64,000 nt of DNA, taken from sequence record ON286972; one strand, 5' to 3'. The position numbers were made by a program, and so were the translations under genes. Positions 1-64,000 of the stretch are shown piece after piece. The DNA is from Escherichia phage A4. The notes under the pieces are model-generated. The model worked only from the letters and a program-made list of their open reading frames with translations, searched no databases and had not been told where the DNA came from. The first letter of the stretch is position 1; each line of letters starts with the position of its first letter.

Positions 1-189
1 AAGAAATACTCTTCAGCAGTTCGTGCTCGTTCACAAGAAGAATATGAAACGTTCATTGAAAGTATTCATTATGAAACAATGACTCGTGTAGATGGAAGTA
101 CTTATGAAGTTCGCGTTACAGTACTGAAACCTGAAGTTAATCCTCTTGAGAATTTGAAACCAGTCTACTGCTGGGGAACCTCAAACTAA
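1..189 (+). CDS. 3' end of an upstream gene, 5'-truncated by the window edge
   Basis: Open frame from position 1 to TAA at 187-189, same strand as neighbours; contains two in-frame AGT-ACT/GTA-CTG motifs. Confidence 0.4.
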   Translation, partial: KKYSSAVRARSQEEYETFIESIHYETMTRVDGSTYEVRVTVLKPEVNPLENLKPVYCWGTSN

Positions 190-203
190 TACATAATAAA
201 AAA

Positions 204-229
204 GGTCGGGAATATTCTCGGCCTTTTTG
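204..229 (+). terminator. Rho-independent terminator
   Basis: Hairpin ggtcgggaa..ttctcggcc followed by T-run, directly after the stop at 189. Confidence 0.5.
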
Positions 230-242
230 TCTATGAGGCACT

Positions 243-1082
243 ATGAAATTAAATTTTATTATCAACTTTAATGTTAAAGAAACCGATCATTACGCATCAG
301 AAGATGACCGTGTTGCACCAGCTTCGTCTGAATACATCAGAAATGAAAATGTCCATATGCATGAAAATTATTTCGACTTTGGTAATTTTATTATCTACCG
401 TGGATTTAAGGATGTTGTATTCCGTTCCAGATATGAAGACTTTGAACATGCACTCATTGATGTACCGGATGAATTAGTATTCCAGTTCATGTTACTTGGT
501 ATTAAAGATTATGACTTTATAGTTTATAACCATTATACTAAGCGTATTATGATTGGTAATGATTCATATGATCTTACTTATTATTCCAGTACTGATGAAG
601 ATTTAGAAAATATTAAACGCCGTTCTGGTGGTATACGTAATTGTTCATCTTCAAACTCCAGTAGAATGAGTGAAAGGTTTTTTGATTTCAAAAATAGCAA
701 TAATAACGACTGTGAAGACGCGGACAATACTGAACATGTAATGTTTGAAATTGACCACAATAATGGATATAATGACTTCCTTAACGTTCTGAAGCCTTAT
801 ATCAATCATAAATTCGTCAAAGATGTAAATCTGGTGGCACGTGACTTACAGTACAGTGATCGTACTGGTGGTATGCCTGTACCAATGGATCGTGTATGTA
901 CGAACAATACAGTATTCAATGTCCCACGAGAAGATGTTGCATTTGTATTTCTGGCATTTTTGAATTCAGATGCACTATGGGACGATAATGAAAGACAATT
1001 TAGTTCAAGACATATTGAAATAATTCGTCAAAATACATTACTACTGTGGAAGAAATTTACTGAAAATACCCAGGACAAATAA
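243..1082 (+). CDS. Hypothetical protein (279 aa)
   Basis: Track ORF with ATG start; no recognisable motif. Confidence 0.6.
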   Translation: MKLNFIINFNVKETDHYASEDDRVAPASSEYIRNENVHMHENYFDFGNFIIYRGFKDVVFRSRYEDFEHALIDVPDELVFQFMLLGIKDYDFIVYNHYTKRIMIGNDSYDLTYYSSTDEDLENIKRRSGGIRNCSSSNSSRMSERFFDFKNSNNNDCEDADNTEHVMFEIDHNNGYNDFLNVLKPYINHKFVKDVNLVARDLQYSDRTGGMPVPMDRVCTNNTVFNVPREDVAFVFLAFLNSDALWDDNERQFSSRHIEIIRQNTLLLWKKFTENTQDK

Positions 1083-1090
1083 ATTCTTGG

Positions 1091-1099
1091 TGATATAAT
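1091..1099 (+). promoter_or_regulatory. Extended -10 element TGaTATAAT (candidate promoter for the downstream structured element)
   Basis: TGATATAAT about 85 nt upstream of the conserved block; no good -35. Confidence 0.35.
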
Positions 1100-1184
1100 G
1101 ATGAGTGGCAATATATCTTTGTCACTCTTTTTTTTTTAATCCTGAAAGGTTCCATATGGAAATGATTAAGAGCCTAATCCACTC

Positions 1185-1653
1185 GAAAATGTAGAGGGTA
1201 GATGAGTAGTCCTTTCAGTACGAACAGCAGATGAAACCCGTCAGATGTGGGCATATTATGAACCCCTCACGGCAATGCGGCTGTATAAAGAACTCCGATA
1301 AGCACACAGAGAGTTCCTAGATAGACATATAAGGATCGCACCTTACCAGATTTGCTAAGGGAGATTTCATTAGAAATTGCGGTCAACTATTTGTACAAGA
1401 TAGTTGCGTCCAAAATTTGGTGAAATCAAATACCAGTACTGTTCATATGGTACTCGTATTATGTGTCGGGATGTTTAAGACCGACGACCGTTGCTACAAG
1501 AACCGCGATAGAGAGAAACAGAGCAACCCGCTTTCGCCTCGTTAAGAGAATTCGTGATATGAAATATGTGAAGACCACCAGCGTCAAATTTTAATTCTTT
1601 CCCCCAGTGGGGGGATGAAATATGCTCTTCCAAACCTCGTCAATATTAATTAA
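1185..1653 (+). ncRNA. Candidate large structured non-coding RNA, copy 1 of 2
   Basis: No ORF of 60 aa or more; GC-enriched; conserved blocks shared with 61771-62334; hairpins with compensatory changes. Confidence 0.45.
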
Positions 1654-1776
1654 AACCATTTAGTACTATTAGAATTATTCAGAGCGTAGCGATGAATTAA
1701 TTCTACTGATGTTGATTGAGTGCTAACGAAATCAATATCGAGTACATTATTTGATGTTTCCTAAAAAGGAATAATA

Positions 1777-2319
1777 ATGCCTGTATTTTCAAAGAACAAA
1801 ACAACAGAGATCATTTATAAATCAAAAGAATTTGAAGTACTAGAAGAATTTGATAGAGATTCATTTGATGGATATAAAATAGTAAAAGAAAAAGGAACTA
1901 TCAATCATATTGTTGAGTACATGGGAGGTGTAGAACTAGCAAAAATCACTTGTAGACCTACAAAAAACCCAGTAATTTTTTCTGTTCGCTATGGACATTA
2001 CGGAGAAGAGCGATATAATTCTAATACAGTATCAAGGAAATTCCATGTTGTAGATGGGAAATTAGAAGGGGAATCCAGACAATATAGTGTTCTTGGACTT
2101 CCTTTGTCAGTGAAGTACTTCCATCAAGGACATGATGTTACTATTGAAATTATGGATTTTATTGGGTTCAATGGTACAGTAGATGACTTCAACTTCTATG
2201 TATTAGCAGAAGATGAAGCATTCAATATAATGATGAAGTACGGTTCTAGATTTAAATTTTTATATGAGTACAACCTGGACAGTAAACTGTTCGATAATAT
2301 CTTACAGAACTGTCTATAA
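1777..2319 (+). CDS. Hypothetical protein (180 aa)
   Basis: Track ORF, AAAGGA RBS-like sequence before ATG. Confidence 0.55.
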   Translation: MPVFSKNKTTEIIYKSKEFEVLEEFDRDSFDGYKIVKEKGTINHIVEYMGGVELAKITCRPTKNPVIFSVRYGHYGEERYNSNTVSRKFHVVDGKLEGESRQYSVLGLPLSVKYFHQGHDVTIEIMDFIGFNGTVDDFNFYVLAEDEAFNIMMKYGSRFKFLYEYNLDSKLFDNILQNCL

Positions 2320-2333
2320 TTAAAGGAAAATCA

Positions 2334-2948
2334 GTGATATATAATTTTGGTATTAATGACATTCCTGGCGACTCCATACCATCAAGTTTGGATTATCATA
2401 TATATGATAAATGGACTGGAATAATTAGGCGTTGCTATAGTCTTAAAAGAACTGATAAGAATTTATCATACATAAACACAACAGTTTGTGATGAATGGAA
2501 ATATTATTCCAATTTCAAAAAATGGTTTAAACTTCACTATATTGAGGGATATCAATTAGATAAAGATATAATTGGGGGAGATAAAGATATTTACTCACCT
2601 GAAACGTGTGCCTTTATACCTGGTTTAATTAACAGTTGTATAATTGACGGAAATAGAGGTAATAATTATATTGGTGTGTCGTATTTCAATGATGATAGGT
2701 GTTCCAAAAAATATAGACCTGCAATATGTAAATTTGGAAAACAAATACGAAACTTTGGGTTATTTCACACACCTGAAGAAGCTCATCAAGTATGGCAAAG
2801 GGAGAAAATAAAATATCTATATGAAATCATAGAAAAATACAGTTCTGTTGTCGATTTAAGAGTTATTAATGGAATAAAGCGTAGAATAGATATTTTACAA
2901 TATGATTTAGATAATGGTTTGATAACAGAAACAATAAGTAAAATTTAA
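2334..2948 (+). CDS. Putative DNA-binding protein with AP2-like C-terminal region, possibly homing-endonuclease related
   Basis: GTG start after AAAGGA; C-terminal YIGVS..FG.F.TPEEA pattern resembles AP2 domains seen in phage HNH/AP2 proteins. Confidence 0.4.
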   Translation: MIYNFGINDIPGDSIPSSLDYHIYDKWTGIIRRCYSLKRTDKNLSYINTTVCDEWKYYSNFKKWFKLHYIEGYQLDKDIIGGDKDIYSPETCAFIPGLINSCIIDGNRGNNYIGVSYFNDDRCSKKYRPAICKFGKQIRNFGLFHTPEEAHQVWQREKIKYLYEIIEKYSSVVDLRVINGIKRRIDILQYDLDNGLITETISKI

Positions 2949-2964
2949 TAATGGAGAAAGTATT

Positions 2965-3486
2965 ATGTCGAAGAAGGATGCTTCGAAAAAACATTCGGTA
3001 CACTTCAGTACTGGAAAAGATAACTGGACTACTCCAAAGGAATTCTTTGAAGATTTGGATGAAGTCTGGGGATTCACACTTGATGCAGCATGTGTTAAAG
3101 AAACTGCATTATGTGACAAGTTTTTTACACCGGAAGATGATAGTCTTTCACAGGATTGGGGAAACAATATCGTCTTTCTTAACCCACCATACAGCGACCT
3201 GAAACCTTGGCTATCTAAGGCAGTTGATGCTTATAATAATGGTGCAACAGTACTGATACTTGTTCCATCACGTACTGATACAATTGCATTTCAGGAATAT
3301 GCATCTAAGCTTTGTGACTGTATTTGTTTTATTAAAGGACGTTTAAAATTTGGCATCCCTGAAGAACCAGATAAAAAGACTGATAGTGCTCCATTCCCTA
3401 GCTGTTTAATAGTACTGGATAAGTACTTAACACCAGCTAAAATCAACTATCTTAAATCTCTCGGTCAGGTGATGAAGAATATATGA
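2965..3486 (+). CDS. Phage Dam-like DNA N6-adenine methyltransferase
   Basis: WTTP..F..LDEVWGFTLDAAC, FLNPPYS, PSRTDT and RLKF motifs typical of the phage N6A-methyltransferase family. Confidence 0.85.
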   Translation: MSKKDASKKHSVHFSTGKDNWTTPKEFFEDLDEVWGFTLDAACVKETALCDKFFTPEDDSLSQDWGNNIVFLNPPYSDLKPWLSKAVDAYNNGATVLILVPSRTDTIAFQEYASKLCDCICFIKGRLKFGIPEEPDKKTDSAPFPSCLIVLDKYLTPAKINYLKSLGQVMKNI

Positions 3487-4022
3487 AAGACACTTGTATA
3501 GTAACGTATGGACGTATAAATCCAGTGCATTTGGGACATGGGTTAATTTTTGATAAAGCCGTATCGATGAAAGAACAATACAATGCTGACTTGAAAATAT
3601 ACCTTAGTACTACACAAGATTGTATTAAGAATCCATTACCACCTGAATTGAAAATGTATTACACTGAGGGTTTCTATCCAAGAATTCAACACAACATCAG
3701 TACTGAAGATAATCTTTTTGATATTATGCAGGAATTGAATGGTAAGTACAGTGATGTTCTTTTCATATGTGGTTCAGACAGGATAGAAAACTTTCAAAAT
3801 GTACTTGACAGATACAATGGAAACTTGTATAATTTTCGTAATATAAAAGCAATCCAAGCTGGTATAGACCGAACCGTTAGCAAGTACAGTTCAACTGAAA
3901 TGCGTTCTTTTGCTAAGCGTGATGATTTTGAAAGCTTCAGTTCTTATCTACCAGGTGATGATAATGACTTGAAAATAAAACTTTTTAAAGATGTAATAAA
4001 ATACATGAGGAAAGAACCATGA
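3483..4022 (+). CDS. Nucleotidyltransferase of the NadD/NMNAT/PPAT class (possible NMN adenylyltransferase)
   Basis: N-terminal YGRINPVHLGH (HxGH motif) and C-terminal SSTEMR (ISSTxxR-like) motif. Confidence 0.55.
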   Translation: MKDTCIVTYGRINPVHLGHGLIFDKAVSMKEQYNADLKIYLSTTQDCIKNPLPPELKMYYTEGFYPRIQHNISTEDNLFDIMQELNGKYSDVLFICGSDRIENFQNVLDRYNGNLYNFRNIKAIQAGIDRTVSKYSSTEMRSFAKRDDFESFSSYLPGDDNDLKIKLFKDVIKYMRKEP

Positions 4023-4312
4023 CAGTACTCTTCAAAACTAACCCAGTACTATGGGAACAAAATGAAAGTTCAGGATATCGTAATATCCAAGTAGAATACA
4101 AAGGTAACACTATTGTATCGGTTGTTGCGAACAAAACCCTAGGTGAATGGACATGTCAAGTGGTTCCAATGGGTTATTCATATCGTCTGGATGAAGTTGA
4201 ATTTCTCGCTAATCTTTATTCACAAATGCAGTTCATTATGAACTTCCTTTGTACTGATACTGAACTTACACACGATGATGTAATCAACTTACTGGACAAT
4301 TTACATGTCTGA
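4019..4312 (+). CDS. Hypothetical protein (97 aa)
   Basis: Track ORF, ATGA start/stop overlap with upstream gene. Confidence 0.5.
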   Translation: MTVLFKTNPVLWEQNESSGYRNIQVEYKGNTIVSVVANKTLGEWTCQVVPMGYSYRLDEVEFLANLYSQMQFIMNFLCTDTELTHDDVINLLDNLHV

Positions 4313-4595
4313 AATAAATGATATCACTTCTATCATATTGGATGAGTGTATTTTAGGATCATACGAAACATTTTCAGTACTAGACGGTATAGAACTATGG
4401 CACATTAAATGCCGTGGTATCAATGGCTTCAGTACTGAATGCAAAAAACTCTTGACTTCGTACAGTACAGAAGGTAAACTGTGTACAGTGAGGTCATCAC
4501 CGAGTCTTTCATATACTGGATATATAATTTATCTTGGAAGTGATCATTTATTCTATCTCACCAAGGAGAACTATTTTGACAAATACAAACAGTAA
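4305..4595 (+). CDS. Hypothetical protein (96 aa)
   Basis: Track ORF overlapping the upstream stop. Confidence 0.5.
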   Translation: MSEINDITSIILDECILGSYETFSVLDGIELWHIKCRGINGFSTECKKLLTSYSTEGKLCTVRSSPSLSYTGYIIYLGSDHLFYLTKENYFDKYKQ

Positions 4596-5193
4596 TACTT
4601 ATTTTCGTTATCTACGCCTTGGGCTATCCCTTCGTCCAATTCGAGGTAAATGTGATTCTCTTGCTGATTTAGATTATGCATATTCCATTTATGATGATGG
4701 TGTACAGTATGTTCTGGGTGACTTCGGTGAGTTTGAAGAAACCAATGACAGTACTGGTATTATGGACGGCATTGAGAATCTAGATTGCATCGTAAACAGT
4801 TCAAGACATGATGTAATCAAAGAAATTCATAAATTTATTGAAACTAACACAGCAAAAACTACATGGTGTTTAGTAGGTACAGATCCACAAATGGCAATTG
4901 CTTTTGGTAATGAAGATGGATATGTAGCACAACTTATCATGGATTTTGCATCTAAAGAGAAATTTGAAGAATTCAAAGCAAAGATGGTTCAATCACTTCT
5001 TCAGATGGGTATCCCTGAAGATAAGATGCCAGAGATTCAAGATATTGAAGAATTTGTCTTAATTCCTTCAGATGAAAAATATGACGTATTATTCAGTACT
5101 CTGAACATTCCAGGTGTTATCGTTGAAAGCTTTGATGACGATGATGGTGAAATCTACATCGAACTGGATGATGATGACGACGACGATGAATAA
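4576..5193 (+). CDS. Acidic hypothetical protein with poly-Asp C-terminal tail
   Basis: Track ORF 4534-5193 trimmed to TTG at 4576, 6 nt after AAGGAGA; C-terminus DDDDGEIYIELDDDDDDDE. Confidence 0.45.
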   Translation: MTNTNSNTYFRYLRLGLSLRPIRGKCDSLADLDYAYSIYDDGVQYVLGDFGEFEETNDSTGIMDGIENLDCIVNSSRHDVIKEIHKFIETNTAKTTWCLVGTDPQMAIAFGNEDGYVAQLIMDFASKEKFEEFKAKMVQSLLQMGIPEDKMPEIQDIEEFVLIPSDEKYDVLFSTLNIPGVIVESFDDDDGEIYIELDDDDDDDE

Positions 5194-5198
5194 TAATT

Positions 5199-5227
5199 AT
5201 GCCCGACTTTGTTCGGGCATCTTTTTA
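5199..5227 (+). terminator. Rho-independent terminator
   Basis: Hairpin atgcccga/tcgggcat followed by CTTTTT. Confidence 0.5.
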
Positions 5228-5238
5228 AGGAAAAGTAA

Positions 5239-5511
5239 ATGGATTATCGAGTACTGAATAGAACATATAAAGCTTTATACAAAACATATATTGAAAGTAA
5301 AGTACATAATCCTATCATTTATAAAAATCCAGTTTATATTATATGGAATGAATATTTTACAATGATTCAAAATTACTTTTACGCTAACGAAATCTTTATA
5401 GATGGTGAAATGCGTAAGCTAACACGCGTTGATAGTATAGGTGGTGAAATTGTGTTATTCTATACTGATTCTATTATTGGACAACAATCTATAAATTTAG
5501 AGATATTATAA
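5239..5511 (+). CDS. Small paralog family protein (array 1, member 1)
   Basis: ~90 aa; shares N-terminal Y/F-rich helix and central hydrophobic motif with neighbours. Confidence 0.55.
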   Translation: MDYRVLNRTYKALYKTYIESKVHNPIIYKNPVYIIWNEYFTMIQNYFYANEIFIDGEMRKLTRVDSIGGEIVLFYTDSIIGQQSINLEIL

Positions 5512-5777
5512 TGAATTATAAGGATTTACATTTCACCTATAAACTAACATTTTATATGTATCGTTACGCTGATAACAACTTCATGGATAATGCATTTTAT
5601 CATCGTTTGTGGAGTGATTATATAAATTCTTTACGTGAACATTTTATAGGTACTATAATTCAATACGAAGGTAAAACAGTAAAAATATTTCAAGTTGATA
5701 GTTACAACGGGGATCTATGCTTCAAGGGTAGAGATTCTAGTGATGGATTACATGAGATTTATATCTATGAATTATAA
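5511..5777 (+). CDS. Small paralog family protein (array 1, member 2)
   Basis: MNYKDLHFTYKL... HFIGT motif; TAATG overlap with upstream gene. Confidence 0.6.
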   Translation: MNYKDLHFTYKLTFYMYRYADNNFMDNAFYHRLWSDYINSLREHFIGTIIQYEGKTVKIFQVDSYNGDLCFKGRDSSDGLHEIYIYEL

Positions 5778-6042
5778 GGATTTACAATTCACGTACAAAA
5801 TTCTTCATGAACAATATGAACGTGGTGAAGGAATATTAACTTACGATGAACGAGATTTTTTTCTTACATTGTGGTGTGAATATTTGGCAATGATTAACGA
5901 GATTTTTGTTGATAAAGAATATATGATTGACGACATGACTGTACGTATTATCAGAATTAAAAGTTATAATGGAAGTCTTGTTGGAATTTACTATAACAAT
6001 GAAAAGGCGAAAAGCGGATTTGTTGATTTGGAGTACCTATGA
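5767..6042 (+). CDS. Small paralog family protein (array 1, member 3)
   Basis: Track ORF 5695-6042 trimmed to internal ATG 5767 giving MNYKDLQFTYKIL, matching paralog N-termini. Confidence 0.55.
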   Translation: MNYKDLQFTYKILHEQYERGEGILTYDERDFFLTLWCEYLAMINEIFVDKEYMIDDMTVRIIRIKSYNGSLVGIYYNNEKAKSGFVDLEYL

Positions 6043-6302
6043 ACTATAATGATTTACAATTCACGTATCAACTTTTATATGATGATATGAATAACGAACT
6101 AGGTTTCTATTATGAAGCACATAATAAAATATGGTCAAATTATCTATCTGAGATACAACATCATTTTATAGGACTTCCAATACGTAGAAATAATAAAAAC
6201 TATCGTTGTACTGATGTAGTAAGTCATAGAGGTAGGTTGCGTTTAGAATTCTACCGCAGAGACGGGGACTTCATTGGTATAAATTTACTGGATTTTAAAT
6301 GA
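6039..6302 (+). CDS. Small paralog family protein (array 1, member 4)
   Basis: MNYNDLQFTYQLL... HFIGL motif. Confidence 0.6.
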   Translation: MNYNDLQFTYQLLYDDMNNELGFYYEAHNKIWSNYLSEIQHHFIGLPIRRNNKNYRCTDVVSHRGRLRLEFYRRDGDFIGINLLDFK

Positions 6303-6586
6303 TGAAAAACAACTTAAAGGAAATACAAGTATTTTATAGATTCTTATACTTGTCATATGTAACAGATGAGTACTATGAAAGTGTATATTATTTTTTATGG
6401 CAACATTACCGTACTATAGTAAGAGATTTATATATAGGAAAATCTATCATATCCAATGGTGAAAAATGTACCTGTACTGATGTCGTTAGTTTTAATGGTT
6501 CTTTAACACTGTGTTTCATATGCGATAATAATAGTGGGTCATTTTCATTAAACGTATATCAGTTAGAAGGAATAAATTTTGAATAA
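6299..6586 (+). CDS. Small paralog family protein (array 1, member 5)
   Basis: ...LYIGKSIISNG... motif; ATGA overlap. Confidence 0.55.
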   Translation: MMKNNLKEIQVFYRFLYLSYVTDEYYESVYYFLWQHYRTIVRDLYIGKSIISNGEKCTCTDVVSFNGSLTLCFICDNNSGSFSLNVYQLEGINFE

Positions 6587-6779
6587 GTGTCCATATTGTA
6601 ACAGTACTCAATTAGCTCGTTTCCGCTTAGATTCAGACTGGGCCACTGGTGCTGGGGATTTCTTTCCCATCAATGATGATGCGGAATACACTGAAGAACA
6701 GCACAAAGATTTTGATAAATCATGGCGACCAGACATTGAGTGCATTTATTGCCTTAATTGTGAGCGTGTACATGACTAA
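6579..6779 (+). CDS. Small zinc-ribbon protein
   Basis: CPYC ... CIYCLNC cysteine pairs; TTG start, so start uncertain. Confidence 0.4.
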   Translation: MNKCPYCNSTQLARFRLDSDWATGAGDFFPINDDAEYTEEQHKDFDKSWRPDIECIYCLNCERVHD

Positions 6780-7035
6780 AGCTGAACTAATAGTTCATAC
6801 ATATAAAATGATAGCCAGTACTGAGTTATCCTGTGGTGCAGATAATCCAGTACTGGACTATTTTATAGAATCTTTGAAAGAACATTATATTGGTAAATCA
6901 CTGATTCTTAATAATATTAATTTCACTGTAAAGGATGTAGCACCTGGAAAAAACGTACTAATAGTATGTGTTACTTCATCTGATAACCCAGTATACCCAA
7001 TAACAATAATTTTTGAGGTATTAGGTGATTTATGA
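6772..7035 (+). CDS. Small paralog family protein (array 1, member 6)
   Basis: Track ORF 6649-7035 trimmed to ATG 6772 (ATGACTAA overlap); contains HYIGKSLIL motif. Confidence 0.5.
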   Translation: MTKAELIVHTYKMIASTELSCGADNPVLDYFIESLKEHYIGKSLILNNINFTVKDVAPGKNVLIVCVTSSDNPVYPITIIFEVLGDL

Positions 7036-7322
7036 ATATCATTTTAATACAGAAAACATATGCTATATTGGTGAAAGATTATTCCATTACTTTCGATTCA
7101 CAAGAAAGTGCTCTACATAACCTATACAAAAACGTATCACAAGAATACAGAAATATGTTTTCTGACTTAGTAGTAGGAAGATATTTCAGTACTAGAAAAT
7201 ATCCAAAACTTCAAGTAGAAGATGTTTCTTTTTATTTCAATGGTCATATTACTATTCATAGTTTAGACCAAAATTCACCAACGTACTTAAACTTTTCATT
7301 CGATGAGGTAACCTTTTTATGA
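7032..7322 (+). CDS. Small paralog family protein (array 1, member 7)
   Basis: Same length class and motif spacing (LVVGRYF). Confidence 0.5.
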   Translation: MNIILIQKTYAILVKDYSITFDSQESALHNLYKNVSQEYRNMFSDLVVGRYFSTRKYPKLQVEDVSFYFNGHITIHSLDQNSPTYLNFSFDEVTFL

Positions 7323-7501
7323 GAACATTATTTTTTATCTGGAGTCTTTTTTCTCTTGCAGTACTGACAGTATGTGGGATTTGTTTCTTATCGACAATGA
7401 ATGTCTGGTACATTAATTTACTATTCCCATTCGTAGGTGTAGGTTTAGGATTTACTTTACATAGTGTATGTAAGGATTTCAATGACAAATCAAACAAATG
7501 A
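7319..7501 (+). CDS. Small membrane protein (60 aa)
   Basis: Two hydrophobic segments; ATGA overlap. Confidence 0.45.
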   Translation: MRTLFFIWSLFSLAVLTVCGICFLSTMNVWYINLLFPFVGVGLGFTLHSVCKDFNDKSNK

Positions 7502-7766
7502 AGTACTTATTGCTGAAACAATGAAGATGATTTATAGTATTACTACAGCACAGAATATGCCCTATCCCATTAAGTCTTTATTGAGGACCGTGTATCTTGT
7601 GACTGTGCAGGAATACTATAAATCCAAGCACAAAAGCATTATTAGTGTTCATCGTGATTATGAAAGGATTCGTATTTTGTACTGGAACAAGAACCGAGTA
7701 CGTTCTGAATGTGACCTTGCGGACTTCAAATTAGAGAATCTTTATTGTTATAAAGCGGGACAGTAG
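7482..7766 (+). CDS. Hypothetical protein
   Basis: Track ORF 7464-7766 trimmed to ATG 7482 (MTNQTNEV). Confidence 0.45.
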   Translation: MTNQTNEVLIAETMKMIYSITTAQNMPYPIKSLLRTVYLVTVQEYYKSKHKSIISVHRDYERIRILYWNKNRVRSECDLADFKLENLYCYKAGQ

Positions 7767-7824
7767 TATAAGTAGTGATATAATTGTTGGTATGGAATAA
7801 TAACTAACACAAGGAGCGTGTAGA

Positions 7825-8553
7825 GTGATTGACCGTATCAGATTTGCCAGCGAGTTAGCAAACCAATTAAACATTGCAAATTTCCAAATGCTAACATCCG
7901 TAATGGCAGAACATGCAACTGCATATTCAGTAAGTGGTGTCCAATGCGGACAAGAGAATTTACTAGCTGATGTATACAGTGAAGTGCAAGGTAAACAATA
8001 TTCAGTCAAAACATACAAGGATAAGTTTGTTAGTCTGTATATGAACGGCGATATTGAAGAAGAACGTAAGTTTACCGATTTTATTATTGAACGCCGTGTA
8101 TCAGGTGTGTCAAACCCGAATGCTGCAAGTGATGTAGTATTTGATGAAGTACTGAAAGATATATACGAAAATGAAGCAAAAAGTAAGAATCATTACAATG
8201 TACGTGAAACTAACACAGTGCTCTTGGGATATGATGAAGACGAATTTTTCTATTATTTCCGTATAACTGAAGTACCTTTTGATTATAAAAAACCACATAC
8301 CACATGTGCTCGTGAATTTACTGAAAAGAGTAAAAACTACAAAAAGCACGAAGGTAATCGTTGTAGCGTAAATGGTTATGATGAGAATGGTGTACACATT
8401 TATGAATGGGTGCACCCGAACTGTCAGACTTACACACGTTGCCTTAAAAAGAGATATAATTTAGAAGAACATGAGTCTTTCTACTTCAAAGTTAAGAAGC
8501 AAGATTATAACAGACCAGACGATTCTGAATTACTTGGTATGATTTACTTCTAA
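7825..8553 (+). CDS. Hypothetical protein (242 aa)
   Basis: GTG start 9 nt after AAGGAG. Confidence 0.55.
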   Translation: MIDRIRFASELANQLNIANFQMLTSVMAEHATAYSVSGVQCGQENLLADVYSEVQGKQYSVKTYKDKFVSLYMNGDIEEERKFTDFIIERRVSGVSNPNAASDVVFDEVLKDIYENEAKSKNHYNVRETNTVLLGYDEDEFFYYFRITEVPFDYKKPHTTCAREFTEKSKNYKKHEGNRCSVNGYDENGVHIYEWVHPNCQTYTRCLKKRYNLEEHESFYFKVKKQDYNRPDDSELLGMIYF

Positions 8554-8561
8554 GGTAAGTT

Positions 8562-8840
8562 ATGAATTTACAAAGAGATGTGTGGACATATGAATATCTT
8601 TTAGAACTTTATGGTGATATGTATATTAAAAATAAACCATACATAGACGATATAAGGGCTATGATAGATGATTTTTCTTCTGAGTTTATTCCACTTTATA
8701 CTAATAAAGAAGTTACACATAAATCAATGAATAAATCAGGTATCATTGATGAAATTGATTTTGATACACATGGTGTATATTTTTATATTATTTTCTCCAA
8801 TGATACTGTTGGTATATACACGTATAAAGAATTAAAATAA
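8562..8840 (+). CDS. Hypothetical protein (92 aa)
   Basis: Track ORF followed by terminator. Confidence 0.5.
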   Translation: MNLQRDVWTYEYLLELYGDMYIKNKPYIDDIRAMIDDFSSEFIPLYTNKEVTHKSMNKSGIIDEIDFDTHGVYFYIIFSNDTVGIYTYKELK

Positions 8841-8845
8841 GTACA

Positions 8846-8872
8846 GGCCAGCATGGATTGCTGGTCTTTTTT
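8846..8872 (+). terminator. Rho-independent terminator
   Basis: Hairpin ccagc-atggatt-gctgg followed by TCTTTTTT. Confidence 0.55.
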
Positions 8873-8883
8873 GTAGGTACATT

Positions 8884-9183
8884 ATGGACAAAATACAATT
8901 AGTTAGTAGTACGATAACAATGCTCGCAGATGCTGCCAGATGGAGCAGTGGTGGTTCCGTTAGTACTATGCTCAGTATACTCACGCAATACACCTATACC
9001 TGCAATGCAATGTTATATGGCAAGGAAGTTGAAATTGATGATCCCTATGGAATTCCCATATCATATGACCGAGGTGTAATAAAAAGGGTTACTATGAGAC
9101 TAACATATCATCCATATTTTGTAGTAGAACTTCCTGATGGAAAATTAAGAGAATATGTTGCTAAAAGGTTAAAACTAAAATGA
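8884..9183 (+). CDS. Hypothetical protein (99 aa)
   Basis: Track ORF. Confidence 0.5.
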   Translation: MDKIQLVSSTITMLADAARWSSGGSVSTMLSILTQYTYTCNAMLYGKEVEIDDPYGIPISYDRGVIKRVTMRLTYHPYFVVELPDGKLREYVAKRLKLK

Positions 9184-9758
9184 ATATTGTAGAATTAAGT
9201 ACTAAGCTGATTACTATGCGTAACGAGTGGTACAATTGGTATTATAACGGTACTGACATGGATTTTTCAAAATATCCATTTATGGAATCAGGATGTGATT
9301 CAAGATACCGCTGGTTGAGTAAAGATGATTCTGGTTTACATATTCGAGTTGATGATAGTGGTCAGGGAATTATAAAAGATTTACTTCAAGTTGAAGAACT
9401 CGTCCATGATGAGTGGTGTGATAATGATCCATACCTAGGAAATATAATTTATGTAACTGAAGATGATTGTATATTCGTCATTCAGCGTCATGGTGATTCT
9501 ATGTTTTATATAGCAGACAGCAGTACACCTGAAGGTGCAGCATCAGATGGTCTTATTCCTAAGATTAATATATTAGATTTTGGCTTACCTGAGCACTTCC
9601 AGATGAGTACTCTATTCGATATTCCACCGTTTGAGTTCTTTGAAGAATTTAAATTGTACTACAGTGATCTTCAGAAATTGAGTACCGAGAGTCGTATTGA
9701 AATAACTGTCAGGTACATGGACGGGGCAAAATTAACCGACACGGGGATAGAATTTTGA
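9180..9758 (+). CDS. Hypothetical protein (192 aa)
   Basis: Track ORF, ATGA overlap. Confidence 0.55.
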   Translation: MNIVELSTKLITMRNEWYNWYYNGTDMDFSKYPFMESGCDSRYRWLSKDDSGLHIRVDDSGQGIIKDLLQVEELVHDEWCDNDPYLGNIIYVTEDDCIFVIQRHGDSMFYIADSSTPEGAASDGLIPKINILDFGLPEHFQMSTLFDIPPFEFFEEFKLYYSDLQKLSTESRIEITVRYMDGAKLTDTGIEF

Positions 9759-10444
9759 TTAAAGATTTAGATAGAATTTTATATGTACTAAGGGGTGTAA
9801 TTACTTTACAACCACAGATTAACCGCATGGAGAGAGCCTTTGAATTAAAATCAAGAGAAACTCCATATTCACATATATCAAATGTAGTTGGATCATTCTG
9901 CTCTGAAGACTCTCCTTACGATATTTGTGTATGTGAAGTACAGCCCAGTAATGATCTTGGTTTTGCAATCTTCGATAAAAATCAAGTACTGGTCAGTATG
10001 TTTCAGTGTAATAATCCTTTCTGGAAAACATGCCTGTACCCTGATTGGGCTATGCTTGACCCTACGAATAGTAAGATTAAAGTATATGACTCTAAGAATG
10101 AAGAAGTTGTTATTGATTTAGATGAATCAATGACAGAGGAAGAACACTTCCAGCTTATGATGATGCGTGCAATGCCAGACTATGAAGCAATGATTAACAC
10201 CGTACAATACATTAAGGATACGATGAGATCATTGCGTACACATGAGTTTTGTCATCCAGTATCGTATGAACATTTGGATTTAGATTTCAGTACTATCAAG
10301 TTTAAAGATAGTGTTATTGAATATATCCAAGAGAACACTAAATTTGATTTTATTAGTACTATGATTAATAATCCTGATACAAATTTCAGGCATCAGTACA
10401 ATGAATCTTTGTCTGGTGGTCGAGATACCAGTTGGTGGAAATAA
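9755..10444 (+). CDS. Hypothetical protein (229 aa)
   Basis: Track ORF, overlap with upstream stop. Confidence 0.55.
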   Translation: MIKDLDRILYVLRGVITLQPQINRMERAFELKSRETPYSHISNVVGSFCSEDSPYDICVCEVQPSNDLGFAIFDKNQVLVSMFQCNNPFWKTCLYPDWAMLDPTNSKIKVYDSKNEEVVIDLDESMTEEEHFQLMMMRAMPDYEAMINTVQYIKDTMRSLRTHEFCHPVSYEHLDLDFSTIKFKDSVIEYIQENTKFDFISTMINNPDTNFRHQYNESLSGGRDTSWWK

Positions 10445-10445
10445 T

Positions 10446-10709
10446 ATGAATATCCAAGATAGATTGCAATTGTTGCACACACTTGAAGAAGCTGCTTTTG
10501 AACTTGTTAATAAAATTGCACAAGAACTCCCAAAAGGAACCAACGTTCGTGTTCGTGAAATGGATTATTTAACGGGAGAAATTGAAGAAAAAGTTCTAAC
10601 AGTGATCAAAGTAACATACTATGAATCAGAGTTATCAATTCAATGTAAGTCAGATAATGGTTACGTTTCCTACTATGGCACAGATGTAGATATAGAGGTA
10701 ATTAGATGA
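10446..10709 (+). CDS. Hypothetical protein
   Basis: Track ORF 10401-10709 trimmed to ATG 10446 just after the upstream stop. Confidence 0.45.
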   Translation: MNIQDRLQLLHTLEEAAFELVNKIAQELPKGTNVRVREMDYLTGEIEEKVLTVIKVTYYESELSIQCKSDNGYVSYYGTDVDIEVIR

Positions 10710-11851
10710 GTAATTTACGAGAAATATACAATGATTTAATGGAACTATGTGAATCTAATGATGCATTTTTCTATATAGATCACACAAGCCCTGGTGGTGG
10801 TTTATACCGTGTATTCACCTATCGTCTGGCATCTTATACCGATTTCACAAATAAAAATGCACTAGAAACTCGTGGTTCTATGTGGGAAATCGATTCCAAC
10901 GGAATTATGATTCGTTGTGCAGCACGTACAATGAAAAAGTTCTTCAATGCATATGAAAACCCGTACACAATGTTCAGTACTGATACGACATGTGATGATA
11001 TTGCAGTTGTAATGCCTAAACTTGATGGTTCTATCATCAGCACATTCCGTGATAACGATGGTGAAATCCGTTGCAAATCACACACTTCGTTATCTTCTGA
11101 CCATGCTATTAACAGTACTCGACTTTTGAACGAGAACCAAAATCTCTATCAATACATTGATGAAGCAGACCGTTTGGGCTATACTGTGAATCTGGAATAC
11201 ACAAGCCCAGAGTATCGAATTGTGTTACCATATCAGGTGGAACAGTTATTTGTTCTTAACGTTCGTCATCGTATTAGTGGTGAGTTGTTATGCGGTAAAG
11301 CACTACGTGATAAGTTTCCATGCCTTTCACAGTACAGTACTAATATGACAGGTAATGACATTCATCATACATTCCCGATTATGCCTACATTTAAAGAGTC
11401 AATCGATAAAGTACGTTCTATGATTGACATTGAAGGTTTTGTGTGTATAATGAAAGATGGTACAATGTGCAAAATCAAAACTGACTGGTATTGCTCTTTG
11501 CATTTAACAAAAGATTCCATTCTTATTGATTCCCATTTATATGAAGCTGTACTGACTGGTGCAAGTGATGACTTAAAACAATTGTTCAGTACTGATACAT
11601 ATGCAATGGATAAGATATTAAGAATGGAACAATTGGTATTTTCGTGCTATAATGCTTTACAAGATGAGGTAGAAAGCTTCGTCCATGCATACAAGCACTT
11701 AGAGCGAAAGGAATTCGCTCAAAAGGTTCAGCAAGATTTACCTAATGTATTGAACCGACAAGGCTTGGCCTTTGCGTTGTACAATGGCAAAAGTGTCGAT
11801 TATAAAGAGACTTTACTAAAGTACTACAAAGATGTACTAAAGGATTTTTAG
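10706..11851 (+). CDS. rnlA: RNA ligase 1 (T4 Rnl1-like)
   Basis: Extended similarity to recalled T4 RnlA: FFY.D..S..G...R.F.Y..AS, RG.MFE, KFFN..ENP, GYV..MKDG...KIK.DWY.SLH.TK, GASDDLK. Confidence 0.9.
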   Translation: MSNLREIYNDLMELCESNDAFFYIDHTSPGGGLYRVFTYRLASYTDFTNKNALETRGSMWEIDSNGIMIRCAARTMKKFFNAYENPYTMFSTDTTCDDIAVVMPKLDGSIISTFRDNDGEIRCKSHTSLSSDHAINSTRLLNENQNLYQYIDEADRLGYTVNLEYTSPEYRIVLPYQVEQLFVLNVRHRISGELLCGKALRDKFPCLSQYSTNMTGNDIHHTFPIMPTFKESIDKVRSMIDIEGFVCIMKDGTMCKIKTDWYCSLHLTKDSILIDSHLYEAVLTGASDDLKQLFSTDTYAMDKILRMEQLVFSCYNALQDEVESFVHAYKHLERKEFAQKVQQDLPNVLNRQGLAFALYNGKSVDYKETLLKYYKDVLKDF

Positions 11852-11880
11852 TACTAACTAGCCCAGCACAAGGAGAAGTG

Positions 11881-12135
11881 ATGGCTAAACCTAAGTATAA
11901 AAATGATGGTTCCCTTTCTCCTACTGAGTTCAGGAAAATACAACAAGAAATCGATGATTTACAGCACAAACGCTCAATGAAAGGTGTGAAGATTAGTAAG
12001 AAGCGAATCGAGAATACTTTTGGGTGTAGTAGTACTGAATATAAGAAGAAAAGGAAACCAAAGGATGTTAAGCCGAGAATACATGATGTAACTCGCTATA
12101 CATCGAAACGTGAAAATAAATTCGATCCACTATAA
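11881..12135 (+). CDS. Small basic protein (K/R-rich)
   Basis: ATG 5 nt after AAGGAG; track start GTG 11878 is adjacent. Confidence 0.5.
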   Translation: MAKPKYKNDGSLSPTEFRKIQQEIDDLQHKRSMKGVKISKKRIENTFGCSSTEYKKKRKPKDVKPRIHDVTRYTSKRENKFDPL

Positions 12136-12144
12136 GGAGTTCAT

Positions 12145-12381
12145 ATGAAAGTTGAAGTTCAGCATAGTATTGTTCAGGATATGTCAGTGGTTAAGTTTCT
12201 TTCTCTGAAAGATTACTTCAGATGTATCAAGTTCCTTGAAGAATCTCAATTACAGTGGACCCCCTTAAAGTACAGTTCATCCAATGACACTGCTAGTATT
12301 CGTTGTGATGAAGCTGTACTTGTAAAAATCTCCAAGCGATTTGGAGTTGGGAAATACAATGAAAAACAATCATTCAAGTGA
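12145..12381 (+). CDS. Hypothetical protein (78 aa)
   Basis: AAGGAG RBS, ATG start. Confidence 0.5.
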   Translation: MKVEVQHSIVQDMSVVKFLSLKDYFRCIKFLEESQLQWTPLKYSSSNDTASIRCDEAVLVKISKRFGVGKYNEKQSFK

Positions 12382-12613
12382 TTTGTTATATTATAAAGTA
12401 CTATCAGAATGTTTGACGGATATATTGTACCGTGAGAGTAATACTCTACGTGCAAAATATATTAACAAAAGAGTACGTTATAAATCATCTTATGATGGGA
12501 TGAATGTTTATGGTAAAATCACTAATGTATATGTAGATGATGATTTTACATTGAATATCATTGTCGATAATTGTATTGATATCTCAATTGATGATATTAT
12601 TGAGGTAATCTAA
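12359..12613 (+). CDS. Hypothetical protein
   Basis: Track ORF 12341-12613 trimmed to ATG 12359. Confidence 0.45.
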   Translation: MKNNHSSDLLYYKVLSECLTDILYRESNTLRAKYINKRVRYKSSYDGMNVYGKITNVYVDDDFTLNIIVDNCIDISIDDIIEVI

Positions 12614-12924
12614 TGAATAAAGCATTAAAAGAACTTAATAATTTAATGAATGCAGAAATTGAATTAACTAATACTATTTCTGAAATTGTTCATGATATGA
12701 TTACACAATACAAGAAATCACTCATTGGTAAGAAAGTTGAATGCTGGGATTACAACACTAAAACATGGTTCGAAACTATCATTAGTGATGTTAATGTTAA
12801 ATTTCATGTAGTTACTCATCACATTTCTGACGAGTGCTATGTAGAAGTAACTATAGGACACAACACGAGACATGAACGTTTTTCGTGGTACAATCTAAAG
12901 AATGTGAAATTTATTGAGGATTAA
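12613..12924 (+). CDS. Small paralog family-like protein
   Basis: Contains SLIGKKVECWDY motif shared with arrays 1 and 2. Confidence 0.5.
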   Translation: MNKALKELNNLMNAEIELTNTISEIVHDMITQYKKSLIGKKVECWDYNTKTWFETIISDVNVKFHVVTHHISDECYVEVTIGHNTRHERFSWYNLKNVKFIED

Positions 12925-13857
12925 ATGCCAACTATTACACTAACAGTTGGATTGCCAGGATGTGGTAAAACCACGTGGGCAGTGCAAGAAATTAAAAAAG
13001 CAAAGTCCAAGACTATCAACATCAATCGTGATGATATTCGAGAGTCTATGGCTGGGTCACATGATGCTTATAAATTCACTGATGCGAACGAGAAGTACGT
13101 AACTAATCAACAGTTCAGTGCAGCAAACGCAGCAGCAGCGAATGGATGGAACATTATTGTGTCCGATACGAACCTGAAACAAGGTTTTCGTGATGAATGG
13201 AAACGTTGGGCTAAAGATAATGGCTACGACTACAAAGAAAAGAACTTCTACGAAGATTTTGTACCGAATGAAGACCGTGGTGCAGATGTTCATGAATTCT
13301 TTAAGATTAAGGAATTCGTGAAGCTCTGTAAGAAACGCAACCTTCTTCGTGTGCGTTCAGTACAAGATGAAATCATTGACACTATGGCAGATACGTACTA
13401 TTATAGTAAGGCGATGCACATTGGTTACTATGGTAATGCACGTGAAGCTGCTATCATTGTTGATATCGACGGTACTCTTGCTCATAAGTGGGGACGTAAC
13501 CCGTTTGATGAAAGTACTGTCCTTCAGGATACACCAGATGAAGAAGTAATTCTGTCTGTCATTGCTGAGGCTGTTTTCCATAAGCGTAAGGTAATCGTCA
13601 TGAGTGGGCGTACTGAAGGGTGTCGTGCTGATACTGAACAGTGGCTTAAGAATTGGGGCATTCCCTACGATGTATTGTTAATGCGAGCTATCGATGATAA
13701 ACGTCCTGATGATGTTGTCAAATTCGAGTTGTATATGAATAACGTTGTTAATCATTACGATGTTAAGAAAGTATTTGATGACAGGGCCGCCGTTGTATTC
13801 ATGTGGCGTAAGCTACTAGGCTTGAAAGTATTTCAGGTGGAACCTGGACTATTTTGA
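12925..13857 (+). CDS. pseT: Polynucleotide 5'-kinase/3'-phosphatase (T4 Pnk-like)
   Basis: N-terminal P-loop GLPGCGKTTWA, NINRDD, and HAD-type phosphatase DIDGTLA with DDR..VV.MW; matches recalled T4 PseT. Confidence 0.9.
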   Translation: MPTITLTVGLPGCGKTTWAVQEIKKAKSKTININRDDIRESMAGSHDAYKFTDANEKYVTNQQFSAANAAAANGWNIIVSDTNLKQGFRDEWKRWAKDNGYDYKEKNFYEDFVPNEDRGADVHEFFKIKEFVKLCKKRNLLRVRSVQDEIIDTMADTYYYSKAMHIGYYGNAREAAIIVDIDGTLAHKWGRNPFDESTVLQDTPDEEVILSVIAEAVFHKRKVIVMSGRTEGCRADTEQWLKNWGIPYDVLLMRAIDDKRPDDVVKFELYMNNVVNHYDVKKVFDDRAAVVFMWRKLLGLKVFQVEPGLF

Positions 13858-13867
13858 TTATTACAAA

Positions 13868-13894
13868 GGGATCAGTACTGATCCCTTTTCTTTT
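13868..13894 (+). terminator. Rho-independent terminator
   Basis: Perfect hairpin gggatCAGTACTGatccc followed by TTTTCTTTT. Confidence 0.6.
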
Positions 13895-13909
13895 AATTTA
13901 GGTGATATA

Positions 13910-14170
13910 ATGGATAATAGTTATGATGTACATTTCAAACAATGCCAGTTGGTTTTACACTCCCTAATGGAAGAGTTGCGAATCAAGTACATAGGCAAAA
14001 TTGCTACATGTTTATCAACTGGAAGACGTGGGCAAATTGTAGAGATTTATTATTCTCCACTTAGTGATGAAATTAAAATAAAAGCTAAAATATTCCTAAC
14101 TGGATCTAACAATTTCTTGGGTGAACATATGGTAAAAATTATCTCTGAATTATCGATAACGGATGAATAA
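13910..14170 (+). CDS. Small paralog family protein (array 2)
   Basis: KYIGKIATC motif, ~86 aa. Confidence 0.55.
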   Translation: MDNSYDVHFKQCQLVLHSLMEELRIKYIGKIATCLSTGRRGQIVEIYYSPLSDEIKIKAKIFLTGSNNFLGEHMVKIISELSITDE

Positions 14171-14172
14171 AC

Positions 14173-14439
14173 ATGAATATTAATATAGATTTCCAATTTG
14201 TTAATTCACATATTCAAGTACTGAAAAATTTAGTAAAGCAACTATCAGAAAAATATAAAGATACATATGTTAAATGTGTTTATGATACAAGTGACTGGGA
14301 ACGCATTATTAAAATTGATTCAGTATATCTTGATACTAACAATAATATAGTTGTATCTGGCGTTGATATGTATGGGCATAGATACCAATTCACAACGCGA
14401 GCAACAATAACTACAGTGGATGGATATGAATACGAATGA
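14173..14439 (+). CDS. Small paralog family protein (array 2)
   Basis: Same size class and N-terminal helix pattern. Confidence 0.5.
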   Translation: MNINIDFQFVNSHIQVLKNLVKQLSEKYKDTYVKCVYDTSDWERIIKIDSVYLDTNNNIVVSGVDMYGHRYQFTTRATITTVDGYEYE

Positions 14440-14725
14440 ATTCCAAGCATTATTGAAAACATTATATCTTCTTAAAGAAGAATCTCTTGCAATGTATAAT
14501 GAAAAACAATACAAGTTTGAAGAACAACTCATTCATTTTCATGATGAATATCTTGCCTTTTTGAATAAAAAATACTCAAATGTTCAGTGCAAATATCGAG
14601 GTAGTGATGTTATTATTACCGAAATAGAATCAAGTACTTACGGATATCCATACCTTTGTTGCAAATATATCCCAAGTGATATAACATTTCGCTCAAGAAT
14701 ATATTCGAGGTTTATTTTTTCATGA
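14420..14725 (+). CDS. Small paralog family protein (array 2)
   Basis: Track ORF, overlaps upstream stop. Confidence 0.5.
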   Translation: MDMNTNEFQALLKTLYLLKEESLAMYNEKQYKFEEQLIHFHDEYLAFLNKKYSNVQCKYRGSDVIITEIESSTYGYPYLCCKYIPSDITFRSRIYSRFIFS

Positions 14726-15003
14726 ATAATGATTCATTGAAGTTTTTTTATTATCATTATCGTATTTTACGCAGTTTATATTTTTCAGAATCCGATGAAA
14801 GATTACTAACATCATTATCAGTACTGATGGATAATTACGAGAACGAATTGTCTAAATTGGTTTTTGGTGTCAATGTTCTAGATGATACCGATTTAACATG
14901 GACAATTATTGAAGTGGCGACCTGGAATGGTAATATTTTGTACAGGTGCGAACGAGCAGGTTTTTTATGGGATGCCACATATGACGAAATTAGAATTGTA
15001 TGA
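14722..15003 (+). CDS. Small paralog family protein (array 2)
   Basis: Track ORF, ATGA overlap. Confidence 0.5.
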   Translation: MNNDSLKFFYYHYRILRSLYFSESDERLLTSLSVLMDNYENELSKLVFGVNVLDDTDLTWTIIEVATWNGNILYRCERAGFLWDATYDEIRIV

Positions 15004-15280
15004 CAGGCAAGTGAAATTGATAAGAGATACTCGTCGTTTCTTTCATACTCAATTAGTAGATCCATGTTATGATATTTCCGATTTCCTTGAAACCTATCTC
15101 CTTGATCTAACTACACCACTGCTTAAAAAATACGTAGGCACAAAAGCTATATATCTTGGAAGAGAAGTTGAAATTACCAACATATCATATTCTTATGGGG
15201 CATACATGTATACGGCAAAATCTGATAATGGACAAAGATATTATGCAATACGATCAAGAGAACTTACGATTATTGGATAG
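14981..15280 (+). CDS. Small paralog family protein (array 2)
   Basis: Track ORF 14909-15280 trimmed to ATG 14981 (MTKLELYDRQ), contains YVGTKAIYLG. Confidence 0.45.
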   Translation: MTKLELYDRQVKLIRDTRRFFHTQLVDPCYDISDFLETYLLDLTTPLLKKYVGTKAIYLGREVEITNISYSYGAYMYTAKSDNGQRYYAIRSRELTIIG

Positions 15281-15572
15281 GCATCTTGCTATTCTTATCG
15301 ACCTTGTGATGGAAAGTGATGTAAAAATTTTTGAAAGTAGATTTCTTGAGGATTATAAAACTGAATTGCAAGAACTGTACAAAGGTAAAAAAGTATTACT
15401 TAGTACTGGTGACTATGGTAAAATTGAGTACGTGTATTATGAATGGAAAAAGGTTATATATTTTATAAAAACCAAAATAAAATACCAAAATAAAACAAGA
15501 ACCTATAAAGCATATTACGATTCAAATGAGATAGAGATTATATATGACCAACACGTTAATAACAAAAAGTGA
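15243..15572 (+). CDS. Small paralog family protein (array 2)
   Basis: Track ORF 15156-15572 trimmed to ATG 15243; contains LYKGKKVLLSTGDYG. Confidence 0.45.
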   Translation: MQYDQENLRLLDRHLAILIDLVMESDVKIFESRFLEDYKTELQELYKGKKVLLSTGDYGKIEYVYYEWKKVIYFIKTKIKYQNKTRTYKAYYDSNEIEIIYDQHVNNKK

Positions 15573-15867
15573 ATTAGATTATTTGAATTATATAAACAGA
15601 TACTTTCTGATTCTATATAATATACTTCTTGAAGAACAATGCACTAAATCAAACCATCAGTTATATAACTATATTAACTGTATAATTAGTGAAATATATG
15701 AATCATTGGAAAAGAGATTTAAGTACAGAACTATTAAGTGCGAAGATGATATTGTATATATTCATGGTGTTTTTGGTACAGGATATGGAATATTCGTTGA
15801 TTATAAAATACACCCATTTGATCCGTACATAGAAAATAGTATGTACATAGAAGAGATTGAACTATGA
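15544..15867 (+). CDS. Small paralog family protein (array 2)
   Basis: Track ORF. Confidence 0.5.
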   Translation: MTNTLITKSELDYLNYINRYFLILYNILLEEQCTKSNHQLYNYINCIISEIYESLEKRFKYRTIKCEDDIVYIHGVFGTGYGIFVDYKIHPFDPYIENSMYIEEIEL

Positions 15868-16181
15868 CACAAGAAGAATATAATAAATTAATAATGTACG
15901 AGAATCATTTTAATTATTGTCTGAAATGGTTATTGTACATTGATAACGTTGAGATGGATATGTACAGAAAAGAGGTGAATAAACGTGTTAAAGATTTCTA
16001 TTACGAATTGACTGATCTTTTTTATAATAATGTAGTATATGAAGCAAATACCAGTCGTGATTATGACCTTTATATCAAGCAAATATGGGGTACTGACTAC
16101 GGTCTGATGATTGATTGCAGTACTGGTCCTAATATAGACAGACCCAGTACTACATTGTATCTGGATGAGATTTTCATATGA
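15864..16181 (+). CDS. Small paralog family protein (array 2)
   Basis: Track ORF, ATGA overlap. Confidence 0.5.
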   Translation: MTQEEYNKLIMYENHFNYCLKWLLYIDNVEMDMYRKEVNKRVKDFYYELTDLFYNNVVYEANTSRDYDLYIKQIWGTDYGLMIDCSTGPNIDRPSTTLYLDEIFI

Positions 16182-16480
16182 ATGAACTATTACTTTGTCA
16201 TAAAACATACATTATGCTATTCAGAACGTGCCATGATATGCGAATTGAAGGTATACTAGACTACCCAACTATGATGATTAACTTCAGGGTGTTAATGGAT
16301 TCATATTCACAATCTGTCATTGATGCATTTGAAGGTAGAGAAATAAAGTTCAAAAATGCCAGGACAAATAATGAGCTATGTGATACAATTAAATCAGTGG
16401 GGATTTCGGTTCCAAATGTGTACGTAATCCCATTGATGTACGGAAGAGTAGTATCCACTAACGAAATTATTAGTATATGA
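16178..16480 (+). CDS. Small paralog family protein (array 2)
   Basis: Track ORF, ATGA overlap. Confidence 0.5.
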   Translation: MNELLLCHKTYIMLFRTCHDMRIEGILDYPTMMINFRVLMDSYSQSVIDAFEGREIKFKNARTNNELCDTIKSVGISVPNVYVIPLMYGRVVSTNEIISI

Positions 16481-16776
16481 TTAAAATATTATATGAAGCA
16501 GAAGAAACATATAAACTTCTGTGGGAAACTTTTATTTTTGACAAATACTATAATAGAACTGAATGGTTAGAGGTAAGTAAAATATATCTTCAAATTTTAA
16601 ATGATTATTTTTGTCCGTTCGTTGCTGAATGTAAAAATAATCCAATTGAAGAAATTAATATAATCGAAATAGTAGATGGGTTTGGTGCGTGGTTGATATA
16701 CCAAGACAACTATCACTTTTCTAATTATATCGAAGATATCGGTAAAATAATTGTAATTAAAGGAGTCATACTATGA
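16477..16776 (+). CDS. Small paralog family protein (array 2)
   Basis: Track ORF, ATGA overlap. Confidence 0.5.
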   Translation: MIKILYEAEETYKLLWETFIFDKYYNRTEWLEVSKIYLQILNDYFCPFVAECKNNPIEEINIIEIVDGFGAWLIYQDNYHFSNYIEDIGKIIVIKGVIL

Positions 16777-17378
16777 TTTATGCACTATACGTACTATACG
16801 TACTTGGTCTGGTTATTGGTTGGTTTTTGGCAAAATCTTACAACCGTAATGCACTGGCATACACAGTATTTGGTATTATTTTTACGCCAGTACTAGAACT
16901 AGGTTTACTCATTATTATGGGTCGCCGTGACATGACACCAGTCATTGACGATAATCGTGATAAAGCAGTACATGATGTACCCGTTTTTGAAGGATATACG
17001 CCAACTTTAACAGTTGATGACGTTTACATTGATGGTGCTGAAGAAGTTAAATCAGTTCAGGAAGAAGTTGAAGAAGTTCCAGTTAAAGAAGAACCACAAC
17101 CAAAAGCACCAACAACTAAAACAAAAGCAAAAACTTCTAAGAAAACGAAAGGTCGCAAGACTAGCACTAAAAATACCAAAAAAACCAGTACAACTCGCAA
17201 AAGCACTAAAACTGATAAGGAAGCATCTTCCAGTACTGATGATGGTACAAGCACTGTTCTACTGACAGCAGCAACAACTGCCGCAATTATCAGTACTTCA
17301 TCCTATAGCGACTCATCTTCCTCTTATGATAGTGGCTCTTGTGATAGTTCAAGCTCAAGTTCAGGAAGCTGTGATTAA
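16773..17378 (+). CDS. Membrane protein with low-complexity Lys/Thr/Ser-rich C-terminal region
   Basis: Two N-terminal hydrophobic helices, then KTKAKTSKKTKGRKTSTK and SSYSDSSSSYDSGSCDSSSSSSGSCD. Confidence 0.55.
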   Translation: MIYALYVLYVLGLVIGWFLAKSYNRNALAYTVFGIIFTPVLELGLLIIMGRRDMTPVIDDNRDKAVHDVPVFEGYTPTLTVDDVYIDGAEEVKSVQEEVEEVPVKEEPQPKAPTTKTKAKTSKKTKGRKTSTKNTKKTSTTRKSTKTDKEASSSTDDGTSTVLLTAATTAAIISTSSYSDSSSSYDSGSCDSSSSSSGSCD

Positions 17379-17722
17379 TGGTTCCGTTATCATCTGAACT
17401 AAGGTACTTCGAATCTCTCCTTGATCTTCAATCAGAATTCGTTAGTGCCTTAAAAAATAAATTAATAGGCAAAAAAGTAAAATTCACTCAAGAGTATATT
17501 GACCACATCAATAAGGCTAAGGAGGATGAAGTAGATTCTGACTGGATTTATTGTGATGATGAAGCTTCTCATATCAACGAAAATACAGTTATGTTTATTA
17601 CTTTGTTGCGAGTAAAGAATTCATCAATCTATGTTGATGTGGAATATGAAAATCCAAAAAGTTCTGAATGGTACGGATTCACTTACCGTTTAGATCGTTT
17701 AGAACTAATAGAAGAGGAATAA
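17378..17722 (+). CDS. Small paralog family-like protein
   Basis: KLIGKKVKF motif. Confidence 0.5.
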   Translation: MVPLSSELRYFESLLDLQSEFVSALKNKLIGKKVKFTQEYIDHINKAKEDEVDSDWIYCDDEASHINENTVMFITLLRVKNSSIYVDVEYENPKSSEWYGFTYRLDRLELIEEE

Positions 17723-17965
17723 ATGATTTTATTTTTTGCTTTGTATGGTGTAGGAGTACTGAGTACATTTTTGAGTACTTTTCTTATCATCAATTGGGGT
17801 TCTTTTAAAGATACCCCTACCACAATGATTAATATTAGTACCTGCTCTATGTTATCAGTACTGTGGCCTGTGTCGTTGGTGTATCTTTTCATTTCAATCT
17901 GTAAAGATTTTTACGATACACTAACAAAATTCAAGAAGAAGAAACATGACAAAGACGGAAATTGA
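17723..17965 (+). CDS. Small membrane protein (80 aa)
   Basis: Two hydrophobic segments. Confidence 0.5.
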   Translation: MILFFALYGVGVLSTFLSTFLIINWGSFKDTPTTMINISTCSMLSVLWPVSLVYLFISICKDFYDTLTKFKKKKHDKDGN

Positions 17966-18200
17966 ACAGTTAAAGATGTTACAATCGTTATCTGATGATT
18001 TTGTCCAACGTGCTAAGCACAAATATATTGGTCAAGAAATTCTTCTTAAACACTCCAGAGGTTGGCAAAAAATATGCATAAGAGATATGGGAACATATCA
18101 TGGTGATGTGCGATATTACGTAGATTGCTATGTTAATGACCAAATTGCCAATACTCAAGTTGTCACCTATGATAAAATTATATGGATTAAAGAACAATGA
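17946..18200 (+). CDS. Small paralog family-like protein
   Basis: KYIGQEILL motif. Confidence 0.5.
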   Translation: MTKTEIEQLKMLQSLSDDFVQRAKHKYIGQEILLKHSRGWQKICIRDMGTYHGDVRYYVDCYVNDQIANTQVVTYDKIIWIKEQ

Positions 18201-18940
18201 AACATTTCTTAGAAGTAACAGTTCCTGATGAAAAAGATTTGTATATAGTAGGAGACATTCACGGTAATGCAAAACTATGGGAACATACCAAGAAAGAATT
18301 TGGTATTACTCCTGAAGATTATGTATTCAGTTTAGGCGATTTAATTGACAGAGGTGAGCAAAGTGCTCACCTTTTGTTTGAGTTTTTATTCGCTGAGAAT
18401 CGATATATGATCATGGGCAATCATGAATCGATGTGTATTGATTCTGCAACTCATCGTGACTGGTATCATTGCTGGACACAGAATGGGGGCGATAAGTTCC
18501 TGGAAGAAGTTGGTGTATCAGGAGTGGAATTCTTCCGTCAGTACTTGGACCAGCTACCTATGATTATCCAAATCAATCACAGAGGACTCAAGATTGGTCT
18601 TGTACATGCAGGTGTAGATCTGAAGTACAATGACTGGAATAAGTTCATTACTGGGACAAAATCAATGTCCAGTGATACAATTGAGTCATGCCTATGGGAC
18701 AGAAAGACATTTGATTTCTGTAAAGCCAACAACGTCTTTAATGCATCACGTATTACCAACGTAGATTATGTACTTAGTGGGCATACTGCCGTGTTTGATC
18801 CCCTCATTTATGGTAACCGTATCTGGATTGACAGTCAGTTTCTTACTGGTGATTTGACTATTGCTACCCCACAAGGTGGTAAGATGCGTTATTTGCGTAA
18901 AGAAAAAGACGAATATTCATTTAGTCGATTCAAAAGGTAA
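18197..18940 (+). CDS. Ser/Thr protein phosphatase (PPP family, lambda-phosphatase-like)
   Basis: GDIHGN, GDLIDRG and GNHE metallophosphatase signature motifs. Confidence 0.8.
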   Translation: MKHFLEVTVPDEKDLYIVGDIHGNAKLWEHTKKEFGITPEDYVFSLGDLIDRGEQSAHLLFEFLFAENRYMIMGNHESMCIDSATHRDWYHCWTQNGGDKFLEEVGVSGVEFFRQYLDQLPMIIQINHRGLKIGLVHAGVDLKYNDWNKFITGTKSMSSDTIESCLWDRKTFDFCKANNVFNASRITNVDYVLSGHTAVFDPLIYGNRIWIDSQFLTGDLTIATPQGGKMRYLRKEKDEYSFSRFKR

Positions 18941-18945
18941 TTATT

Positions 18946-19224
18946 ATGCATGACATGATTGATAGTGCATTAACCGAATTTAACTTTTTTAAAAAATCAC
19001 TCGATGCAATAATCAATGATACCAACCAACAAATGAAAGACCATTTAAGTGATAAATTGGTTGGTCGTTGGGTTGAGCTACCATATATAGATGGAACTAC
19101 TGTTGGTGTGATTCATAGAATTGTAACAATTCATGAAGTGAAGGTGTATGTTGAAATTCTGGTTGACAATGAAACTAACAAATGTTTTGTACAATTAAGT
19201 ACTGAAGATTTAACTTTTTTATAA
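18946..19224 (+). CDS. Small paralog family-like protein
   Basis: KLVGRWVELPYIDG motif. Confidence 0.5.
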   Translation: MHDMIDSALTEFNFFKKSLDAIINDTNQQMKDHLSDKLVGRWVELPYIDGTTVGVIHRIVTIHEVKVYVEILVDNETNKCFVQLSTEDLTFL

Positions 19225-19233
19225 GGATATAAA

Positions 19234-19461
19234 ATGAAAGTAATTTATGTTCAGGTTGAAAAATATCAAACTGAAGATGGTCGCATTTTTGATTCAGCTA
19301 AACAAGCTGAGCATCATGAACGTATTATTTCTGGTGTTCGTCGCATTTGTCCTAAATGTAACGGAACACAACAAGTTCCCGATGAAGAATTTCGTCGCTA
19401 TTATGCATGTCCAGATTGTGATGGTAAAGGATATGTAGAAAAACAAGAGGTATGGAAGTGA
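19234..19461 (+). CDS. Small zinc-ribbon protein
   Basis: CPKCNG ... CPDCDGKG cysteine pairs. Confidence 0.5.
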   Translation: MKVIYVQVEKYQTEDGRIFDSAKQAEHHERIISGVRRICPKCNGTQQVPDEEFRRYYACPDCDGKGYVEKQEVWK

Positions 19462-19871
19462 AACTATATTGCTTAACAAACATGTACTGTCAGGGTGTTC
19501 AGGCTGGAGTTCAGGCATTTCATGCTGGTATTAAACTTGTCAAAGAGTATGAAGGTTCAGTATTCAGTACTCTAATCGATGAATGGTATAATGAGCACGA
19601 AACTATTGTAATCCTCAATGCTGGCAACCAAGATAAATTAACCACTCACTATGAGAATCTATCCAAACAGGGCAAGGTTCCATTTGCTAAATTCAATGAA
19701 CCAGGTTTGAACGATACCCTCACTAGTGTAGCAGTATTATGCACTGAAGAAATGATTGATGACATGGCACTGATGCGTACTAACGACCCAATGACTGATT
19801 TACAGCTATGTCACAAATACGGTCATATGTACGAAACACTAAAAGCTATGAGTACAATGAGGACTATTTGA
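19452..19871 (+). CDS. Hypothetical protein (139 aa)
   Basis: Track ORF. Confidence 0.5.
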   Translation: MEVKLYCLTNMYCQGVQAGVQAFHAGIKLVKEYEGSVFSTLIDEWYNEHETIVILNAGNQDKLTTHYENLSKQGKVPFAKFNEPGLNDTLTSVAVLCTEEMIDDMALMRTNDPMTDLQLCHKYGHMYETLKAMSTMRTI

Positions 19872-21067
19872 TGAATTTTCCTGAAAAGATTTTCGTCGCA
19901 AGACGTTTTGTTAGTGGGGATCAGGTTGACGGATATATTATCGACGCAACTAAAATGCACACTAAAGCATTTGAAACTAAGAAAGAACGTGTTGAGTACT
20001 GGGCAAGAACCAATAATATGCCGTCACTTACACTCGACAATGAACCGAAAAAAGGTTTCGCTATTGTTCAGAAATTGATTCACAGTGGTCGCGATACTTA
20101 TTTCGTTTGCCGTCACCCAGAAGGATTTGAGTTCAATATCACTGCAAACAATATGCTGGACTTAATCACACACAATGATATCGTTAATGGTGTATTCCAA
20201 GATGCTATGTTCTTTAATAATAATCTTGAACTCATTAATGGTAATACAAAAACATTTGCTAAGATGCAAGAGAAGCAAGAGAAAGCTGAAGAACGTAAAT
20301 GCGTTGTTGGTGAGTTGAAAGTTGGTGATGGATTCCTTTATAACAAAAAAGAGTACTACTATTGTGGTCGCGTTCATGCTCTTTGTTTGAAGAAAACTAA
20401 AGAATTCTCTTTACCTAACAAAAGTTCTTTCTATCATATGGTGTATTGTATCGCTGATGGTACATATGGTGTATGTGCAAGCCTTGACCGATACGAATTA
20501 ACACCCAGAGCACTCCATAACGTTAAAACAACAATGGAAGCTGAAATTGTTAAAGCAAATGCGTATTTCAATACGTACCGAATGCGAACTGAGAACGCAT
20601 TAGGTGAATGCAATAGACCAGTACTGATCAGTACTAAATCATTTAAAAGTACTGATATGAAAGTAAAATACACTGAAATCACTAAAGACGTTCTTGTTAA
20701 TGGTCGTTTCAATGAAAACGTATTATTCATGACTGAACAGAATGGTCAAAAATATCGTGTATTCTTTGGTATTTCAGATAACAACAGCAGAAATTCTTAT
20801 GGATATTATCGCCATGATTATTCTATAGCGTACAAGGGTGATTTTGAAAAATACTGCGGATACCCAGTAGAAGTTGATGCGAATGGTGTAATGTCAATGG
20901 ATGTTGATATCGATGAACATACATCTTTCAATACATGGCGTGGTTATAATTCACCTTTCTATCCACCAACCAAACGATACAGTAATAATACATCAGAATC
21001 TAATAAAAAACCTATGGTTCATATTAGCACTGACTGTCCTATTTTTTATGGAACCTATTATCTATAA
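19871..21067 (+). CDS. Hypothetical protein (398 aa)
   Basis: Track ORF 19808-21067 trimmed to ATG 19871 (TGATG overlap with upstream stop). Confidence 0.5.
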   Translation: MNFPEKIFVARRFVSGDQVDGYIIDATKMHTKAFETKKERVEYWARTNNMPSLTLDNEPKKGFAIVQKLIHSGRDTYFVCRHPEGFEFNITANNMLDLITHNDIVNGVFQDAMFFNNNLELINGNTKTFAKMQEKQEKAEERKCVVGELKVGDGFLYNKKEYYYCGRVHALCLKKTKEFSLPNKSSFYHMVYCIADGTYGVCASLDRYELTPRALHNVKTTMEAEIVKANAYFNTYRMRTENALGECNRPVLISTKSFKSTDMKVKYTEITKDVLVNGRFNENVLFMTEQNGQKYRVFFGISDNNSRNSYGYYRHDYSIAYKGDFEKYCGYPVEVDANGVMSMDVDIDEHTSFNTWRGYNSPFYPPTKRYSNNTSESNKKPMVHISTDCPIFYGTYYL

Positions 21068-21076
21068 GGGAATATA

Positions 21077-22495
21077 ATGAGCATTTTAGCAATTCTGGAA
21101 CAAATCAAAAAGACTTCAAGTACACTTGGTAAGAAAGCAATCCTTGAAGAAAACAAAAACAATGAAACACTCAAAAAAGTACTGAAATATACGCTAGACC
21201 CTACTATCGTAAGTGGCTATAAGAAGCTACCAGACGCTGCTGACGTGTATCAACATATGACGTTAGATGAAGCTATTGATAAGCTAGAATGCATCTATAA
21301 GCGTGGTGTGACGGGTAATACAGGGCGTGATTTCATTGCTTCAGTACTAGGTGCTGTTCCTGAAGATGACCAGGAAGTTCTCCGTAAAATGCTCACGAAG
21401 AACCTTGATTGTGGTATTCAGGAAAAGAACTGTAATGATGTATTCGGTAAAGGCTTCATTAAAGATGAACCTTATATGCGTTGTTCATTGATTGACAAGA
21501 AAACTGCTAAGAACATCAACTTCAAAGATTATGGTTATGCCGTTGCTGAAGTTAAGATGGATGGTCAGTACTTGAACCACGTTGTTATCAATGCATCATT
21601 AACATCCACTTCCCGTAATGGTAAGATTTATGACTTCCTCGGTTGTCGTGATGCTGAAATGGCTGGTCTTGCTCATCATATCCAACGTACAGATGAACGT
21701 TTCAGTAGTGGTGTAGTCTTTATGGGCGAGGGTTTAGTACTGGATACTGATGGGGAAACTATTCTTCCACGTACAACTGGTAACGGCATCATTCAGAAAG
21801 CTGGTAAGGATACTATCACCCAAAACGAAGCAATGCGTACTGTATTTGTACTATGGGATGTAGTGCCATACGATGCATATTGTGATGGTATCTGGGATGT
21901 AAAACGTAAGGAACGACGCGAGATTCTCGAAGGTGCAATCAATGCATTAGGTAGTGAATTCGTGCGTATGGTTGGATATCGTAAGGTGAAGGATCTCAAA
22001 GAAGCCTTTGCTTACAACTCTGAACTCATGAGTTCCGGTGAAGAAGGTTCAGTACTGAAATGTGAAGATGGTATCTGGAAATCTCATACTTCTCCTAAGC
22101 AGTTGAAAATGAAATTGAAAATGCAACTGGACTTGCGTATTGTTGGTTTCAATGAAGGTGAAGGTAAGCGTAAAGGTATGCTTGGTTCTTTACAACTGGA
22201 AAGTGCTTGTGGTACACTAAAAGTAAGCGTAGGAACAGGCATTAAAGAGAAAGATGCTGAATGGACATTTAAAACCATTTGGGAAAGAATGCAAGAACTC
22301 ATTGGTAAAGTTGTTACAATTGAGTGCAATGACGTAGTATATGATAAGCGTACTGGTGAACCGTCACTATTCTTACCAGTGTTTATTGAATTTAGATTTG
22401 ACAAAAACACTTGTGACGATTATACTCGTATCTTAGAAATTCGCGATAGTGCAGTTGAGGTCTTCTCAAACAGTATTATTGAATCACTTGGCTAA
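21077..22495 (+). CDS. ATP-dependent DNA ligase (T4 gp30-like)
   Basis: N-terminus KKAILEENKNNETLKK parallels recalled T4 ligase KQAILEKNKDNELLKR; motif I AEVKMDG (KxDG); similar length. Confidence 0.9.
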   Translation: MSILAILEQIKKTSSTLGKKAILEENKNNETLKKVLKYTLDPTIVSGYKKLPDAADVYQHMTLDEAIDKLECIYKRGVTGNTGRDFIASVLGAVPEDDQEVLRKMLTKNLDCGIQEKNCNDVFGKGFIKDEPYMRCSLIDKKTAKNINFKDYGYAVAEVKMDGQYLNHVVINASLTSTSRNGKIYDFLGCRDAEMAGLAHHIQRTDERFSSGVVFMGEGLVLDTDGETILPRTTGNGIIQKAGKDTITQNEAMRTVFVLWDVVPYDAYCDGIWDVKRKERREILEGAINALGSEFVRMVGYRKVKDLKEAFAYNSELMSSGEEGSVLKCEDGIWKSHTSPKQLKMKLKMQLDLRIVGFNEGEGKRKGMLGSLQLESACGTLKVSVGTGIKEKDAEWTFKTIWERMQELIGKVVTIECNDVVYDKRTGEPSLFLPVFIEFRFDKNTCDDYTRILEIRDSAVEVFSNSIIESLG

Positions 22496-22514
22496 ACATT
22501 TATTGGAGGTAATT

Positions 22515-23306
22515 ATGAAATTTGTCGTAACATCTGATGTGCACGGTGGCACTGATTACCTCCACAGTGGTGATTACAGTGACACAGTACTGATCATTGC
22601 TGGTGACTTTGATGAAGTTAAACGCAGCCGTTATCGTACTGGTATCGAATCACTGTGTAAGCAGTTCAAGAATGTAGTACTGGTTCCTGGCAACCACGAG
22701 TACTACGGTTCGAACATTTACAAAACGCATCAAGTACTGTCCGATATACAAGATGAGTTTCCTAATTTCATCTTTTTGCAAAACAAATTTGTATGGCTGG
22801 ATGGTGTTTTGCTCGTTGGGAGTACTCTGTGGACAGACTTTGACAAAGGTAATTCCATGACGAAGTTTGATGCTCGTCAGAAGATGAACGATTACAAACA
22901 CATCCGTCATGGAACAACATCCGAGCCTTGGCGTAAGAAACTGACACCAGAAGATACTGAGTTCATGCATCACAAAGATAAACAATTTATCAAAAATTCA
23001 GTTGACACAGTACGCTTAATGCAGGATAATGATTTCAAGGTCATCGTGATTACCCATCACGCACCGAGTTTTCAAAGTGTTTCACCAAAATATAAAAACG
23101 ATTCACTGAATGGTTGTTACTGTTCAGACATGGATCAGTACATTGAAGATTTGGGTGCTGATGTTTGGATTCATGGTCATGTTCATAGTAGCTTTGATTA
23201 CCACATCGGTAAGACACGTATCATTTGTAATCCAAGAGGTTACGAATCTTATAGTGGAGCTTGTGAGAATTTCGATTACAATCCTAAATTGGTATTCGAA
23301 ATCTAA
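22515..23306 (+). CDS. Calcineurin-like metallophosphoesterase
   Basis: Trimmed to ATG 22515 after GGAGG; SDVHGG, AGDFDE and GNHEYYG motifs. Confidence 0.7.
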   Translation: MKFVVTSDVHGGTDYLHSGDYSDTVLIIAGDFDEVKRSRYRTGIESLCKQFKNVVLVPGNHEYYGSNIYKTHQVLSDIQDEFPNFIFLQNKFVWLDGVLLVGSTLWTDFDKGNSMTKFDARQKMNDYKHIRHGTTSEPWRKKLTPEDTEFMHHKDKQFIKNSVDTVRLMQDNDFKVIVITHHAPSFQSVSPKYKNDSLNGCYCSDMDQYIEDLGADVWIHGHVHSSFDYHIGKTRIICNPRGYESYSGACENFDYNPKLVFEI

Positions 23307-23315
23307 GGGATTACT

Positions 23316-23711
23316 ATGATATATACATTGCATACAAAAGACAAAATGATCGTAATCAATGGAAGTGCTCGTATGTTCCAAAGATATGGTATGCGTCTGG
23401 TGACATATTGTGATAAAGTTCAATTCTATGATGATAAGAAAGGAATCAACTCAGTACTGAAAGATAGGTATCACTATAGTCGTGATATCCAGAGAGCAGA
23501 TGATTTGGATTCTTTTAGTGGTAAAGTGTACGTTGTTGTTTGTGATGATAGTAAAGGTGATGTGTTACCTTTCAGTACTTTTGCATGTAATATGTTCTTT
23601 AGAAATGAACTCCCTGATTCATTAAGAATGATTGAGGTTGATTTTGATACCATACCATGTGGAATTCGTTTAGAATTTCTTAACGCACTGGTATCAATTA
23701 GGGAGTACTGA
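23316..23711 (+). CDS. Hypothetical protein (131 aa)
   Basis: Track ORF. Confidence 0.5.
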   Translation: MIYTLHTKDKMIVINGSARMFQRYGMRLVTYCDKVQFYDDKKGINSVLKDRYHYSRDIQRADDLDSFSGKVYVVVCDDSKGDVLPFSTFACNMFFRNELPDSLRMIEVDFDTIPCGIRLEFLNALVSIREY

Positions 23712-24094
23712 TGAAAATTATTACTGTGTACACAATTGTATATAATAACGAAATCAAGTACGTGTTAAATGCAAACTTACACCACACTAGAGGTGAAACA
23801 AAGTTACAACAGAACAGTACTGAAATCTCTCACTACTGGCTGGATGATGATTCAGTTGAAGTGTATATTGATGGTCGTGCTGAATACTATGATGCAGTTT
23901 TCTTTGAAGATTTAGATAAATCGAACGAATTCTTCATTTATGTCAGTACTGACCAATATTATACGCATTCTTTGTTTGACATTACCAACACTTCTGTGTA
24001 TGATACATGTATGGTTAGGTTACTGAAGATAGACCCAACTCTGTACAACAAAGAAACAATTTACGGTTTACTAGATTTTACAAGAAAATTGTAG
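23711..24094 (+). CDS. Hypothetical protein (127 aa)
   Basis: Track ORF. Confidence 0.5.
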   Translation: MKIITVYTIVYNNEIKYVLNANLHHTRGETKLQQNSTEISHYWLDDDSVEVYIDGRAEYYDAVFFEDLDKSNEFFIYVSTDQYYTHSLFDITNTSVYDTCMVRLLKIDPTLYNKETIYGLLDFTRKL

Positions 24095-24119
24095 ACAAAT
24101 ACGAACACTGTGATATAAT
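24092..24119 (+). promoter_or_regulatory. Sigma70-like promoter with extended -10
   Basis: TAGACA, 16 nt spacer, TGaTATAAT, about 35 nt upstream of the ClpP start. Confidence 0.45.
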
Positions 24120-24154
24120 ACTCACATCAATGAAACAATAGAGGAAAATATACA

Positions 24155-24850
24155 ATGACTCAACAATTTATGTTTGGTGGTTATGCGAATGGTGAAACAA
24201 CTAACATTTCAATTCCATATGTAGTTGAAAAAGTTAATGGCAACGAACGTACTTATGATCTAGCATCTCGTATGATGCAAGACCGTATCATTTTCCTTGA
24301 TACTGATTTCAACGACCAGATGGCACATATCATCAAGCAACAATTGGTGTGGTTGGATTCTCAAGGTTCTGAACCAATTACTCTTTATATTTCCTCGCCG
24401 GGTGGTAGTGTTCATGCAGGTTTGGGTATTTCTGATATTGCTAAATCTTGTGTATCACCAATCCGCACAGTAGTGATGGGTTATGCAGCATCAATGGGTT
24501 GCTACACACAATCAGTAGTTGGTACTAAAGGTTATCGTCTTGGTGGTAAACGCTCGTACTTTATGTGTCACCAAGTAAGTTCTGGTACACAAGGTCTGAT
24601 CACTGATCAGAAAATTGCACTAAAACACTCTGATGCATTGAACACATTGCTGACGAAAGAAATCGCTGAAGCTGTAGGTGTTTCTCATGAAAAACTACTA
24701 GAAGATGCGGACCGCGATTTGTGGTTGAGTGCAGATGAAGCACTTGAGTATGGTGAACTTGGATTTATCGATGGTATTATCCTTGGTCCACGTAATGAAA
24801 AAGGTCAATACCTAGTTAAACGTCGCGGTGGTGTGGAAGAGTGGGTATAA
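24155..24850 (+). CDS. clpP: ClpP-family serine protease
   Basis: RIIFL, LYISSPGGSV, GYAASMG and HQ motifs align with E. coli ClpP catalytic regions. Confidence 0.8.
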   Translation: MTQQFMFGGYANGETTNISIPYVVEKVNGNERTYDLASRMMQDRIIFLDTDFNDQMAHIIKQQLVWLDSQGSEPITLYISSPGGSVHAGLGISDIAKSCVSPIRTVVMGYAASMGCYTQSVVGTKGYRLGGKRSYFMCHQVSSGTQGLITDQKIALKHSDALNTLLTKEIAEAVGVSHEKLLEDADRDLWLSADEALEYGELGFIDGIILGPRNEKGQYLVKRRGGVEEWV

Positions 24851-24876
24851 TTCAGTACTAAAACTTAAAATATATT

Positions 24877-24901
24877 ATGCCTCACTATGTGGGGCATTTT
24901 C
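24877..24901 (+). terminator. Probable terminator
   Basis: Hairpin atgcctcac/gtggggcat followed by TTTTCT. Confidence 0.35.
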
Positions 24902-24913
24902 TAAGGAGTTAAA

Positions 24914-25207
24914 ATGTCAAAGAAACTTGTACGAAACTCTAGCACTGAAGAAGTTGAAATTCTTGATGATTCGGAATTCATCAGTACTGCACTAGAGCAG
25001 ATCAGTACTCAAGCGTTAGCACTAAAAGACATTAAAGAATCAGAAGACCTACTGGTTGGTATGGCTGAAATTCTTGAATTGATGCAAGAAGTTCTTATGA
25101 AGAACAATATTAAACCAATTGATGCGGTGCAATATGCTGCAAATTTGCGAGCCGAACACGGTTCATTCAACGAGAAAAAAGCTGTCAGCACAGAAGATAA
25201 GGAATAA
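24914..25207 (+). CDS. Hypothetical acidic protein (97 aa)
   Basis: AAGGAG RBS, ATG. Confidence 0.5.
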   Translation: MSKKLVRNSSTEEVEILDDSEFISTALEQISTQALALKDIKESEDLLVGMAEILELMQEVLMKNNIKPIDAVQYAANLRAEHGSFNEKKAVSTEDKE

Positions 25208-25211
25208 TACA

Positions 25212-25658
25212 ATGGCTAATGAACAATACAAAGATGGTTATGATGCGTTTAAAAATAAACTAGTATTGTCACCAGAACAACTTAAAATGCAGCATCCAAT
25301 TTTCCGTCAAGGCTATCGTGCTGCACAAGCTGACGCAATGAAGAAAAACAATGTAACCTTCCCAACTACATTGTTTGATATTCCTAAACGTCCTGAAGTG
25401 TTTAAGGCTGATTGGACTGATATTATGGCAGCAACTAAACGACCACGTTTTGCAAAACTACATACCGACGAAGGTAAATGGCTGCTAATGGGTATCATGA
25501 AAGCTGTTGAAAAACGTGCACATACTATTGTCCGTTATCGTGATGTTGTTACTATGGTAGATGAAGCATTTGATATTGTACTTCAGTACGGCTACGATGA
25601 AGGTGTATTAACTGTTGAAGATTGTCAACAATATAACTATACACCGACCGAAAAGTGA
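25212..25658 (+). CDS. Hypothetical protein
   Basis: Track ORF 25119-25658 trimmed to ATG 25212 just after the upstream stop. Confidence 0.5.
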   Translation: MANEQYKDGYDAFKNKLVLSPEQLKMQHPIFRQGYRAAQADAMKKNNVTFPTTLFDIPKRPEVFKADWTDIMAATKRPRFAKLHTDEGKWLLMGIMKAVEKRAHTIVRYRDVVTMVDEAFDIVLQYGYDEGVLTVEDCQQYNYTPTEK

Positions 25659-25668
25659 TTAAATAAAT

Positions 25669-25690
25669 GGGAGTCATTGTACTCCCTTTT
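25669..25690 (+). terminator. Rho-independent terminator
   Basis: Hairpin gggagtcattgtactccc followed by TTTT. Confidence 0.55.
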
Positions 25691-25706
25691 CGCATAGGTA
25701 AATTAT

Positions 25707-26060
25707 ATGAGTAAAGTTTACATTTCTGTTGATATGGATTATTCATCTGATCCTATATGGACTTCTGAAACAGGAGACTATTGGATTAATGATGATCTTG
25801 ATGGATACAAAAAACTTTTTAGTGCAGGTTTAATGCATAGCTTGTATGTTTACCAGCAAATTTGGGAGGCATCCAATTGGAGTTCATATCTGTCACCATC
25901 GGATATGATAAATGTGGAAGCACCTGGGATGTTTATGATCCAACAAGCATCACATATATTAAGTCAAGCTTGTGCAGTACAAATAAAGAAGGAGTTTCCT
26001 GACTGGCACGTCTTTTATTGGTGCGACGCAAGTAACACTAGGAAGGAGGTAATACTTTAA
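25707..26060 (+). CDS. Hypothetical protein (117 aa)
   Basis: Track ORF. Confidence 0.5.
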   Translation: MSKVYISVDMDYSSDPIWTSETGDYWINDDLDGYKKLFSAGLMHSLYVYQQIWEASNWSSYLSPSDMINVEAPGMFMIQQASHILSQACAVQIKKEFPDWHVFYWCDASNTRKEVIL

Positions 26061-26569
26061 TGATCTTTAAAATCACTAAAGAAAGCAGTATTGAGTTCTC
26101 AAAAAATATGTTTTTAATAAATGAGTACGCAAAAAATATCAGTACTGAAGCAATAGAAATAACCAAGAAATGGTACGATAATTATTTGAATACAAGAAAA
26201 TGGTATCATAAAATTAATGATTACCAGTGGTTTCTTACTACTATAACTGAGGGAGATGGACTAGTATTAAGATATAATTGTATGAATTTTAATTACATTG
26301 GACTTGATTTCAATTCAACAATTGTTGGTATGGATATTAAAAAAATTAGAAAATTAACATCAATCAATACTAAGGAAATATATGAAGAATCGGGTAAAGT
26401 TTGGGAAGCTGTAACATTTATGATTAAGCACTCGTCATTTATGTATAGAAATTATGATATTAGTATGGATTTACAAAGTCGTAATATCCCATATACTTTA
26501 GATGAAAAACAATATCATCACATGAAAATGTGTGAAGAGATGGTTGAATCTTTAAAATTAAAGGAGTGA
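26060..26569 (+). CDS. Hypothetical protein (169 aa)
   Basis: AAGGAGG RBS. Confidence 0.5.
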   Translation: MIFKITKESSIEFSKNMFLINEYAKNISTEAIEITKKWYDNYLNTRKWYHKINDYQWFLTTITEGDGLVLRYNCMNFNYIGLDFNSTIVGMDIKKIRKLTSINTKEIYEESGKVWEAVTFMIKHSSFMYRNYDISMDLQSRNIPYTLDEKQYHHMKMCEEMVESLKLKE

Positions 26570-26570
26570 T

Positions 26571-27092
26571 ATGAACTATAATCAATTATCACAAGAAGAT
26601 ACTGATATTTGGCTAAAGAACGTAAACAATACGTTGGAACTTGTGCGACAATGTATTTCGGAAGCTGACCGTGTATCAGACGAAGCTAAAGAAAAAACAT
26701 ACAAACACTTTCACCGTAATATCTTCATGAAAATTTATGCACTTACTATGTATAATATGTACAAACCATCTGATATTTTTATTGGGTTGTATAGTGGGGC
26801 GATGTTCACATTAGGTGGGATTTTTTCAGATACTGGTCGTACATTAGAACAAAACGAAAAAGATGTTATCGTGGCAGTTGATAAGATTATGAATAAGGAA
26901 GTGGATTTCATTCTGGAAATCGTTCGTTGCTGGAATGTTTATAGCTCAAAACCATTTGACATTACACAGAAAGATATAGTAGACTATATGCGTATTTTAC
27001 GTACACATCAGATCTGTAAAGAACTATTAACCAATTTAGGGACATATGATGAAACATACAACGTGGTTGAAGATAGCCAGTGTCGTTGCTGA
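26571..27092 (+). CDS. Hypothetical protein (173 aa)
   Basis: Track ORF. Confidence 0.5.
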   Translation: MNYNQLSQEDTDIWLKNVNNTLELVRQCISEADRVSDEAKEKTYKHFHRNIFMKIYALTMYNMYKPSDIFIGLYSGAMFTLGGIFSDTGRTLEQNEKDVIVAVDKIMNKEVDFILEIVRCWNVYSSKPFDITQKDIVDYMRILRTHQICKELLTNLGTYDETYNVVEDSQCRC

Positions 27093-27528
27093 GGAAAGTA
27101 AGTGTCTTTCCCAGAAAGTAGGTTGTGTTATTGTAAAGAATAACCGAGTATTGAGTACTGGATATAACGGTACACCATCAAAGCAACCTAACTGTTGTGA
27201 TGTTAATAAACATCTCGTAAACAATGGTCAGTTTCAGGATTGGATTGATGAAGATGCAAAACACTTACATCACGAGTGGAGCAACATTCATGAGATCCAT
27301 GCGGAAATGAATGCATTACTATATAGTTCACCACAAGAACGTCAGGGTGCAACACTTTACACCACACTCCAACCGTGCTATACTTGTTCTAAGTTAATCG
27401 CTGGTAGTGGTATTTCTCGTGTAATTTACGAAAAATCGTATCCTCGCACTCCACCAGAAGCTATTAAAGTACTGGAAGATGCTGGGATTATTGTAAATTG
27501 TATCTATGATAATGGACTCAATAAATGA
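27046..27528 (+). CDS. cd: dCMP deaminase
   Basis: Zinc-binding HAEMNAL and PCYTC motifs; close parallel to recalled T4 Cd (LQIA..VS.ESKC.S.KVG.VI.KN.R..STGYNG). Confidence 0.9.
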   Translation: MMKHTTWLKIASVVAEESKCLSQKVGCVIVKNNRVLSTGYNGTPSKQPNCCDVNKHLVNNGQFQDWIDEDAKHLHHEWSNIHEIHAEMNALLYSSPQERQGATLYTTLQPCYTCSKLIAGSGISRVIYEKSYPRTPPEAIKVLEDAGIIVNCIYDNGLNK

Positions 27529-27785
27529 CAATGGTATATTTGTTTCTAGGTTGTATTGTTATATTTGTATTGTTTGCTATCTATTGTTTAGTTGATACTG
27601 ATTATTCAATGCGTGGTAATAAGAATTATCAAGTACGTTTTTCCCCGCATAATAACAAGTACTACATTGTGAATGTTAGCCACACTACTGGTCGTGAAAT
27701 GAAAGTAACTGGTAGATTTGGCTTTACAATTTACTATGATAACCAAATTGATGTTGATTATGTTGTTGAAAAGTTAAATAAATGA
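27525..27785 (+). CDS. Small membrane protein (86 aa)
   Basis: N-terminal hydrophobic helix. Confidence 0.45.
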   Translation: MTMVYLFLGCIVIFVLFAIYCLVDTDYSMRGNKNYQVRFSPHNNKYYIVNVSHTTGREMKVTGRFGFTIYYDNQIDVDYVVEKLNK

Positions 27786-27786
27786 G

Positions 27787-27812
27787 AAAAGGAGCCTATG
27801 GCTCCTTTTTTA
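27787..27812. terminator. Bidirectional terminator between convergent genes
   Basis: Hairpin ggagcc-tat-ggctcc flanked by A-run and T-run. Confidence 0.6.
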
Positions 27813-28187
27813 TTATGCTTTTTTACGTAGGATGTATTGTCCATTATGTAATTTAATTTTGTGAATCATGTACATAGTGCAAAACCCTTCAATACCTGCT
27901 TCTTCATCTTTCAATTTAATGAAGAAAGTATTATCTCTTAGGCTTTCTACAAGGCTTTCATCTGAATCTTCGAAATTCATGATATATGAATCTTTATTTC
28001 TATACACCATCTGAACATATTCATAAACCTTACCGCTTTCATCGATTAGATCATAAGTATGTGCTGAACGTTGTTTTAAAATATATAGTTTACCAAGAAT
28101 AGCTGCTCCATTAATTTTAGCACCAGTAATTTCGATACCATTAATAGAAAAAGGAAGTCTTCCGGTTAATGCAATTGGTTTACCCAT
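27813..28187 (-). CDS. Small protein paralogous to the N-terminal domain of the Ig-repeat protein
   Basis: Trimmed to the ATG with GGAG RBS; LPFSINGIEITGAKINGAAILGKLYILKQRSAHTYDLID resembles the N-terminus of 28245-30413. Confidence 0.5.
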   Translation of the reverse strand: MGKPIALTGRLPFSINGIEITGAKINGAAILGKLYILKQRSAHTYDLIDESGKVYEYVQMVYRNKDSYIMNFEDSDESLVESLRDNTFFIKLKDEEAGIEGFCTMYMIHKIKLHNGQYILRKKA

Positions 28188-28244
28188 TATTATACTTCTC
28201 CAAGTAAAGTGCATGATAATTTTCATGCACTATATTATTAAAAA

Positions 28245-30413
28245 TTAAGCACTGATTGTTACAGTTGCAGTATCAGTTTTATTGCCATTCGCAGTAGTCA
28301 CTGTAATGACTACAGTACCTTCTTCTAGAGCAGTTACTAATCCATCATCACTAATAGATACTTTAGTAGGTTCATCTGCACTATAAGTTACTGATTTGTT
28401 AGTTGCGTTAGCTGGAAGAACTTCTGGAACTAGTTGAACTGTTTTAGTACCTGATAGTGAAAGATCAGTGGCTTTAGGTGTTAAACCAACGCTGGATACT
28501 GGTACTGGAATATTAACAGTTACAGCACATTTTGCAGTTTTTGCACCATCAGTAGTTTTTACAGTGATATCAGCAGTACCGTTTGCAACAGCAGTGATTA
28601 AACCACTTGCACTAACAGTTGCGACCCCAGCAGCAGAAGTACTATAAGTTACTGCTTTGTTAGTTGCATTAGCTGGTAGTACAGTTGGTGTTAGTTGTTG
28701 AGTTGCACCAACAGATGTTAAAGTTGCTGTTGTTGGAGAAACAGAAACACTAGCTACAGGAACTGGGATTGACACAGTAATGACACCTTGACCTGTTTTA
28801 CCACTTCCATCAGCGGCAGTTGCGATAATGTTTGCAGTACCGTTAGTTAACGCAGTTACAACACCAGTACTAGCATCAACTTTCGCTACAGCAGGTGCAC
28901 TAGAAGACCATGTTACAGCTTTATTAGTTGCGTTAGCTGGAAGAACTTCAGCAGCCATTGCTTGAGTTGCGTTAACAGCAGTCAATGTTTTAGTTGCTGG
29001 AGTAACATTAATAGTTGTTACTGGAACTGGAATTGCTACAGTTACTGCACAAACTTTACTAAAGCCACCATCAGCAGTAGTAGCCGTGATATTAGCAGTG
29101 CCATTCGCTACCGCAGTGATTAAACCACTTGTACTAACGGTTGCAACACCAGCAGCAGAAGTTGCGTATGTTACTGCTTTGTTACGAGCATTAGCTGGTA
29201 GAACAGTTGCAGTTAATTGCTGTGTTGCACCAACAGAAGTTAATGAAGCGGTTGCAGGTGTTAGGTTAATACCAGTTACTGGAATCGTCACATCAATAAT
29301 TGATTGTGCGGTTTTTTCACCATCAATAGTTGTTACTGTAATAGTGGCAGTACCATTATTAACAGAAGTTACTAAACCGTCATCATCAACTTCTGCTACT
29401 GTAGGTGCAGAAGATTCATAACGAACTTCCTGATTTGATGCAGTTCTTGGTAGTACCGTTGCTGTTAATGGTTCATTTGCACCAATAGTAGTGAATGTAT
29501 ATGTTTCAGGTGTTAACGTAACACCAGTTACTGCTGTTTGAACTTTAATAGAAGAAGTATCAGTAAATGAACCATCTTCAGTTGTTGCAGTAATAGTAAC
29601 ATCACCATTGGATACACCTGTTACCAACCCAGAATCTTTATCAACTGTTGCAACGGATGGAGCAGATGAAGCCCATGTAACTTTCTTGTCTGTTGCTGAG
29701 GCCGGAGTAACTTCAGCTAACAATTGTTGAGTTGCCCCAACGTTTACAGTTGCAGTTTTAGGAGAAACGGTAACACCAGTAACACCAGTACTGACAACGA
29801 TAGAACACACATCTGTGAAATCACCATCGTGAGTTGTTACGGTTACATCAGCATTGCCATTTGCAAGTGCAGTTGCTAGACCTGTTTGAGCATCAACTTC
29901 AACGATTGTAGGAGCAGATGAAGAGTAGGTTACTGCCTTGTCTTTTGCATTAGATGGAACTACTTGGGCTGATAGTTGTTTTGTTGCACCAACTTTAAGA
30001 GATGCATCTTTGGGTGTAATTACAACACCAGTTACGGGGACATCAGCATTAACATAATCGCGTTTTACGATACGACCATTATTTAATTTAATAACACGAC
30101 CCATATAAAGCATAGTATATCCCATGCTAATACCATCATCAACATAGATCATGAATGAATTGTCTTGAACCATATTAATTGCGTCTGCTGGTTCAACAGA
30201 ATTTGGAATGTCGATACCACGAGTATCATACCAACGCATGGAAACTTTGTAATAGATATCACCATTATCATTGATGAGATCATACACGTTACCGGAACGT
30301 TGACGGTTAATATATAAAGTTTCGGTTAACACCTTACCATCGATTTTAGCGACGGAAACTTTAATACCACCAATACCAAAAGGCAATTTACCTTCACTAG
30401 ATATTGCTTTCAT
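28245..30413 (-). CDS. Virion-associated candidate with N-terminal domain plus seven Big_2 Ig-like repeats
   Basis: Seven ~85 aa repeats of VTPA..L.VGATQQL.A.VLPANATNKAVT..SSAP.VA.V...GL.TAV..G.A.IT..T.DG; late promoter upstream. Confidence 0.75.
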   Translation of the reverse strand: MKAISSEGKLPFGIGGIKVSVAKIDGKVLTETLYINRQRSGNVYDLINDNGDIYYKVSMRWYDTRGIDIPNSVEPADAINMVQDNSFMIYVDDGISMGYTMLYMGRVIKLNNGRIVKRDYVNADVPVTGVVITPKDASLKVGATKQLSAQVVPSNAKDKAVTYSSSAPTIVEVDAQTGLATALANGNADVTVTTHDGDFTDVCSIVVSTGVTGVTVSPKTATVNVGATQQLLAEVTPASATDKKVTWASSAPSVATVDKDSGLVTGVSNGDVTITATTEDGSFTDTSSIKVQTAVTGVTLTPETYTFTTIGANEPLTATVLPRTASNQEVRYESSAPTVAEVDDDGLVTSVNNGTATITVTTIDGEKTAQSIIDVTIPVTGINLTPATASLTSVGATQQLTATVLPANARNKAVTYATSAAGVATVSTSGLITAVANGTANITATTADGGFSKVCAVTVAIPVPVTTINVTPATKTLTAVNATQAMAAEVLPANATNKAVTWSSSAPAVAKVDASTGVVTALTNGTANIIATAADGSGKTGQGVITVSIPVPVASVSVSPTTATLTSVGATQQLTPTVLPANATNKAVTYSTSAAGVATVSASGLITAVANGTADITVKTTDGAKTAKCAVTVNIPVPVSSVGLTPKATDLSLSGTKTVQLVPEVLPANATNKSVTYSADEPTKVSISDDGLVTALEEGTVVITVTTANGNKTDTATVTISA
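28250..30050 (-). repeat. Tandem ~260 bp coding repeats (Big_2 domain units)
   Basis: Recurring gttactgctttgttagttgcattagctgg-like segments at ~260 bp periodicity. Confidence 0.6.
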
Positions 30414-30449
30414 ATACTTTCCTTTATAAATTGTATTGTAGTGTTATAT

Positions 30450-30457
30450 TATTTATA
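30450..30457 (-). promoter_or_regulatory. T4-type late promoter TATAAATA
   Basis: Plus-strand TATTTATA (TATAAATA on minus) about 37 nt upstream of the minus-strand start at 30413. Confidence 0.55.
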
Positions 30458-30481
30458 TTATACCAAAAGTATTTTAGGATT

Positions 30482-30504
30482 AAAAAAGGAGTCCGAAGAC
30501 TCCT
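30482..30504 (-). terminator. Rho-independent terminator (minus strand)
   Basis: Hairpin ggagtc-cgaa-gactcc with T-run on the minus strand, just downstream of the gene ending at 30517. Confidence 0.5.
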
Positions 30505-30516
30505 TAAAATATAAAG

Positions 30517-31020
30517 TTATTGGAAACGAGCATACGGTGGAAATCTGGTTTGGTCAGGCCAATCTTTCGGAGAGAAGTAAGCAGTGAATTGCATTTTATC
30601 ATTTGAATAAAGAACAAAATCATCTGGCTTTATTATAACTTTAGACAACGAATTTGGCTCCACGTTCGTTCTTCTGAAAATTATTTCACCATTATGTAAT
30701 TTTATTTTATTACTTTGATATTGAATACCAAAACCATACTTATTATTAATAGCATCAGCTTCTTTTATGCAAAATGTATTATTTGCTAAAGATTTAGCAA
30801 TTTCAGCATCGTCATCATCATACTACAATGTTGATTTATCTTTATTTCTACCTGTGATTTTTATCTTGAAATTTTCAGATATTAAATCATATGAATCGAA
30901 TGTTCTTTGTTTTATAACATACAATTCTTTAACAAATACTTGCCCTTCTATCTTTGCAGCAGTAACCTGCAATCCACCTATAACAAATGGAAATTGATCT
31001 AAGCCAGCTATTGGTTTCAT
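30517..31020 (-). pseudogene. Third N-domain paralog interrupted by a single in-frame TAG (nonsense allele or read-through gene)
   Basis: Track ORF 30823-31020 ends at TAG; the same frame continues 101 codons to TAA at 30517-30519 and stays similar to paralog 27813-28187. Confidence 0.45.
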
Positions 31021-31154
31021 AACATCTCCTTACCTTAAAAATGGGATTGTAAACTGCCTCCCAATATGATACCATAGTTCAAATGGTCAATTGGTAAATC
31101 AATGAACTTAACAAAAACACTTGATACTACAGTCATAATTGTTCAGTTTTGCAC

Positions 31155-31183
31155 TTGACATAATTGATCAATTATTGTACTAT
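31155..31183 (+). promoter_or_regulatory. Candidate sigma70-like promoter
   Basis: TTGACA, 17 nt spacer, TACTAT, about 35 nt upstream of 31219. Confidence 0.35.
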
Positions 31184-31218
31184 TATTTATGTTCCTTAAC
31201 TCAAATCCGAGGTAATCA

Positions 31219-31824
31219 ATGAAACGAATCTTGAAAGAGATTGTACAAACCGTTGTTTTAATCGCTGCATTAAACTTTCCGGCAGCGGCAGAAGTTTCAA
31301 AAAAATCATCAGTTTTTCTATTAAATGAACATGTTGTGTCAATTGATGGTGAACTAAATGATGAAACTGTACAAGAAGTGAAGAAGTTGTGGAAAGAAAC
31401 AAGATTTAAAATTTTAACAATTACATCACCTGGTGGAGATTTTGATGCAGGATTAGATTTGGGATTGTTTGTGGCTGCTAAAAAGTTAACTGTTTATGTC
31501 CCAAAGCAATGTAATTCGTCTTGTAGTCTGGTTTTTTTCTCTGCATCATCTGAACGTAGGGATATGAGTGATACCGCAGTGATGGGTTTACATAACATCT
31601 CACTAGTATCTACGAATGGTGCAGATCCAGATACGACATTCGTTTCAGTTAGACAGTTGATGGAGTTTACACATCAAGTCTCAACTAAAGTTGGGTATCT
31701 TTTTACACTGTACGCACATAACGGTATCCCCGCTGAAACACTCATTGATATCAGTACTAAACATGGTGAGGATATCGTTGTCTTACGAAGAACAGATCTA
31801 GTTAAATGGGGAATTATTCAATAA
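31219..31824 (+). CDS. Secreted ClpP/NfeD-like serine peptidase-fold protein
   Basis: N-terminal signal-like segment, then ILTITSPGGDFDAG resembling the ClpP-class SPGG motif. Confidence 0.45.
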   Translation: MKRILKEIVQTVVLIAALNFPAAAEVSKKSSVFLLNEHVVSIDGELNDETVQEVKKLWKETRFKILTITSPGGDFDAGLDLGLFVAAKKLTVYVPKQCNSSCSLVFFSASSERRDMSDTAVMGLHNISLVSTNGADPDTTFVSVRQLMEFTHQVSTKVGYLFTLYAHNGIPAETLIDISTKHGEDIVVLRRTDLVKWGIIQ

Positions 31825-31951
31825 AAGTTGTATTTTTTATGAAGCAATGATATAATCCTAATACTAATTCATGATTTTGGTTAAGGGTGGTGTACTGCCA
31901 CCCGATTTTAAGATATAATGGTTGCACATTAAACAACCAAGGAAACAAAAA

Positions 31952-32215
31952 ATGACAGAATTATCACATCTTCAAGGCTGGACAGAGTTCATCTTCTATG
32001 CTACTATAGTTACATATGGAATCATTGTTCTTTTATCAGTGATTATGGCAAATGATTTTAAGAGTGGTTTTCTTGAAGAAAATGGTGAGTTTTCTTCTAA
32101 AACTGAAAAGTACTTTTATTATTTCTTTAAAATTTCGTATACAATTTTACTCATAATTTTGGGTTTACTATTGTATTTCATGTACACAATCTTAGATGTA
32201 ATGCATCTTTTATAA
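31952..32215 (+). CDS. Small membrane protein
   Basis: Trimmed to ATG 31952 after AAGGAAA; two hydrophobic helices. Confidence 0.45.
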   Translation: MTELSHLQGWTEFIFYATIVTYGIIVLLSVIMANDFKSGFLEENGEFSSKTEKYFYYFFKISYTILLIILGLLLYFMYTILDVMHLL

Positions 32216-32226
32216 CGGAGATAACA

Positions 32227-32829
32227 ATGACTTGTATTATTGCTTACACTGATGGTAACACATCTTTTATCGCGGGTGACAAACTGGGTAGTAATGGTTT
32301 CACTAAAGCAATTCAAACTGAACCAAAAGTGTTTGAAAAAGAATTCATCAAAATCGATGAAAGTGGATTGAATCGCACCAAAGAAGTTATGGCAATGGGA
32401 TACACGTCGAGCTTCCGCATGGGACAATTGCTGACGTATAAACTTGATTTACCTGAACAGCAATCAAACCAAACATTCTCACAGTACTTAGTACTTGAGG
32501 TAATCCCACGTATTCGCACACTATTCAAAGAAGAATGGGGTGCTCGTGATACAACTCAAGATGTGGGTGGTGGTCAATTTATCATTCTTCATAATCATAC
32601 AATTTATGAAGTGCAAGAGGACTTTTCAGTACTCCAGCCTAAGACTCAAATTACGTCAGTAGGTAGTGGGACATATCATGCAATTGCAGCTATGCAAGCA
32701 TATATTGAAGTTCAAAAAGAAACAGGTGTTAAGATGGTTGATCGCACCGATTCTATCTTCAAAATTGTAAGTGATAATGTTACCAGCGTTAGTGCTGAGT
32801 ATGATTTACTAAGCTATCCTAAGCTGTAA
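32227..32829 (+). CDS. Ntn-hydrolase, HslV/proteasome-beta-like peptidase
   Basis: Thr2 after Met, IAGD and SVGSG..YA.AA motifs paralleling E. coli HslV. Confidence 0.5.
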   Translation: MTCIIAYTDGNTSFIAGDKLGSNGFTKAIQTEPKVFEKEFIKIDESGLNRTKEVMAMGYTSSFRMGQLLTYKLDLPEQQSNQTFSQYLVLEVIPRIRTLFKEEWGARDTTQDVGGGQFIILHNHTIYEVQEDFSVLQPKTQITSVGSGTYHAIAAMQAYIEVQKETGVKMVDRTDSIFKIVSDNVTSVSAEYDLLSYPKL

Positions 32830-32889
32830 TACAAAAAAGGGGATTCTTATAATCCCCTATATTAATTTAATAAGGAGAGTATTATAACT

Positions 32890-33102
32890 ATGATAACTAT
32901 CAATTACTTTTCACTATGCTTTGTTTATTTTGTTGTTGTATTTCTAGCAGTTGTAGCGTACAATAATATTAAATGTATATATAAAATTATCAAAAACAAA
33001 GAGAAATTCAATGGATGGATGATATATCACATTGTCATCTCGGTTGTGTGTATCTTATTTGTATACGATTTGAGTTCATTAGGTACAGTAGGTAAGCTAT
33101 GA
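32890..33102 (+). CDS. Small membrane protein (70 aa)
   Basis: Two hydrophobic helices; AAGGAG RBS. Confidence 0.45.
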   Translation: MITINYFSLCFVYFVVVFLAVVAYNNIKCIYKIIKNKEKFNGWMIYHIVISVVCILFVYDLSSLGTVGKL

Positions 33103-33851
33103 TTTCTGACTCTTTTATAAAAAATAAAGGTAATAAACGTGTATTGGTTATTTCCGGTGCAGGTCTATCCGTTGAAAGTGGGATGGAACCGTTTCGCATG
33201 GACGATGGCCTATGGGATCAATTTCAAATAAATGATGTATGTAACATTGCACGTCTTAGTACTAAGTATCATTTAGTACACACTTTCTATAATACATTAC
33301 GTGTTAAAATGAAAGATTGTGTTCCTAATGATATGCATTATTATATCAAATCTCTAGAAGATACATACGGTGATAACTTTTTACATATGACTTCGAATAT
33401 GGATGATCTCTATACTCGTATTGGTGGTAATGAATTAAAGTTACATGGTAATTTAAAAGAAGTTATTGAGAATTTTACAATTGGTGGTGACGATTATAGT
33501 ATTGTGGATTGTGGTTATGAACCGTACATTCCGAAAGAAGGTGTCTTTGCGAAACCAAACGTAGTGTTCATTGGTGAATATTATCGTTATGTTGATGGTG
33601 AAAAACTCCCAATATACGATGAGCGTAATTTAATATTGCAATCCTTAACAGAAGATGATACAGTTGTAGTCATTGGTAGCAGTGACACAGTACTGAAATG
33701 GTCACATCTGGTTGCTTGTTTACCATGCTTTAGTGTTAATATCAACATCAGAAAAAATGATAACGATTTCATGTTCAATGAAAAAATTATAAAACCAGCT
33801 ACAAAAGCGATTCCAGTACTGGAAACTATCATTAAGGATAGAATGAAATGA
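33099..33851 (+). CDS. Sir2-family (sirtuin-like) protein
   Basis: VLVISGAGLSVESG..PFR..DGLW and HMTSNMDDL...HG motifs match the sirtuin NAD-binding core; no Cys4 zinc module seen. Confidence 0.7.
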   Translation: MISDSFIKNKGNKRVLVISGAGLSVESGMEPFRMDDGLWDQFQINDVCNIARLSTKYHLVHTFYNTLRVKMKDCVPNDMHYYIKSLEDTYGDNFLHMTSNMDDLYTRIGGNELKLHGNLKEVIENFTIGGDDYSIVDCGYEPYIPKEGVFAKPNVVFIGEYYRYVDGEKLPIYDERNLILQSLTEDDTVVVIGSSDTVLKWSHLVACLPCFSVNINIRKNDNDFMFNEKIIKPATKAIPVLETIIKDRMK

Positions 33852-34396
33852 TTCGAGAAGTACCTCTAGGTGAGTATGGTAAACGAGCAAACTTTGTATT
33901 CTGTTACTTCTTTGCTCGAAATTGTAACCCATATAAAGGTTATGAATTAAATGATATCCCTGTTGTGAATCTGGTATTACTCCAGCTTCGTTGGGATGGT
34001 TTACTGGGTGGTTGTGGTGGAACAGTCGAAGATACCGATGCCACCTTAGAAGATGCACTATTCCGTGAAATTCAGGAAGAGATGGATTATAATATTTTCA
34101 TCGAACAACTGAAACCATTGAAAACTTACGAACTATATCCTGGAGCACATACCCATAGCTATAGTTATGAAGTTACTTACGAAGAATTGAATGCGATTCG
34201 CGACGGATACAGTACTGCTAAACATGCAAGTGCAGAAGTGGCTGGTGTTAATTTATGTCACATTTCTCGTTATTCAAAGGGACAAAACCGAGAAGCAGGA
34301 TATAATAATCTTATGACACAAAACTTCATAGGAACTGCTAAAATGGAATTAGAACATCTTGTTCAATCCGAGAATTTACTGATTAGTTACTTATAA
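33848..34396 (+). CDS. Nudix-like hydrolase
   Basis: GGTVEDTDATLEDALFREIQEEM approximates the Nudix box GX5EX7REUXEE. Confidence 0.45.
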   Translation: MIREVPLGEYGKRANFVFCYFFARNCNPYKGYELNDIPVVNLVLLQLRWDGLLGGCGGTVEDTDATLEDALFREIQEEMDYNIFIEQLKPLKTYELYPGAHTHSYSYEVTYEELNAIRDGYSTAKHASAEVAGVNLCHISRYSKGQNREAGYNNLMTQNFIGTAKMELEHLVQSENLLISYL

Positions 34397-34407
34397 GGTG
34401 AATTATA

Positions 34408-34740
34408 ATGTCTTACTCAATGTTTCTGGATGATATTCGTGATCCTGAAAAGTATTATCCAAATCAAAACATGGTTTTATGTCGTGATTATGAAAGTGCA
34501 TGTGCTTATGTAAATGAACATGGTTTACCACAATTTATTAGCTTCGATCATGACTTAGGTGATGTTGGGGAGGATGAAAAAACAGGGTATTCATTTGCAA
34601 AATTTCTAATTGATTATATGGTCGAAAACAATATCAGTACTGAATTCGATTATATCATCCATAGCAGTAATCCTGTAGGGAAGGTCAACATTGACACATA
34701 CTTACAGAATGGTTTTAGATTTTTGAGAGGGGACAATTGA
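34408..34740 (+). CDS. Hypothetical protein (110 aa)
   Basis: Track ORF. Confidence 0.5.
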   Translation: MSYSMFLDDIRDPEKYYPNQNMVLCRDYESACAYVNEHGLPQFISFDHDLGDVGEDEKTGYSFAKFLIDYMVENNISTEFDYIIHSSNPVGKVNIDTYLQNGFRFLRGDN

Positions 34741-35036
34741 CAAAACATCATATACAAAGCTTTATAATCACAAGTGTTATATTTCTTGTTGTGTTTTGGT
34801 TCTTCTATCATCAAGATCAAACCAAGCACAGAAATATATACTACCGTACTGCTGTTGTTACTGACATAGGGCAGTGTGAAGAAAATACATGTTCATTTAC
34901 TTATAAGACTGAAGATGGGTCTATTAAGTATGGAGCATCAAGTAAACCAGTTTCAGTTGGGCAAATTGTTTACAATGAATGCTGGACAGAAAAGGCTCGC
35001 GGTCACCGCTGCTACGTTGACTATGAGCCACAATAA
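34737..35036 (+). CDS. Small membrane-anchored protein
   Basis: TTG start overlapping the upstream stop; N-terminal hydrophobic helix. Confidence 0.4.
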   Translation: MTKHHIQSFIITSVIFLVVFWFFYHQDQTKHRNIYYRTAVVTDIGQCEENTCSFTYKTEDGSIKYGASSKPVSVGQIVYNECWTEKARGHRCYVDYEPQ

Positions 35037-35100
35037 GAAGTGTCTGAGTCTATAATCTACCGTAGAGCACAAGGATGTGCTCATAACTCAAGGATGTTTT

Positions 35101-36540
35101 ATGAAAAAATACACAATTGACACAAACGTACTACTATCCGATCCAAATGCAACTGTAGCATTTGATGGGGCAGCAGTGATTCTACCATTCACTGTTCTTG
35201 AAGAACTTGATTCAATCAAGAGCCGTAATGTTGACGTATCACGTGATGCACGTTTCGCAATCCGTAACATCGATGCAATTCTGAAAGATGCTACTCATGA
35301 AGAAATCAGCAGTACTGGTGTTAATATTGCCAATATCCACAAAAATATGGATGCATCCAGTAAGCTATTCGTTATGACGAATGAAGAAGCTGAAGCACTT
35401 ATTCGTATGGGCGGCAGTGAAGATAAAGTAGAAACTCTACTTAAAAGTACTGTACCAGATGACAAAATCATTCTAGTGGCTTTGGCATCACAATCAGTAC
35501 TGGTAACTCGCGACATTAACATGCGTATCAAAGCAATGAGCTACGGTGTTGAGGTACAAGATTACCGTCATGACGTTGCAATCGAAGATAGTGAGTTGAT
35601 TCATATTGGTCAGCACCACCTTGATATTGATTTCTGGAAAACATTCAGTGAAGTTAATAATGCTGAAATTAAATCCCAACAAGAAGGTCGCCGTCTATAT
35701 CACTATATTCCAACCGCATTGATTCAAGATGTTCTACCAGATAATCTATGTATTGGTGATTATCTATATGATAATGCTGATGTACTATTCGTATACGAAG
35801 GTCAATCTGCTATCGAAGAAGAAGACGGTTCACTAACACCTGAAGATATTTTGGTATTCCAGGATATTGGTCAAAGTATCGCTCTTCGTGCTAAAGTTTG
35901 GGATATTAAAGCAAAGAATATTCAACAGGCACTAGCAATTAACAGTATTCTTGACCCTGATGTACATTTGACAGTACTACTCGGTTCAGCAGGTACTGGT
36001 AAAACATTGATTACTGTTGCTACTTCACTCGAATTAGTGCTGGAAAAACGTAAATACGATCGTATAATCTTCTCCAAAACACAAGATTCTCAATTTGAAG
36101 AAATTGGTTTCTTGCCTGGTTCTGAAGCTGAGAAGGTCATCCCATTCTGTGGGGCTGCAATTGATGCACTAGAGTATCTACACAAAGACGATGCTAACCC
36201 ACAAGGTAGTATTGAAGAGATTCTCAAACGTAACGTAATGCAGTTTAAAGCATTGAACTTTATTCGTGGTCGTTCTTTTACTAATACAATTCTAATTGTT
36301 GATGAATTCCAGAACATCACCCCTGCACAGGCAAAAACTATTCTTACCCGTGCAGGTCAAAACTGTAAGGTTATCATTATGGGTAACTTAGCACAGATTG
36401 ATAGTAAGTTTATTAGTCCAGTTAATAGTGGTTTGACATATGTAACTGAAAAATTCAAAGATTGGGAAGGGTGTCGTATCATTGAATTGGAAGGTGTTGT
36501 ACGTTCTGCACTTGCAGAGTTTGCAGAAGAAAATATGTAA
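35101..36540 (+). CDS. phoH: PhoH-like ATPase with N-terminal PIN domain
   Basis: Trimmed to ATG 35101; PIN-like N-terminus (IDTNVLL), Walker A GSAGTGKT, Walker B-like ILIVDEFQN. Confidence 0.8.
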   Translation: MKKYTIDTNVLLSDPNATVAFDGAAVILPFTVLEELDSIKSRNVDVSRDARFAIRNIDAILKDATHEEISSTGVNIANIHKNMDASSKLFVMTNEEAEALIRMGGSEDKVETLLKSTVPDDKIILVALASQSVLVTRDINMRIKAMSYGVEVQDYRHDVAIEDSELIHIGQHHLDIDFWKTFSEVNNAEIKSQQEGRRLYHYIPTALIQDVLPDNLCIGDYLYDNADVLFVYEGQSAIEEEDGSLTPEDILVFQDIGQSIALRAKVWDIKAKNIQQALAINSILDPDVHLTVLLGSAGTGKTLITVATSLELVLEKRKYDRIIFSKTQDSQFEEIGFLPGSEAEKVIPFCGAAIDALEYLHKDDANPQGSIEEILKRNVMQFKALNFIRGRSFTNTILIVDEFQNITPAQAKTILTRAGQNCKVIIMGNLAQIDSKFISPVNSGLTYVTEKFKDWEGCRIIELEGVVRSALAEFAEENM

Positions 36541-36547
36541 TCTATTA

Positions 36548-36576
36548 TTGACATTAAATGTGTTCATTGCTATAAT
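36548..36576 (+). promoter_or_regulatory. Consensus sigma70 promoter
   Basis: TTGACA, 17 nt spacer, TATAAT, about 30 nt upstream of 36609. Confidence 0.65.
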
Positions 36577-36608
36577 GAACACACCATTATCGAAGAAGGA
36601 AGTAAATC

Positions 36609-36797
36609 ATGGCTAAACAACCTAAGAAAAAAGAACCAGAAGTTAAAGTTAAAAAAGTGAAAGTTATTCAATCCAAAGAACAACGCACTTATGAGCTACG
36701 TAAAGCTGAAACTTTAAGTGGGCTTCAGTCTCTACGTAAGCAAGGTGTACTAACACGTGCACAATATCGTGAACTGGTTGCACAAAAAGGTTTTTGA
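36609..36797 (+). CDS. Small lysine-rich protein (62 aa)
   Basis: Directly downstream of a consensus promoter; GAAGGAAG RBS. Confidence 0.55.
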   Translation: MAKQPKKKEPEVKVKKVKVIQSKEQRTYELRKAETLSGLQSLRKQGVLTRAQYRELVAQKGF

Positions 36798-36902
36798 TTT
36801 AACGCGTTTTTTTGGAGTTCTTAATAAATACTTTCATAAGAATAATAATACTTTTTATGAATTTAAAAAGAACTCCATGTGTTATTTCAGTAAGTTTTTC
36901 AT

Positions 36903-36928
36903 CCCTGTCAATTGGCAGGGATTTTTTA
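36903..36928 (+). terminator. Rho-independent terminator
   Basis: Hairpin ccctg-tcaattgg-caggg followed by ATTTTTTATT. Confidence 0.55.
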
Positions 36929-36941
36929 TTGGTGGTAAACT

Positions 36942-37688
36942 ATGGATCTTGAAAAACAAACCGAAGCAATCATCACCGAACTAATCAAAATTGGTTATAA
37001 ATGCCCATTTATCTATGGTTCGTGGAATACTTTTTGTTTGTATAAGTATGATGACAAATTACCAAATGATATTGATGTTATTAATATAGTACCAGAAGAG
37101 TTTGAAGAAGGTGAGTTCTCTGTAAAATTAGATTGTATTGATATACCTGTCAATATTGAATGTATGACTCTCAATCATCTTCGTGTCGAATTAATGCGTG
37201 GTGATGTTAAATACTATACCATCGGTTTTGGTACTATTGTACCGAAATGTGCAAATCATCTTTTGATGTACCTTGGTCATATCGGTTCGGTTATGATGAC
37301 ACGCCGTAACAGTGAGATTCGTAAAATTTGCAGTACTGCATCAGATAAAGCCTTTAATAAAGGAAAAAAGAAGTTGACAGTACTGGAAGATTACGATAAG
37401 ATGTTAGGACTAAAGAACATCTGGCATAGCATTCACTTCATCTATATCATTACGCATTATTACAATCTGTACAGATCTAACACTGAACATGAAATGAATA
37501 TTGCGTCGATGAAACAAGAGTTTGATGTGCTTGAAATGCTGAACATTCGCGACAACATCTATAAGATATATGATGAAACATATGGTGATTATCATGTAAA
37601 AGCACAAGCTGTTATTGATTACGCGAAACCGATTCGTAACAAACTGATGACTGAATTTAGAAAATTATACCCCAAGGAGGATGTATGA
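36942..37688 (+). CDS. Hypothetical protein (248 aa), possible minimal nucleotidyltransferase fold
   Basis: GS followed ~17 aa later by DID; weak evidence only. Confidence 0.45.
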   Translation: MDLEKQTEAIITELIKIGYKCPFIYGSWNTFCLYKYDDKLPNDIDVINIVPEEFEEGEFSVKLDCIDIPVNIECMTLNHLRVELMRGDVKYYTIGFGTIVPKCANHLLMYLGHIGSVMMTRRNSEIRKICSTASDKAFNKGKKKLTVLEDYDKMLGLKNIWHSIHFIYIITHYYNLYRSNTEHEMNIASMKQEFDVLEMLNIRDNIYKIYDETYGDYHVKAQAVIDYAKPIRNKLMTEFRKLYPKEDV

Positions 37689-37751
37689 AAGATACTTTCA
37701 GAGGTCGCATGACTTTCCATTAAGGAACTTTAACTTAATGGAGAAAATAAT

Positions 37752-38309
37752 ATGTTCTTTGACCAAACATTTACGTTGTACCATGATTCTGGAAAAGTAG
37801 AGATTGTTGATAATCTTCTACAATATATTGCTGACCACGAAGGGGTTGAACGATTTCACAGCAAAATGAAATTTGATTTATCCGAGTTCAACAAGAAGAA
37901 TCGTGAATCATTCTGGAAAAATCGTTTCTATTATGAAATGTATCCTGAAAAGTTTGTCAGTTATTATCTCTGTACTGAAAAAGGTTTACTTGTATCGCCT
38001 GATTTACTTATGGGTGAATACATGGTTCTCTATAATGAGTACTGGGAACATAAACGTAAGGCCCGTGACACCGAATGGCGACACAAACGCTCTTACATGT
38101 ACAAGCATAACCATTTTCGCTACAAACGTCCTAAGACCCAACAAGAGCGTCGTATGGCGTGTGCAGTACTGAAGGATGATGGTGAACCTGATATTCGTGG
38201 AAAACGCAAGATGCGTTCACTACCGACATATTGGGACGATTTTAGAACAAGACACAGTACTGGCTGGAAATACAGTACTAAACGTAAACATCAATACAAA
38301 GGGAGCTAA
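37752..38309 (+). CDS. Hypothetical basic protein (185 aa)
   Basis: GGAG RBS; K/R/H-rich C-terminal half. Confidence 0.5.
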   Translation: MFFDQTFTLYHDSGKVEIVDNLLQYIADHEGVERFHSKMKFDLSEFNKKNRESFWKNRFYYEMYPEKFVSYYLCTEKGLLVSPDLLMGEYMVLYNEYWEHKRKARDTEWRHKRSYMYKHNHFRYKRPKTQQERRMACAVLKDDGEPDIRGKRKMRSLPTYWDDFRTRHSTGWKYSTKRKHQYKGS

Positions 38310-38324
38310 TGCTCCCTATTTTTA
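38301..38324 (+). terminator. Rho-independent terminator overlapping the stop codon
   Basis: Hairpin gggagcTAAtgctccc followed by TATTTTTA. Confidence 0.55.
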
Positions 38325-38336
38325 TATAGGTATATT

Positions 38337-38666
38337 ATGAACAAAATTGACGTTGAAGTTGTTATTGGCTATATTGAAATTGAACAGTGTGGTATTGATA
38401 CATTTATTGACACTCTTAATAAGTACCGTGCAGAGTACAAGGGGCACATTAGTCTTTCACCAGACGGTGGTTACGGCGGGTTCGATGGATACAATGTAAT
38501 TTGGACACGAGAAGAAACGGATGAAGAATACAATATCCGTTTGCAGTTAGAATCACAACGTCGCGAAGAAATTGAACGTCAAGAAATGAAACATTTAATG
38601 AACAAGAAATCATTAAGTGCTGAAGAGAAATCTAAACTTCTAAAATATATCAAGGATTACATGTAA
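38337..38666 (+). CDS. Hypothetical protein (109 aa)
   Basis: Track ORF. Confidence 0.5.
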   Translation: MNKIDVEVVIGYIEIEQCGIDTFIDTLNKYRAEYKGHISLSPDGGYGGFDGYNVIWTREETDEEYNIRLQLESQRREEIERQEMKHLMNKKSLSAEEKSKLLKYIKDYM

Positions 38667-39316
38667 TGAAAAATGTAACTCAAGAAAAGATTCTGTATCA
38701 CGCTAAACATAACGGTTCTTTCAATATTATTAGTCGAGAATACGTTGGTCATATGGCTAAGTTGATTGATAATTTATTGGAATTTGATTTCCTGAAATGG
38801 GAAACTAATAATCTTTGGTATGAATACGCTGGACAGCAATGGGAAAGTGATTATGATAATGCAACACATTCATATACTATCACCAAAGCAGGTGAAGTTC
38901 GTTTAGCCATTATGCGTTGTGCATATGCTTACAAAAATCACAAAGGTGAAGAAAAACATACTCGCAGAAATGAAGAGCTATTGCTTCTCATGGAATCAGC
39001 GAAAGTTACAATGTATGATTTGTTCAACCATCCGCGTTGGTATGAAAATCTAACCAAAGCAGAGTACAAAGCGTTGCGTTACATTGATGAACAGACCAAA
39101 ACGCCAATTTTAGTAGATGATGTAAGTGACGGTGAACTAAGCCTCAAATGTGTATTTGACAATTCCAGTACTGAGAGCATTGCTGACATTTCAGTACAAA
39201 TGGCACTTAAAGCTATGGAACTATTCAAGACGCAATACCAAGGTACAAATGCCGATGAAATTGAACGTGAGTTCATTACACGCGTACAGATTGCATTAGC
39301 TAAGACCAAAACTTAA
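38666..39316 (+). CDS. Hypothetical protein (216 aa)
   Basis: Track ORF. Confidence 0.5.
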   Translation: MKNVTQEKILYHAKHNGSFNIISREYVGHMAKLIDNLLEFDFLKWETNNLWYEYAGQQWESDYDNATHSYTITKAGEVRLAIMRCAYAYKNHKGEEKHTRRNEELLLLMESAKVTMYDLFNHPRWYENLTKAEYKALRYIDEQTKTPILVDDVSDGELSLKCVFDNSSTESIADISVQMALKAMELFKTQYQGTNADEIEREFITRVQIALAKTKT

Positions 39317-39334
39317 AAACATTGGAAAATAATC

Positions 39335-39520
39335 ATGAAAAGACTTGCATATGTATTAGTATTAATGTTAATATCATCTTGTTCACTAATGGACTTTAAA
39401 TACAGTACACAATACTATTCAGTGTTTGAAGAAGCACCAGATAACTGTTTACTAGAAAGTAATCAGATGTATGTCATTAATGGTGAAACAAAATTACAAT
39501 ACATTTGCAAAGAGGATTAA
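39335..39520 (+). CDS. Small lipoprotein
   Basis: Signal peptide with lipobox-like LISSC. Confidence 0.5.
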   Translation: MKRLAYVLVLMLISSCSLMDFKYSTQYYSVFEEAPDNCLLESNQMYVINGETKLQYICKED

Positions 39521-39523
39521 TTC

Positions 39524-39757
39524 ATGAAAAAGATTATCATTTCTTGTTTAGTTGCTGGGGCAACCTTACTCGTAGGCTGTGCACCTAAAGTTAACGAGAT
39601 GGATGCAGAAATGATCCGTAAGGACTTAACTAAACTGAATCATAATGGCACACTCTATGCCTGTCATGAGATGCGTCACGGACAGGATCTAAATCTTATG
39701 TGTCGCAAAATTGTTAACCGCAAACGCTTAACAACAGTTCCAAAGGATGCTCAATGA
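39524..39757 (+). CDS. Small lipoprotein
   Basis: Signal peptide with lipobox-like LLVGC. Confidence 0.5.
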   Translation: MKKIIISCLVAGATLLVGCAPKVNEMDAEMIRKDLTKLNHNGTLYACHEMRHGQDLNLMCRKIVNRKRLTTVPKDAQ

Positions 39758-39779
39758 AAGACGTAATGGGATATAAACT

Positions 39780-40139
39780 ATGAGTGATTATGTTGCATTC
39801 CTACATCGTTTTGGTAAAGCTGAAGAAAAGCACATCATTCGTCTACCAGCTTATGGTGAGAAAGACTGGTACAAAAGTACTATCAGCGTAGGTGCATTCC
39901 GTGACCGTGAAGCTGAATTCTTTCTCGGTAAGCAACATGAACGAGCAGTACTTTGCTCCCTTTGGCGTTTAGACGAATGGGATGAAGAGAATGCAAGAAC
40001 TGCGGTATCAATGCTTAAAATTGTTGGCATTGCAAACTATCAGCACCCATATGATCTATTACCTACGTTTACCCATGCTTCATTGTTTGACTTTTATAAA
40101 GCAATCGGGTATGATTATAAAAAGAAACGTTATATCTGA
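39780..40139 (+). CDS. Hypothetical protein (119 aa)
   Basis: Track ORF. Confidence 0.5.
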   Translation: MSDYVAFLHRFGKAEEKHIIRLPAYGEKDWYKSTISVGAFRDREAEFFLGKQHERAVLCSLWRLDEWDEENARTAVSMLKIVGIANYQHPYDLLPTFTHASLFDFYKAIGYDYKKKRYI

Positions 40140-40149
40140 GGATCAATCC

Positions 40150-40953
40150 ATGTCGAATCCAATCTGTAAGCATTGTTCAAAAACTAAATTCTACCATGAA
40201 CCACATACATTGAAATGTCCTAAACCTTCTCGTTCTCTTCTCGTCACTTATGAAGATGTTAATGTATATGATGAAGTAGTTTCTGAACCAAACGTTTTAG
40301 TTATTCCAGAAATCAATCAAACCGTAAGTACATTACTAGATTGGAAAGAACAGATTACCAATGTAGATGATTTTGTTATTCCGTTACATGACAAACAATG
40401 GGTTTTTGATACGATTTATAAAAATGCCGATGTTGATTGTGAAGAAGAAGCAGATGACCTAAAATGTGCATTAAACAATTGTGATGGAACTGTCGTTTTA
40501 GGTAAACCGGATACTGCAAATGATGGAACTTATCTAATGTTTGGTATGAAAACCAATATCGGTGAACTTGAAGATGATTATTGCCTTCTTGATAATATTA
40601 CATTAATAGAATGGAGTAAGCTTTCTAATTTAGAATTGATTGAAATTGGCACTTTTGAAAGTCATATGGATATTGATGAAAGTAAGAATAAAGGTATTAA
40701 TGCCTTTATGTCTGAAGTTATTGGGCGTTCATTGTATAGTCCCGATTCCGTTGATATCAAAACGACTGCTGATTGTAAAGCATTCCTAAAGCAAGAATAT
40801 GATGTTGAAAAAGCAAAACGCATTAAAAAAGAAAAATGGGGTCAAATCGAATACCGCTTATTTGAATCAGATGAAGGTAGACATTACACCTTAGTATCGT
40901 ATAACGATAAACTAATTTCTCATTACGCTTTTGCATATAACGAAGACTACTAA
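40150..40953 (+). CDS. Hypothetical protein with N-terminal Cys/His cluster
   Basis: Track ORF 39982-40953 trimmed to ATG 40150; CKHCSKTKFYHEPHTLKC. Confidence 0.45.
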   Translation: MSNPICKHCSKTKFYHEPHTLKCPKPSRSLLVTYEDVNVYDEVVSEPNVLVIPEINQTVSTLLDWKEQITNVDDFVIPLHDKQWVFDTIYKNADVDCEEEADDLKCALNNCDGTVVLGKPDTANDGTYLMFGMKTNIGELEDDYCLLDNITLIEWSKLSNLELIEIGTFESHMDIDESKNKGINAFMSEVIGRSLYSPDSVDIKTTADCKAFLKQEYDVEKAKRIKKEKWGQIEYRLFESDEGRHYTLVSYNDKLISHYAFAYNEDY

Positions 40954-40959
40954 TAGTTC

Positions 40960-40986
40960 AGTACTGTCCATGTGGCAGTACTTTTT
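40960..40986 (+). terminator. Rho-independent terminator built from the CAGTACTG palindrome
   Basis: agtactg-tccatgtgg-cagtact followed by TTTTT. Confidence 0.5.
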
Positions 40987-40997
40987 ATGGAGACTAT

Positions 40998-41615
40998 ATG
41001 ACTACATCACAAAAGTACTGGTGGATTTTGGGACACCCTGAATTTATCAATAAAGACTACGTTGATGCTCGCATTGATGTTGAGCCACACGATGTATGTC
41101 CCATCACAAATCGAATTGAAGATTATCCGGCCCTGAATACAAAAACACAGTACTGGATCGAAATGCTAACTCCGTTTTTCGATGAAGACGAAGGGAAGTT
41201 CGTTCGTGGACATGAGTACGAGTTGGATTGTGGTGGTGATACATATGAAGAAGCAATTGATAATTTATACACCAAGATCCTAGAAAAGTACGGTGATTAC
41301 ACACAAGAAGAAGCGGAAGCTAAGTATGATGCTGTACATCAGCGTGTAGTGACGAAAAGTGCTTTTCCTTCATCAATGTTCCAACCAGAAGAACTTCGTA
41401 ACACATGGGAGAACTCAAAATTATCTGAAATTGAACGTGATTATATTCCAGGTGATATTGAAAACATTAAAGGTACAATAAAAGCCTTGAAAGAATTCCT
41501 CAAAACTTGTACAATAGAAGAACAAGAAGAGGCAAACAAACATTTACAATCCGAGGAATGTAAACTATGGGTGCTTGAGGAATCACTTAGAAAAGGCATA
41601 GACTACAACATATGA
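40998..41615 (+). CDS. Hypothetical acidic protein (205 aa)
   Basis: Track ORF. Confidence 0.5.
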   Translation: MTTSQKYWWILGHPEFINKDYVDARIDVEPHDVCPITNRIEDYPALNTKTQYWIEMLTPFFDEDEGKFVRGHEYELDCGGDTYEEAIDNLYTKILEKYGDYTQEEAEAKYDAVHQRVVTKSAFPSSMFQPEELRNTWENSKLSEIERDYIPGDIENIKGTIKALKEFLKTCTIEEQEEANKHLQSEECKLWVLEESLRKGIDYNI

Positions 41616-41980
41616 ACCCGAAATTGCTTAAACTGGTAGAAGAACTCCGTGAGATGCCGCCGATTGAACAAGTTGGCAATTACAAACGGTATAGAGTAAT
41701 TGCTCGTGCACTGGATAAGAAAGGTCGAGTACTGGCTACTCGTACCAACTCTTACACACAGACTCACCCTAAGCAGAAAGGCTTTGCAATTCGTGCGGGT
41801 CGCCCTCAAGGGGAATTTTTACACGCTGAAATTTCGTGTCTTCTTGCTGCTCGTGCTGAAGTACATACTCTTCTTATCGCTCGTGTAAGTAAAGATGGAA
41901 TTCCAGTTCCAGCAAAACCTTGTGAGATTTGTACATTAGCAATTCAGGAGTACGGGGTAAAAGAGATTATCCATACATGA
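41612..41980 (+). CDS. Small CDA-fold zinc deaminase-like protein
   Basis: HAE and PCEIC zinc-ligand motifs in a 122 aa protein, distinct from cd. Confidence 0.55.
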   Translation: MNPKLLKLVEELREMPPIEQVGNYKRYRVIARALDKKGRVLATRTNSYTQTHPKQKGFAIRAGRPQGEFLHAEISCLLAARAEVHTLLIARVSKDGIPVPAKPCEICTLAIQEYGVKEIIHT

Positions 41981-42198
41981 AAATTGAACGATATCAGCAC
42001 CATACTGTACTGTTTGGTGAATCAATAATGTACTATTATATTTTTGAGCCAAAACATTCGTTACAAATAACTATATACGAAAATGGTAAATTTAAAGATA
42101 CCAATTTCCCATTACATGAATTGGCATTATATTCCAGTACTGATCACTTTAAGCATTTAGTATTTGTATATTGTATTCCAAATGAAAACGAGGAATAA
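41977..42198 (+). CDS. Hypothetical protein
   Basis: Track ORF 41929-42198 trimmed to ATG 41977 (ATGA overlap). Confidence 0.4.
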   Translation: MKIERYQHHTVLFGESIMYYYIFEPKHSLQITIYENGKFKDTNFPLHELALYSSTDHFKHLVFVYCIPNENEE

Positions 42199-42200
42199 CT

Positions 42201-42611
42201 ATGTTAGAAGATGAGTTTCTAAAATTAAGTAGAAAGATATTTGATATACTAGGTGATGAAACAGATTTCAATCTAAGCGATAAAGATATCCCATTGGAAG
42301 ATGGTGGTTTCTTTTTCGCATTTGGATCTACGTATAATCTGGATATTTCAAAGCCTATCAGTGATGATAGTGATTATACTGCAACAACATATTTTGATTT
42401 CCAGCTTAATGGACACAAAGAGCGTTTACTAACGTACAGACGTAAAGGTAGTTTCAATAGAACCGAGATTACATTAATGGATTTTGAGAAACGCATCGAA
42501 CTCGCGAAGAAACATCCATTCATCAGTACTCATGCGTTTAATAGGCTAATCGATCTATTAGACAGTTATCCAGAGACAATACGAGGGTCATTACGTTTAA
42601 ATGCAGATTGA
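42201..42611 (+). CDS. Hypothetical protein (136 aa)
   Basis: Track ORF. Confidence 0.5.
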   Translation: MLEDEFLKLSRKIFDILGDETDFNLSDKDIPLEDGGFFFAFGSTYNLDISKPISDDSDYTATTYFDFQLNGHKERLLTYRRKGSFNRTEITLMDFEKRIELAKKHPFISTHAFNRLIDLLDSYPETIRGSLRLNAD

Positions 42612-42786
42612 AATTTTTAAAAAAGAATATGATGGTGAAAGTATCTGTGATATCCAACGTGATGTACATGAAGCGTTTAATTCCAGATTCAATCCATTAG
42701 TTGCTCAAATTCCACAAGATGAGTATGGATTCCAGGAAGGTACATTTACTGTAACTATTACATGGAGTCCAGATGAGACTAATTAA
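42601..42786 (+). CDS. Hypothetical protein (61 aa)
   Basis: Track ORF. Confidence 0.4.
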   Translation: MQIEIFKKEYDGESICDIQRDVHEAFNSRFNPLVAQIPQDEYGFQEGTFTVTITWSPDETN

Positions 42787-42865
42787 ACTATTCATTGGTT
42801 GCAGTGCAATTGCAATTTATATGTTATGCTAATCTGGTCAGTTGTTATTTTGTCTATTCTATAAA

Positions 42866-42890
42866 GCACCCAAGTGGTGCTTTTTGTGTT
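42866..42890 (+). terminator. Rho-independent terminator
   Basis: Hairpin gcacc-caagt-ggtgc followed by TTTTTGTGTTT. Confidence 0.55.
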
Positions 42891-43019
42891 TGTACAGTAC
42901 TTAATCAATTGCACTTTTCCTTGATTTAGGTCAAGAGAAAAAGGCCAATATGAGGCTATAATGCTCTTTGTTGAAGTTAAATAAATTCACCCAAACGAAT
43001 AACATACAAGGAATGTGAA

Positions 43020-44825
43020 ATGCAAATAGATAAATTATATACGGACGTAACTAACTTCCTCAACCAGAGTAACGCTGATTTAACAAACGAAAATGCAAAT
43101 AAAGACGCTAAATGTGTTAATACACATCGTGATTTATTGGCAGGTATTCTTTCTAAACATTATTCCCAAGATGTGATTCCTGATGAATTGATGAAGTGGC
43201 ATAATGAAGGTTACGGTCATATTCATGATTTAGACTATTACATTAGCCCATTAACAAACTGTTGTTTAGTTAATTATCCTGATATGCTTGCTAATGGCTT
43301 CATGATTGGTTGTGCCAAGATTGAAGAACCAAAAAGCTTTGGGGTAGCTTGTACAGTACTAACACAGATTGTTCAGGCTGTTGCAAGCTCACAGTACGGT
43401 GGTCAGTCGTTGGCTCACATTGACACTGGCCTTGCACCATATGTACAAAAGTCATGGAATAAACTTCTAGAAAAACAAAAGAAATACAATCTTAGTACTG
43501 AATTCATTGAAGATGAGTTGCGTAAGGAAGTTTATGACGGTTGTCAAACAATTCTATATCAAACAAACTCAATGATCAGTACTAATGGTCAGGCTGCGTT
43601 CATTTCTTTAAGTTTAGGATTAGGTACATCTAAATTTGAAAAACTAATCACTGAACAATATTTGAAAGTACATGAAAATGGACTAGGTAAAGATAAGATT
43701 ACTCCAGTATTCCCTAAAGTAATATTCTTTCTTCAGGATGGAATTAATATGAACAGTACTGATTGTAATTATGACTTAAAACAATTAGCTATGCGTTGTG
43801 CAGCTAAACGCATCTATCCTGATTTTGTATCAGTACCTTTGAATCAAAAAGTTACTGGAAGCACAACTATTCCTGTTACTCCGATGGGATGCAGAAGTTT
43901 CTTAGGGAAATGGGAAAATACACAAGGAGAAGAAAAATACAATGGTAGATTCAACCTTGGCGTTGTGTCTATCAACTTACCACTAATTGCTCTTGAGAGT
44001 GAGTCTGATGGTGATTTCTTTGATAAGATTGACGAGCACATGAATATTGCTTACAGAGCACAGATGAACCGTGTAGAACGTTTAAAAGGTACAAAGGCAA
44101 AACAAAACCCTATACTTTTCGCTGAAGGTGCGATTGCACGTCTTGATCCTGAAGACACTATTGACCATTTATTTTATAATGGTTATGCTAGTATCAGTAT
44201 TGGTTATGTTGGGTTATCTGAGTGTTCAGAGATCCTCACTGGTTCAATTAGTAAAGAGTTCTGTATGAGTATTTTGAACTACATGAAAGCAAAATGTGAT
44301 GAATTCAAAAAAGAGAGTAACATTGCATTTAGTCTTTACGGTACACCAGCAGAATCACTATGTTATAAATTTGCACGTTGTATTGAGGCAAAACATCCTT
44401 CAGTACTGAAACGTGACTTTATCACTAACTCATTCCATCAACCAGTATGGGTTGAAAGTACACCTTTTGCTAAATGGGATTATGAGGAAAACTTTGCTTA
44501 TCTAAGCAATGGTGGTAATATTAGCTATGTCGAAACACCAAATCTAGCTAATAATATACAAGCACTAGAAACATTAATAAATTTTGCTTATACTAAAATT
44601 CCATATTTTGGTATTAATCAGAAGGTCGATAAGTGTTTTGAATGTGATTTTGAGGGTGAATTTAGTGTAGATAAAAATGGTTTCCATTGTCCGGTATGTG
44701 ACAACCGCAATGAACGCACAATGTCGGTTATTCGCAGAGTATCAGGATATCTTAGTGCACCAAATAGTCGCCCGTTCAATAAAGGTAAACAAGCTGAAGT
44801 TATTCAACGTATACAACACATGTAA
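43020..44825 (+). CDS. nrdD: Anaerobic ribonucleoside-triphosphate reductase
   Basis: 601 aa; C-terminal Cys cluster CPVCDNRNERT and glycyl-radical motif RRVSGYL; uninterrupted. Confidence 0.9.
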   Translation: MQIDKLYTDVTNFLNQSNADLTNENANKDAKCVNTHRDLLAGILSKHYSQDVIPDELMKWHNEGYGHIHDLDYYISPLTNCCLVNYPDMLANGFMIGCAKIEEPKSFGVACTVLTQIVQAVASSQYGGQSLAHIDTGLAPYVQKSWNKLLEKQKKYNLSTEFIEDELRKEVYDGCQTILYQTNSMISTNGQAAFISLSLGLGTSKFEKLITEQYLKVHENGLGKDKITPVFPKVIFFLQDGINMNSTDCNYDLKQLAMRCAAKRIYPDFVSVPLNQKVTGSTTIPVTPMGCRSFLGKWENTQGEEKYNGRFNLGVVSINLPLIALESESDGDFFDKIDEHMNIAYRAQMNRVERLKGTKAKQNPILFAEGAIARLDPEDTIDHLFYNGYASISIGYVGLSECSEILTGSISKEFCMSILNYMKAKCDEFKKESNIAFSLYGTPAESLCYKFARCIEAKHPSVLKRDFITNSFHQPVWVESTPFAKWDYEENFAYLSNGGNISYVETPNLANNIQALETLINFAYTKIPYFGINQKVDKCFECDFEGEFSVDKNGFHCPVCDNRNERTMSVIRRVSGYLSAPNSRPFNKGKQAEVIQRIQHM

Positions 44826-44834
44826 GGAGATATT

Positions 44835-45197
44835 ATGTCAATTCAAGGTAAACAAGTCATGTCTGGTGAGCACCGTGGAACTATCATGCTAATAGAAAAT
44901 GATATTGCACGTATTATTGTATCAAAGACCTTTTCTGAAGATGATGAAGTACTTTTGAGTACTTTTGATGGTGAGGTACTGCGTGATGTGGAAATTCAAC
45001 ACGCACCGAATATTGAAGGTGGGCAGCACTTGAATGTAAATGTTCTATCTAAAGAACAACTCATTGATGCACAAAATAATCCAGAAAAGTATCCGCAACT
45101 TACAATTCGTGTTAGTGGTTATGCAGTTCGTTTCAATTCACTAACAAAAGAACAACAAGATGATGTAATCAATCGTACTTTTACTAAAGGTCTATGA
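44835..45197 (+). CDS. grcA: Autonomous glycyl-radical cofactor (GrcA/YfiD-like)
   Basis: [11 protein letters not shown] and [35 protein letters not shown] are near-identical to recalled E. coli GrcA/PFL C-terminus. Confidence 0.85.
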
Positions 45198-45529
45198 TGG
45201 ACTTAAAACCAATTGTAGTTAACAAATATAAAGAACCATATGATGTGTATATTGGTCGTGGGTCTAAATGGGGAAATCCATTTACCCACATTAATGACAA
45301 ACAAACAAAGGCAGAGTTTATAGTTCCGACACGAGAAGAGTCGATTGAGAAGTTCAGAGAGTATCTTATCCAAAGAATTGAAAATGGTGAGGTTACTATC
45401 GAAGAACTACTTGAATTGGCTGGGAAGCGTCTTGGGTGCTTTTGTAAGCCAAAATCATGTCATGGTGATGTTCTTGTAGAAATAGTGAGTGCAATATTAG
45501 ATGAATTACCAGACGATAATCAAGGATGA
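45194..45529 (+). CDS. DUF4326-like protein
   Basis: [15 protein letters not shown] and [13 protein letters not shown] motifs recalled as typical of that family. Confidence 0.55.
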
Positions 45530-45980
45530 TTTAGTTAATGGGGAGGGAGTTAGATGCTCCCTTTTTGTTTCAGGGTGTAGCCACGGATGTGAAGAATGCT
45601 TCAACGAAAAAGCATGGGATTATCGCAGTGGTTCAGAATTCAGTACTGAAACAGTTGAAATCATCCTGAATGAACTTAACAAGCCATATGTACAAGGATT
45701 ATCCCTTTTAGGTGGTGATCCATTGATGCCAAAGAATATCAGTACTGTTATTGAGTTATGTAAAGTAGTAAAAGAAAAATATCCAAATAAAGATATTTGG
45801 TGCTGGAGTGGTTATACTTTAGAGGAAATAATAAATAATCATGCCTCCGCAATACTAGAGTACATTGATGTATTAGTTGATGGTAAATTTATTCTTGAAG
45901 AAAAGAATTTAGAATTACCATTTAGAGGCTCTAATAATCAACGTATTCTTCGTAAAGGAGTAGATTATGCGTTATCTTGA
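45501..45980 (+). CDS. nrdG: Anaerobic ribonucleotide reductase activating protein (radical SAM)
   Basis: [24 protein letters not shown] (CxxxCxxC) and GGDPL; parallels recalled T4 NrdG N-terminus. Confidence 0.85.
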   Translation: MNYQTIIKDDLVNGEGVRCSLFVSGCSHGCEECFNEKAWDYRSGSEFSTETVEIILNELNKPYVQGLSLLGGDPLMPKNISTVIELCKVVKEKYPNKDIWCWSGYTLEEIINNHASAILEYIDVLVDGKFILEEKNLELPFRGSNNQRILRKGVDYALS

Positions 45981-46125
45981 TATTATTTCTGAAAAGATAC
46001 AGAAACGTGGAAATGAGTGGGTTGTTACTGACCACACAGGGAAGAAAGTTCTCGGTCGTCACCCAACCAGAAAAGAAGCACTTAAACAATTAAGAGCAGT
46101 TGAATTTTCTAAACACGGCGGTTAA
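45967..46125 (+). CDS. Small hypothetical protein (52 aa), below the ORF-track cutoff
   Basis: ATG 6 nt after AAGGAG; MRYLDIISEKIQKRGNEWVVTDHTGKKVLGRHPTRKEALKQLRAVEFSKHGG. Confidence 0.4.
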   Translation: MRYLDIISEKIQKRGNEWVVTDHTGKKVLGRHPTRKEALKQLRAVEFSKHGG

Positions 46126-46133
46126 TATGAAGA

Positions 46134-46157
46134 AGCACCCTTTGGGTGCTTTTTTTA
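46134..46157 (+). terminator. Rho-independent terminator
   Basis: Hairpin agcaccc-ttt-gggtgct followed by TTTTTTT. Confidence 0.6.
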
Positions 46158-46164
46158 TACTATT

Positions 46165-46172
46165 ATAAATAC
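46165..46172 (+). promoter_or_regulatory. T4-type late promoter TATAAATA
   Basis: Exact TATAAATA about 30 nt upstream of the 894 aa gene. Confidence 0.55.
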
Positions 46173-46202
46173 ACTATGGATATCTAGATAAAAGGGATAT
46201 AT

Positions 46203-48887
46203 ATGGCAAAGAAAATATATGGTGGCATTGATGTTACACATAATGTAACAGTCAAAGGTAAGAGAAGTGTTCAGAGCATCAATGATAACGTATTTGATGA
46301 AAATGGCAATCTCACAATAGATGCATATACACAAGATGATATGCTGGAAATGGTTGGTATGTTACCCATTTCTCGTTATGGTACACAAAACTATCTACCT
46401 GCTGGTGTCAATGGTACAACAGTTGGTTCTTCAGAAAATACTAAATCCAGAAATACAAAATTATTTTTGGAAGATGATAACACTTTAGTAATGCTACGTC
46501 CTGGTACAAATGGGAGTACACAAGGGGTTTATTATAGTTATATGACCCAGGCGGTTGGTACAACAAATACAAGTCGTATGGTTAATACTACTCGTGCATA
46601 TAAACCAAATTATTTTGGTGATTATTATGCATACCATTTATATTCATGTAGTGATGATATTACATGTGGTATGGCAAGTAATGGTTCAATTAATAAACTT
46701 TTTGTATCCGTTAATAATGGCACAATGAACGATGCAATGCATACCGGAATTTTAATTGATGACTATGCTTCAGTTAGGCCAATTGGTGAAGTACAATTTG
46801 TTATTCGTGCAGAAGATGGTGCATTATACTTTTTCAGTTTAGATACACCAAGCAATACTCTTAAAATATCAGTGGTTAAAGTTACTTTTAGTCCAAGTAA
46901 TAACCCAGGTGGTGGTACTTATAGTGTTACTAGAATTACTGGTTGGGCCACAAGAACTTTTTATAATGCAATGGTATATGATGACAATATTGTTCCAACT
47001 ATGAAAATAAATTCAACAAATACCAATGATAATCCATACGTTTTAATTCCAAGTGGTATTATTGGGTTTGGTATTTATATGACAGACCCAGATTTATATG
47101 TTGCACAGAAATCAGGTACAACTACATTTAAATTTAGATTATGTGGCGATATGTGGATGACTAACGGCAGATATGATATACGACCACAACACAGTTTTAG
47201 TATGACTTTTGATATTGCTACTAAGCAATGTGCATTGGATAATATGACAACTACTACACCAGTTGCTGTTTATGATAATGGTACAAGCATGAATGAATCT
47301 GGTCCATGTTTAACAACTGACCCGTTTTATCTTCACGCAGGTGGACGTAACATTTTCAGTAATTATTGCTATGTTCCATCAACTGGGGATGCGTTTTGCT
47401 CATTTTCACCAAACCTTGCAGAAGCATTGAATATATCATATGCAAAATACCCACCCAAATCATTATTTGATTTAATGGATGTTAGAAGTGTATCGGCAAC
47501 TGATTTTATTAATGGTGTCGTATCACCAAGATTTGGTTCAGCAGTTGGTTCATTCCAAGTGGGTGTGGAGTTATTACCAAATAACAGTACTAAGCAATAT
47601 TCAAGACGTTCAGGTGATGGTCGTTTTTATCCATCCTATGCTGTACATAAAGCTACCCCGAACTTTACATTTAAGTCTCTAGACTATGGTAATGTTCTTG
47701 GCTATGAACCAACACCAGACCGAGCGTTTATAACTACACCAGAATCTAGAATTTTTATAAGTTCAATTTCTGGTTCAACGGTAACGACTAATGGTGGTGT
47801 TTTGGTGGCTGATAATAGAACATCAACGCCAATTAGTTTTGATTATAAAGGTAATGTACTGAATAATGGTACAATCAGTATGTCACAAGATATAATGAAT
47901 TCCATTAGAAATTCCGAATTTGCTAAAGTTGCTAGTTCATGGAATATATCACCAGCATCAATAAAAACATTATCTGTATTTGTTCCACAACAAACTGATA
48001 TTCCTGTTTTTGGTGTTCTTGCAGCATCTACTACAGCCCGTGGTCTATATATTCGAGTTGTTGAATTGAATGTCAATACAAGAACTGGTGATATTACAAC
48101 ATGGTCGTTCAAACGTTTAGTACATGAAAGTGTTCAAGCTGGGGATTACAAAACAGATACCGCATATCATCTTGATAGTGGAAGTATTGGTATTACTATA
48201 TATGATGCGGGTTCTTTCTACTTCATTGGTGGTGGTATTCCTGGTTTCTTTAATACAGTTGGTAATACAAACTCTCCATTTTTCCGTGCTACAGTGGATA
48301 AAGCGACAGCCCAATTTAATAATTTCCATATAGCTGGTGCACGTCCGATCTATGCATTAGATGGTCAACCATTCGCTTTACCTAACATTGGGTTTGGTAT
48401 TCTTCAAAGTATAGATAATAATAACAAAACAATTTTTAGAACATATGGTACAACATTAGCGGATTATAATGCATGGACTGATAAAGGAAATCCATTTATA
48501 TGTCTTGTTTCCCAAGATGTTGCTCAAGGTTTTATTATATACTTCACCGAAGAGACACCAGTACTGATATCCGGTAAACACTATACATTACCAATATCAA
48601 ATATAGATTTAACAACTGTGAAAGCAAATCCTGCCAATACTACATTTTATGTGTATATTAAATTAGTACAGGGTATTGCAAACTATCATATATCAACAAC
48701 TGAATTAGCTGAAACTCATTCAATATTCTGGATTGGTACAGTGAAAACTGATAATTTACAAATAACCGAAATTAATATAGAAAAACGTTCTCGTTTAGAC
48801 CTGTTTGGTTCATCATTCAACGCTGCCGGAAGTTCCTTCCCAGTAAGTTCTGGGTTCCCTTCAAGTTCTGGTAATGTGAATTGGTAA
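46203..48887 (+). CDS. Large late (structural, fibre-like candidate) protein, paralog A
   Basis: 894 aa behind a late promoter; N- and C-terminal regions similar to 49499-52240. Confidence 0.6.
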   Translation: MAKKIYGGIDVTHNVTVKGKRSVQSINDNVFDENGNLTIDAYTQDDMLEMVGMLPISRYGTQNYLPAGVNGTTVGSSENTKSRNTKLFLEDDNTLVMLRPGTNGSTQGVYYSYMTQAVGTTNTSRMVNTTRAYKPNYFGDYYAYHLYSCSDDITCGMASNGSINKLFVSVNNGTMNDAMHTGILIDDYASVRPIGEVQFVIRAEDGALYFFSLDTPSNTLKISVVKVTFSPSNNPGGGTYSVTRITGWATRTFYNAMVYDDNIVPTMKINSTNTNDNPYVLIPSGIIGFGIYMTDPDLYVAQKSGTTTFKFRLCGDMWMTNGRYDIRPQHSFSMTFDIATKQCALDNMTTTTPVAVYDNGTSMNESGPCLTTDPFYLHAGGRNIFSNYCYVPSTGDAFCSFSPNLAEALNISYAKYPPKSLFDLMDVRSVSATDFINGVVSPRFGSAVGSFQVGVELLPNNSTKQYSRRSGDGRFYPSYAVHKATPNFTFKSLDYGNVLGYEPTPDRAFITTPESRIFISSISGSTVTTNGGVLVADNRTSTPISFDYKGNVLNNGTISMSQDIMNSIRNSEFAKVASSWNISPASIKTLSVFVPQQTDIPVFGVLAASTTARGLYIRVVELNVNTRTGDITTWSFKRLVHESVQAGDYKTDTAYHLDSGSIGITIYDAGSFYFIGGGIPGFFNTVGNTNSPFFRATVDKATAQFNNFHIAGARPIYALDGQPFALPNIGFGILQSIDNNNKTIFRTYGTTLADYNAWTDKGNPFICLVSQDVAQGFIIYFTEETPVLISGKHYTLPISNIDLTTVKANPANTTFYVYIKLVQGIANYHISTTELAETHSIFWIGTVKTDNLQITEINIEKRSRLDLFGSSFNAAGSSFPVSSGFPSSSGNVNW

Positions 48888-48897
48888 TGGAGATAAT

Positions 48898-49488
48898 ATG
48901 GCTTATAAATTTAGATCTGATGTGGAAGCGTATGCTTCCGTTAAATCACAAGGAAAAAATACTGGGACCACGATAACTGATCGTTCTGGTAATGTGTATC
49001 AAGCTGATGCTAATGGGAATGTTGATGTACCACTCATGAGTACAGATGATGTGAATTACATTACCAGTTCCTTTCCGTTATCACAATTTGGTTCACTTTA
49101 CAGTACTGAACCATTGGGTATTTCTGCTGCTGGTTTCAATTTAACTTTCAGTAAAGAATTACCATTGTTCATGGCGGGAGCGGTTTATACCCTCCCTGCT
49201 AAAACAATAACGGACCCAGGAGTTACTGGAACTAATATTGAAACACATTATGTATATGTTATATTAGATGTTGGGGTAGCTGACTACCTCATTTCTAAAA
49301 CTCAACGCCCTGAAAGTAGTGTTAATATGTACATAGGACAACTGACAGTTTTCCCAGATGGCATTACAGGGGTCAGTATAAATAAAGTGTCAAGATTTGA
49401 CGACTTCAGAGTAAGTGCTACAAAAATTGGTTCAGCTATCCCTATCAGTTCTGGTACACCAGATGTGAATAGTGGGACAGAATGGTAA
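48898..49488 (+). CDS. Short protein carrying the C-terminal module of the large late paralogs
   Basis: 196 aa; C-terminus aligns with the last ~100 aa of both flanking large proteins and ends in W. Confidence 0.55.
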   Translation: MAYKFRSDVEAYASVKSQGKNTGTTITDRSGNVYQADANGNVDVPLMSTDDVNYITSSFPLSQFGSLYSTEPLGISAAGFNLTFSKELPLFMAGAVYTLPAKTITDPGVTGTNIETHYVYVILDVGVADYLISKTQRPESSVNMYIGQLTVFPDGITGVSINKVSRFDDFRVSATKIGSAIPISSGTPDVNSGTEW

Positions 49489-49498
49489 AGGAATATAT

Positions 49499-52240
49499 AT
49501 GGCTTCGAGACGAATTATAGGAAACGCAGAAATACTAGGGAATTTGAAAATTAATGGAAAGTATGCATTACGTTCCTTTAATGGATTCCCTGCTGATTCT
49601 GCTGGTAATATCACTTACCAATATTATGACAAAGCGGAAGTGGATCAAATGTTTGATATGCTTCCTGTTTCAAGGGTAGGTGATCAAGATTACCTACCGA
49701 TGAGTATTAACGGTACATTTGAAGGTGCTTCTTCCTTTTCATTTGCAAAAATAATGCAACCTTGTATCATTGAAAATGATGGTACTGGTGTAATTTTACG
49801 TGCAGGTACAAATGGAAGTTCTTATGGTTTCTATTATGCTTATATAAAAAATATAAGAGATATAGAAACATTAACTCAAGATAATATAATTACAACCAAC
49901 ACGATGTATAGACCTTCTGTGCTACCAAGTACTGATTACATTTATGAATTTTATGGGTCAAATGCATATGAATTACTATTTTGGGAATCAACTGATAGAG
50001 CATCATACTACCTTACATTAACAAATGAAACATTAAATGAATCAGCACACAAACATTGCAGAATTCCAAAAACAGCAATAACAAATAAACCAATCTATGC
50101 ACACATCGTAAATGATTCAGTTTATATATGGTGTATGGATTCAAGTGTATTGAGTAGTGTTCGCGGGTGTGCATTTATCATATACACAGTACCTTTAACT
50201 GCATTTAATACTGGTTCAGTTTCGACAGTAACACAGATTAGTGGTTATTCAGGAAGAACTATAAGAAATGTAACATACACTGCATCTAATAATATTCGTG
50301 TTTATGATAGTTATTCAGCGTTGGGTTCAGGTGGTGATGCACTAATAGCATATGATAATGGTGTTTCCAGAATAGATTATTGGGAAAATAACGCATTTAA
50401 TACCCAAGCAGTTCTTAGTCCAGATGGTACAAAAATAAGAGTAGCGATATATCCAGGGTTTCGTGTCTTAACCGCAACAAAAACATCTGGTGTATATGCA
50501 CTTGGTATCAGCTTTACATATGATATCAGTACTAAAACAATGACACTTGACGGTTCTGAACGTGGTCCAATCAGAGTATCAGCTAATGCATCAACTGGTA
50601 GTATAACAGTGAGTAACCCGTTTTCAATCAATATGGAAAACTTTACAGGGTTTTATGATGGTGCACTTGGTAACTATGGTTCAATCTGTCAAACTTCTGA
50701 TGGTTTTGTTTTCACTACCAAAGCAAGATGGTCATCCATGCCGACCTATGCAGTACAAACATACAAAGTTTCTGGTACACCTTATGATAGTTGGGTTGCT
50801 AAAACACGTACTGGTAGTAATTTAAAACGCGTAGAAGTAATGCCCGTTTATGGTTCACCTGTAGGTGAAAACTTAATAGGTGTTCGTTTCGTTGATAAAC
50901 GTAAGATACTTGTTGCATGTTCTGGTACTGCTGATGGAATTTCTTATGGTTATGATAGTACAGTTTTTACTGAAATAGGTGAGAATCCAACTTATAGTTA
51001 TAAAAACTTGGAACAAAATACCACAATGAATGGTTTTGCACCATCAGGTAATAGACACTATTTAAGTACTGATTACAAATATGCAGGTATGGTAACATTG
51101 GTTGATGCCAATGGAAATGTCAGCACTTATGGATCTTCTTTAATAGAAGGTATCGATAAACCAGCTTATGGAAAATTCGACCCTGTTACAATGGACTTTA
51201 ACAGTGATAGATATGAAATTTCAGGAACTACATTATCAGGTATAGGTTATAATGCCGTTGCTAAAGCTGGATTGACTGGAATAACTGAACATAAAACTGT
51301 TTTTTATTATGTACCTGATACTACATATTCTAAATCTATTGCAGTCACTTCTGCACTAAACGGTACTACCAACGTGTGTTATATTATTTTTTCCGAAATA
51401 TCATGTAGTGCACTGGGTACAAGTGGTACTATAATTTTACGTGGTATTAGTGTTGATACAGCAAGATATACATCAATCACGAATACATTCCAAATTTCAC
51501 CAAATGAAATGATCAAACGTTGGGCTGGTATGACTGTTGCTAAGTTTAGTGGTTTTAACTACTTAGGTGTGAACATTTTATATGGCATTGATACCCCAGG
51601 TTGGACTCGTTATCCTAACATGATTGCTAAAGTGAAAAATGGTATTATTTCAAGTCAACGATATATGGAAACAACTTATATTTCAAACGCACAATTTGAT
51701 ATAGGTACAATTCCAGGGATTGGGTTTGGATATTACCAAATGAACAAAAACGATTATCAAACTAAATCAGTTTTTGCTGTATGTGGTACTACTGAAGCAG
51801 ATATGGATAAACTAATATCTGGTAATGAAACGATATCACAGTACTTAGTTGTTGCTTCACAGGATGTGGCACAAGGGTTCAACGTGTACTTTTCACAAGA
51901 AGTACCAGTTTTCTTGGGTGGAAAGTTTGCAAAGATACCACCGACTATGATAGACTTATCTACCATAAGTACTACACCAGATAATTCAACATTCTACATA
52001 TATGCGGTTATGGATAGAGGTACATCTACAGCTTCGTATCAGATATCACTATATCAATTATCAGAAACTATGACATCAACCTACATTGGTAAGATAGTAA
52101 CTGATGCTAATGGTATTGCATCAATCGAGTCTGAAAAAGTGTCCAGATTCTTGCTATACCGCCCAAGTACCTACAATCGTGGTTCTGCTATCCCAGCTAG
52201 TTCTGGGTTACCATCACAATCTGGTACTCGTTGGAGTTAA
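49499..52240 (+). CDS. Large late (structural, fibre-like candidate) protein, paralog B
   Basis: Track ORF 49472-52240 trimmed to ATG 49499; shares MLP.SR.G.Q.YLP, LRAGTNGS and DVAQGF..YF motifs with paralog A. Confidence 0.6.
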   Translation: MASRRIIGNAEILGNLKINGKYALRSFNGFPADSAGNITYQYYDKAEVDQMFDMLPVSRVGDQDYLPMSINGTFEGASSFSFAKIMQPCIIENDGTGVILRAGTNGSSYGFYYAYIKNIRDIETLTQDNIITTNTMYRPSVLPSTDYIYEFYGSNAYELLFWESTDRASYYLTLTNETLNESAHKHCRIPKTAITNKPIYAHIVNDSVYIWCMDSSVLSSVRGCAFIIYTVPLTAFNTGSVSTVTQISGYSGRTIRNVTYTASNNIRVYDSYSALGSGGDALIAYDNGVSRIDYWENNAFNTQAVLSPDGTKIRVAIYPGFRVLTATKTSGVYALGISFTYDISTKTMTLDGSERGPIRVSANASTGSITVSNPFSINMENFTGFYDGALGNYGSICQTSDGFVFTTKARWSSMPTYAVQTYKVSGTPYDSWVAKTRTGSNLKRVEVMPVYGSPVGENLIGVRFVDKRKILVACSGTADGISYGYDSTVFTEIGENPTYSYKNLEQNTTMNGFAPSGNRHYLSTDYKYAGMVTLVDANGNVSTYGSSLIEGIDKPAYGKFDPVTMDFNSDRYEISGTTLSGIGYNAVAKAGLTGITEHKTVFYYVPDTTYSKSIAVTSALNGTTNVCYIIFSEISCSALGTSGTIILRGISVDTARYTSITNTFQISPNEMIKRWAGMTVAKFSGFNYLGVNILYGIDTPGWTRYPNMIAKVKNGIISSQRYMETTYISNAQFDIGTIPGIGFGYYQMNKNDYQTKSVFAVCGTTEADMDKLISGNETISQYLVVASQDVAQGFNVYFSQEVPVFLGGKFAKIPPTMIDLSTISTTPDNSTFYIYAVMDRGTSTASYQISLYQLSETMTSTYIGKIVTDANGIASIESEKVSRFLLYRPSTYNRGSAIPASSGLPSQSGTRWS

Positions 52241-52247
52241 AAAATTA

Positions 52248-52276
52248 AGCCTGTCTATTGACAGGCTTTTCTTTTA
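52248..52276 (+). terminator. Rho-independent terminator
   Basis: Hairpin agcctgtc-tatt-gacaggct followed by TTTCTTTTAT. Confidence 0.6.
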
Positions 52277-52286
52277 TCCGTATAAT
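52258..52286 (+). promoter_or_regulatory. Consensus sigma70 promoter overlapping the terminator hairpin
   Basis: TTGACA (inside the hairpin), 17 nt spacer, TATAAT, about 20 nt upstream of 52309. Confidence 0.6.
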
Positions 52287-52308
52287 GCTAAAAAACTAGG
52301 AGGAAACT

Positions 52309-52869
52309 ATGGTACAATCACGTTTTAGACCACCGCTGTCACCAGCACAGTTACAACGTTTAAAAGAAAAAGAGCAGCACTTTCAGAATACCCTAGTAGT
52401 TCGTTTGCTATGCAAAAGTGTAACTCTTAAAGATTTTGTGAAAACCGATAATGATCGTAAATCACTTATCGAACTTAAGTACAAGTTAAGTAAGCATAAA
52501 CTATATGGATTACTGGCAGAATACACCCAAAATCCATTCAGTGATCGTTGGTCTATGGTTCAAAAAAAACTGTGGGGTGGTGATGAAGAATTCATACTAC
52601 GCGATTTAAAAAATGCAATCATGTTTAAGGTTGAGTATACACCAGCAGGGATTGAACACAGAACCGAAGAAACTATCATTCAATCAAGAGATTTGTCATG
52701 TGTTGTTTCTTCAAACTTCGGTGTTCATTATGATATGCTTGATGATGATGAGTTAATGATTCTGTTCCATGTCATTATTGGTGCTGAAGATATTAAAGAA
52801 AAGTTATCACAAATTGAAGAAGAACAGCGTAAATTCAAAATCCAAAAGAGAATAACTGATTTATATTAA
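52309..52869 (+). CDS. Early paralog triplet, member 1
   Basis: ~170-186 aa; shares TD.DR...I..K..LS.H N-terminal motif with the next two genes. Confidence 0.55.
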   Translation: MVQSRFRPPLSPAQLQRLKEKEQHFQNTLVVRLLCKSVTLKDFVKTDNDRKSLIELKYKLSKHKLYGLLAEYTQNPFSDRWSMVQKKLWGGDEEFILRDLKNAIMFKVEYTPAGIEHRTEETIIQSRDLSCVVSSNFGVHYDMLDDDELMILFHVIIGAEDIKEKLSQIEEEQRKFKIQKRITDLY

Positions 52870-52878
52870 GAGGTTACT

Positions 52879-53379
52879 ATGTTTTTCAAAAAGAAAAATA
52901 ATGATCACAAAAGAGAAAATGTAGAGTGGTGTACATTAATTCTTCCAGTACTGATGAAAAGCTATTCTTTAAAAGAAATTATCCGTACTGATGAAGATCG
53001 TAGAACTATACTTAAAATTAAAGAAATGTTAAGTTCTCATTCTCTAATGAAACTAATCACAGACCTAGTTAAAGAACCATACGGTGAACGTTGGTTATAT
53101 GAACCAGTATTCATATATGGTAATCATATCAACCGTGTAAAATTGTTTGATACCGAAACTAAGGTTGATTTTAATGCAGTAACATATTCATCTAAAGATT
53201 ATGATGAAAAACATACATTTGTTTATATTAACGGAGATGCGAATATTCTACCTAAACATGAACAAATGTTTTTGTTTCATTTACTCGTTGCACTTCGTGA
53301 GCTTGAAACAAAGTACAAGAAGTTAGAATACGAGCAGCATAAACTTAATGAATTTAATAAATTAAAAGGATTATACTAA
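52879..53379 (+). CDS. Early paralog triplet, member 2
   Basis: LKEIIRTDEDRRTILKIKEMLSSH. Confidence 0.55.
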   Translation: MFFKKKNNDHKRENVEWCTLILPVLMKSYSLKEIIRTDEDRRTILKIKEMLSSHSLMKLITDLVKEPYGERWLYEPVFIYGNHINRVKLFDTETKVDFNAVTYSSKDYDEKHTFVYINGDANILPKHEQMFLFHLLVALRELETKYKKLEYEQHKLNEFNKLKGLY

Positions 53380-53882
53380 TGTTCTTCGGTAAACATAAAG
53401 TAAAAGATGATGGTATTCTTCAGTACTTAGTTGCGTTGATTTTAAACAAAAGTACTTTATTAGTACCTAATATTAAATCAGACAAAGATCGCAGAGAAAT
53501 TATTCAAAACAAATATCTTCTTTCAAAATGTGATCCTGTTATCTATGCATTTTGTAAGTACTGTTCAAAAAACTTGTTCAGTATTCATGTAGATTTTGAA
53601 AGACACGAGAGTAGAACAGATTCTAGGATCAACGTGTATATAATTAATGATTTAAATCGAGGGAATCGAGGGTTCATGTTCTGGATGGACGGACGTGATA
53701 TACGTGTGCGTATTAAAATGTCGGTTGGGTGGAAGGATTTTTCAACTTCTGTATCTGATTATCTTGTACTTCACGCACTATATAACAGTATTACTAACGT
53801 GAAAGATATCGACAAGAAAATTCAGGAACAAAAAGAACTGGATGATGCAAAGAACGAATACTTACAATATTACAGGAGTTAA
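53379..53882 (+). CDS. Early paralog triplet, member 3
   Basis: IKSDKDRREIIQNKYLLSK; ATGA-type overlap. Confidence 0.55.
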   Translation: MFFGKHKVKDDGILQYLVALILNKSTLLVPNIKSDKDRREIIQNKYLLSKCDPVIYAFCKYCSKNLFSIHVDFERHESRTDSRINVYIINDLNRGNRGFMFWMDGRDIRVRIKMSVGWKDFSTSVSDYLVLHALYNSITNVKDIDKKIQEQKELDDAKNEYLQYYRS

Positions 53883-53885
53883 TAT

Positions 53886-54287
53886 ATGGATCTTGATGAT
53901 GTGTATAGCACCATAAGACAGATGGATTCGTATAAAAAAGTATATAGTGGTTACAAGAGTGATAAACAATTTTATGGAATCGGGGAGTATGATGTAATAT
54001 CATTCGAATACGATGATACTGGTGAAAGTTCCATTAATATTGTTTGCCCTCGTGACCGTGAAAATAACTTCATGTACGTTGAAATCAATAATGATGGTTT
54101 ACACTTTACTAAAATATTAAATGGTGGCAAACAATCTATTTCTCTGGATTTATCCGAAGAAGAAAAGTTCTTTCAAGAAGATACTATAATCAATCTTGGT
54201 TTTAGTTTATCAGAATACAAAGTTCTTCATAAAGATTTCATGAAGTACTATAATGGGTTTCTTAAGGAGCTAACATTACATCTATGA
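53886..54287 (+). CDS. Hypothetical protein (133 aa)
   Basis: Track ORF. Confidence 0.5.
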   Translation: MDLDDVYSTIRQMDSYKKVYSGYKSDKQFYGIGEYDVISFEYDDTGESSINIVCPRDRENNFMYVEINNDGLHFTKILNGGKQSISLDLSEEEKFFQEDTIINLGFSLSEYKVLHKDFMKYYNGFLKELTLHL

Positions 54288-55525
54288 ATAATAACAAATT
54301 TCTTGAACAAACAATTGTGAAGCACTTAGCAGGTTCACAAGCGTATGGAACCAGTACACCTGAAAGTGATACGGATTATCGTGGTATTTTTCTTGCTAAC
54401 AAAGAATTCATCCTTACGCCTTTTTATAATGTAAAGGAAGTTTCTGATTCAAGAGAAGAAGATACTAAATTCTATGAACTAAACCAGTACTTAAGACTAT
54501 ACACAGAGGCTAACCCAAATATCCTTGAATCACTATGGGTCGATCCTGAACACATCGTAGAAAGTACTGAGATCTATGATTATCTACGCACTTTCAATCA
54601 ACAATTGCTTAGCTCAAAGATTGCACACTCTTATACTGGTTATGCCTATAATCAGGTTAAGCGTATGTCTAATCACCACGGGTGGATGGATAAAGAGCGT
54701 ATTGCTGAAAAACGTCTAAATGAAATCTTAGAAGATTTTCCAGTAGATGAAACTTTAGCATGGATGTATGAAAACTTCCCACACTATTTGGTAGAACGTT
54801 TAGATACTTCTAAACTACATCCATTTAATGCTAAGAAAATAGATTTTGAAAAATACATGCGTGATACTTCATTGCAGTTAGTTTCAACTAATCCGTTGAA
54901 ACAGTATCATTTTGTACGTTTAGTACATAATTACAGTACTGATAAAGTACTAGACCGTGATTTCAACTTATTGGATTATAACAATGGGTACGAATTAATT
55001 CATTACGGTGAAAATATCTTTGGTGTTATTATCAATCCTAATGAAAGTACAGTTAACGCGGATGGTTCTTTACGTTATTTCAACAAAGAACGCAGTACTG
55101 AAGAATTGAAAGTACGACCTGAACTCATTGTTAAATTCAATGAAAAAGAATACAGTGAGAACAGTGAGAACCGTAAAAGTTATCACAAATGGAAAGAGAA
55201 TCGTAATGCTAAACGTGCAATTCTTGAATCCAAACACGGCTACGATTGCAAACATGCTATGCATACGATCAGACTTTTGAATACAGCCGAAGAAGCATTA
55301 CAAAGCGGTATTATTCTGGTGAAACGTCCTGATGCTGATATGCTAATGGATATTCGCAACGGTAAGTGGAAATATGAAGAAGTCATGGAGTACTTTAACG
55401 ATAAGGTAAAATATATTCGTGAAGTACTTTATCCTAAGTCAGTACTCCCGAAGAAACCAGATATTGCATTAGCTGCGAAAGTACTGTTAGATATTCGCGA
55501 AATGCAGTGGTACGGTAAGAAATAG
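54284..55525 (+). CDS. Pol-beta-superfamily nucleotidyltransferase-domain protein
   Basis: N-terminal LAGSQAYGTSTPESDTDYRGIF (GS...D.D nucleotidyltransferase signature). Confidence 0.5.
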   Translation: MNNNKFLEQTIVKHLAGSQAYGTSTPESDTDYRGIFLANKEFILTPFYNVKEVSDSREEDTKFYELNQYLRLYTEANPNILESLWVDPEHIVESTEIYDYLRTFNQQLLSSKIAHSYTGYAYNQVKRMSNHHGWMDKERIAEKRLNEILEDFPVDETLAWMYENFPHYLVERLDTSKLHPFNAKKIDFEKYMRDTSLQLVSTNPLKQYHFVRLVHNYSTDKVLDRDFNLLDYNNGYELIHYGENIFGVIINPNESTVNADGSLRYFNKERSTEELKVRPELIVKFNEKEYSENSENRKSYHKWKENRNAKRAILESKHGYDCKHAMHTIRLLNTAEEALQSGIILVKRPDADMLMDIRNGKWKYEEVMEYFNDKVKYIREVLYPKSVLPKKPDIALAAKVLLDIREMQWYGKK

Positions 55526-55609
55526 TATTATTGAATATTGGTCTAAATGGGTCTAAAAAATCCACTTAGACCAATAAATACCCAATAATAACTAATTTAA
55601 GGATGGATT

Positions 55610-56239
55610 ATGGCTATTTCCTTTTACACCACAATGGAAGTTACTGGTGTTGTTAAATTCTCGAAAGCTGAATTTAAAAAACCAATATTAACATTTGATA
55701 CATCGTCTTTTAATATTATCAGAACACACGAAATTTCTGGTGCAGATAATCATTTAAGTAATTCAGTGATTACAACACTAGGAACAGATAGCAACCAATC
55801 GTTACAGATTGCTGCGTGGGCTGGGATGACAGAGACTAATAACGGTGTTAAAATACAAGCACGCACAACAAATGACACAAACAGTACTGAATGGGTTACA
55901 TTATATGATAGCTCCAACAGTACTGTGACAGTATTACCACAAGCTGATAGTTACGATATAGATACCAGTACTGGTAATAAAGTTTTTAATTTAACTCTAA
56001 ACAAACCAAACACTACAATTAATATCCTTCCTAATGCTAAAACTCAAGTATATGATTGCACTGTTATCATAGAACAAGGCACAGGTTCAAATCTTGTAAG
56101 CTGGAGTTCTAATGTGAAATGGTCATTCAATCGTCAAGTTCTTCTTTCATATGAACAATCCCAAAAAGATATAATTTCCCTAGAAACCTATGATGGTGGT
56201 ATTACATGGTACGGTGCTCTTATTCGAGCAGGGGTATAA
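55610..56239 (+). CDS. Hypothetical protein (209 aa), Ser/Thr/Asn-rich
   Basis: AAGGATGG RBS. Confidence 0.5.
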   Translation: MAISFYTTMEVTGVVKFSKAEFKKPILTFDTSSFNIIRTHEISGADNHLSNSVITTLGTDSNQSLQIAAWAGMTETNNGVKIQARTTNDTNSTEWVTLYDSSNSTVTVLPQADSYDIDTSTGNKVFNLTLNKPNTTINILPNAKTQVYDCTVIIEQGTGSNLVSWSSNVKWSFNRQVLLSYEQSQKDIISLETYDGGITWYGALIRAGV

Positions 56240-56240
56240 A

Positions 56241-59024
56241 ATGACAAAATATAACATAGATAACGTTATACAATTACTTTATGGTCATCATAGATTTTTA
56301 GAAAGAAATACAGGTGATACAGTAGATCCAACAAAACAGCATTACGTAATAAACGATCAAGGTGTATTAGCAAATAACCGTCATTTTATTAATTTCAGTG
56401 CAATGGAAGGTCAACCAAATGGTGACGGGACAACTGAGGGTCAAAGTCTTTTGATCATTGGTTATATCTATGCTTATCTTGCAACTAATGATGAAATGTT
56501 TTTGGATAAAGCTAAGTATTATTGGGACGCATATCACAAATATTTTTATGCTAATAGACAGTTTCCAGATCCACCACGTCCATTACAATGTAACTGGATT
56601 GTGAATGCTAAAGAACCAATACTCGCCAACTGGCCTTTGTCAGATGATGATTGGCCTACTCACGGTGGATTCAAAGGCGTAGAATTTAATTTCATAGATG
56701 GTCAATGTCGTATTCCACATGATGAGCCGTATTATGGACAATTCCTTGATAAAGTTACTTTTGCATTCAAAGGTGCACTTGCATGGAATCAGATTAACGC
56801 GTCAGTACAGGCAATATTACCAGATGGTAGTACTGACTGGGATAACCCTGGTGAACAATATGATGTTGATTGGGTAATTGATTACTTAGGACGTAAAGTA
56901 GATTATAATGGGGATATTATCAGTACTGGACACTATGAGTCAGAAAAAGGAACAGTACAGGTAAAAGACAGAACATTAAATGGTGTTTATAAATTAAACT
57001 TCGCTAATAGACAACCTGTTGAATTTGGTGGTACGTACATCGCACGTAATCAGATGCAACACAACCGTCCATTACATGTTCCTATTACTCTTGACTTTGC
57101 TGATAACGCATCTGATGCTGAATTATGGTTCAGTGATGCTTCTTACTTGTTATATAAAATAACAAAGGAAAGAAAACATTATCTTGGATGGAAATGTTCT
57201 TTACTTACTTGTTATGCATATGGTGACATTGATGCATTTGATAAATTCTTCAGACAAAGTACTAAAGTATCTTCGCCATTTACTGATGGTATTTCATATG
57301 ATTATTTTTATCCAAGTGATGCGATTGCTACATATTCCCGCAACGTTGATGGTTATATCAGAATACGTCAGGAACAAAGTGCACAAAGTACTCTTGAACA
57401 GCAAGCAATATGGTTCAGACTAAATTCTGATTCGAAATTGGTTGTTGATTATGGTGGAATATGTGATGATGGTTCTCCATTAACATTTAAGCCAGTACTT
57501 GACTTATCAAAAACAAAAAGTGATAATGATGCTATAAGATACCGTTGTGGTTTACCACTGAGTACCAGTACTGAAATTAAACACTCTGAAACTCCATTAA
57601 GTGTTTTTGTCCGTGAGAAGAAAGATGATGGTAGCTCTTATATTATGGCTGACAGCCGTTCAGTTGTTGATTATGGGGGAGCCGTATATAAAATGGAATA
57701 TAGTACTGATATTCTTGGTTCCAGAGTTGATACTATATGCGATATCAGTACTGGTGAAGACGGTGGTATAGTTGTAGGATTTTGGTTATTAGATTCAGAA
57801 AAAGCACCTATTAATTCTTTTACATATCGTTCATATGAAGATGATTTTAATATCAGAATCGAAGATGATAATGGATGGCGTTGGTGGTGGATGATTCCTG
57901 CAACACATGGTGAATGGACCACAATAGAATTGAAACCAGAGGATTTACATCTTTCTGGATATCAGCCAAATCACAGCGATGATCCTGACCCAGAAGCCCC
58001 AGTATATAGTGAATTGGAAGATTTCACTCTATTACCCGATACAACACCAATCAATGGAACTGCTAAAATCCAATGGTATTGTATAAATGATATTCCACCA
58101 CTATATACATCCGAAAATGGCGATGACTATACAATGACATTCTCTATTACTGTTTCTGGAACAGCAGCATATTCGGCGTATTTGGGGGATTGTGTAATTA
58201 AAGATTATGAATTAAATTCGTTACGTTACACTCCTGGTACTATTCCATTTTCAAATATTACTGATCCATATGCAAATCAGTACGGTGGGTGGCGTGGACT
58301 ACCATATCCTGGATACCAATACCCAGTAATTTACTGCTTTAAAGACGAACCAGTAGACCATACAAGAATGGGTAATATGTTGGATTTTATGAAAGATTCA
58401 CAAGAATGGTTTACAAACCAATTCGGTACAGTTGGTCCTTGTGCACAGGCATATGTATGGAACCGCTGGGACAACCTCAAATATGGTGAACCTGATACGT
58501 TTACAATGTTACACTGGGGTGATGAAGCATGGAGTGGATATGAACCACGTGCATTCTTTGGTGCGGCTCGTTGCTGGCAAGAATTAGCAGAGCGTGGTGA
58601 AGAACCACCAGTTGAATTGGTTGAGTTCTGTGAGAACTGGATTAACTTTTTAATTCAATTCCAGGATGAAAATGAAGGTCGTTCACCAACAATCTTTAAT
58701 AAAGATGGAACAGTTGAAGGCCCAGCATGGGATTTCACAGGACATATGTGTGGATTGTGGTTGGCAGGTGGTAGTGCATGTGGCTTAGCTGGGTGCAAGA
58801 TTGAACGCTTACCAGAAATGGTTGACAGATTGGTTGATGAATTGCAAAATAACTATGTAATAACAAAACCAGGTTCACCGATGAACGGCTCATGGAGTCC
58901 AGCAGTTCGAGAAGATTCAGACAATGGGATGTTCTTTGGATTTTGGGCTGGTGAAATCATGCGTGGTCTTGGTTTGTACTCAATGTACAGACTGAACTCA
59001 CACAATCGTTATAGTGAATTATAA
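56241..59024 (+). CDS. Large hypothetical protein (927 aa)
   Basis: Track ORF 56190-59024 trimmed to ATG 56241 immediately after the upstream stop. Confidence 0.55.
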   Translation: MTKYNIDNVIQLLYGHHRFLERNTGDTVDPTKQHYVINDQGVLANNRHFINFSAMEGQPNGDGTTEGQSLLIIGYIYAYLATNDEMFLDKAKYYWDAYHKYFYANRQFPDPPRPLQCNWIVNAKEPILANWPLSDDDWPTHGGFKGVEFNFIDGQCRIPHDEPYYGQFLDKVTFAFKGALAWNQINASVQAILPDGSTDWDNPGEQYDVDWVIDYLGRKVDYNGDIISTGHYESEKGTVQVKDRTLNGVYKLNFANRQPVEFGGTYIARNQMQHNRPLHVPITLDFADNASDAELWFSDASYLLYKITKERKHYLGWKCSLLTCYAYGDIDAFDKFFRQSTKVSSPFTDGISYDYFYPSDAIATYSRNVDGYIRIRQEQSAQSTLEQQAIWFRLNSDSKLVVDYGGICDDGSPLTFKPVLDLSKTKSDNDAIRYRCGLPLSTSTEIKHSETPLSVFVREKKDDGSSYIMADSRSVVDYGGAVYKMEYSTDILGSRVDTICDISTGEDGGIVVGFWLLDSEKAPINSFTYRSYEDDFNIRIEDDNGWRWWWMIPATHGEWTTIELKPEDLHLSGYQPNHSDDPDPEAPVYSELEDFTLLPDTTPINGTAKIQWYCINDIPPLYTSENGDDYTMTFSITVSGTAAYSAYLGDCVIKDYELNSLRYTPGTIPFSNITDPYANQYGGWRGLPYPGYQYPVIYCFKDEPVDHTRMGNMLDFMKDSQEWFTNQFGTVGPCAQAYVWNRWDNLKYGEPDTFTMLHWGDEAWSGYEPRAFFGAARCWQELAERGEEPPVELVEFCENWINFLIQFQDENEGRSPTIFNKDGTVEGPAWDFTGHMCGLWLAGGSACGLAGCKIERLPEMVDRLVDELQNNYVITKPGSPMNGSWSPAVREDSDNGMFFGFWAGEIMRGLGLYSMYRLNSHNRYSEL

Positions 59025-59055
59025 GTTGACAACCAACAAACAGTGATATAAACTA

Positions 59056-59087
59056 AGAGAACTTCATGAGAGGTTCTCTTTTTTTTA
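59056..59087 (+). terminator. Rho-independent terminator
   Basis: Hairpin agagaac..gttctct followed by TTTTTTTT. Confidence 0.55.
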
Positions 59088-59099
59088 TAAGGTGAAAAA

Positions 59100-59525
59100 A
59101 TGCTAAACGAACAAATCAAAGACGCACTACGTGTACTGAATCGCGAAGTTAGCCGTATCCATAAAAGTACTGATCGTTATAAAGTAATGCATGAAATTAA
59201 ACTAGAATTAGAAGCTATCAATAAGGGTGAATGGTTCCTTGAACCAGAATACCGTACACGTGAACCATCTGACGTTGAAAAAGCAATTGCAAAATTCATT
59301 TCTGGTCGTTATAGTGATGTATCAGAGAAAGATGTACTGATGAATTTACATTTAACCTCCTTAGAAATTGAAGAAAAATTCAAATTTGATTCACTGGACT
59401 GGGTAGAAATGATCATGGAACTTGAAGATGAATTTAAGGTTGAGATCGAAGATAAGTATGAATCAGGTGATACCAGAATCGTACATCTCGTAGCACATGT
59501 ACAAACAATGATCGATAAACGATAA
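59100..59525 (+). CDS. Hypothetical acidic protein (141 aa)
   Basis: Track ORF. Confidence 0.5.
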   Translation: MLNEQIKDALRVLNREVSRIHKSTDRYKVMHEIKLELEAINKGEWFLEPEYRTREPSDVEKAIAKFISGRYSDVSEKDVLMNLHLTSLEIEEKFKFDSLDWVEMIMELEDEFKVEIEDKYESGDTRIVHLVAHVQTMIDKR

Positions 59526-59570
59526 TTTTCAGCACTCTAAATAATATCATCATCTATAGGAGATATTATT

Positions 59571-59945
59571 ATGAGTGTACTAGATATTATTGTTTCAAAA
59601 GTACTGATACCGTTCTGGAAACCAATTGCGTTTGTTCTCCTGATGGCATCATGTACTTTTGGAGGCTGGAAGGCTAATACTTTTTATACTGGGTATAAAG
59701 AAAGTATTGAATTAAAAATAGAGAAGAAAGTAGATGCGGCTTTAAGTAAAATTGAAAGCCAAAATACCAAAAACTATGTAGAAACTAAACAGATAATGCA
59801 AAATAATGCAAAGGTAATAGAAACTAAAGTACCAGTTATTATTGAGCGTGAAGTGTATAGAAATGTATGTTTAGATGAAGAAGGGGTAAAACTTTTGAAT
59901 GATCTAAAACAAAATTCACTTGCAGCTAGAGAGAAATTTAAATGA
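59571..59945 (+). CDS. Candidate i-spanin (type II membrane protein)
   Basis: N-terminal transmembrane helix then predicted coiled-coil periplasmic region; followed by overlapping lipoprotein gene. Confidence 0.4.
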   Translation: MSVLDIIVSKVLIPFWKPIAFVLLMASCTFGGWKANTFYTGYKESIELKIEKKVDAALSKIESQNTKNYVETKQIMQNNAKVIETKVPVIIEREVYRNVCLDEEGVKLLNDLKQNSLAAREKFK

Positions 59946-60256
59946 AATACATATTAACATTCTTGATTACTTTTATGTTTATCACTGGGTGTTCTAATAA
60001 GGTTCCAGTTCAAGCGTCACCAATAATCACCCAGGAAATATTATTAGAACGATGCGAAGAAGATACACCAATTCCTAAAAAAATTGTTGTTGACTCACAT
60101 GGTAATAGAGGATATGCTGGTGATGAAATTCTTAACGTTCTGACGCGTTGGGATTCCATGTACAATGATTGTGCACTGAGATATGATGCACTAATTGATA
60201 CAATTCGCAAACTCCAAGACCAAAATATTCGTGTTAACATAAAAGTTAAGGAATAG
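59942..60256 (+). CDS. Candidate o-spanin (outer-membrane lipoprotein)
   Basis: Signal peptide with lipobox ITGC; ATGA overlap with the upstream membrane protein gene. Confidence 0.4.
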   Translation: MKYILTFLITFMFITGCSNKVPVQASPIITQEILLERCEEDTPIPKKIVVDSHGNRGYAGDEILNVLTRWDSMYNDCALRYDALIDTIRKLQDQNIRVNIKVKE

Positions 60257-60257
60257 T

Positions 60258-60869
60258 ATGTCTAAATATCATGTTTATTATGTAACCAAATTGAGTTTAC
60301 TAGATGAACTCAATCATACTAGTACCAAAATGAAACGTTATACTTATAATGGTATTACTTTCAGATACTTTCCACAAAAAGTACTAACATTCGTTAAGAA
60401 TTGTAAGTGCATTGCTTGTGGCATCGAGGCTACAGAAGTTCGAATCGAACGTTCCAACTGTAGTGATCCGGTATATGGTAAACCGCATTTAAATGTGTAT
60501 GCAGTATGTGGTCTTTATGAAGTTATGATGACTGTAGATCATAATCATCTTGCATCTAAAGGTGGTGCTGATTTGGAGTCAAACTTTAATACAATGTGTG
60601 CGAGATGTAATCAGTTGCGTTCAAATAAAACTGAAACGGTTGATGAATTCCTTGAGAAAGTCAAAAACCGAAATCTACTTGAAGAACATATGAATCGTTA
60701 TTTCAATAAGATTGAGAAGGAAAGTAAACGTCCTACACCAGAAATGCTCGAAGAACGTAGATTGCGTCAAGAGCTATGGGATAACGATCATCTGTGGCAT
60801 GTTCGTGAGTACGGGCGACACATGAAAGCATTAAAAAAGGCACAAAAGCTGTTGGATAAACATGAGTAA
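60258..60869 (+). CDS. HNH endonuclease
   Basis: CKCIACG ... VDHNHLASKGG ... NTMCARCN: HNH motif with flanking zinc-binding Cys pairs. Confidence 0.75.
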   Translation: MSKYHVYYVTKLSLLDELNHTSTKMKRYTYNGITFRYFPQKVLTFVKNCKCIACGIEATEVRIERSNCSDPVYGKPHLNVYAVCGLYEVMMTVDHNHLASKGGADLESNFNTMCARCNQLRSNKTETVDEFLEKVKNRNLLEEHMNRYFNKIEKESKRPTPEMLEERRLRQELWDNDHLWHVREYGRHMKALKKAQKLLDKHE

Positions 60870-60882
60870 TATGTTATAATAG

Positions 60883-60908
60883 GGACTTGAGAAATCAAGT
60901 CCTTTTTT
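60883..60908 (+). terminator. Rho-independent terminator
   Basis: Hairpin ggacttga-gaaa-tcaagtcc followed by TTTTTT. Confidence 0.6.
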
Positions 60909-60922
60909 AATGGAGAAAATAA

Positions 60923-61279
60923 ATGAAATCAAAAATCTTTTTACCACAGTTAATGTGGCATCTTGCAGAGTTAGATGAAGATGATGTGTATACAGACTAT
61001 GGTGCATGGGATGACAGTACTGAAACCGTTGGTCCAGATGTGCAGTACAAAATCATTTGCAATGAAAGTAAAGGGCATAGACGATTTACTGAAGAATTTG
61101 ATCTTGTTTTTCTTGACATAAACGAGAACAAGTATTATCATTGTACGTATGAACGAGGTTTAACAGAATATCGACCACAACGACCATTCGAGTATGAAAC
61201 GGATGGTGTTAAGTGCAATGAAGTTTCTGTTACCAGAGAAGAAATTATCACTTATAGAACTTTGTGGAAATATGTGTAA
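60923..61279 (+). CDS. Hypothetical protein (118 aa)
   Basis: GGAG RBS. Confidence 0.5.
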   Translation: MKSKIFLPQLMWHLAELDEDDVYTDYGAWDDSTETVGPDVQYKIICNESKGHRRFTEEFDLVFLDINENKYYHCTYERGLTEYRPQRPFEYETDGVKCNEVSVTREEIITYRTLWKYV

Positions 61280-61677
61280 TGCTTAAAGATTTAGATTTTT
61301 CAAACTTAGAAATTGTTAGTGCTGTGAAAAATATCTCTGACATGGGAGACGAAAAGACAGTACTGTTAACTATTACATTTGTCAAAGAAGAAGATAGTTA
61401 TTTACATCTTACAGGTATTGAAGAACTAATTCATAAAACTAATCTACAAGATAATAGGAAGTATATTAAGCTTCAGGCTTCCTATACGAAAAAAACGTCA
61501 AATTTTGTAGACCTAAATAGTGTAGTCAAGGTGGTATTCAATCACCCTGAACAAAAGTACAGAAATGTGTCACGCAATGAGACAGATGCCAGTACTCTAC
61601 AGCTTCTTCAGGATATTGAGTTCATTGAAACAGTATTTGAACGAAGCAGCAAAGAATTGAAAAAAGTTTATATGTAA
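61279..61677 (+). CDS. Hypothetical protein
   Basis: Track ORF 61264-61677 trimmed to ATG 61279 (TAATG overlap). Confidence 0.45.
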   Translation: MLKDLDFSNLEIVSAVKNISDMGDEKTVLLTITFVKEEDSYLHLTGIEELIHKTNLQDNRKYIKLQASYTKKTSNFVDLNSVVKVVFNHPEQKYRNVSRNETDASTLQLLQDIEFIETVFERSSKELKKVYM

Positions 61678-61698
61678 TTGGGACAATACTTTATATTG

Positions 61699-61707
61699 TG
61701 CTATAAT
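61699..61707 (+). promoter_or_regulatory. Extended -10 element TGcTATAAT (candidate promoter for structured element copy 2)
   Basis: TGCTATAAT about 65 nt upstream of the conserved block; weak -35. Confidence 0.35.
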
Positions 61708-61770
61708 TATATTGTAATGGAAAATGTCAGTGGACGTTTTAACAACGGACAAGAAGAACCTACTTCTCTT

Positions 61771-62334
61771 GAAAATGTAAAGGATAGATGAGCCTTCCCA
61801 CTGAGGCGATGAGCAAAAGAAACCCGTTAGTACCATCCAAGTGCATTCATACAAACGCGAAATAAGACACGGATCACACGGCGACACGGCTCAATAAAGA
61901 ACTCCGATAAGCATACAGAGAGTTCCTCGATAGATGTATAAGGATCGCACCTTACCAGATTTGCTAAGGGAGTTTTACTTAAAACAAGCGGTCAATTTTT
62001 CTACGGGAAAGTTGCACCCAAAATTTGAGTAAAACGAGTACTGAATTGATCGAATAGTTCCAGTACTTTAGTGCAGGGGATGAAAATACCTGCGACCGTT
62101 GCATATGACTGCGATAGAGAGAAACAGAGCAACCCGCTTTCGTTCTCCAAAAATTGGACACCCTTGATCCGTCCAAAATATGGAGAAATTCGCAATTCGA
62201 TAAATTCCGATGCCATCAGCGTCAAAATCAAGAACCTTAATTGGTTCTTTTTTAATATCATTCCCCTGCGGGGGGATGAAAATGTCCTCAACAAATCCCG
62301 TCAATCTTTAAAAGTACAATACAATATTAATTAA
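61771..62334 (+). ncRNA. Candidate large structured non-coding RNA, copy 2 of 2
   Basis: Shares ordered conserved blocks with 1185-1653; embedded track ORFs are not conserved in copy 1. Confidence 0.45.
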
Positions 62335-62397
62335 TATGAATGAGTGAGTTATCGTAGATAACGAAACGAATTCTTGAGTTACGAGAGAACGAAGTGA

Positions 62398-62814
62398 ATG
62401 AGTAACGCAACGAATATTAAAAATTCATCTGATTTAACCAAAGAATTGTTTAAAAAGTTTTTTGAGTATCAAATCAATGAAGAGCATGGAATTAAACAGA
62501 ATTACATAAGTACAATAAAAACCAATAATATCCGAACTGAAATCTATGATAGTGTAATCGAATTTATTAATGCATTGAGTACTGAAAGACCTATAGTAGT
62601 TTTGTTTTTTAAACGAGATTATCCAGTACAAGTCAACAGGAATGTTCATTTCATTACAGAAAATGATTTAAGTACTTACACAACGAGTTCTCTTAGGAAT
62701 TGTATACTGATAGTATGTGATGACTCCGAGTATTATAGTAAAGTTGTATGGGATAGAAGACGTAATTCAGTAATAAGAGATATGAATCCCGAATTTACAT
62801 TTCTGATCAAATAA
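62398..62814 (+). CDS. Hypothetical protein (138 aa)
   Basis: Track ORF. Confidence 0.5.
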   Translation: MSNATNIKNSSDLTKELFKKFFEYQINEEHGIKQNYISTIKTNNIRTEIYDSVIEFINALSTERPIVVLFFKRDYPVQVNRNVHFITENDLSTYTTSSLRNCILIVCDDSEYYSKVVWDRRRNSVIRDMNPEFTFLIK

Positions 62815-62825
62815 ATAGACATAGA

Positions 62826-63287
62826 ATGACTCCCTGGAGAGATTTTATGGAAAATATTAACGACTTGCGACATGTTATGGACTTCATTGGCTGTACTGAA
62901 GAAGACAGTGCTTATGATGAAGTACTATTGACATTTATTGAAAACAGCATTATACTACCAGCAATTGCACATAGCTGGCATTTACAAAGTAAACACTACA
63001 CAAAACATCTACAATTAGATGAGTTGTATAAAGAGTTACCAGAATATGTCGATGCGTTCATTGAAGGCATTATGAACACTCGTGGTGCTTTACAAATTGG
63101 TACTGGACACAGTTATAAGTTCACACCAATTGAACAGTGTATTCCGATTCTTGAAGAATACTGTGAACAATGTAAGTACGTTCATGCTATGCTTGAAGAA
63201 GCTGAAGACTATGGCAGTACTAATACCCTTGAAGATATAATGAGTTTCATTGAGGGTACTTTATATAAACTTAAGTATCTTGAATAA
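62826..63287 (+). CDS. Hypothetical acidic protein (153 aa)
   Basis: Track ORF. Confidence 0.5.
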   Translation: MTPWRDFMENINDLRHVMDFIGCTEEDSAYDEVLLTFIENSIILPAIAHSWHLQSKHYTKHLQLDELYKELPEYVDAFIEGIMNTRGALQIGTGHSYKFTPIEQCIPILEEYCEQCKYVHAMLEEAEDYGSTNTLEDIMSFIEGTLYKLKYLE

Positions 63288-63296
63288 TATAAACAT

Positions 63297-63326
63297 GGAG
63301 AGTCATTTTGACTCTCCTTTTCTTTT
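63297..63326 (+). terminator. Rho-independent terminator
   Basis: Hairpin ggagagtc-atttt-gactctcc followed by TTTTCTTTT. Confidence 0.6.
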
Positions 63327-63341
63327 ACTATAAAAAAGAGG

Positions 63342-63701
63342 TTGACTATGAGTGATTATCGCATAACAGCAGGTCTTATTGCACGTTTAGTAGATCCAGT
63401 ACCACGAGAAGATTGGGAATCTATCACTGACCGTCTGTTTCAAGCAGATGTAAACCTTCATATTTCTTATGATGGTATGCTAGTATATAGTACTGATAAA
63501 GATGTTACAATGTACGAGTTTGATATTCTCATTGGAGAACCAAGTGACAGTACAGAATTCAGTACTAAATGTGAACGAGAAGGTCTTTGCATTGATACTT
63601 CTTCTATTAAGCCTTATGTATCTTTATGGTATGATGGTGCTGATAGTCCAATGTCAACTACTGAAATCGGTGATTTCCTGAATGCAAATCAAAAAAATTA
63701 A
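63342..63701 (+). CDS. Hypothetical protein (119 aa)
   Basis: GAGG RBS. Confidence 0.5.
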   Translation: MTMSDYRITAGLIARLVDPVPREDWESITDRLFQADVNLHISYDGMLVYSTDKDVTMYEFDILIGEPSDSTEFSTKCEREGLCIDTSSIKPYVSLWYDGADSPMSTTEIGDFLNANQKN

Positions 63702-63750
63702 ATTCCATCAGCATTGCTCAATTCATGAATGTGATGACTGTGGTATGTGT

Positions 63751-64000
63751 ATGAGTGATATTTTTACAGTTTCCTGTAAAGGATTCAAATTCACACATGG
63801 TGAACCTGCGTATTGTTATGGTACAGAAGAAGGTGATATTGAAGTAGTACTGAAAGAGTTGTTCCAGTACTTGCAAAGTGCAGGGCATGATGTTACAATG
63901 CCCACATATTATGAAGATGAATATGACACTCATGTGGAAGAAAACATTTACTATAATCAATTCGTTTATGGTAATGGTTTTATCACATACCTTCACGAGA
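63751..64000 (+). CDS. 5' part of a gene running off the window end
   Basis: ATG 63751 (MSDIFTVSCKGFKF...) open to the window edge; absent from the track because it has no stop. Confidence 0.35.
   Translation, partial: MSDIFTVSCKGFKFTHGEPAYCYGTEEGDIEVVLKELFQYLQSAGHDVTMPTYYEDEYDTHVEENIYYNQFVYGNGFITYLHE

What the first reader, a model, noticed from the sequence alone, without database searches (positions are those of the whole stretch)
60258..62334. Both structured elements lie next to putative endonuclease genes
Copy 2 is about 0.9 kb downstream of a clear HNH endonuclease gene (60258-60869). Copy 1 is about 0.7 kb upstream of a gene with an AP2-like DNA-binding region (2334-2948) of the kind found in phage homing endonucleases. 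This recurring adjacency could mean the elements are, or were, mobile (an intron- or homing-element-like cassette), or that the endonucleases act on the element. With only two instances it may be coincidence.
Basis: inference. Interest (0 to 1): 0.5.

Follow-up and report, generated by a model that had tools for sequence, protein, structure and literature searches.

The report
Jumbo-phage structured RNA genes beside nucleases
The two "structured elements" are copies of a conserved gene for a large (~0.5 kb), intricately folded RNA that has its own promoter, matches no family in Rfam 15 and is not an intron or a mobile cassette; of the two neighbouring endonuclease-type genes, one is an old fixed neighbour and the other a recent unrelated insertion.

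Summary
The coordinates and distances are correct. Gene 60258-60869 is an HNH endonuclease gene. Gene 2334-2948 belongs to a phage "HNH homing endonuclease" family but lacks the catalytic His.

The window comes from a Rak2/121Q-like jumbo phage. The two elements (about 1106-1643 and 61714-62304, + strand) are paralogues of a ~0.5 kb RNA gene. Relatives carry 3-5 matching places per genome, and 121Q has exactly four. Each copy has its own TGnTATAAT promoter. The fold has 18 helices including three pseudoknots; 69 of 89 pairs show compensatory changes. Rfam 15 has no match.

The same RNA occurs as one copy per locus in small enterobacterial islands, usually beside a large serine recombinase, with no HNH gene nearby.

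The intron/homing-cassette reading fails. The RNA genes sit at fixed syntenic loci and interrupt no gene. Gene 2334-2948 is an insertion found only in this phage (1 of 20 orthologous loci). The HNH gene next to copy 2 keeps its position across at least five genera. Of 44 well-flanked RNA loci, 29 have no such nuclease within 3 kb.

One pattern remains unexplained. In 121Q, both HNH genes and endonuclease VII lie within about 0.8 kb of three of the four RNA genes.

The parts
1072..1099 (+). Promoter of RNA copy 1: AGGACA, 16 nt, TATAAT, with an extended -10 TG (TGATATAAT at 1091-1099)
   Evidence: Promoter scan. All 24 distinct full copies in the first set carry T[GC]nTATA[AC]T (22 have TG; one -10 is TATACT) 450-606 nt upstream of the conserved 3' end.
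1103..1137 (+). Hairpin plus T10 terminator of the upstream gene 243-1082. It overlaps the predicted start of the RNA, so transcripts from the RNA promoter would begin inside its 5' arm (inference).
   Evidence: The same promoter/hairpin/T-run arrangement appears in orthologous copies.
1106..1643 (+). Structured RNA gene, copy 1 (locus type B). The start is predicted from the -10 box and the end is the last conserved block, CGTCAA. Pseudoknots: 1142-1149 with 1211-1218, 1442-1448 with 1557-1563, and 1490-1494 with 1523-1527.
   Evidence: nhmmer E = 5.6e-123. Covariation. It is 89% identical in DNA to the 121Q orthologue, while the flanking proteins are only 32% and 45% identical.
1777..2319 (+). 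Conserved downstream gene (PHROG 16210, function unknown). It is the normal neighbour of type-B RNA copies.
   Evidence: It is present next to the RNA in 20 distinct loci.
2334..2948 (+). Insertion specific to this phage: a 204-aa protein of a homing-endonuclease family (PHROG 953/374) with a stretch read by eye as AP2-like and no catalytic His. It is unrelated to the RNA.
   Evidence: It is absent from this position in 121Q, GAP32 and all other type-B loci. Homologues are scattered at other positions in 1475 phage records.
2965..3486 (+). Dam-type DNA methyltransferase gene. It marks the downstream edge of the insertion site.
   Evidence: Pfam PF05869 at E = 3.6e-32. The protein is 92% identical to 121Q gp417.
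60258..60869 (+). HNH endonuclease gene of the gp513 family, with CxxC...DHN...CxxC. It follows the spanin genes and is a conserved backbone gene.
   Evidence: It has the same position in about 35 Asteriusvirus records and in RaK2, Munch and Yersinia phage fHe-Yen9-04.
60881..60914 (+). Terminator-like hairpin after the HNH gene, which would separate it transcriptionally from the downstream genes
   Evidence: An annotated terminator lies at the same place in phage Munch.
61680..61707 (+). Promoter of RNA copy 2: GGGACA, 16 nt, TATAAT, with an extended -10 TG
61714..62304 (+). Structured RNA gene, copy 2 (locus type C). Pseudoknots: 62049-62055 with 62195-62201, and 62098-62102 with 62129-62133. 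It has an internal hairpin plus T-run at 62230-62255, followed by the conserved CCCC/GGGGGG hairpin at 62261-62275.
   Evidence: nhmmer E = 6.6e-115

Best explanation
What the elements are.
- The two elements are paralogous genes for a large non-coding RNA (about 480-600 nt). The family is characteristic of Rak2/121Q-like jumbo myophages.
- Relatives carry 3-5 matching places per genome, always at the same syntenic loci. 121Q has four.
- Each gene has its own sigma-70-type extended -10 promoter, TGRRACR-N14-TGnTATAAT. It is read from the + strand.
- The transcript folds into a compact structure of at least 18 helices with three pseudoknots.
- The genes are not introns or mobile cassettes.

What the neighbouring nuclease-type genes are.
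- They are separate genes with separate histories.
- 60258-60869 is an HNH gene that has kept its place (spanins, HNH, one or two ORFs, RNA, Dps-like gene) across at least five genera.
- 2334-2948 is a recent insertion, found only in this phage, of a gene from a homing-endonuclease family. It sits in the spacer between two conserved genes.

How the RNA most likely works (inferred, not shown).
- It acts in trans as a stable folded RNA, together with a host component rather than a phage protein.
- The reason is that the same RNA also occurs in small enterobacterial integrative islands, one copy per locus. No protein family was found both near the RNA in the sampled island loci and in the 121Q or window ORF sets.

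Why nuclease genes are nearby (inferred).
- The RNA genes sit at junctions between transcription units, with a terminator, a promoter and long spacers.
- Free-standing nuclease genes tend to settle at such places and be tolerated there.
For: The family.
- blastn finds 3-5 places per genome in 61-71 jumbo-phage records.
- nhmmer finds exactly 4 copies in 121Q.

Promoters.
-. The CBB paper describes the same promoter class (PMC5259590).

Structure.
- RNAalifold predicts 59 pairs, 30 of them with compensatory changes.
- The curated structure has 89 pairs. 94.2% of cells are paired and 69 pairs show changes on both sides.
- The covariation score is 0.522. The shuffled mean is 0.187 (0 of 500 shuffles reach the observed value) and slid controls give 0.07-0.11.

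Strand and coding.
- Helices contain 229 G-U cells against 53 A-C cells. The folding z-score is -2.09 on the + strand and -0.90 on the - strand.
- Indels that are not multiples of three, and frame shifts between copies, argue against coding.

Fixed synteny.
-.

2334-2948 as an insertion.
-. Its family is scattered and sometimes decayed; GAP32_181/182 is a split copy.

RNA without a nuclease neighbour.
- 29 of 44 well-flanked loci have none within 3 kb, and none of the bacterial-island loci has an HNH-family gene within 3 kb.

No shared neighbouring protein.
-.
Against: - No expression data exist for these phages, so the transcript ends and the stability of the RNA are inferred.
- In 121Q, both HNH genes and endonuclease VII lie 0.1-0.8 kb from three of the four RNA genes. 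The nominal probability is about 6e-5. That is more than the 'junction' argument comfortably explains.
- The conserved 3' segment (the CCCC/GGGGGG hairpin and the CGUCA block) lies downstream of a terminator-like hairpin in types C and D and in part of the other types. This is odd for a simple trans-acting RNA.
- HNH and other homing-endonuclease genes were found from record annotation and family-specific HMMs. They were not found by a full domain scan of every ORF.
Confidence: 0.62

Rival explanations
1. Intronless homing on the RNA genes. The His-Me nucleases next to the RNA paralogues use the highly conserved RNA gene as their recognition or cleavage site. T4 Seg and Mob enzymes do this with conserved neighbouring genes. 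On this view the nuclease genes ended up beside several paralogues for that reason, and some later became fixed.
For: - Two distantly related HNH paralogues (gp170 and gp513, 26% identity, E = 4e-6) each sit beside a different RNA paralogue.
- The RNA is the best-conserved DNA in its neighbourhood: 89% DNA identity against 32-45% protein identity for the flanking genes.
- A homologue of 2334-2948 lies 3.9 kb from the type-B RNA in CBB.
- One CBB homing endonuclease gene sits next to a tRNA gene (PMC5259590).
- The nominal probability of the 121Q pattern is about 6e-5.
Against: - The gp513-type HNH gene shows no presence/absence polymorphism. It is in the same place in every relative examined, down to 35% protein identity. 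That is not how an active homing gene behaves.
- It is separated from the RNA by one or two conserved genes and a terminator.
- Type B, type E and all bacterial loci lack HNH genes.
- 2334-2948 lacks the catalytic His.
Confidence: 0.17
2. Replication-origin primer RNA. The promoter plus the structured transcript of about 0.55 kb acts in cis. It would form a persistent hybrid near its G-rich 3' end and prime DNA synthesis, as ColE1 RNA II does and as the transcripts of T4 ori(uvsY) and ori(34) do. The 4-5 copies would be the origins of the 350-kb genome. The islands would carry one copy so that they can replicate after excision.
For: - Size and layout: an own promoter about 550 nt upstream of a conserved 3' block with an invariant run of G and an AT-rich stretch after it.
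- The promoter belongs to the class that, in CBB, mostly precedes DNA-synthesis genes (PMC5259590).
- The copies are spread around the genome.
- The bacterial islands seen so far show no replication gene within about 4 kb. One island has two ParB/RepB-like genes next to the RNA.
- The type-D copy has no downstream gene on its own strand, so it is not an mRNA leader.
Against: - There is no similarity to RNA I/RNA II or to any Rfam family.
- GC skew shows no inflection at the loci, although in these phages skew follows transcription and is a weak test.
- Three covarying pseudoknots and many invariant single-stranded blocks suggest more than a primer.
- Nothing here shows a hybrid or an origin.
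Confidence: 0.12
3. An RNA-protein nuclease system. The RNA would guide or activate the neighbouring HNH protein, in the manner of the HEARO/IscB omega-RNA.
For: Only the adjacency itself, at loci A and C.
Against: - There is no match to HEARO or any guide-RNA family.
- The HNH proteins are 203-262 aa. Pfam (window protein only) shows no domain other than HNH; a RuvC domain was not specifically tested.
- The nuclease genes are separated from the RNA by other genes and by terminators, and their order differs between loci.
- The RNA occurs without any HNH gene in 29 of 44 loci and in all bacterial islands.
Confidence: 0.03
4. A degenerate group I or group II intron, or a remnant of a homing cassette.
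For: The elements lie near genes of homing-endonuclease families. 121Q annotates another gene elsewhere as 'associated with group I intron'.
Against: - No intron model matches, even at E <= 10.
- The flanking ORFs are complete, separate, conserved genes.
- Every copy has its own promoter.
- The elements contain no ORF.
- They are conserved at fixed loci across genera, and their secondary structure is unrelated to intron cores.
Confidence: 0.02

Closest known systems
GOLLD and ROOL RNAs (large ornate RNAs of phages and prophages, function unknown)
   Same: It is a large (about 0.5 kb), heavily structured, pseudoknotted non-coding RNA carried by phages and integrated elements. It is transcribed on its own and has no known function. 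It is richer in G+C than its surroundings (39-40% against 32-34%).
   Different: There is no sequence or structure match to either family in Rfam 15. The hosts differ (Enterobacterales jumbo phages and islands). There are 4-5 diverged paralogues per genome at fixed loci. Oligomer formation was not tested.
HEARO RNA / IscB omega-RNA (HNH Endonuclease-Associated RNA and ORF)
   Same: It is a structured RNA of a few hundred nucleotides found near HNH-domain genes in mobile DNA.
   Different: There is no Rfam match. The HNH proteins are small. They are not immediately adjacent to the RNA or co-oriented with it in a fixed way. Most RNA loci have no HNH gene.
[quoted passage not shown]
   Same: 2334-2948 behaves like such a gene. 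It is inserted precisely in an intergenic spacer, it is present in one phage and absent from relatives, and its family is scattered among many phages with some copies decayed.
   Different: It has no recognisable catalytic His. The HNH gene 60258-60869 is conserved at one position across genera, which is not the sporadic pattern of a homing gene.
ColE1 RNA II and the T4 origin transcripts at ori(uvsY) and ori(34)
   Same: A promoter is followed by a structured transcript of about 0.55 kb that ends at a conserved G-rich/AT-rich region. There are several copies per T4-like genome. A promoter class linked to replication genes drives them.
   Different: There is no homology. No evidence exists for a hybrid, for RNase H processing or for origin activity. 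The fold is far more elaborate, with three covarying pseudoknots.
Group I introns with internal homing endonuclease ORFs (T4 td, nrdB, nrdD)
   Same: It is a structured RNA in a T4-like phage with endonuclease-family genes in the neighbourhood.
   Different: It is not inside a gene, has no exons, has no internal ORF and has its own promoter. There is no Rfam RF00028 match.

Membership tests
Group I intron / homing cassette | Match to the conserved catalytic core (Rfam Intron_gpI RF00028) | tested here: not met
   cmscan at gathering threshold on the whole window, and at E <= 10 on both elements, gave no intron hit.
Group I intron / homing cassette | Interrupts a host gene, so that the flanking sequences form one reading frame or RNA once the element is removed | tested here: not met
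   The flanking ORFs are separate conserved genes with their own start, stop and terminator.
Group I intron / homing cassette | Presence/absence polymorphism of the element between related genomes | tested here: not met
   The element is present at the orthologous loci in every relative examined: 121Q, GAP32, CBB, RaK2, Munch, the Yersinia phage and metagenomic contigs.
Group II intron | Domain V / Rfam group-II models and an RT-maturase ORF | tested here: not met
   There is no Rfam hit. There is no long ORF inside the element, and no Pfam RT hit in the neighbouring genes tested.
HEARO / IscB omega-RNA | Match to Rfam HEARO, and an adjacent IscB-type ORF (RuvC plus HNH, about 400-500 aa) | tested here: not met
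   There is no Rfam hit. The HNH proteins are 203-262 aa, and the window protein has only an HNH match in Pfam.
GOLLD / ROOL / other Rfam large RNAs | Score at or above the family's gathering threshold | tested here: not met
   There are 0 hits on the elements in the window and in 9 bacterial loci. Only chance-level hits appear at E <= 10.
Structured non-coding RNA gene (generic) | Conserved secondary structure supported by compensatory changes, specific to one strand | tested here: met
   69 of 89 pairs show changes on both sides. 94.2% of cells are paired. The covariation score is 0.522 against 0.187 for shuffles and 0.07-0.11 for slid controls. G-U cells number 229 against 53 A-C cells.
Structured non-coding RNA gene (generic) | Own promoter, and no conserved reading frame | tested here: met
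   All 24 first-set copies carry T[GC]nTATA[AC]T (22 with TG; one TATACT). Indels are not multiples of three and frames are not shared between copies.
Structured non-coding RNA gene (generic) | A detectable discrete transcript | not testable with these tools
   No RNA-seq data are available for these phages. The ncRNAs reported for the distant relative PA5oct are not homologous.
HNH (His-Me finger) endonuclease, for 60258-60869 | HNH motif with the catalytic His and zinc-binding Cys pairs | tested here: met
   Pfam PF01844 scores above its cut-off, and PHROG 23285 matches over the full length. The sequence shows CxxC...VDHNH...CxxCN.
Homing endonuclease gene (mobile), for 60258-60869 | Sporadic distribution: present or absent at the same site among close relatives | tested here: not met
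   It is present at the same distance from the RNA in about 35 Asteriusvirus records. It is at the same syntenic place in RaK2, Munch and the Yersinia phage.
Homing endonuclease gene (mobile), for 2334-2948 | Sporadic distribution and precise intergenic insertion | tested here: met
   It is absent from 19 other type-B loci. It is inserted in the 16-nt spacer seen in 121Q. Homologues sit at different positions in other Rak2-like phages, and one is split.
Homing endonuclease gene (mobile), for 2334-2948 | An intact nuclease catalytic motif | tested here: not met
   There is no Pfam nuclease hit. Only the C-terminal half of PHROG 953 is matched. The family motif is LDKD where HNH enzymes have DH.
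AP2-type DNA-binding domain, for 2334-2948 | Match to Pfam AP2 (PF00847) | tested here: not met
   There is no hit at E <= 1. The pattern GV..K..A.I..GK..LG.F.T.EEAH is visible by eye in the alignment, which is a resemblance and not a test.

The most novel reading that the evidence does not exclude
The RNA is an undescribed class of large, triply pseudoknotted RNA with a biochemical activity of its own, such as a ribozyme or an RNA-only assembly. Jumbo phages keep it as 4-5 specialised paralogues, and small serine-recombinase islands have captured it. The His-Me nucleases found beside three of the four or five phage loci (two HNH paralogues and endonuclease VII) would be functionally coupled to it. 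For example, they might cut in or near the RNA gene to start recombination-dependent replication or gene conversion at these sites.
Probability: 0.1. Interest if true: 0.8.

Novelty: new variant of a known kind. Interest (0 to 1): 0.5.

Why it matters
Only a few large, elaborately folded bacterial and phage RNAs of unknown function are known (OLE, GOLLD, ROOL, HEARO and similar). Each has opened new biochemistry.

This is a further such family, and it has unusual advantages for experiments.
- It occurs in cultivable E. coli phages (121Q, PBECO4 and many others).
- It is present as four or five diverged paralogues at defined loci.
- It is shared with small islands in Enterobacterales chromosomes, which points to a host-directed function.

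For genome annotation, the result removes spurious "hypothetical protein" calls laid over these loci. Examples are 121Q gene 516, RaK2 ORF014w and Yersinia phage g159 and g160.

For the question actually asked, it shows that nearness to homing-endonuclease-type genes is not evidence that a structured element is an intron. It also isolates one statistical oddity, nucleases beside three of the four RNA loci, that is directly testable.

Tried and rejected
1. Known RNA families. Rfam 15 at gathering threshold on the window, Rfam at E <= 10 on both elements, Rfam on nine bacterial loci, and ARAGORN all found nothing on the elements.
2. Hammerhead-like and RNase-P-like motifs (AGAUGAG...CGAA; ACAGAGCAACCCGCUU). 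I noticed these by eye and rejected them: the residues are not conserved in the way the family requires, and Rfam gives no support.
3. A small ORF after GGGGGGATGAAAATG. Rejected because 1-nt indels shift the frame between copies.
4. Homology with the RNA-seq-defined ncRNA001 and ncRNA002 of the distant relative PA5oct. nhmmer --max found nothing and no conserved block was present.
5. GC skew as an origin test in 121Q. The skew follows transcription direction and is uninformative.
6. A protein partner shared by the islands and the phages. None was found near the RNA. Only a DUF4326 protein in one E. coli island has a phage homologue, and that homologue is not adjacent to the RNA in the phage.
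7. PDB and Pfam searches for 2334-2948 gave no hit.
8. Literature searches for a description of this RNA found none. One search was too broad and was wasted. The supplement of the catalogue of viral structured RNAs is not held in the library.
9. A fourth long-range pairing (c1 1277-1280 with 1534-1537) shows some covariation, but it overlaps two accepted helices and was left out of the model.
Full report
**Origin of the window and the two elements**

The window comes from a Rak2/121Q-like jumbo myophage. The best DNA matches are Asteriusvirus coliphages (121Q, PBECO4, SHEFM2K and others), at about 80% identity for copy 2 and about 89% for copy 1.

The finding refers to two non-coding stretches on the + strand.
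- Copy 1 has its -10 box at 1091-1099 and its last conserved block ending at 1643.
- Copy 2 has its -10 box at 61699-61707 and its last conserved block ending at 62304.

The two copies align as strongly conserved blocks separated by variable blocks. The variable blocks contain indels whose lengths are not multiples of three. There is no tRNA in the window, and no Rfam family matches at gathering threshold. At E <= 10 only chance-level hits appear.

**Check of the observation**

- Gene 60258-60869 is an HNH endonuclease gene. Pfam PF01844 scores above its cut-off, and PHROG 23285 matches over the full length at 2e-112.
- Copy 2 begins 830 nt after its stop codon.
- Copy 1 ends 691 nt before gene 2334-2948.
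- Gene 2334-2948 has no Pfam or PDB match.
- It does match PHROG families annotated as HNH endonuclease. For PHROG 953, however, only positions 198-402 of 420 are matched.
- Aligned with homologues, it shows QLDKDI...YSPxTCxF...LN and then a stretch that I read as AP2-like (GV..K..A.I..GK..LG.F.T.EEAH). That reading is by eye only. There is no catalytic His.

So the coordinates and the HNH call are right. The second protein belongs to a homing-endonuclease family and probably binds DNA, but it is not shown to be a nuclease.

**What the elements are**

blastn finds 3-5 places per genome in 61-71 jumbo-phage records. The hosts are Escherichia, Klebsiella, Salmonella, Erwinia, Yersinia, Cronobacter, Serratia, Pectobacterium and Xanthomonas. 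I fetched the whole 121Q genome. A profile search finds exactly four copies in it, all on the + strand, at 90288-90787, 192762-193317, 247458-248047 and 326620-327150.

Motif scans of IMG/VR, GTDB genomes and metagenomes added many more copies. In all there are 94 distinct sequences.

Every one of 24 distinct full copies in the first set has a -10 box of the form T[GC]nTATA[AC]T (22 have TG; one reads TATACT), 450-606 nt upstream of the conserved 3' end. A TGRRACR box usually lies about 14 nt further upstream. This is the second promoter class described for CBB and GAP32 (PMC5259590).

**The fold**

- RNAalifold on 24 sequences predicted 59 pairs, 30 of them with compensatory changes.
- I then scanned all column pairs for covariation and assembled a structure of 89 pairs in 18 helices on a 36-sequence alignment (A3).
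- The pair-counting tool gives 94.2% of cells paired and 69 of 89 pairs with changes on both sides.
- The covariation score is 0.522. The shuffled mean is 0.187 (0 of 500 shuffles reach the observed value) and the slid controls give 0.07-0.11.

Three helices are pseudoknots. In copy 1 coordinates they are:
- 1142-1149 with 1211-1218;
- 1442-1448 with 1557-1563 (7 of 7 pairs covary, 99.6% paired);
- 1490-1494 with 1523-1527 (5 of 5 pairs covary, 100% paired).

G-U cells outnumber A-C cells 229 to 53, which fixes the + strand as the RNA strand. The folding z-score is -2.09 on the + strand and -0.90 on the - strand.

The elements are 39-40% G+C in a 32-34% G+C neighbourhood. Copy 1 is 89% identical in DNA to its 121Q orthologue. 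The proteins on either side of it are only 32% and 45% identical.

These are therefore genes for a large structured RNA. No family in Rfam 15 matches them. Literature searches found no description of them.

**The intron or cassette idea**

The elements interrupt nothing. The flanking ORFs are complete, conserved and separate genes. In copy 1 the upstream gene's terminator (1103-1127) overlaps the predicted RNA start.

The loci are fixed across relatives.
- Type B (copy 1) is always followed by the orthologue of 1777-2319, then dam, then an NMN adenylyltransferase gene. This holds in 121Q, GAP32 and a dozen IMG/VR loci.
- Type C (copy 2) lies between a DUF7325 gene and a Dps-like gene.
- Type D lies between endonuclease VII and gp595, both on the opposite strand. 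Because of that, the RNA cannot be an mRNA leader there.

No intron feature that could be tested is met (see the membership table).

**The two nuclease-type neighbours**

Gene 2334-2948 is absent from this position in 121Q, GAP32 and every other type-B locus; only 1 of 20 distinct loci has it. In 121Q the two flanking genes are separated by a 16-nt spacer, and in the window the gene with its own ribosome-binding site sits exactly there.

Its family occurs in 1475 phage records of many genera, often in several copies, and at different positions in other Rak2-like phages. In GAP32 a split copy lies between the lysozyme gene and an S30EA-family gene, which are adjacent in 121Q. This is the behaviour of a free-standing homing-type gene that landed near copy 1 by its own route.

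The HNH gene 60258-60869 behaves in the opposite way. It is present at the same distance from the RNA in about 35 Asteriusvirus records. It also holds the same place, directly after the spanin genes and one or two ORFs before the RNA, in RaK2 (51% protein identity), in phage Munch and in Yersinia phage fHe-Yen9-04 (35%). It has its own terminator. It is a backbone gene, and its linkage to the RNA is one old arrangement, not repeated events.

**Does the adjacency recur?**

In part it does.
- In 121Q, a distant paralogue of the HNH gene (gp170; 26% identity, E = 4e-6) lies 533 nt downstream of the type-A RNA. Its relatives lie 1.3-3.5 kb downstream of the corresponding RNA in other genera.
- Endonuclease VII, also a His-Me finger enzyme, is divergently adjacent to the type-D RNA in all 11 type-D loci first examined, at 0-106 nt.
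- Iterative profile searches find no further member of these families in 121Q or in the window.

Three of three such genes lying within three genes of one of four RNA loci has a nominal probability of about 6e-5. That figure is post hoc and rests on incomplete nuclease annotation.

Against a general link:
- of 44 distinct RNA loci with at least 1.5 kb of flank on both sides, 29 have no such gene within 3 kb;
- types B and E never have one, apart from the window's insertion;
- none of the bacterial-island loci has an HNH-family gene within 3 kb.

**The RNA outside jumbo phages**

The same full-length RNA occurs once per locus in chromosomes and MAGs of Citrobacter, Serratia (including a complete S. 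fonticola chromosome), Enterobacter, Silvania and Buttiauxella. It also occurs in 2 of 5426 complete E. coli genomes.

There it usually lies directly beside a large serine recombinase gene at the edge of a small integrated island. A cI-type repressor and a Ner-like gene often follow (my reading of the ORFs; only the repressor was checked against Pfam). In one case two ParB/RepB-like genes lie next to it. In E. coli LR-29-1 it sits in an island between ffs and ybaA, and PGAP annotates nothing under it.

The bacterial copies cluster with type-D phage copies, which implies exchange between phages and islands. Apart from the RNA itself, no protein family was found both near the RNA in the sampled island loci and in the 121Q or window ORF sets. 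This is my reason for inferring that the RNA works with a host component or on its own.

**Mechanism**

Shown:
- a promoter-equipped, strand-specific, covarying RNA gene family at fixed loci;
- independent evolutionary histories for the two neighbouring nuclease-type genes.

Inferred:
- the RNA is a stable trans-acting molecule that acts on or with a host factor;
- the RNA genes sit at junctions between transcription units, with a terminator before them and often an early-type TTGACA promoter after them. Free-standing nuclease genes settle at such junctions.

Rival explanations that are not excluded:
- the nucleases use the conserved RNA gene as a homing target;
- the promoter plus RNA is a primer-type replication origin, resembling ColE1 RNA II or the T4 ori transcripts.

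Explanations essentially excluded:
- a guide-RNA system;
- an intron remnant.

**Verdict**

The intron or cassette interpretation is wrong. The coincidence alternative is right for copy 1. For copy 2 the neighbour is an ancient syntenic one.

The more interesting result lies under the finding: a large pseudoknotted RNA family with no match in Rfam 15 and no description in the searched literature, shared by jumbo phages and enterobacterial islands. There is also an unexplained excess of His-Me nuclease genes next to three of its paralogous loci.

Noticed in passing
L043-L051, L060 and several of L065-L136 (for example L046:3496-4124 and L049:3683-4240): The same RNA of about 0.55 kb occurs once per locus in Enterobacterales chromosomes. 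It lies at the edge of small islands, usually next to a large serine recombinase gene and a cI-type repressor. Only 2 of 5426 complete E. coli genomes carry it. The bacterial copies are closest to the phage copies that lie next to endonuclease VII.
   Followed up: partly
window 1666-1776 and 62305-62397; L003, L013, L026, L028, L137 and L138 downstream of the RNA: In many paralogues a second conserved non-coding block follows the RNA (..GAATTGAG..ACGAAGTGA..AATTCTTTGACAWTCGAAGAWTGGCWAAT). It contains a TTGACA box and looks like an early sigma-70 promoter with an upstream element for the next transcription unit.
   Followed up: no
window 243-1082 and 1777-2319, compared with L002: The proteins flanking copy 1 are only 32% and 45% identical to their 121Q orthologues. 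The RNA between them is 89% identical in DNA, and Dam just downstream is 92% identical in protein. The region is a mosaic of very fast and very slow evolution.
   Followed up: partly
121Q record 135194-137161 (L038:35195-37160): A 2-kb stretch has no annotated gene. It lies after a long run of very small tandem ORFs of about 60 aa. The RNA family is not present there, and its content was not examined.
   Followed up: no
L064:1501-2114 (GAP32_181/182): A homologue of window gene 2334-2948 is split into two ORFs. It is inserted between the lysozyme gene and an S30EA-family gene, which are adjacent in 121Q. It is a decaying copy of the same homing-type family at a different site.
   Followed up: partly
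L049:4775-5490: In Serratia fonticola two nearly identical rof genes (Rho-binding antiterminator) lie side by side next to the island that carries the RNA. This suggests that the serine recombinase integrated into rof and duplicated it.
   Followed up: no
121Q gene 516 (L001:4339-4494), RaK2 ORF014w (L061:6672-7325), Yersinia phage g159 and g160 (L138:5071-5373): Public records annotate small 'hypothetical protein' CDSs, on either strand, inside the RNA genes. These are most likely spurious calls.
   Followed up: partly
window 45188-45529; L060:15035-15637: A DUF4326-family protein encoded in the window (the orthologue of 121Q gp497, between nrdD and nrdG) has a homologue in the E. coli island that carries the RNA. 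It is not adjacent to the RNA in the phage.
   Followed up: no

What the first reader, a model, noticed from the sequence alone, without database searches (positions are those of the whole stretch)
61771..62334. Copy 2 differs by insertions in variable regions and both copies sit behind extended -10 promoters
Copy 2 is about 95 nt longer. The extra sequence lies between conserved blocks, for example 70 versus 45 nt between the 32-mer and cagcgtcaaa, including an extra hairpin agaacc-ttaatt-ggttct; this is typical of peripheral helices of a structured RNA. Each copy has TGnTATAAT 65-85 nt upstream (1091-1099 and 61699-61707), suggesting independent early transcription. The track ORFs inside copy 2 (62071-62334 + and three on the minus strand) have no counterpart in copy 1 and look like artefacts of the local GC content.
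Basis: seen in the sequence. Interest (0 to 1): 0.6.

Follow-up and report, generated by a model that had tools for sequence, protein, structure and literature searches.

The report
New large structured RNA of jumbo phages
The two repeats are paralogous genes for a roughly 650-nucleotide, pseudoknotted non-coding RNA, each with its own host-type promoter; the family occurs in RaK2-like jumbo phages and in integrative islands of enterobacteria, matches no known RNA family, and has no known function.

Summary
Copy 2 (core 61760-62305) is 75 nt longer than copy 1 (core 1174-1644), not about 95. The extra sequence is three insertions (+23, +32, +23 nt) between conserved blocks. TGnTATAAT sits exactly where stated.

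I collected about 100 homologues, 65 of them unique and full length, with median identity 62%. In a structure-blind alignment, 89 nested pairs are 93.5% paired, against 41-47% for slid controls. There are 768 double-compensatory cells against 86-117. Three pseudoknot contacts covary as well. G-U pairs outnumber A-C 634 to 147, which puts the RNA on the + strand.

Of 63 copies, 49 carry an exact extended -10 upstream. In 17 phage loci both neighbouring genes are on the opposite strand, so this is a stand-alone gene and not a UTR. A further 3' domain of two hairpins brings the RNA to about 640-700 nt.

The family has 2-5 old paralogues per RaK2-like phage genome. It also occurs in chromosomal integrase/cI islands of Escherichia, Serratia, Citrobacter and Enterobacter. 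It has no Rfam match, and I found no paper describing it.

The ORFs inside copy 2 are spurious. The function is unknown. My best guess is a trans-acting folded RNA that binds a host factor.

The parts
61678..61707 (+). Copy 2 promoter: -35-like TTGGGACA followed by extended -10 TGCTATAAT (61699-61707). Predicted start is near 61714.
   Evidence: The same layout is conserved in 49 (exact) plus 12 (one-off) of 63 homologues.
61714..61759 (+). Copy 2 5' leader with a variable hairpin, upstream of the first conserved block.
   Evidence: In homologues this position holds a hairpin of varying sequence. MFE fold.
61760..62305 (+). Copy 2 conserved core, 19 nested helices. Examples: H4 61810-61814/61889-61893, H11 62037-62047/62056-62068, H12 62071-62076/62090-62096, H14 62110-62114/62190-62194, H15 62117-62121/62137-62141, H19 62258-62266/62271-62280.
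   Evidence: 93.5% paired; 52 of 89 pairs with compensatory change. Coordinates.
62050..62055 (+). Copy 2 pseudoknot PK1, 5' strand (UCGAAU, in the loop of H11). It pairs with 62195-62200 (AUUCGA).
   Evidence: six consecutive pairs, 65 of 65 canonical, all six with double changes. Copy 1 has UCAUAU:AUAUGA.
62195..62200 (+). Copy 2 pseudoknot PK1, 3' strand.
61884..61886 (+). Copy 2 tertiary helix PK2 (ACA), pairing with UGU at 61935-61937. Copy 1 has AUG:CAU at 1275-1277/1326-1328.
61828..61876 (+). Copy 2 variable region 1, 23 nt longer than in copy 1. The long form is shared with the GAP32, XbC2 and Serratia BF copies.
62143..62216 (+). Copy 2 variable region 2, 32 nt longer than in copy 1. 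The extra sequence is the hairpin UCUCCA...UGGAGA with the inner stem UUGGAC/GUCCAA.
62227..62269 (+). Copy 2 variable region 3 (+23 nt). It contains the hairpin 62230-62249 plus a U-run, which looks like an intrinsic terminator but lies inside the RNA.
   Evidence: Pairs 3' of it covary with the core.
62337..62416 (+). Copy 2 3' domain of two hairpins. The second carries the GA-AC-GNA-GU-GA tip motif. The ATG of the next gene (62398) lies in its 3' arm.
   Evidence: the architecture recurs in about 60 homologues with different stem sequences; the phrog_35272 match starts at residue 1.
1072..1099 (+). Copy 1 promoter: -35-like AGGACA followed by extended -10 TGATATAAT (1091-1099). Predicted start is near 1106.
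1103..1137 (+). Hairpin plus T10, the terminator of the upstream ORF 243-1082. The predicted RNA start falls inside its 5' arm.
   Evidence: The same arrangement is seen in orthologous copies.
1174..1644 (+). Copy 1 conserved core. PK1 is 1443-1448/1557-1562 and PK2 is 1275-1277/1326-1328.
1672..1744 (+). Copy 1 3' domain of two hairpins. The first has the tip GA-GC-GUA-GC-GA.
62071..62334 (+). Spurious ORF inside copy 2. The minus-strand ORFs 61979-62176, 62001-62294 and 62068-62304 are also spurious.

Best explanation
Each copy is a separate gene for a large non-coding RNA of about 640-700 nt. Host sigma-70 RNA polymerase transcribes it from a strong extended -10 promoter, so it would be made as soon as the phage DNA enters the cell.

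The RNA folds into a compact, pseudoknotted core. That core holds about 19 nested helices and at least three long-range contacts, and is followed by a two-hairpin 3' domain. The core is shared by all paralogues. The insertions that make copy 2 longer are peripheral helices that differ between paralogues.

Inferred mechanism: the RNA acts in trans through its folded core. It would serve as a protein-binding scaffold or decoy, or conceivably as a ribozyme, directed at a component common to Enterobacterales. The peripheral helices would tune each paralogue. The same RNA is carried as single-copy cargo by chromosomal integrative islands, which suggests a role in phage-host or phage-phage conflict.

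Shown here: the gene family, the strand, the structure, the promoter conservation, and independence from neighbouring genes. Inferred: action in trans, and the kind of target.
For: Structure. On the structure-blind MAFFT alignment A2 (65 unique sequences), 93.5% of cells are paired against 41-47% with slid partners. There are 768 double-compensatory cells against 86-117. The covariation score is 0.412 against 0.065-0.088, and 0 of 500 shuffles reach the observed value. The pseudoknot pairs are 99.4% paired. RNAalifold predicts 51 pairs, 35 of them with compensatory change.

Strand. There are 634 G-U cells against 147 A-C cells. Pairing is 93.5% on the + strand and would be 85.0% on the minus strand.

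Promoter. 49 exact plus 12 near-exact TGnTATAAT among 63 copies.

Stand-alone gene. In 17 loci the RNA is flanked by opposite-strand genes (endonuclease VII and baseplate hub). In Serratia phage BF the gene ends at its own bidirectional terminator. In 14 bacterial loci it converges on a cI-like repressor gene.

No coding potential.

Single-sequence fold z-scores are -2.9 and -3.4.

The two window copies themselves differ by compensatory changes in H2, H3, H4, H11, H12, H14, PK1 and PK2.

Old paralogues sit at syntenic sites. Copy 1 is 88-92% identical to the 121Q copy at 192762, and copy 2 is 79-81% identical to the 121Q copy at 247461, yet the two copies are only 76% identical to each other.

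The family is restricted to RaK2-like phages of Enterobacterales and to Enterobacterales chromosomes.
Against: No transcript, 5' end or 3' end has been observed; every statement about expression is inferred.

No partner protein was found. tblastn of island ORFs against the phage loci recovered only spurious intra-RNA ORFs and one weak ADP-ribosylglycohydrolase match.

In copy 2 and several other copies the RNA runs straight into the next gene, and its last hairpin overlaps that gene's start codon. This fits a cis role for those copies.

Most phage copies contain an internal terminator-like hairpin plus U-run, which a simple trans-RNA model does not explain.

The long-range closing helices H1 and H10 are invariant or vary on one side only, so covariation does not support them.
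Confidence: 0.5

Rival explanations
1. A cis-acting leader. On this view the folded domain is a very large attenuator, riboswitch or processive antiterminator, working like HK022 put or lambda nut. It would decide whether polymerase reads through the internal hairpin+U-run and later terminators into the downstream early genes.
For: The element sits directly behind an early-type promoter. Most phage copies hold an intrinsic-terminator-like hairpin plus U7 about 85% of the way through the core. In copy 2, class B and class C loci a co-directional gene follows without a terminator, and in some copies the last hairpin holds the ribosome-binding site or the ATG.
Against: In 17 phage loci and 14 bacterial loci no co-directional gene follows; the neighbours are on the other strand. 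In Serratia phage BF a bidirectional terminator ends the RNA gene. Copy 1 and the bacterial copies lack the U-run. The downstream genes are unrelated between classes. The known put and nut elements are about 70 nt or less (from memory).
Confidence: 0.15
2. A replication-origin transcript, analogous to ColE1 RNA II or the R-loop origins of T4. A structured RNA of about 550 nt made from a host promoter would form a persistent RNA-DNA hybrid and prime DNA synthesis. The several copies would be several origins, and the islands would borrow the system.
For: The resemblance is size, a sigma-70 promoter, a conserved fold and several dispersed copies per genome, all on one strand in 121Q. G-rich and C-rich runs lie near the 3' end.
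Against: Cumulative GC skew shows no inflection at either copy, although skew is dominated by gene orientation and is therefore weak evidence. I noticed no iterons or DnaA boxes but did not search for them systematically. A constitutively transcribed origin inside bacterial chromosomes would be hazardous. Nothing was seen that points specifically to an antisense regulator.
Confidence: 0.1
3. A self-assembling ornate RNA in the manner of GOLLD or ROOL, that is, an RNA-only multimeric particle. This is a more specific version of the trans-acting explanation.
For: The RNA is large, has many conserved junction nucleotides, lies in phages and prophage-like elements, and has no partner protein gene. 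Cryo-EM showed that GOLLD, ROOL and OLE form homo-oligomers (PMC12286853, abstract, listed).
Against: There is no Rfam similarity to those families. There is no association with tRNA genes. No evidence bears on intermolecular contacts.
Confidence: 0.1
4. An RNA anti-CRISPR or solitary-repeat decoy. The conserved hairpin UUCCCC-UGCG-GGGGGG-AUGAAA would mimic a type I-E CRISPR repeat and trap Cas6e or Cascade.
For: The hairpin has a 6-bp stem, a tetraloop and an AUGAAA tail, which resembles the E. coli I-E repeat (recalled from memory). It gives weak Rfam CRISPR-DR hits. Many hosts of these phages carry I-E systems.
Against: The hits score only 18-23 bits against thresholds of 39-40, and they are on the minus strand. 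The hairpin is one small part of a 650-nt conserved fold. It is equally conserved in phages whose hosts have different repeats.
Confidence: 0.03
5. A DNA-level repeat (packaging site, recombination hotspot or mobile element), or a protein-coding gene.
For: The element is multi-copy and lies next to integrases in bacteria. Some GenBank records annotate hypothetical proteins over it.
Against: The asymmetry between G-U and A-C pairs, and the compensatory changes in hairpins and pseudoknots, are signatures of RNA. The copies sit at conserved syntenic positions and show no sign of recent mobility. The ORFs are not conserved and have no family hits.
Confidence: 0.03

Closest known systems
GOLLD and ROOL (large ornate RNAs of phages and prophages)
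   Same: More than 500 nt, many covarying helices and pseudoknots, carried by phages and prophage-like elements, no dedicated protein gene next to it, function unknown.
   Different: No sequence or structure match to their covariance models. Not next to tRNA genes. Present as 2-5 diverged paralogues per genome. The hosts are Enterobacterales. Oligomerisation is untested.
ColE1 RNA II (replication pre-primer)
   Same: A structured RNA of about 550 nt made by host polymerase from a constitutive sigma-70 promoter.
   Different: No evidence of an origin. Also found inside bacterial chromosomes. I noticed no antisense RNA I counterpart.
HK022 put / lambda nut (promoter-proximal RNA elements that modify RNA polymerase)
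   Same: Placed just downstream of early promoters, in more than one copy per genome, and in some loci followed by long co-directional operons.
   Different: About ten times larger. Many copies have no downstream gene on the same strand.
ncRNA001-004 of Pseudomonas jumbo phage PA5oct (defined by RNA-seq, PMC7318152)
   Same: ORF-free transcribed regions of 236-619 nt in a jumbo phage related to the RaK2/121Q clade. Two of them are very abundant throughout infection.
   Different: The PA5oct region holding ncRNA001 and ncRNA002 has no nhmmer match to this family. ncRNA003 and ncRNA004 were not tested.

Membership tests
Any Rfam 15 family (including RNase P, tmRNA, 6S, group I/II introns, GOLLD, ROOL, OLE, HEARO, int-alpA, STAXI) | A match to the family covariance model at its gathering score. 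| tested here: not met
   No hit at gathering score in the window or in five bacterial loci. Permissive scans at E up to 10 on copy 2 and on ten homologous loci gave no recurrent hit inside the element.
GOLLD/ROOL-type ornate phage RNA | A large RNA (over 500 nt) with extensive covariation-supported structure, in a phage or prophage. | tested here: met
GOLLD/ROOL-type ornate phage RNA | Frequent adjacency to tRNA genes. | tested here: not met
   No tRNA in the window. ARAGORN was run over the loci held at that point; the listing was cut at L077, and it showed tRNAs in only one locus, more than 3 kb from the RNA.
GOLLD/ROOL-type ornate phage RNA | Homo-oligomeric assembly. | not testable with these tools
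   Needs native gels or cryo-EM.
cis-acting antiterminator or leader (put/nut/riboswitch type) | Always followed by co-directional regulated genes. | tested here: not met
   In 17 phage loci and 14 bacterial loci the neighbours are on the opposite strand. The feature is met in copy 2, class B and class C loci.
ColE1 RNA II-type origin transcript | Coincides with a replication origin (skew inflection, R-loop, RNase H site). | tested here: inconclusive
   GC skew is flat across both copies, but it is dominated by gene orientation. R-loop formation cannot be tested here.
RNA anti-CRISPR (solitary CRISPR repeat) | Close match to a CRISPR repeat family on the transcribed strand. | tested here: not met
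   CRISPR-DR hits score 18-23 bits against thresholds of 39-40, and they are on the minus strand.
Protein-coding gene | A conserved open reading frame with family matches. | tested here: not met

The most novel reading that the evidence does not exclude
This is a previously undescribed class of large (about 0.65 kb) pseudoknotted RNA. RaK2-like jumbo phages keep it as several specialised paralogues, and chromosomal integrative or defence-type islands of Enterobacterales carry it as well. On this reading it has a biochemical activity of its own: catalysis, self-assembly, or capture of a core host machine such as RNA polymerase, the ribosome or the degradosome. It would be deployed in phage-host conflict.
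Probability: 0.45. Interest if true: 0.85.

Novelty: categorically new. Interest (0 to 1): 0.74.

Why it matters
Few large bacterial and phage RNAs with complex folds are known. The examples are the ribosome, RNase P, group I and II introns, tmRNA, OLE, GOLLD and ROOL, and each has proved biochemically unusual.

This family occurs in culturable E. coli phages such as 121Q, PBECO4, phAPEC6 and Sharanji, and in E. coli and Serratia chromosomes. Genetics, structure probing and cryo-EM are therefore directly feasible, which is not the case for many metagenome-only RNAs.

Three features suggest a role in infection rather than housekeeping: several old paralogues per genome, conserved strong early promoters, and the sharing of the RNA between a virulent phage lineage and integrative islands. 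One of those islands also carries a candidate defence system, PDC-M45.

There is also a practical point. Dozens of GenBank phage records annotate up to five false "hypothetical proteins" over these genes.

Tried and rejected
Rfam. Scans at gathering score and at permissive E-values gave nothing usable.

RNase P. By eye, the family motif ACGACCGUUGC...AACAGAGCAACCCGC resembles part of the E. coli M1 RNA as I recall it. No RNase P model hit at E up to 10, and no GGAAAGUCC-type motif is present, so I rejected this.

tmRNA or tRNA-like. ARAGORN was negative.

PA5oct ncRNAs as homologues. No nhmmer hit in the tested region.

Link to a sigma-factor gene. RaK2 ORF244 lies next to one copy, but the window ORF 243-1082 is not its homologue. 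Dropped.

A partner protein shared by islands and phages. None was found.

A conserved small peptide starting at GGGGGGAUGAAA. The frame is broken by 1-nt indels between homologues, so I rejected it.

boxA/nut-like reading of CCUCAACAAAUC. The motif is not conserved in the bacterial copies, so I rejected it.

Origin of replication from GC skew. Uninformative.

Plasmids. No match.

A looser DNA pattern in IMG/VR. It gave about 20 chance matches and only 5 new true copies.

Literature. Searches by topic and by sequence string found no description. One search was poorly specified and wasted.

Tools. mafft-qinsi was unavailable. One malformed structure string was submitted.

Full report
**What the window is.** The window comes from a RaK2-like (Asteriusvirus-like) jumbo phage. 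Both repeats match 60-71 phage records, all from this clade. The clade covers Escherichia 121Q and PBECO4, Salmonella, Klebsiella RaK2 and K64-1, Cronobacter GAP32, Serratia BF, Erwinia, Yersinia, Pectobacterium CBB and Xanthomonas XbC2. Each genome holds 2-5 places. Copy 1 is 88-92% identical to its best relatives and copy 2 is 79-81% identical. The phage itself is therefore not in the collection.

**Checking the observation.** The two copies align at 76% identity, with long identical blocks. nhmmer finds exactly two copies in the window.
- Between common anchors copy 2 is 75 nt longer, not about 95. The surplus comes from three insertions of +23, +32 and +23 nt.
- The hairpin agaacc-ttaatt-ggttct is at 62231-62248 and is followed by a T-run.
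- Both TGnTATAAT motifs are at the stated positions.
- The ORFs exist in copy 2 and are absent from copy 1.

**Gathering relatives.** I ran exact-pattern scans of IMG/VR, of metagenome contigs and of GTDB genomes with conserved blocks. I also fetched annotated phage loci. Together these gave about 100 copies. Of these, 65 are unique and full length, with a median pairwise identity of 62%.

**It is a structured RNA on the + strand.** The test used a MAFFT alignment made without reference to structure (A2).
- RNAalifold predicts 51 pairs, 35 of them with compensatory changes.
- A fuller model has 89 pairs in 19 helices. It is 93.5% paired, against 41-47% when the partners are slid.
- It has 768 double-change cells against 86-117, and a covariation score of 0.412 against 0.065-0.088. 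No shuffle out of 500 reaches the observed values.
- Mutual information then revealed contacts outside the nested model.
- The first is a six-pair pseudoknot between the loop of helix 11 and the strand just 3' of helix 14. All 65 sequences are canonical at all six pairs, and all six show double changes.
- The second is a three-pair helix joining the CAAUGC junction to GAUAGACAU. There is also a single covarying pair, 495-558. These contacts were chosen after the fact, but the signal is unambiguous.
- A further contact (A2 columns 553-555 with 727-729) ties the sequence 3' of the inserted hairpin+U-run to the core.
- G-U cells outnumber A-C cells 634 to 147. Pairing would fall to 85% on the other strand.
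- The two window copies themselves differ by compensatory changes in eight helices, for example PK1 UCGAAU:AUUCGA against UCAUAU:AUAUGA.
- Single-sequence folds have z-scores of -2.9 and -3.4.

Conservation continues beyond CGUCA. First comes a hairpin closed by GAAUU/AAUUC, whose tip is GA-AC-GNA-GU-GA. A second hairpin follows with a C-GNA-G triloop. Both recur in about 60 homologues with different stem sequences. In the window these 3' domains are 1672-1744 and 62337-62416. In copy 2 the start codon of the next gene, at 62398, lies in the last hairpin. That gene matches phrog_35272 from its first residue.

**Promoter and independence.** Of 63 copies, 49 have an exact TGnTATAAT within 130 nt upstream, and 12 more are one base off. 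The expectation is 0.019 per such stretch. A GGGACA/GAAACA -35-like element usually precedes it.
- In copy-1-type genes the promoter sits between the stop codon and the terminator of the upstream gene. The predicted start falls inside the terminator stem.
- Neighbour clustering shows four syntenic classes in phages.
- In the largest class (17 loci, including 121Q at 326639 and Serratia BF) the RNA lies between endonuclease VII and a baseplate-hub gene, both on the opposite strand.
- In Serratia BF that gene ends at a bidirectional terminator. There it cannot be a UTR.

**Bacterial copies.** The same RNA occurs in chromosomes of Serratia fonticola, Citrobacter amalonaticus, Enterobacter chinensis, Silvania, Buttiauxella and in 2 of 5426 E. 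coli genomes.
- It lies in low-GC islands.
- The common layout, seen in 14 loci, is serine recombinase or tyrosine integrase, then the RNA, then a convergent cI-like S24 repressor, then a Ner-like gene.
- The E. coli island sits beside ffs and also carries the candidate defence genes PDC-M45.
- No plasmid carries the RNA.

**The ORFs inside copy 2.** They have no Pfam or PHROG hit, whereas every flanking ORF tested hits a PHROG. Only 4 of 65 homologues have any + strand ORF of 60 aa or more. GC is 0.42-0.43 in the elements against 0.35 in the window.

**What it is not.**
- It has no Rfam match at any threshold.
- It is not tRNA or tmRNA, and it is not linked to tRNA genes.
- In the tested region it is not homologous to the PA5oct ncRNAs.
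- There is no GC-skew sign of an origin.
- There is no shared partner protein.
- I found no description in the searchable literature, by topic or by sequence string.
- A 2023 survey predicted about 10,000 unnamed viral RNA candidates from IMG/VR (PMC10690425). This family could be among them without being singled out.

**Mechanism.** The following is shown: a family of independently promoted, pseudoknotted RNA genes of about 0.65 kb, present as old paralogues at syntenic sites, with peripheral helices that differ between paralogues. My inference is that the RNA acts in trans through its conserved core on a component common to Enterobacterales, as a scaffold, a decoy or possibly a ribozyme. I put about 0.9 on the first layer and about 0.4-0.5 on the second.

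The rivals are a giant cis leader or antiterminator, an RNA II-like origin transcript, a self-assembling ornate RNA, and a CRISPR-repeat decoy. The first is favoured by the internal terminator-like hairpin and by the overlap with downstream start codons in some copies. It is contradicted by the stand-alone loci.

**Verdict.** The finding is one facet of what appears to be a new class of large structured RNA.

Noticed in passing
window 1072-1137: The copy 1 promoter lies between the stop codon of ORF 243-1082 and that gene's terminator hairpin (1103-1127 plus T10). The predicted RNA start, near 1106, falls inside the 5' arm of the terminator. Upstream transcripts would therefore stop here, while new ones could not form the full hairpin. 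Orthologous copies have the same layout with different stem sequences.
   Followed up: partly
window 62258-62281 and 1596-1620: The invariant hairpin UUCCCC-UGCG-GGGGGG followed by AUGAAA has the geometry of a type I-E CRISPR repeat. Rfam CRISPR-DR hits score only 18-23 bits and are on the minus strand, so a decoy role is unsupported.
   Followed up: partly
window 62398-62814: The gene after copy 2 (phrog_35272) starts inside the last hairpin of the RNA's 3' domain. In some homologues the GNA triloop region reads GGAG about 9-12 nt before an ATG that abuts the hairpin. This hints at translational coupling in some paralogues.
   Followed up: partly
A2 columns 670-682 and 762-774 (window 62214-62227 and 62292-62304): Two segments that both end in CGUCA(A/G) change in parallel across the family (UU/CC, AA/GG, CC/GG). 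They may be alternative partners for the same GAUG-type strand, which would make a switch, or the pattern may be only phylogenetic correlation.
   Followed up: no
window about 61995-62030 and 62150-62180; A2 columns about 430-463 and 605-640: A module of the form UACAAUAUAGAUCCGUCCAAAAUU (in copy 2: ...GUUGCACCCAAAAUUUG and ...GAUCCGUCCAAAAUAUGG) recurs in two different peripheral positions of the same RNA. It looks like a reusable structural unit.
   Followed up: no
L100 (E. coli LR-29-1 chromosome), locus 15750-26650: A 10.6-kb island lies between ffs and ybaA. It carries the RNA, an IS3-disrupted integrase, a resolvase, and DUF488 and DuOB proteins that match the PADLOC candidate defence system PDC-M45.
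   Followed up: partly
L096 (Serratia fonticola GTA-SR07 chromosome): Here the RNA sits beside tilS and two tandem rof genes. The island also holds two ParB/RepB-like genes and a large serine recombinase.
   Followed up: partly
L009, L011, L023, L027, L004, L001 (class B phage loci): An ADP-ribosylglycohydrolase gene lies directly downstream of the RNA in several phage genera.
   Followed up: no
GenBank records under hits H5, H11, H15-H18, H21, H22 and others: Many deposited genomes annotate three to five overlapping 'hypothetical proteins' across these RNA genes, while others annotate none. This is systematic over-annotation.
   Followed up: partly
window 62826-63287: This ORF matches DUF5856 and phrog_858 (starvation-inducible transcriptional regulator). 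It lies two genes downstream of copy 2. ORF 61264-61677, upstream of copy 2, is DUF7325.
   Followed up: no
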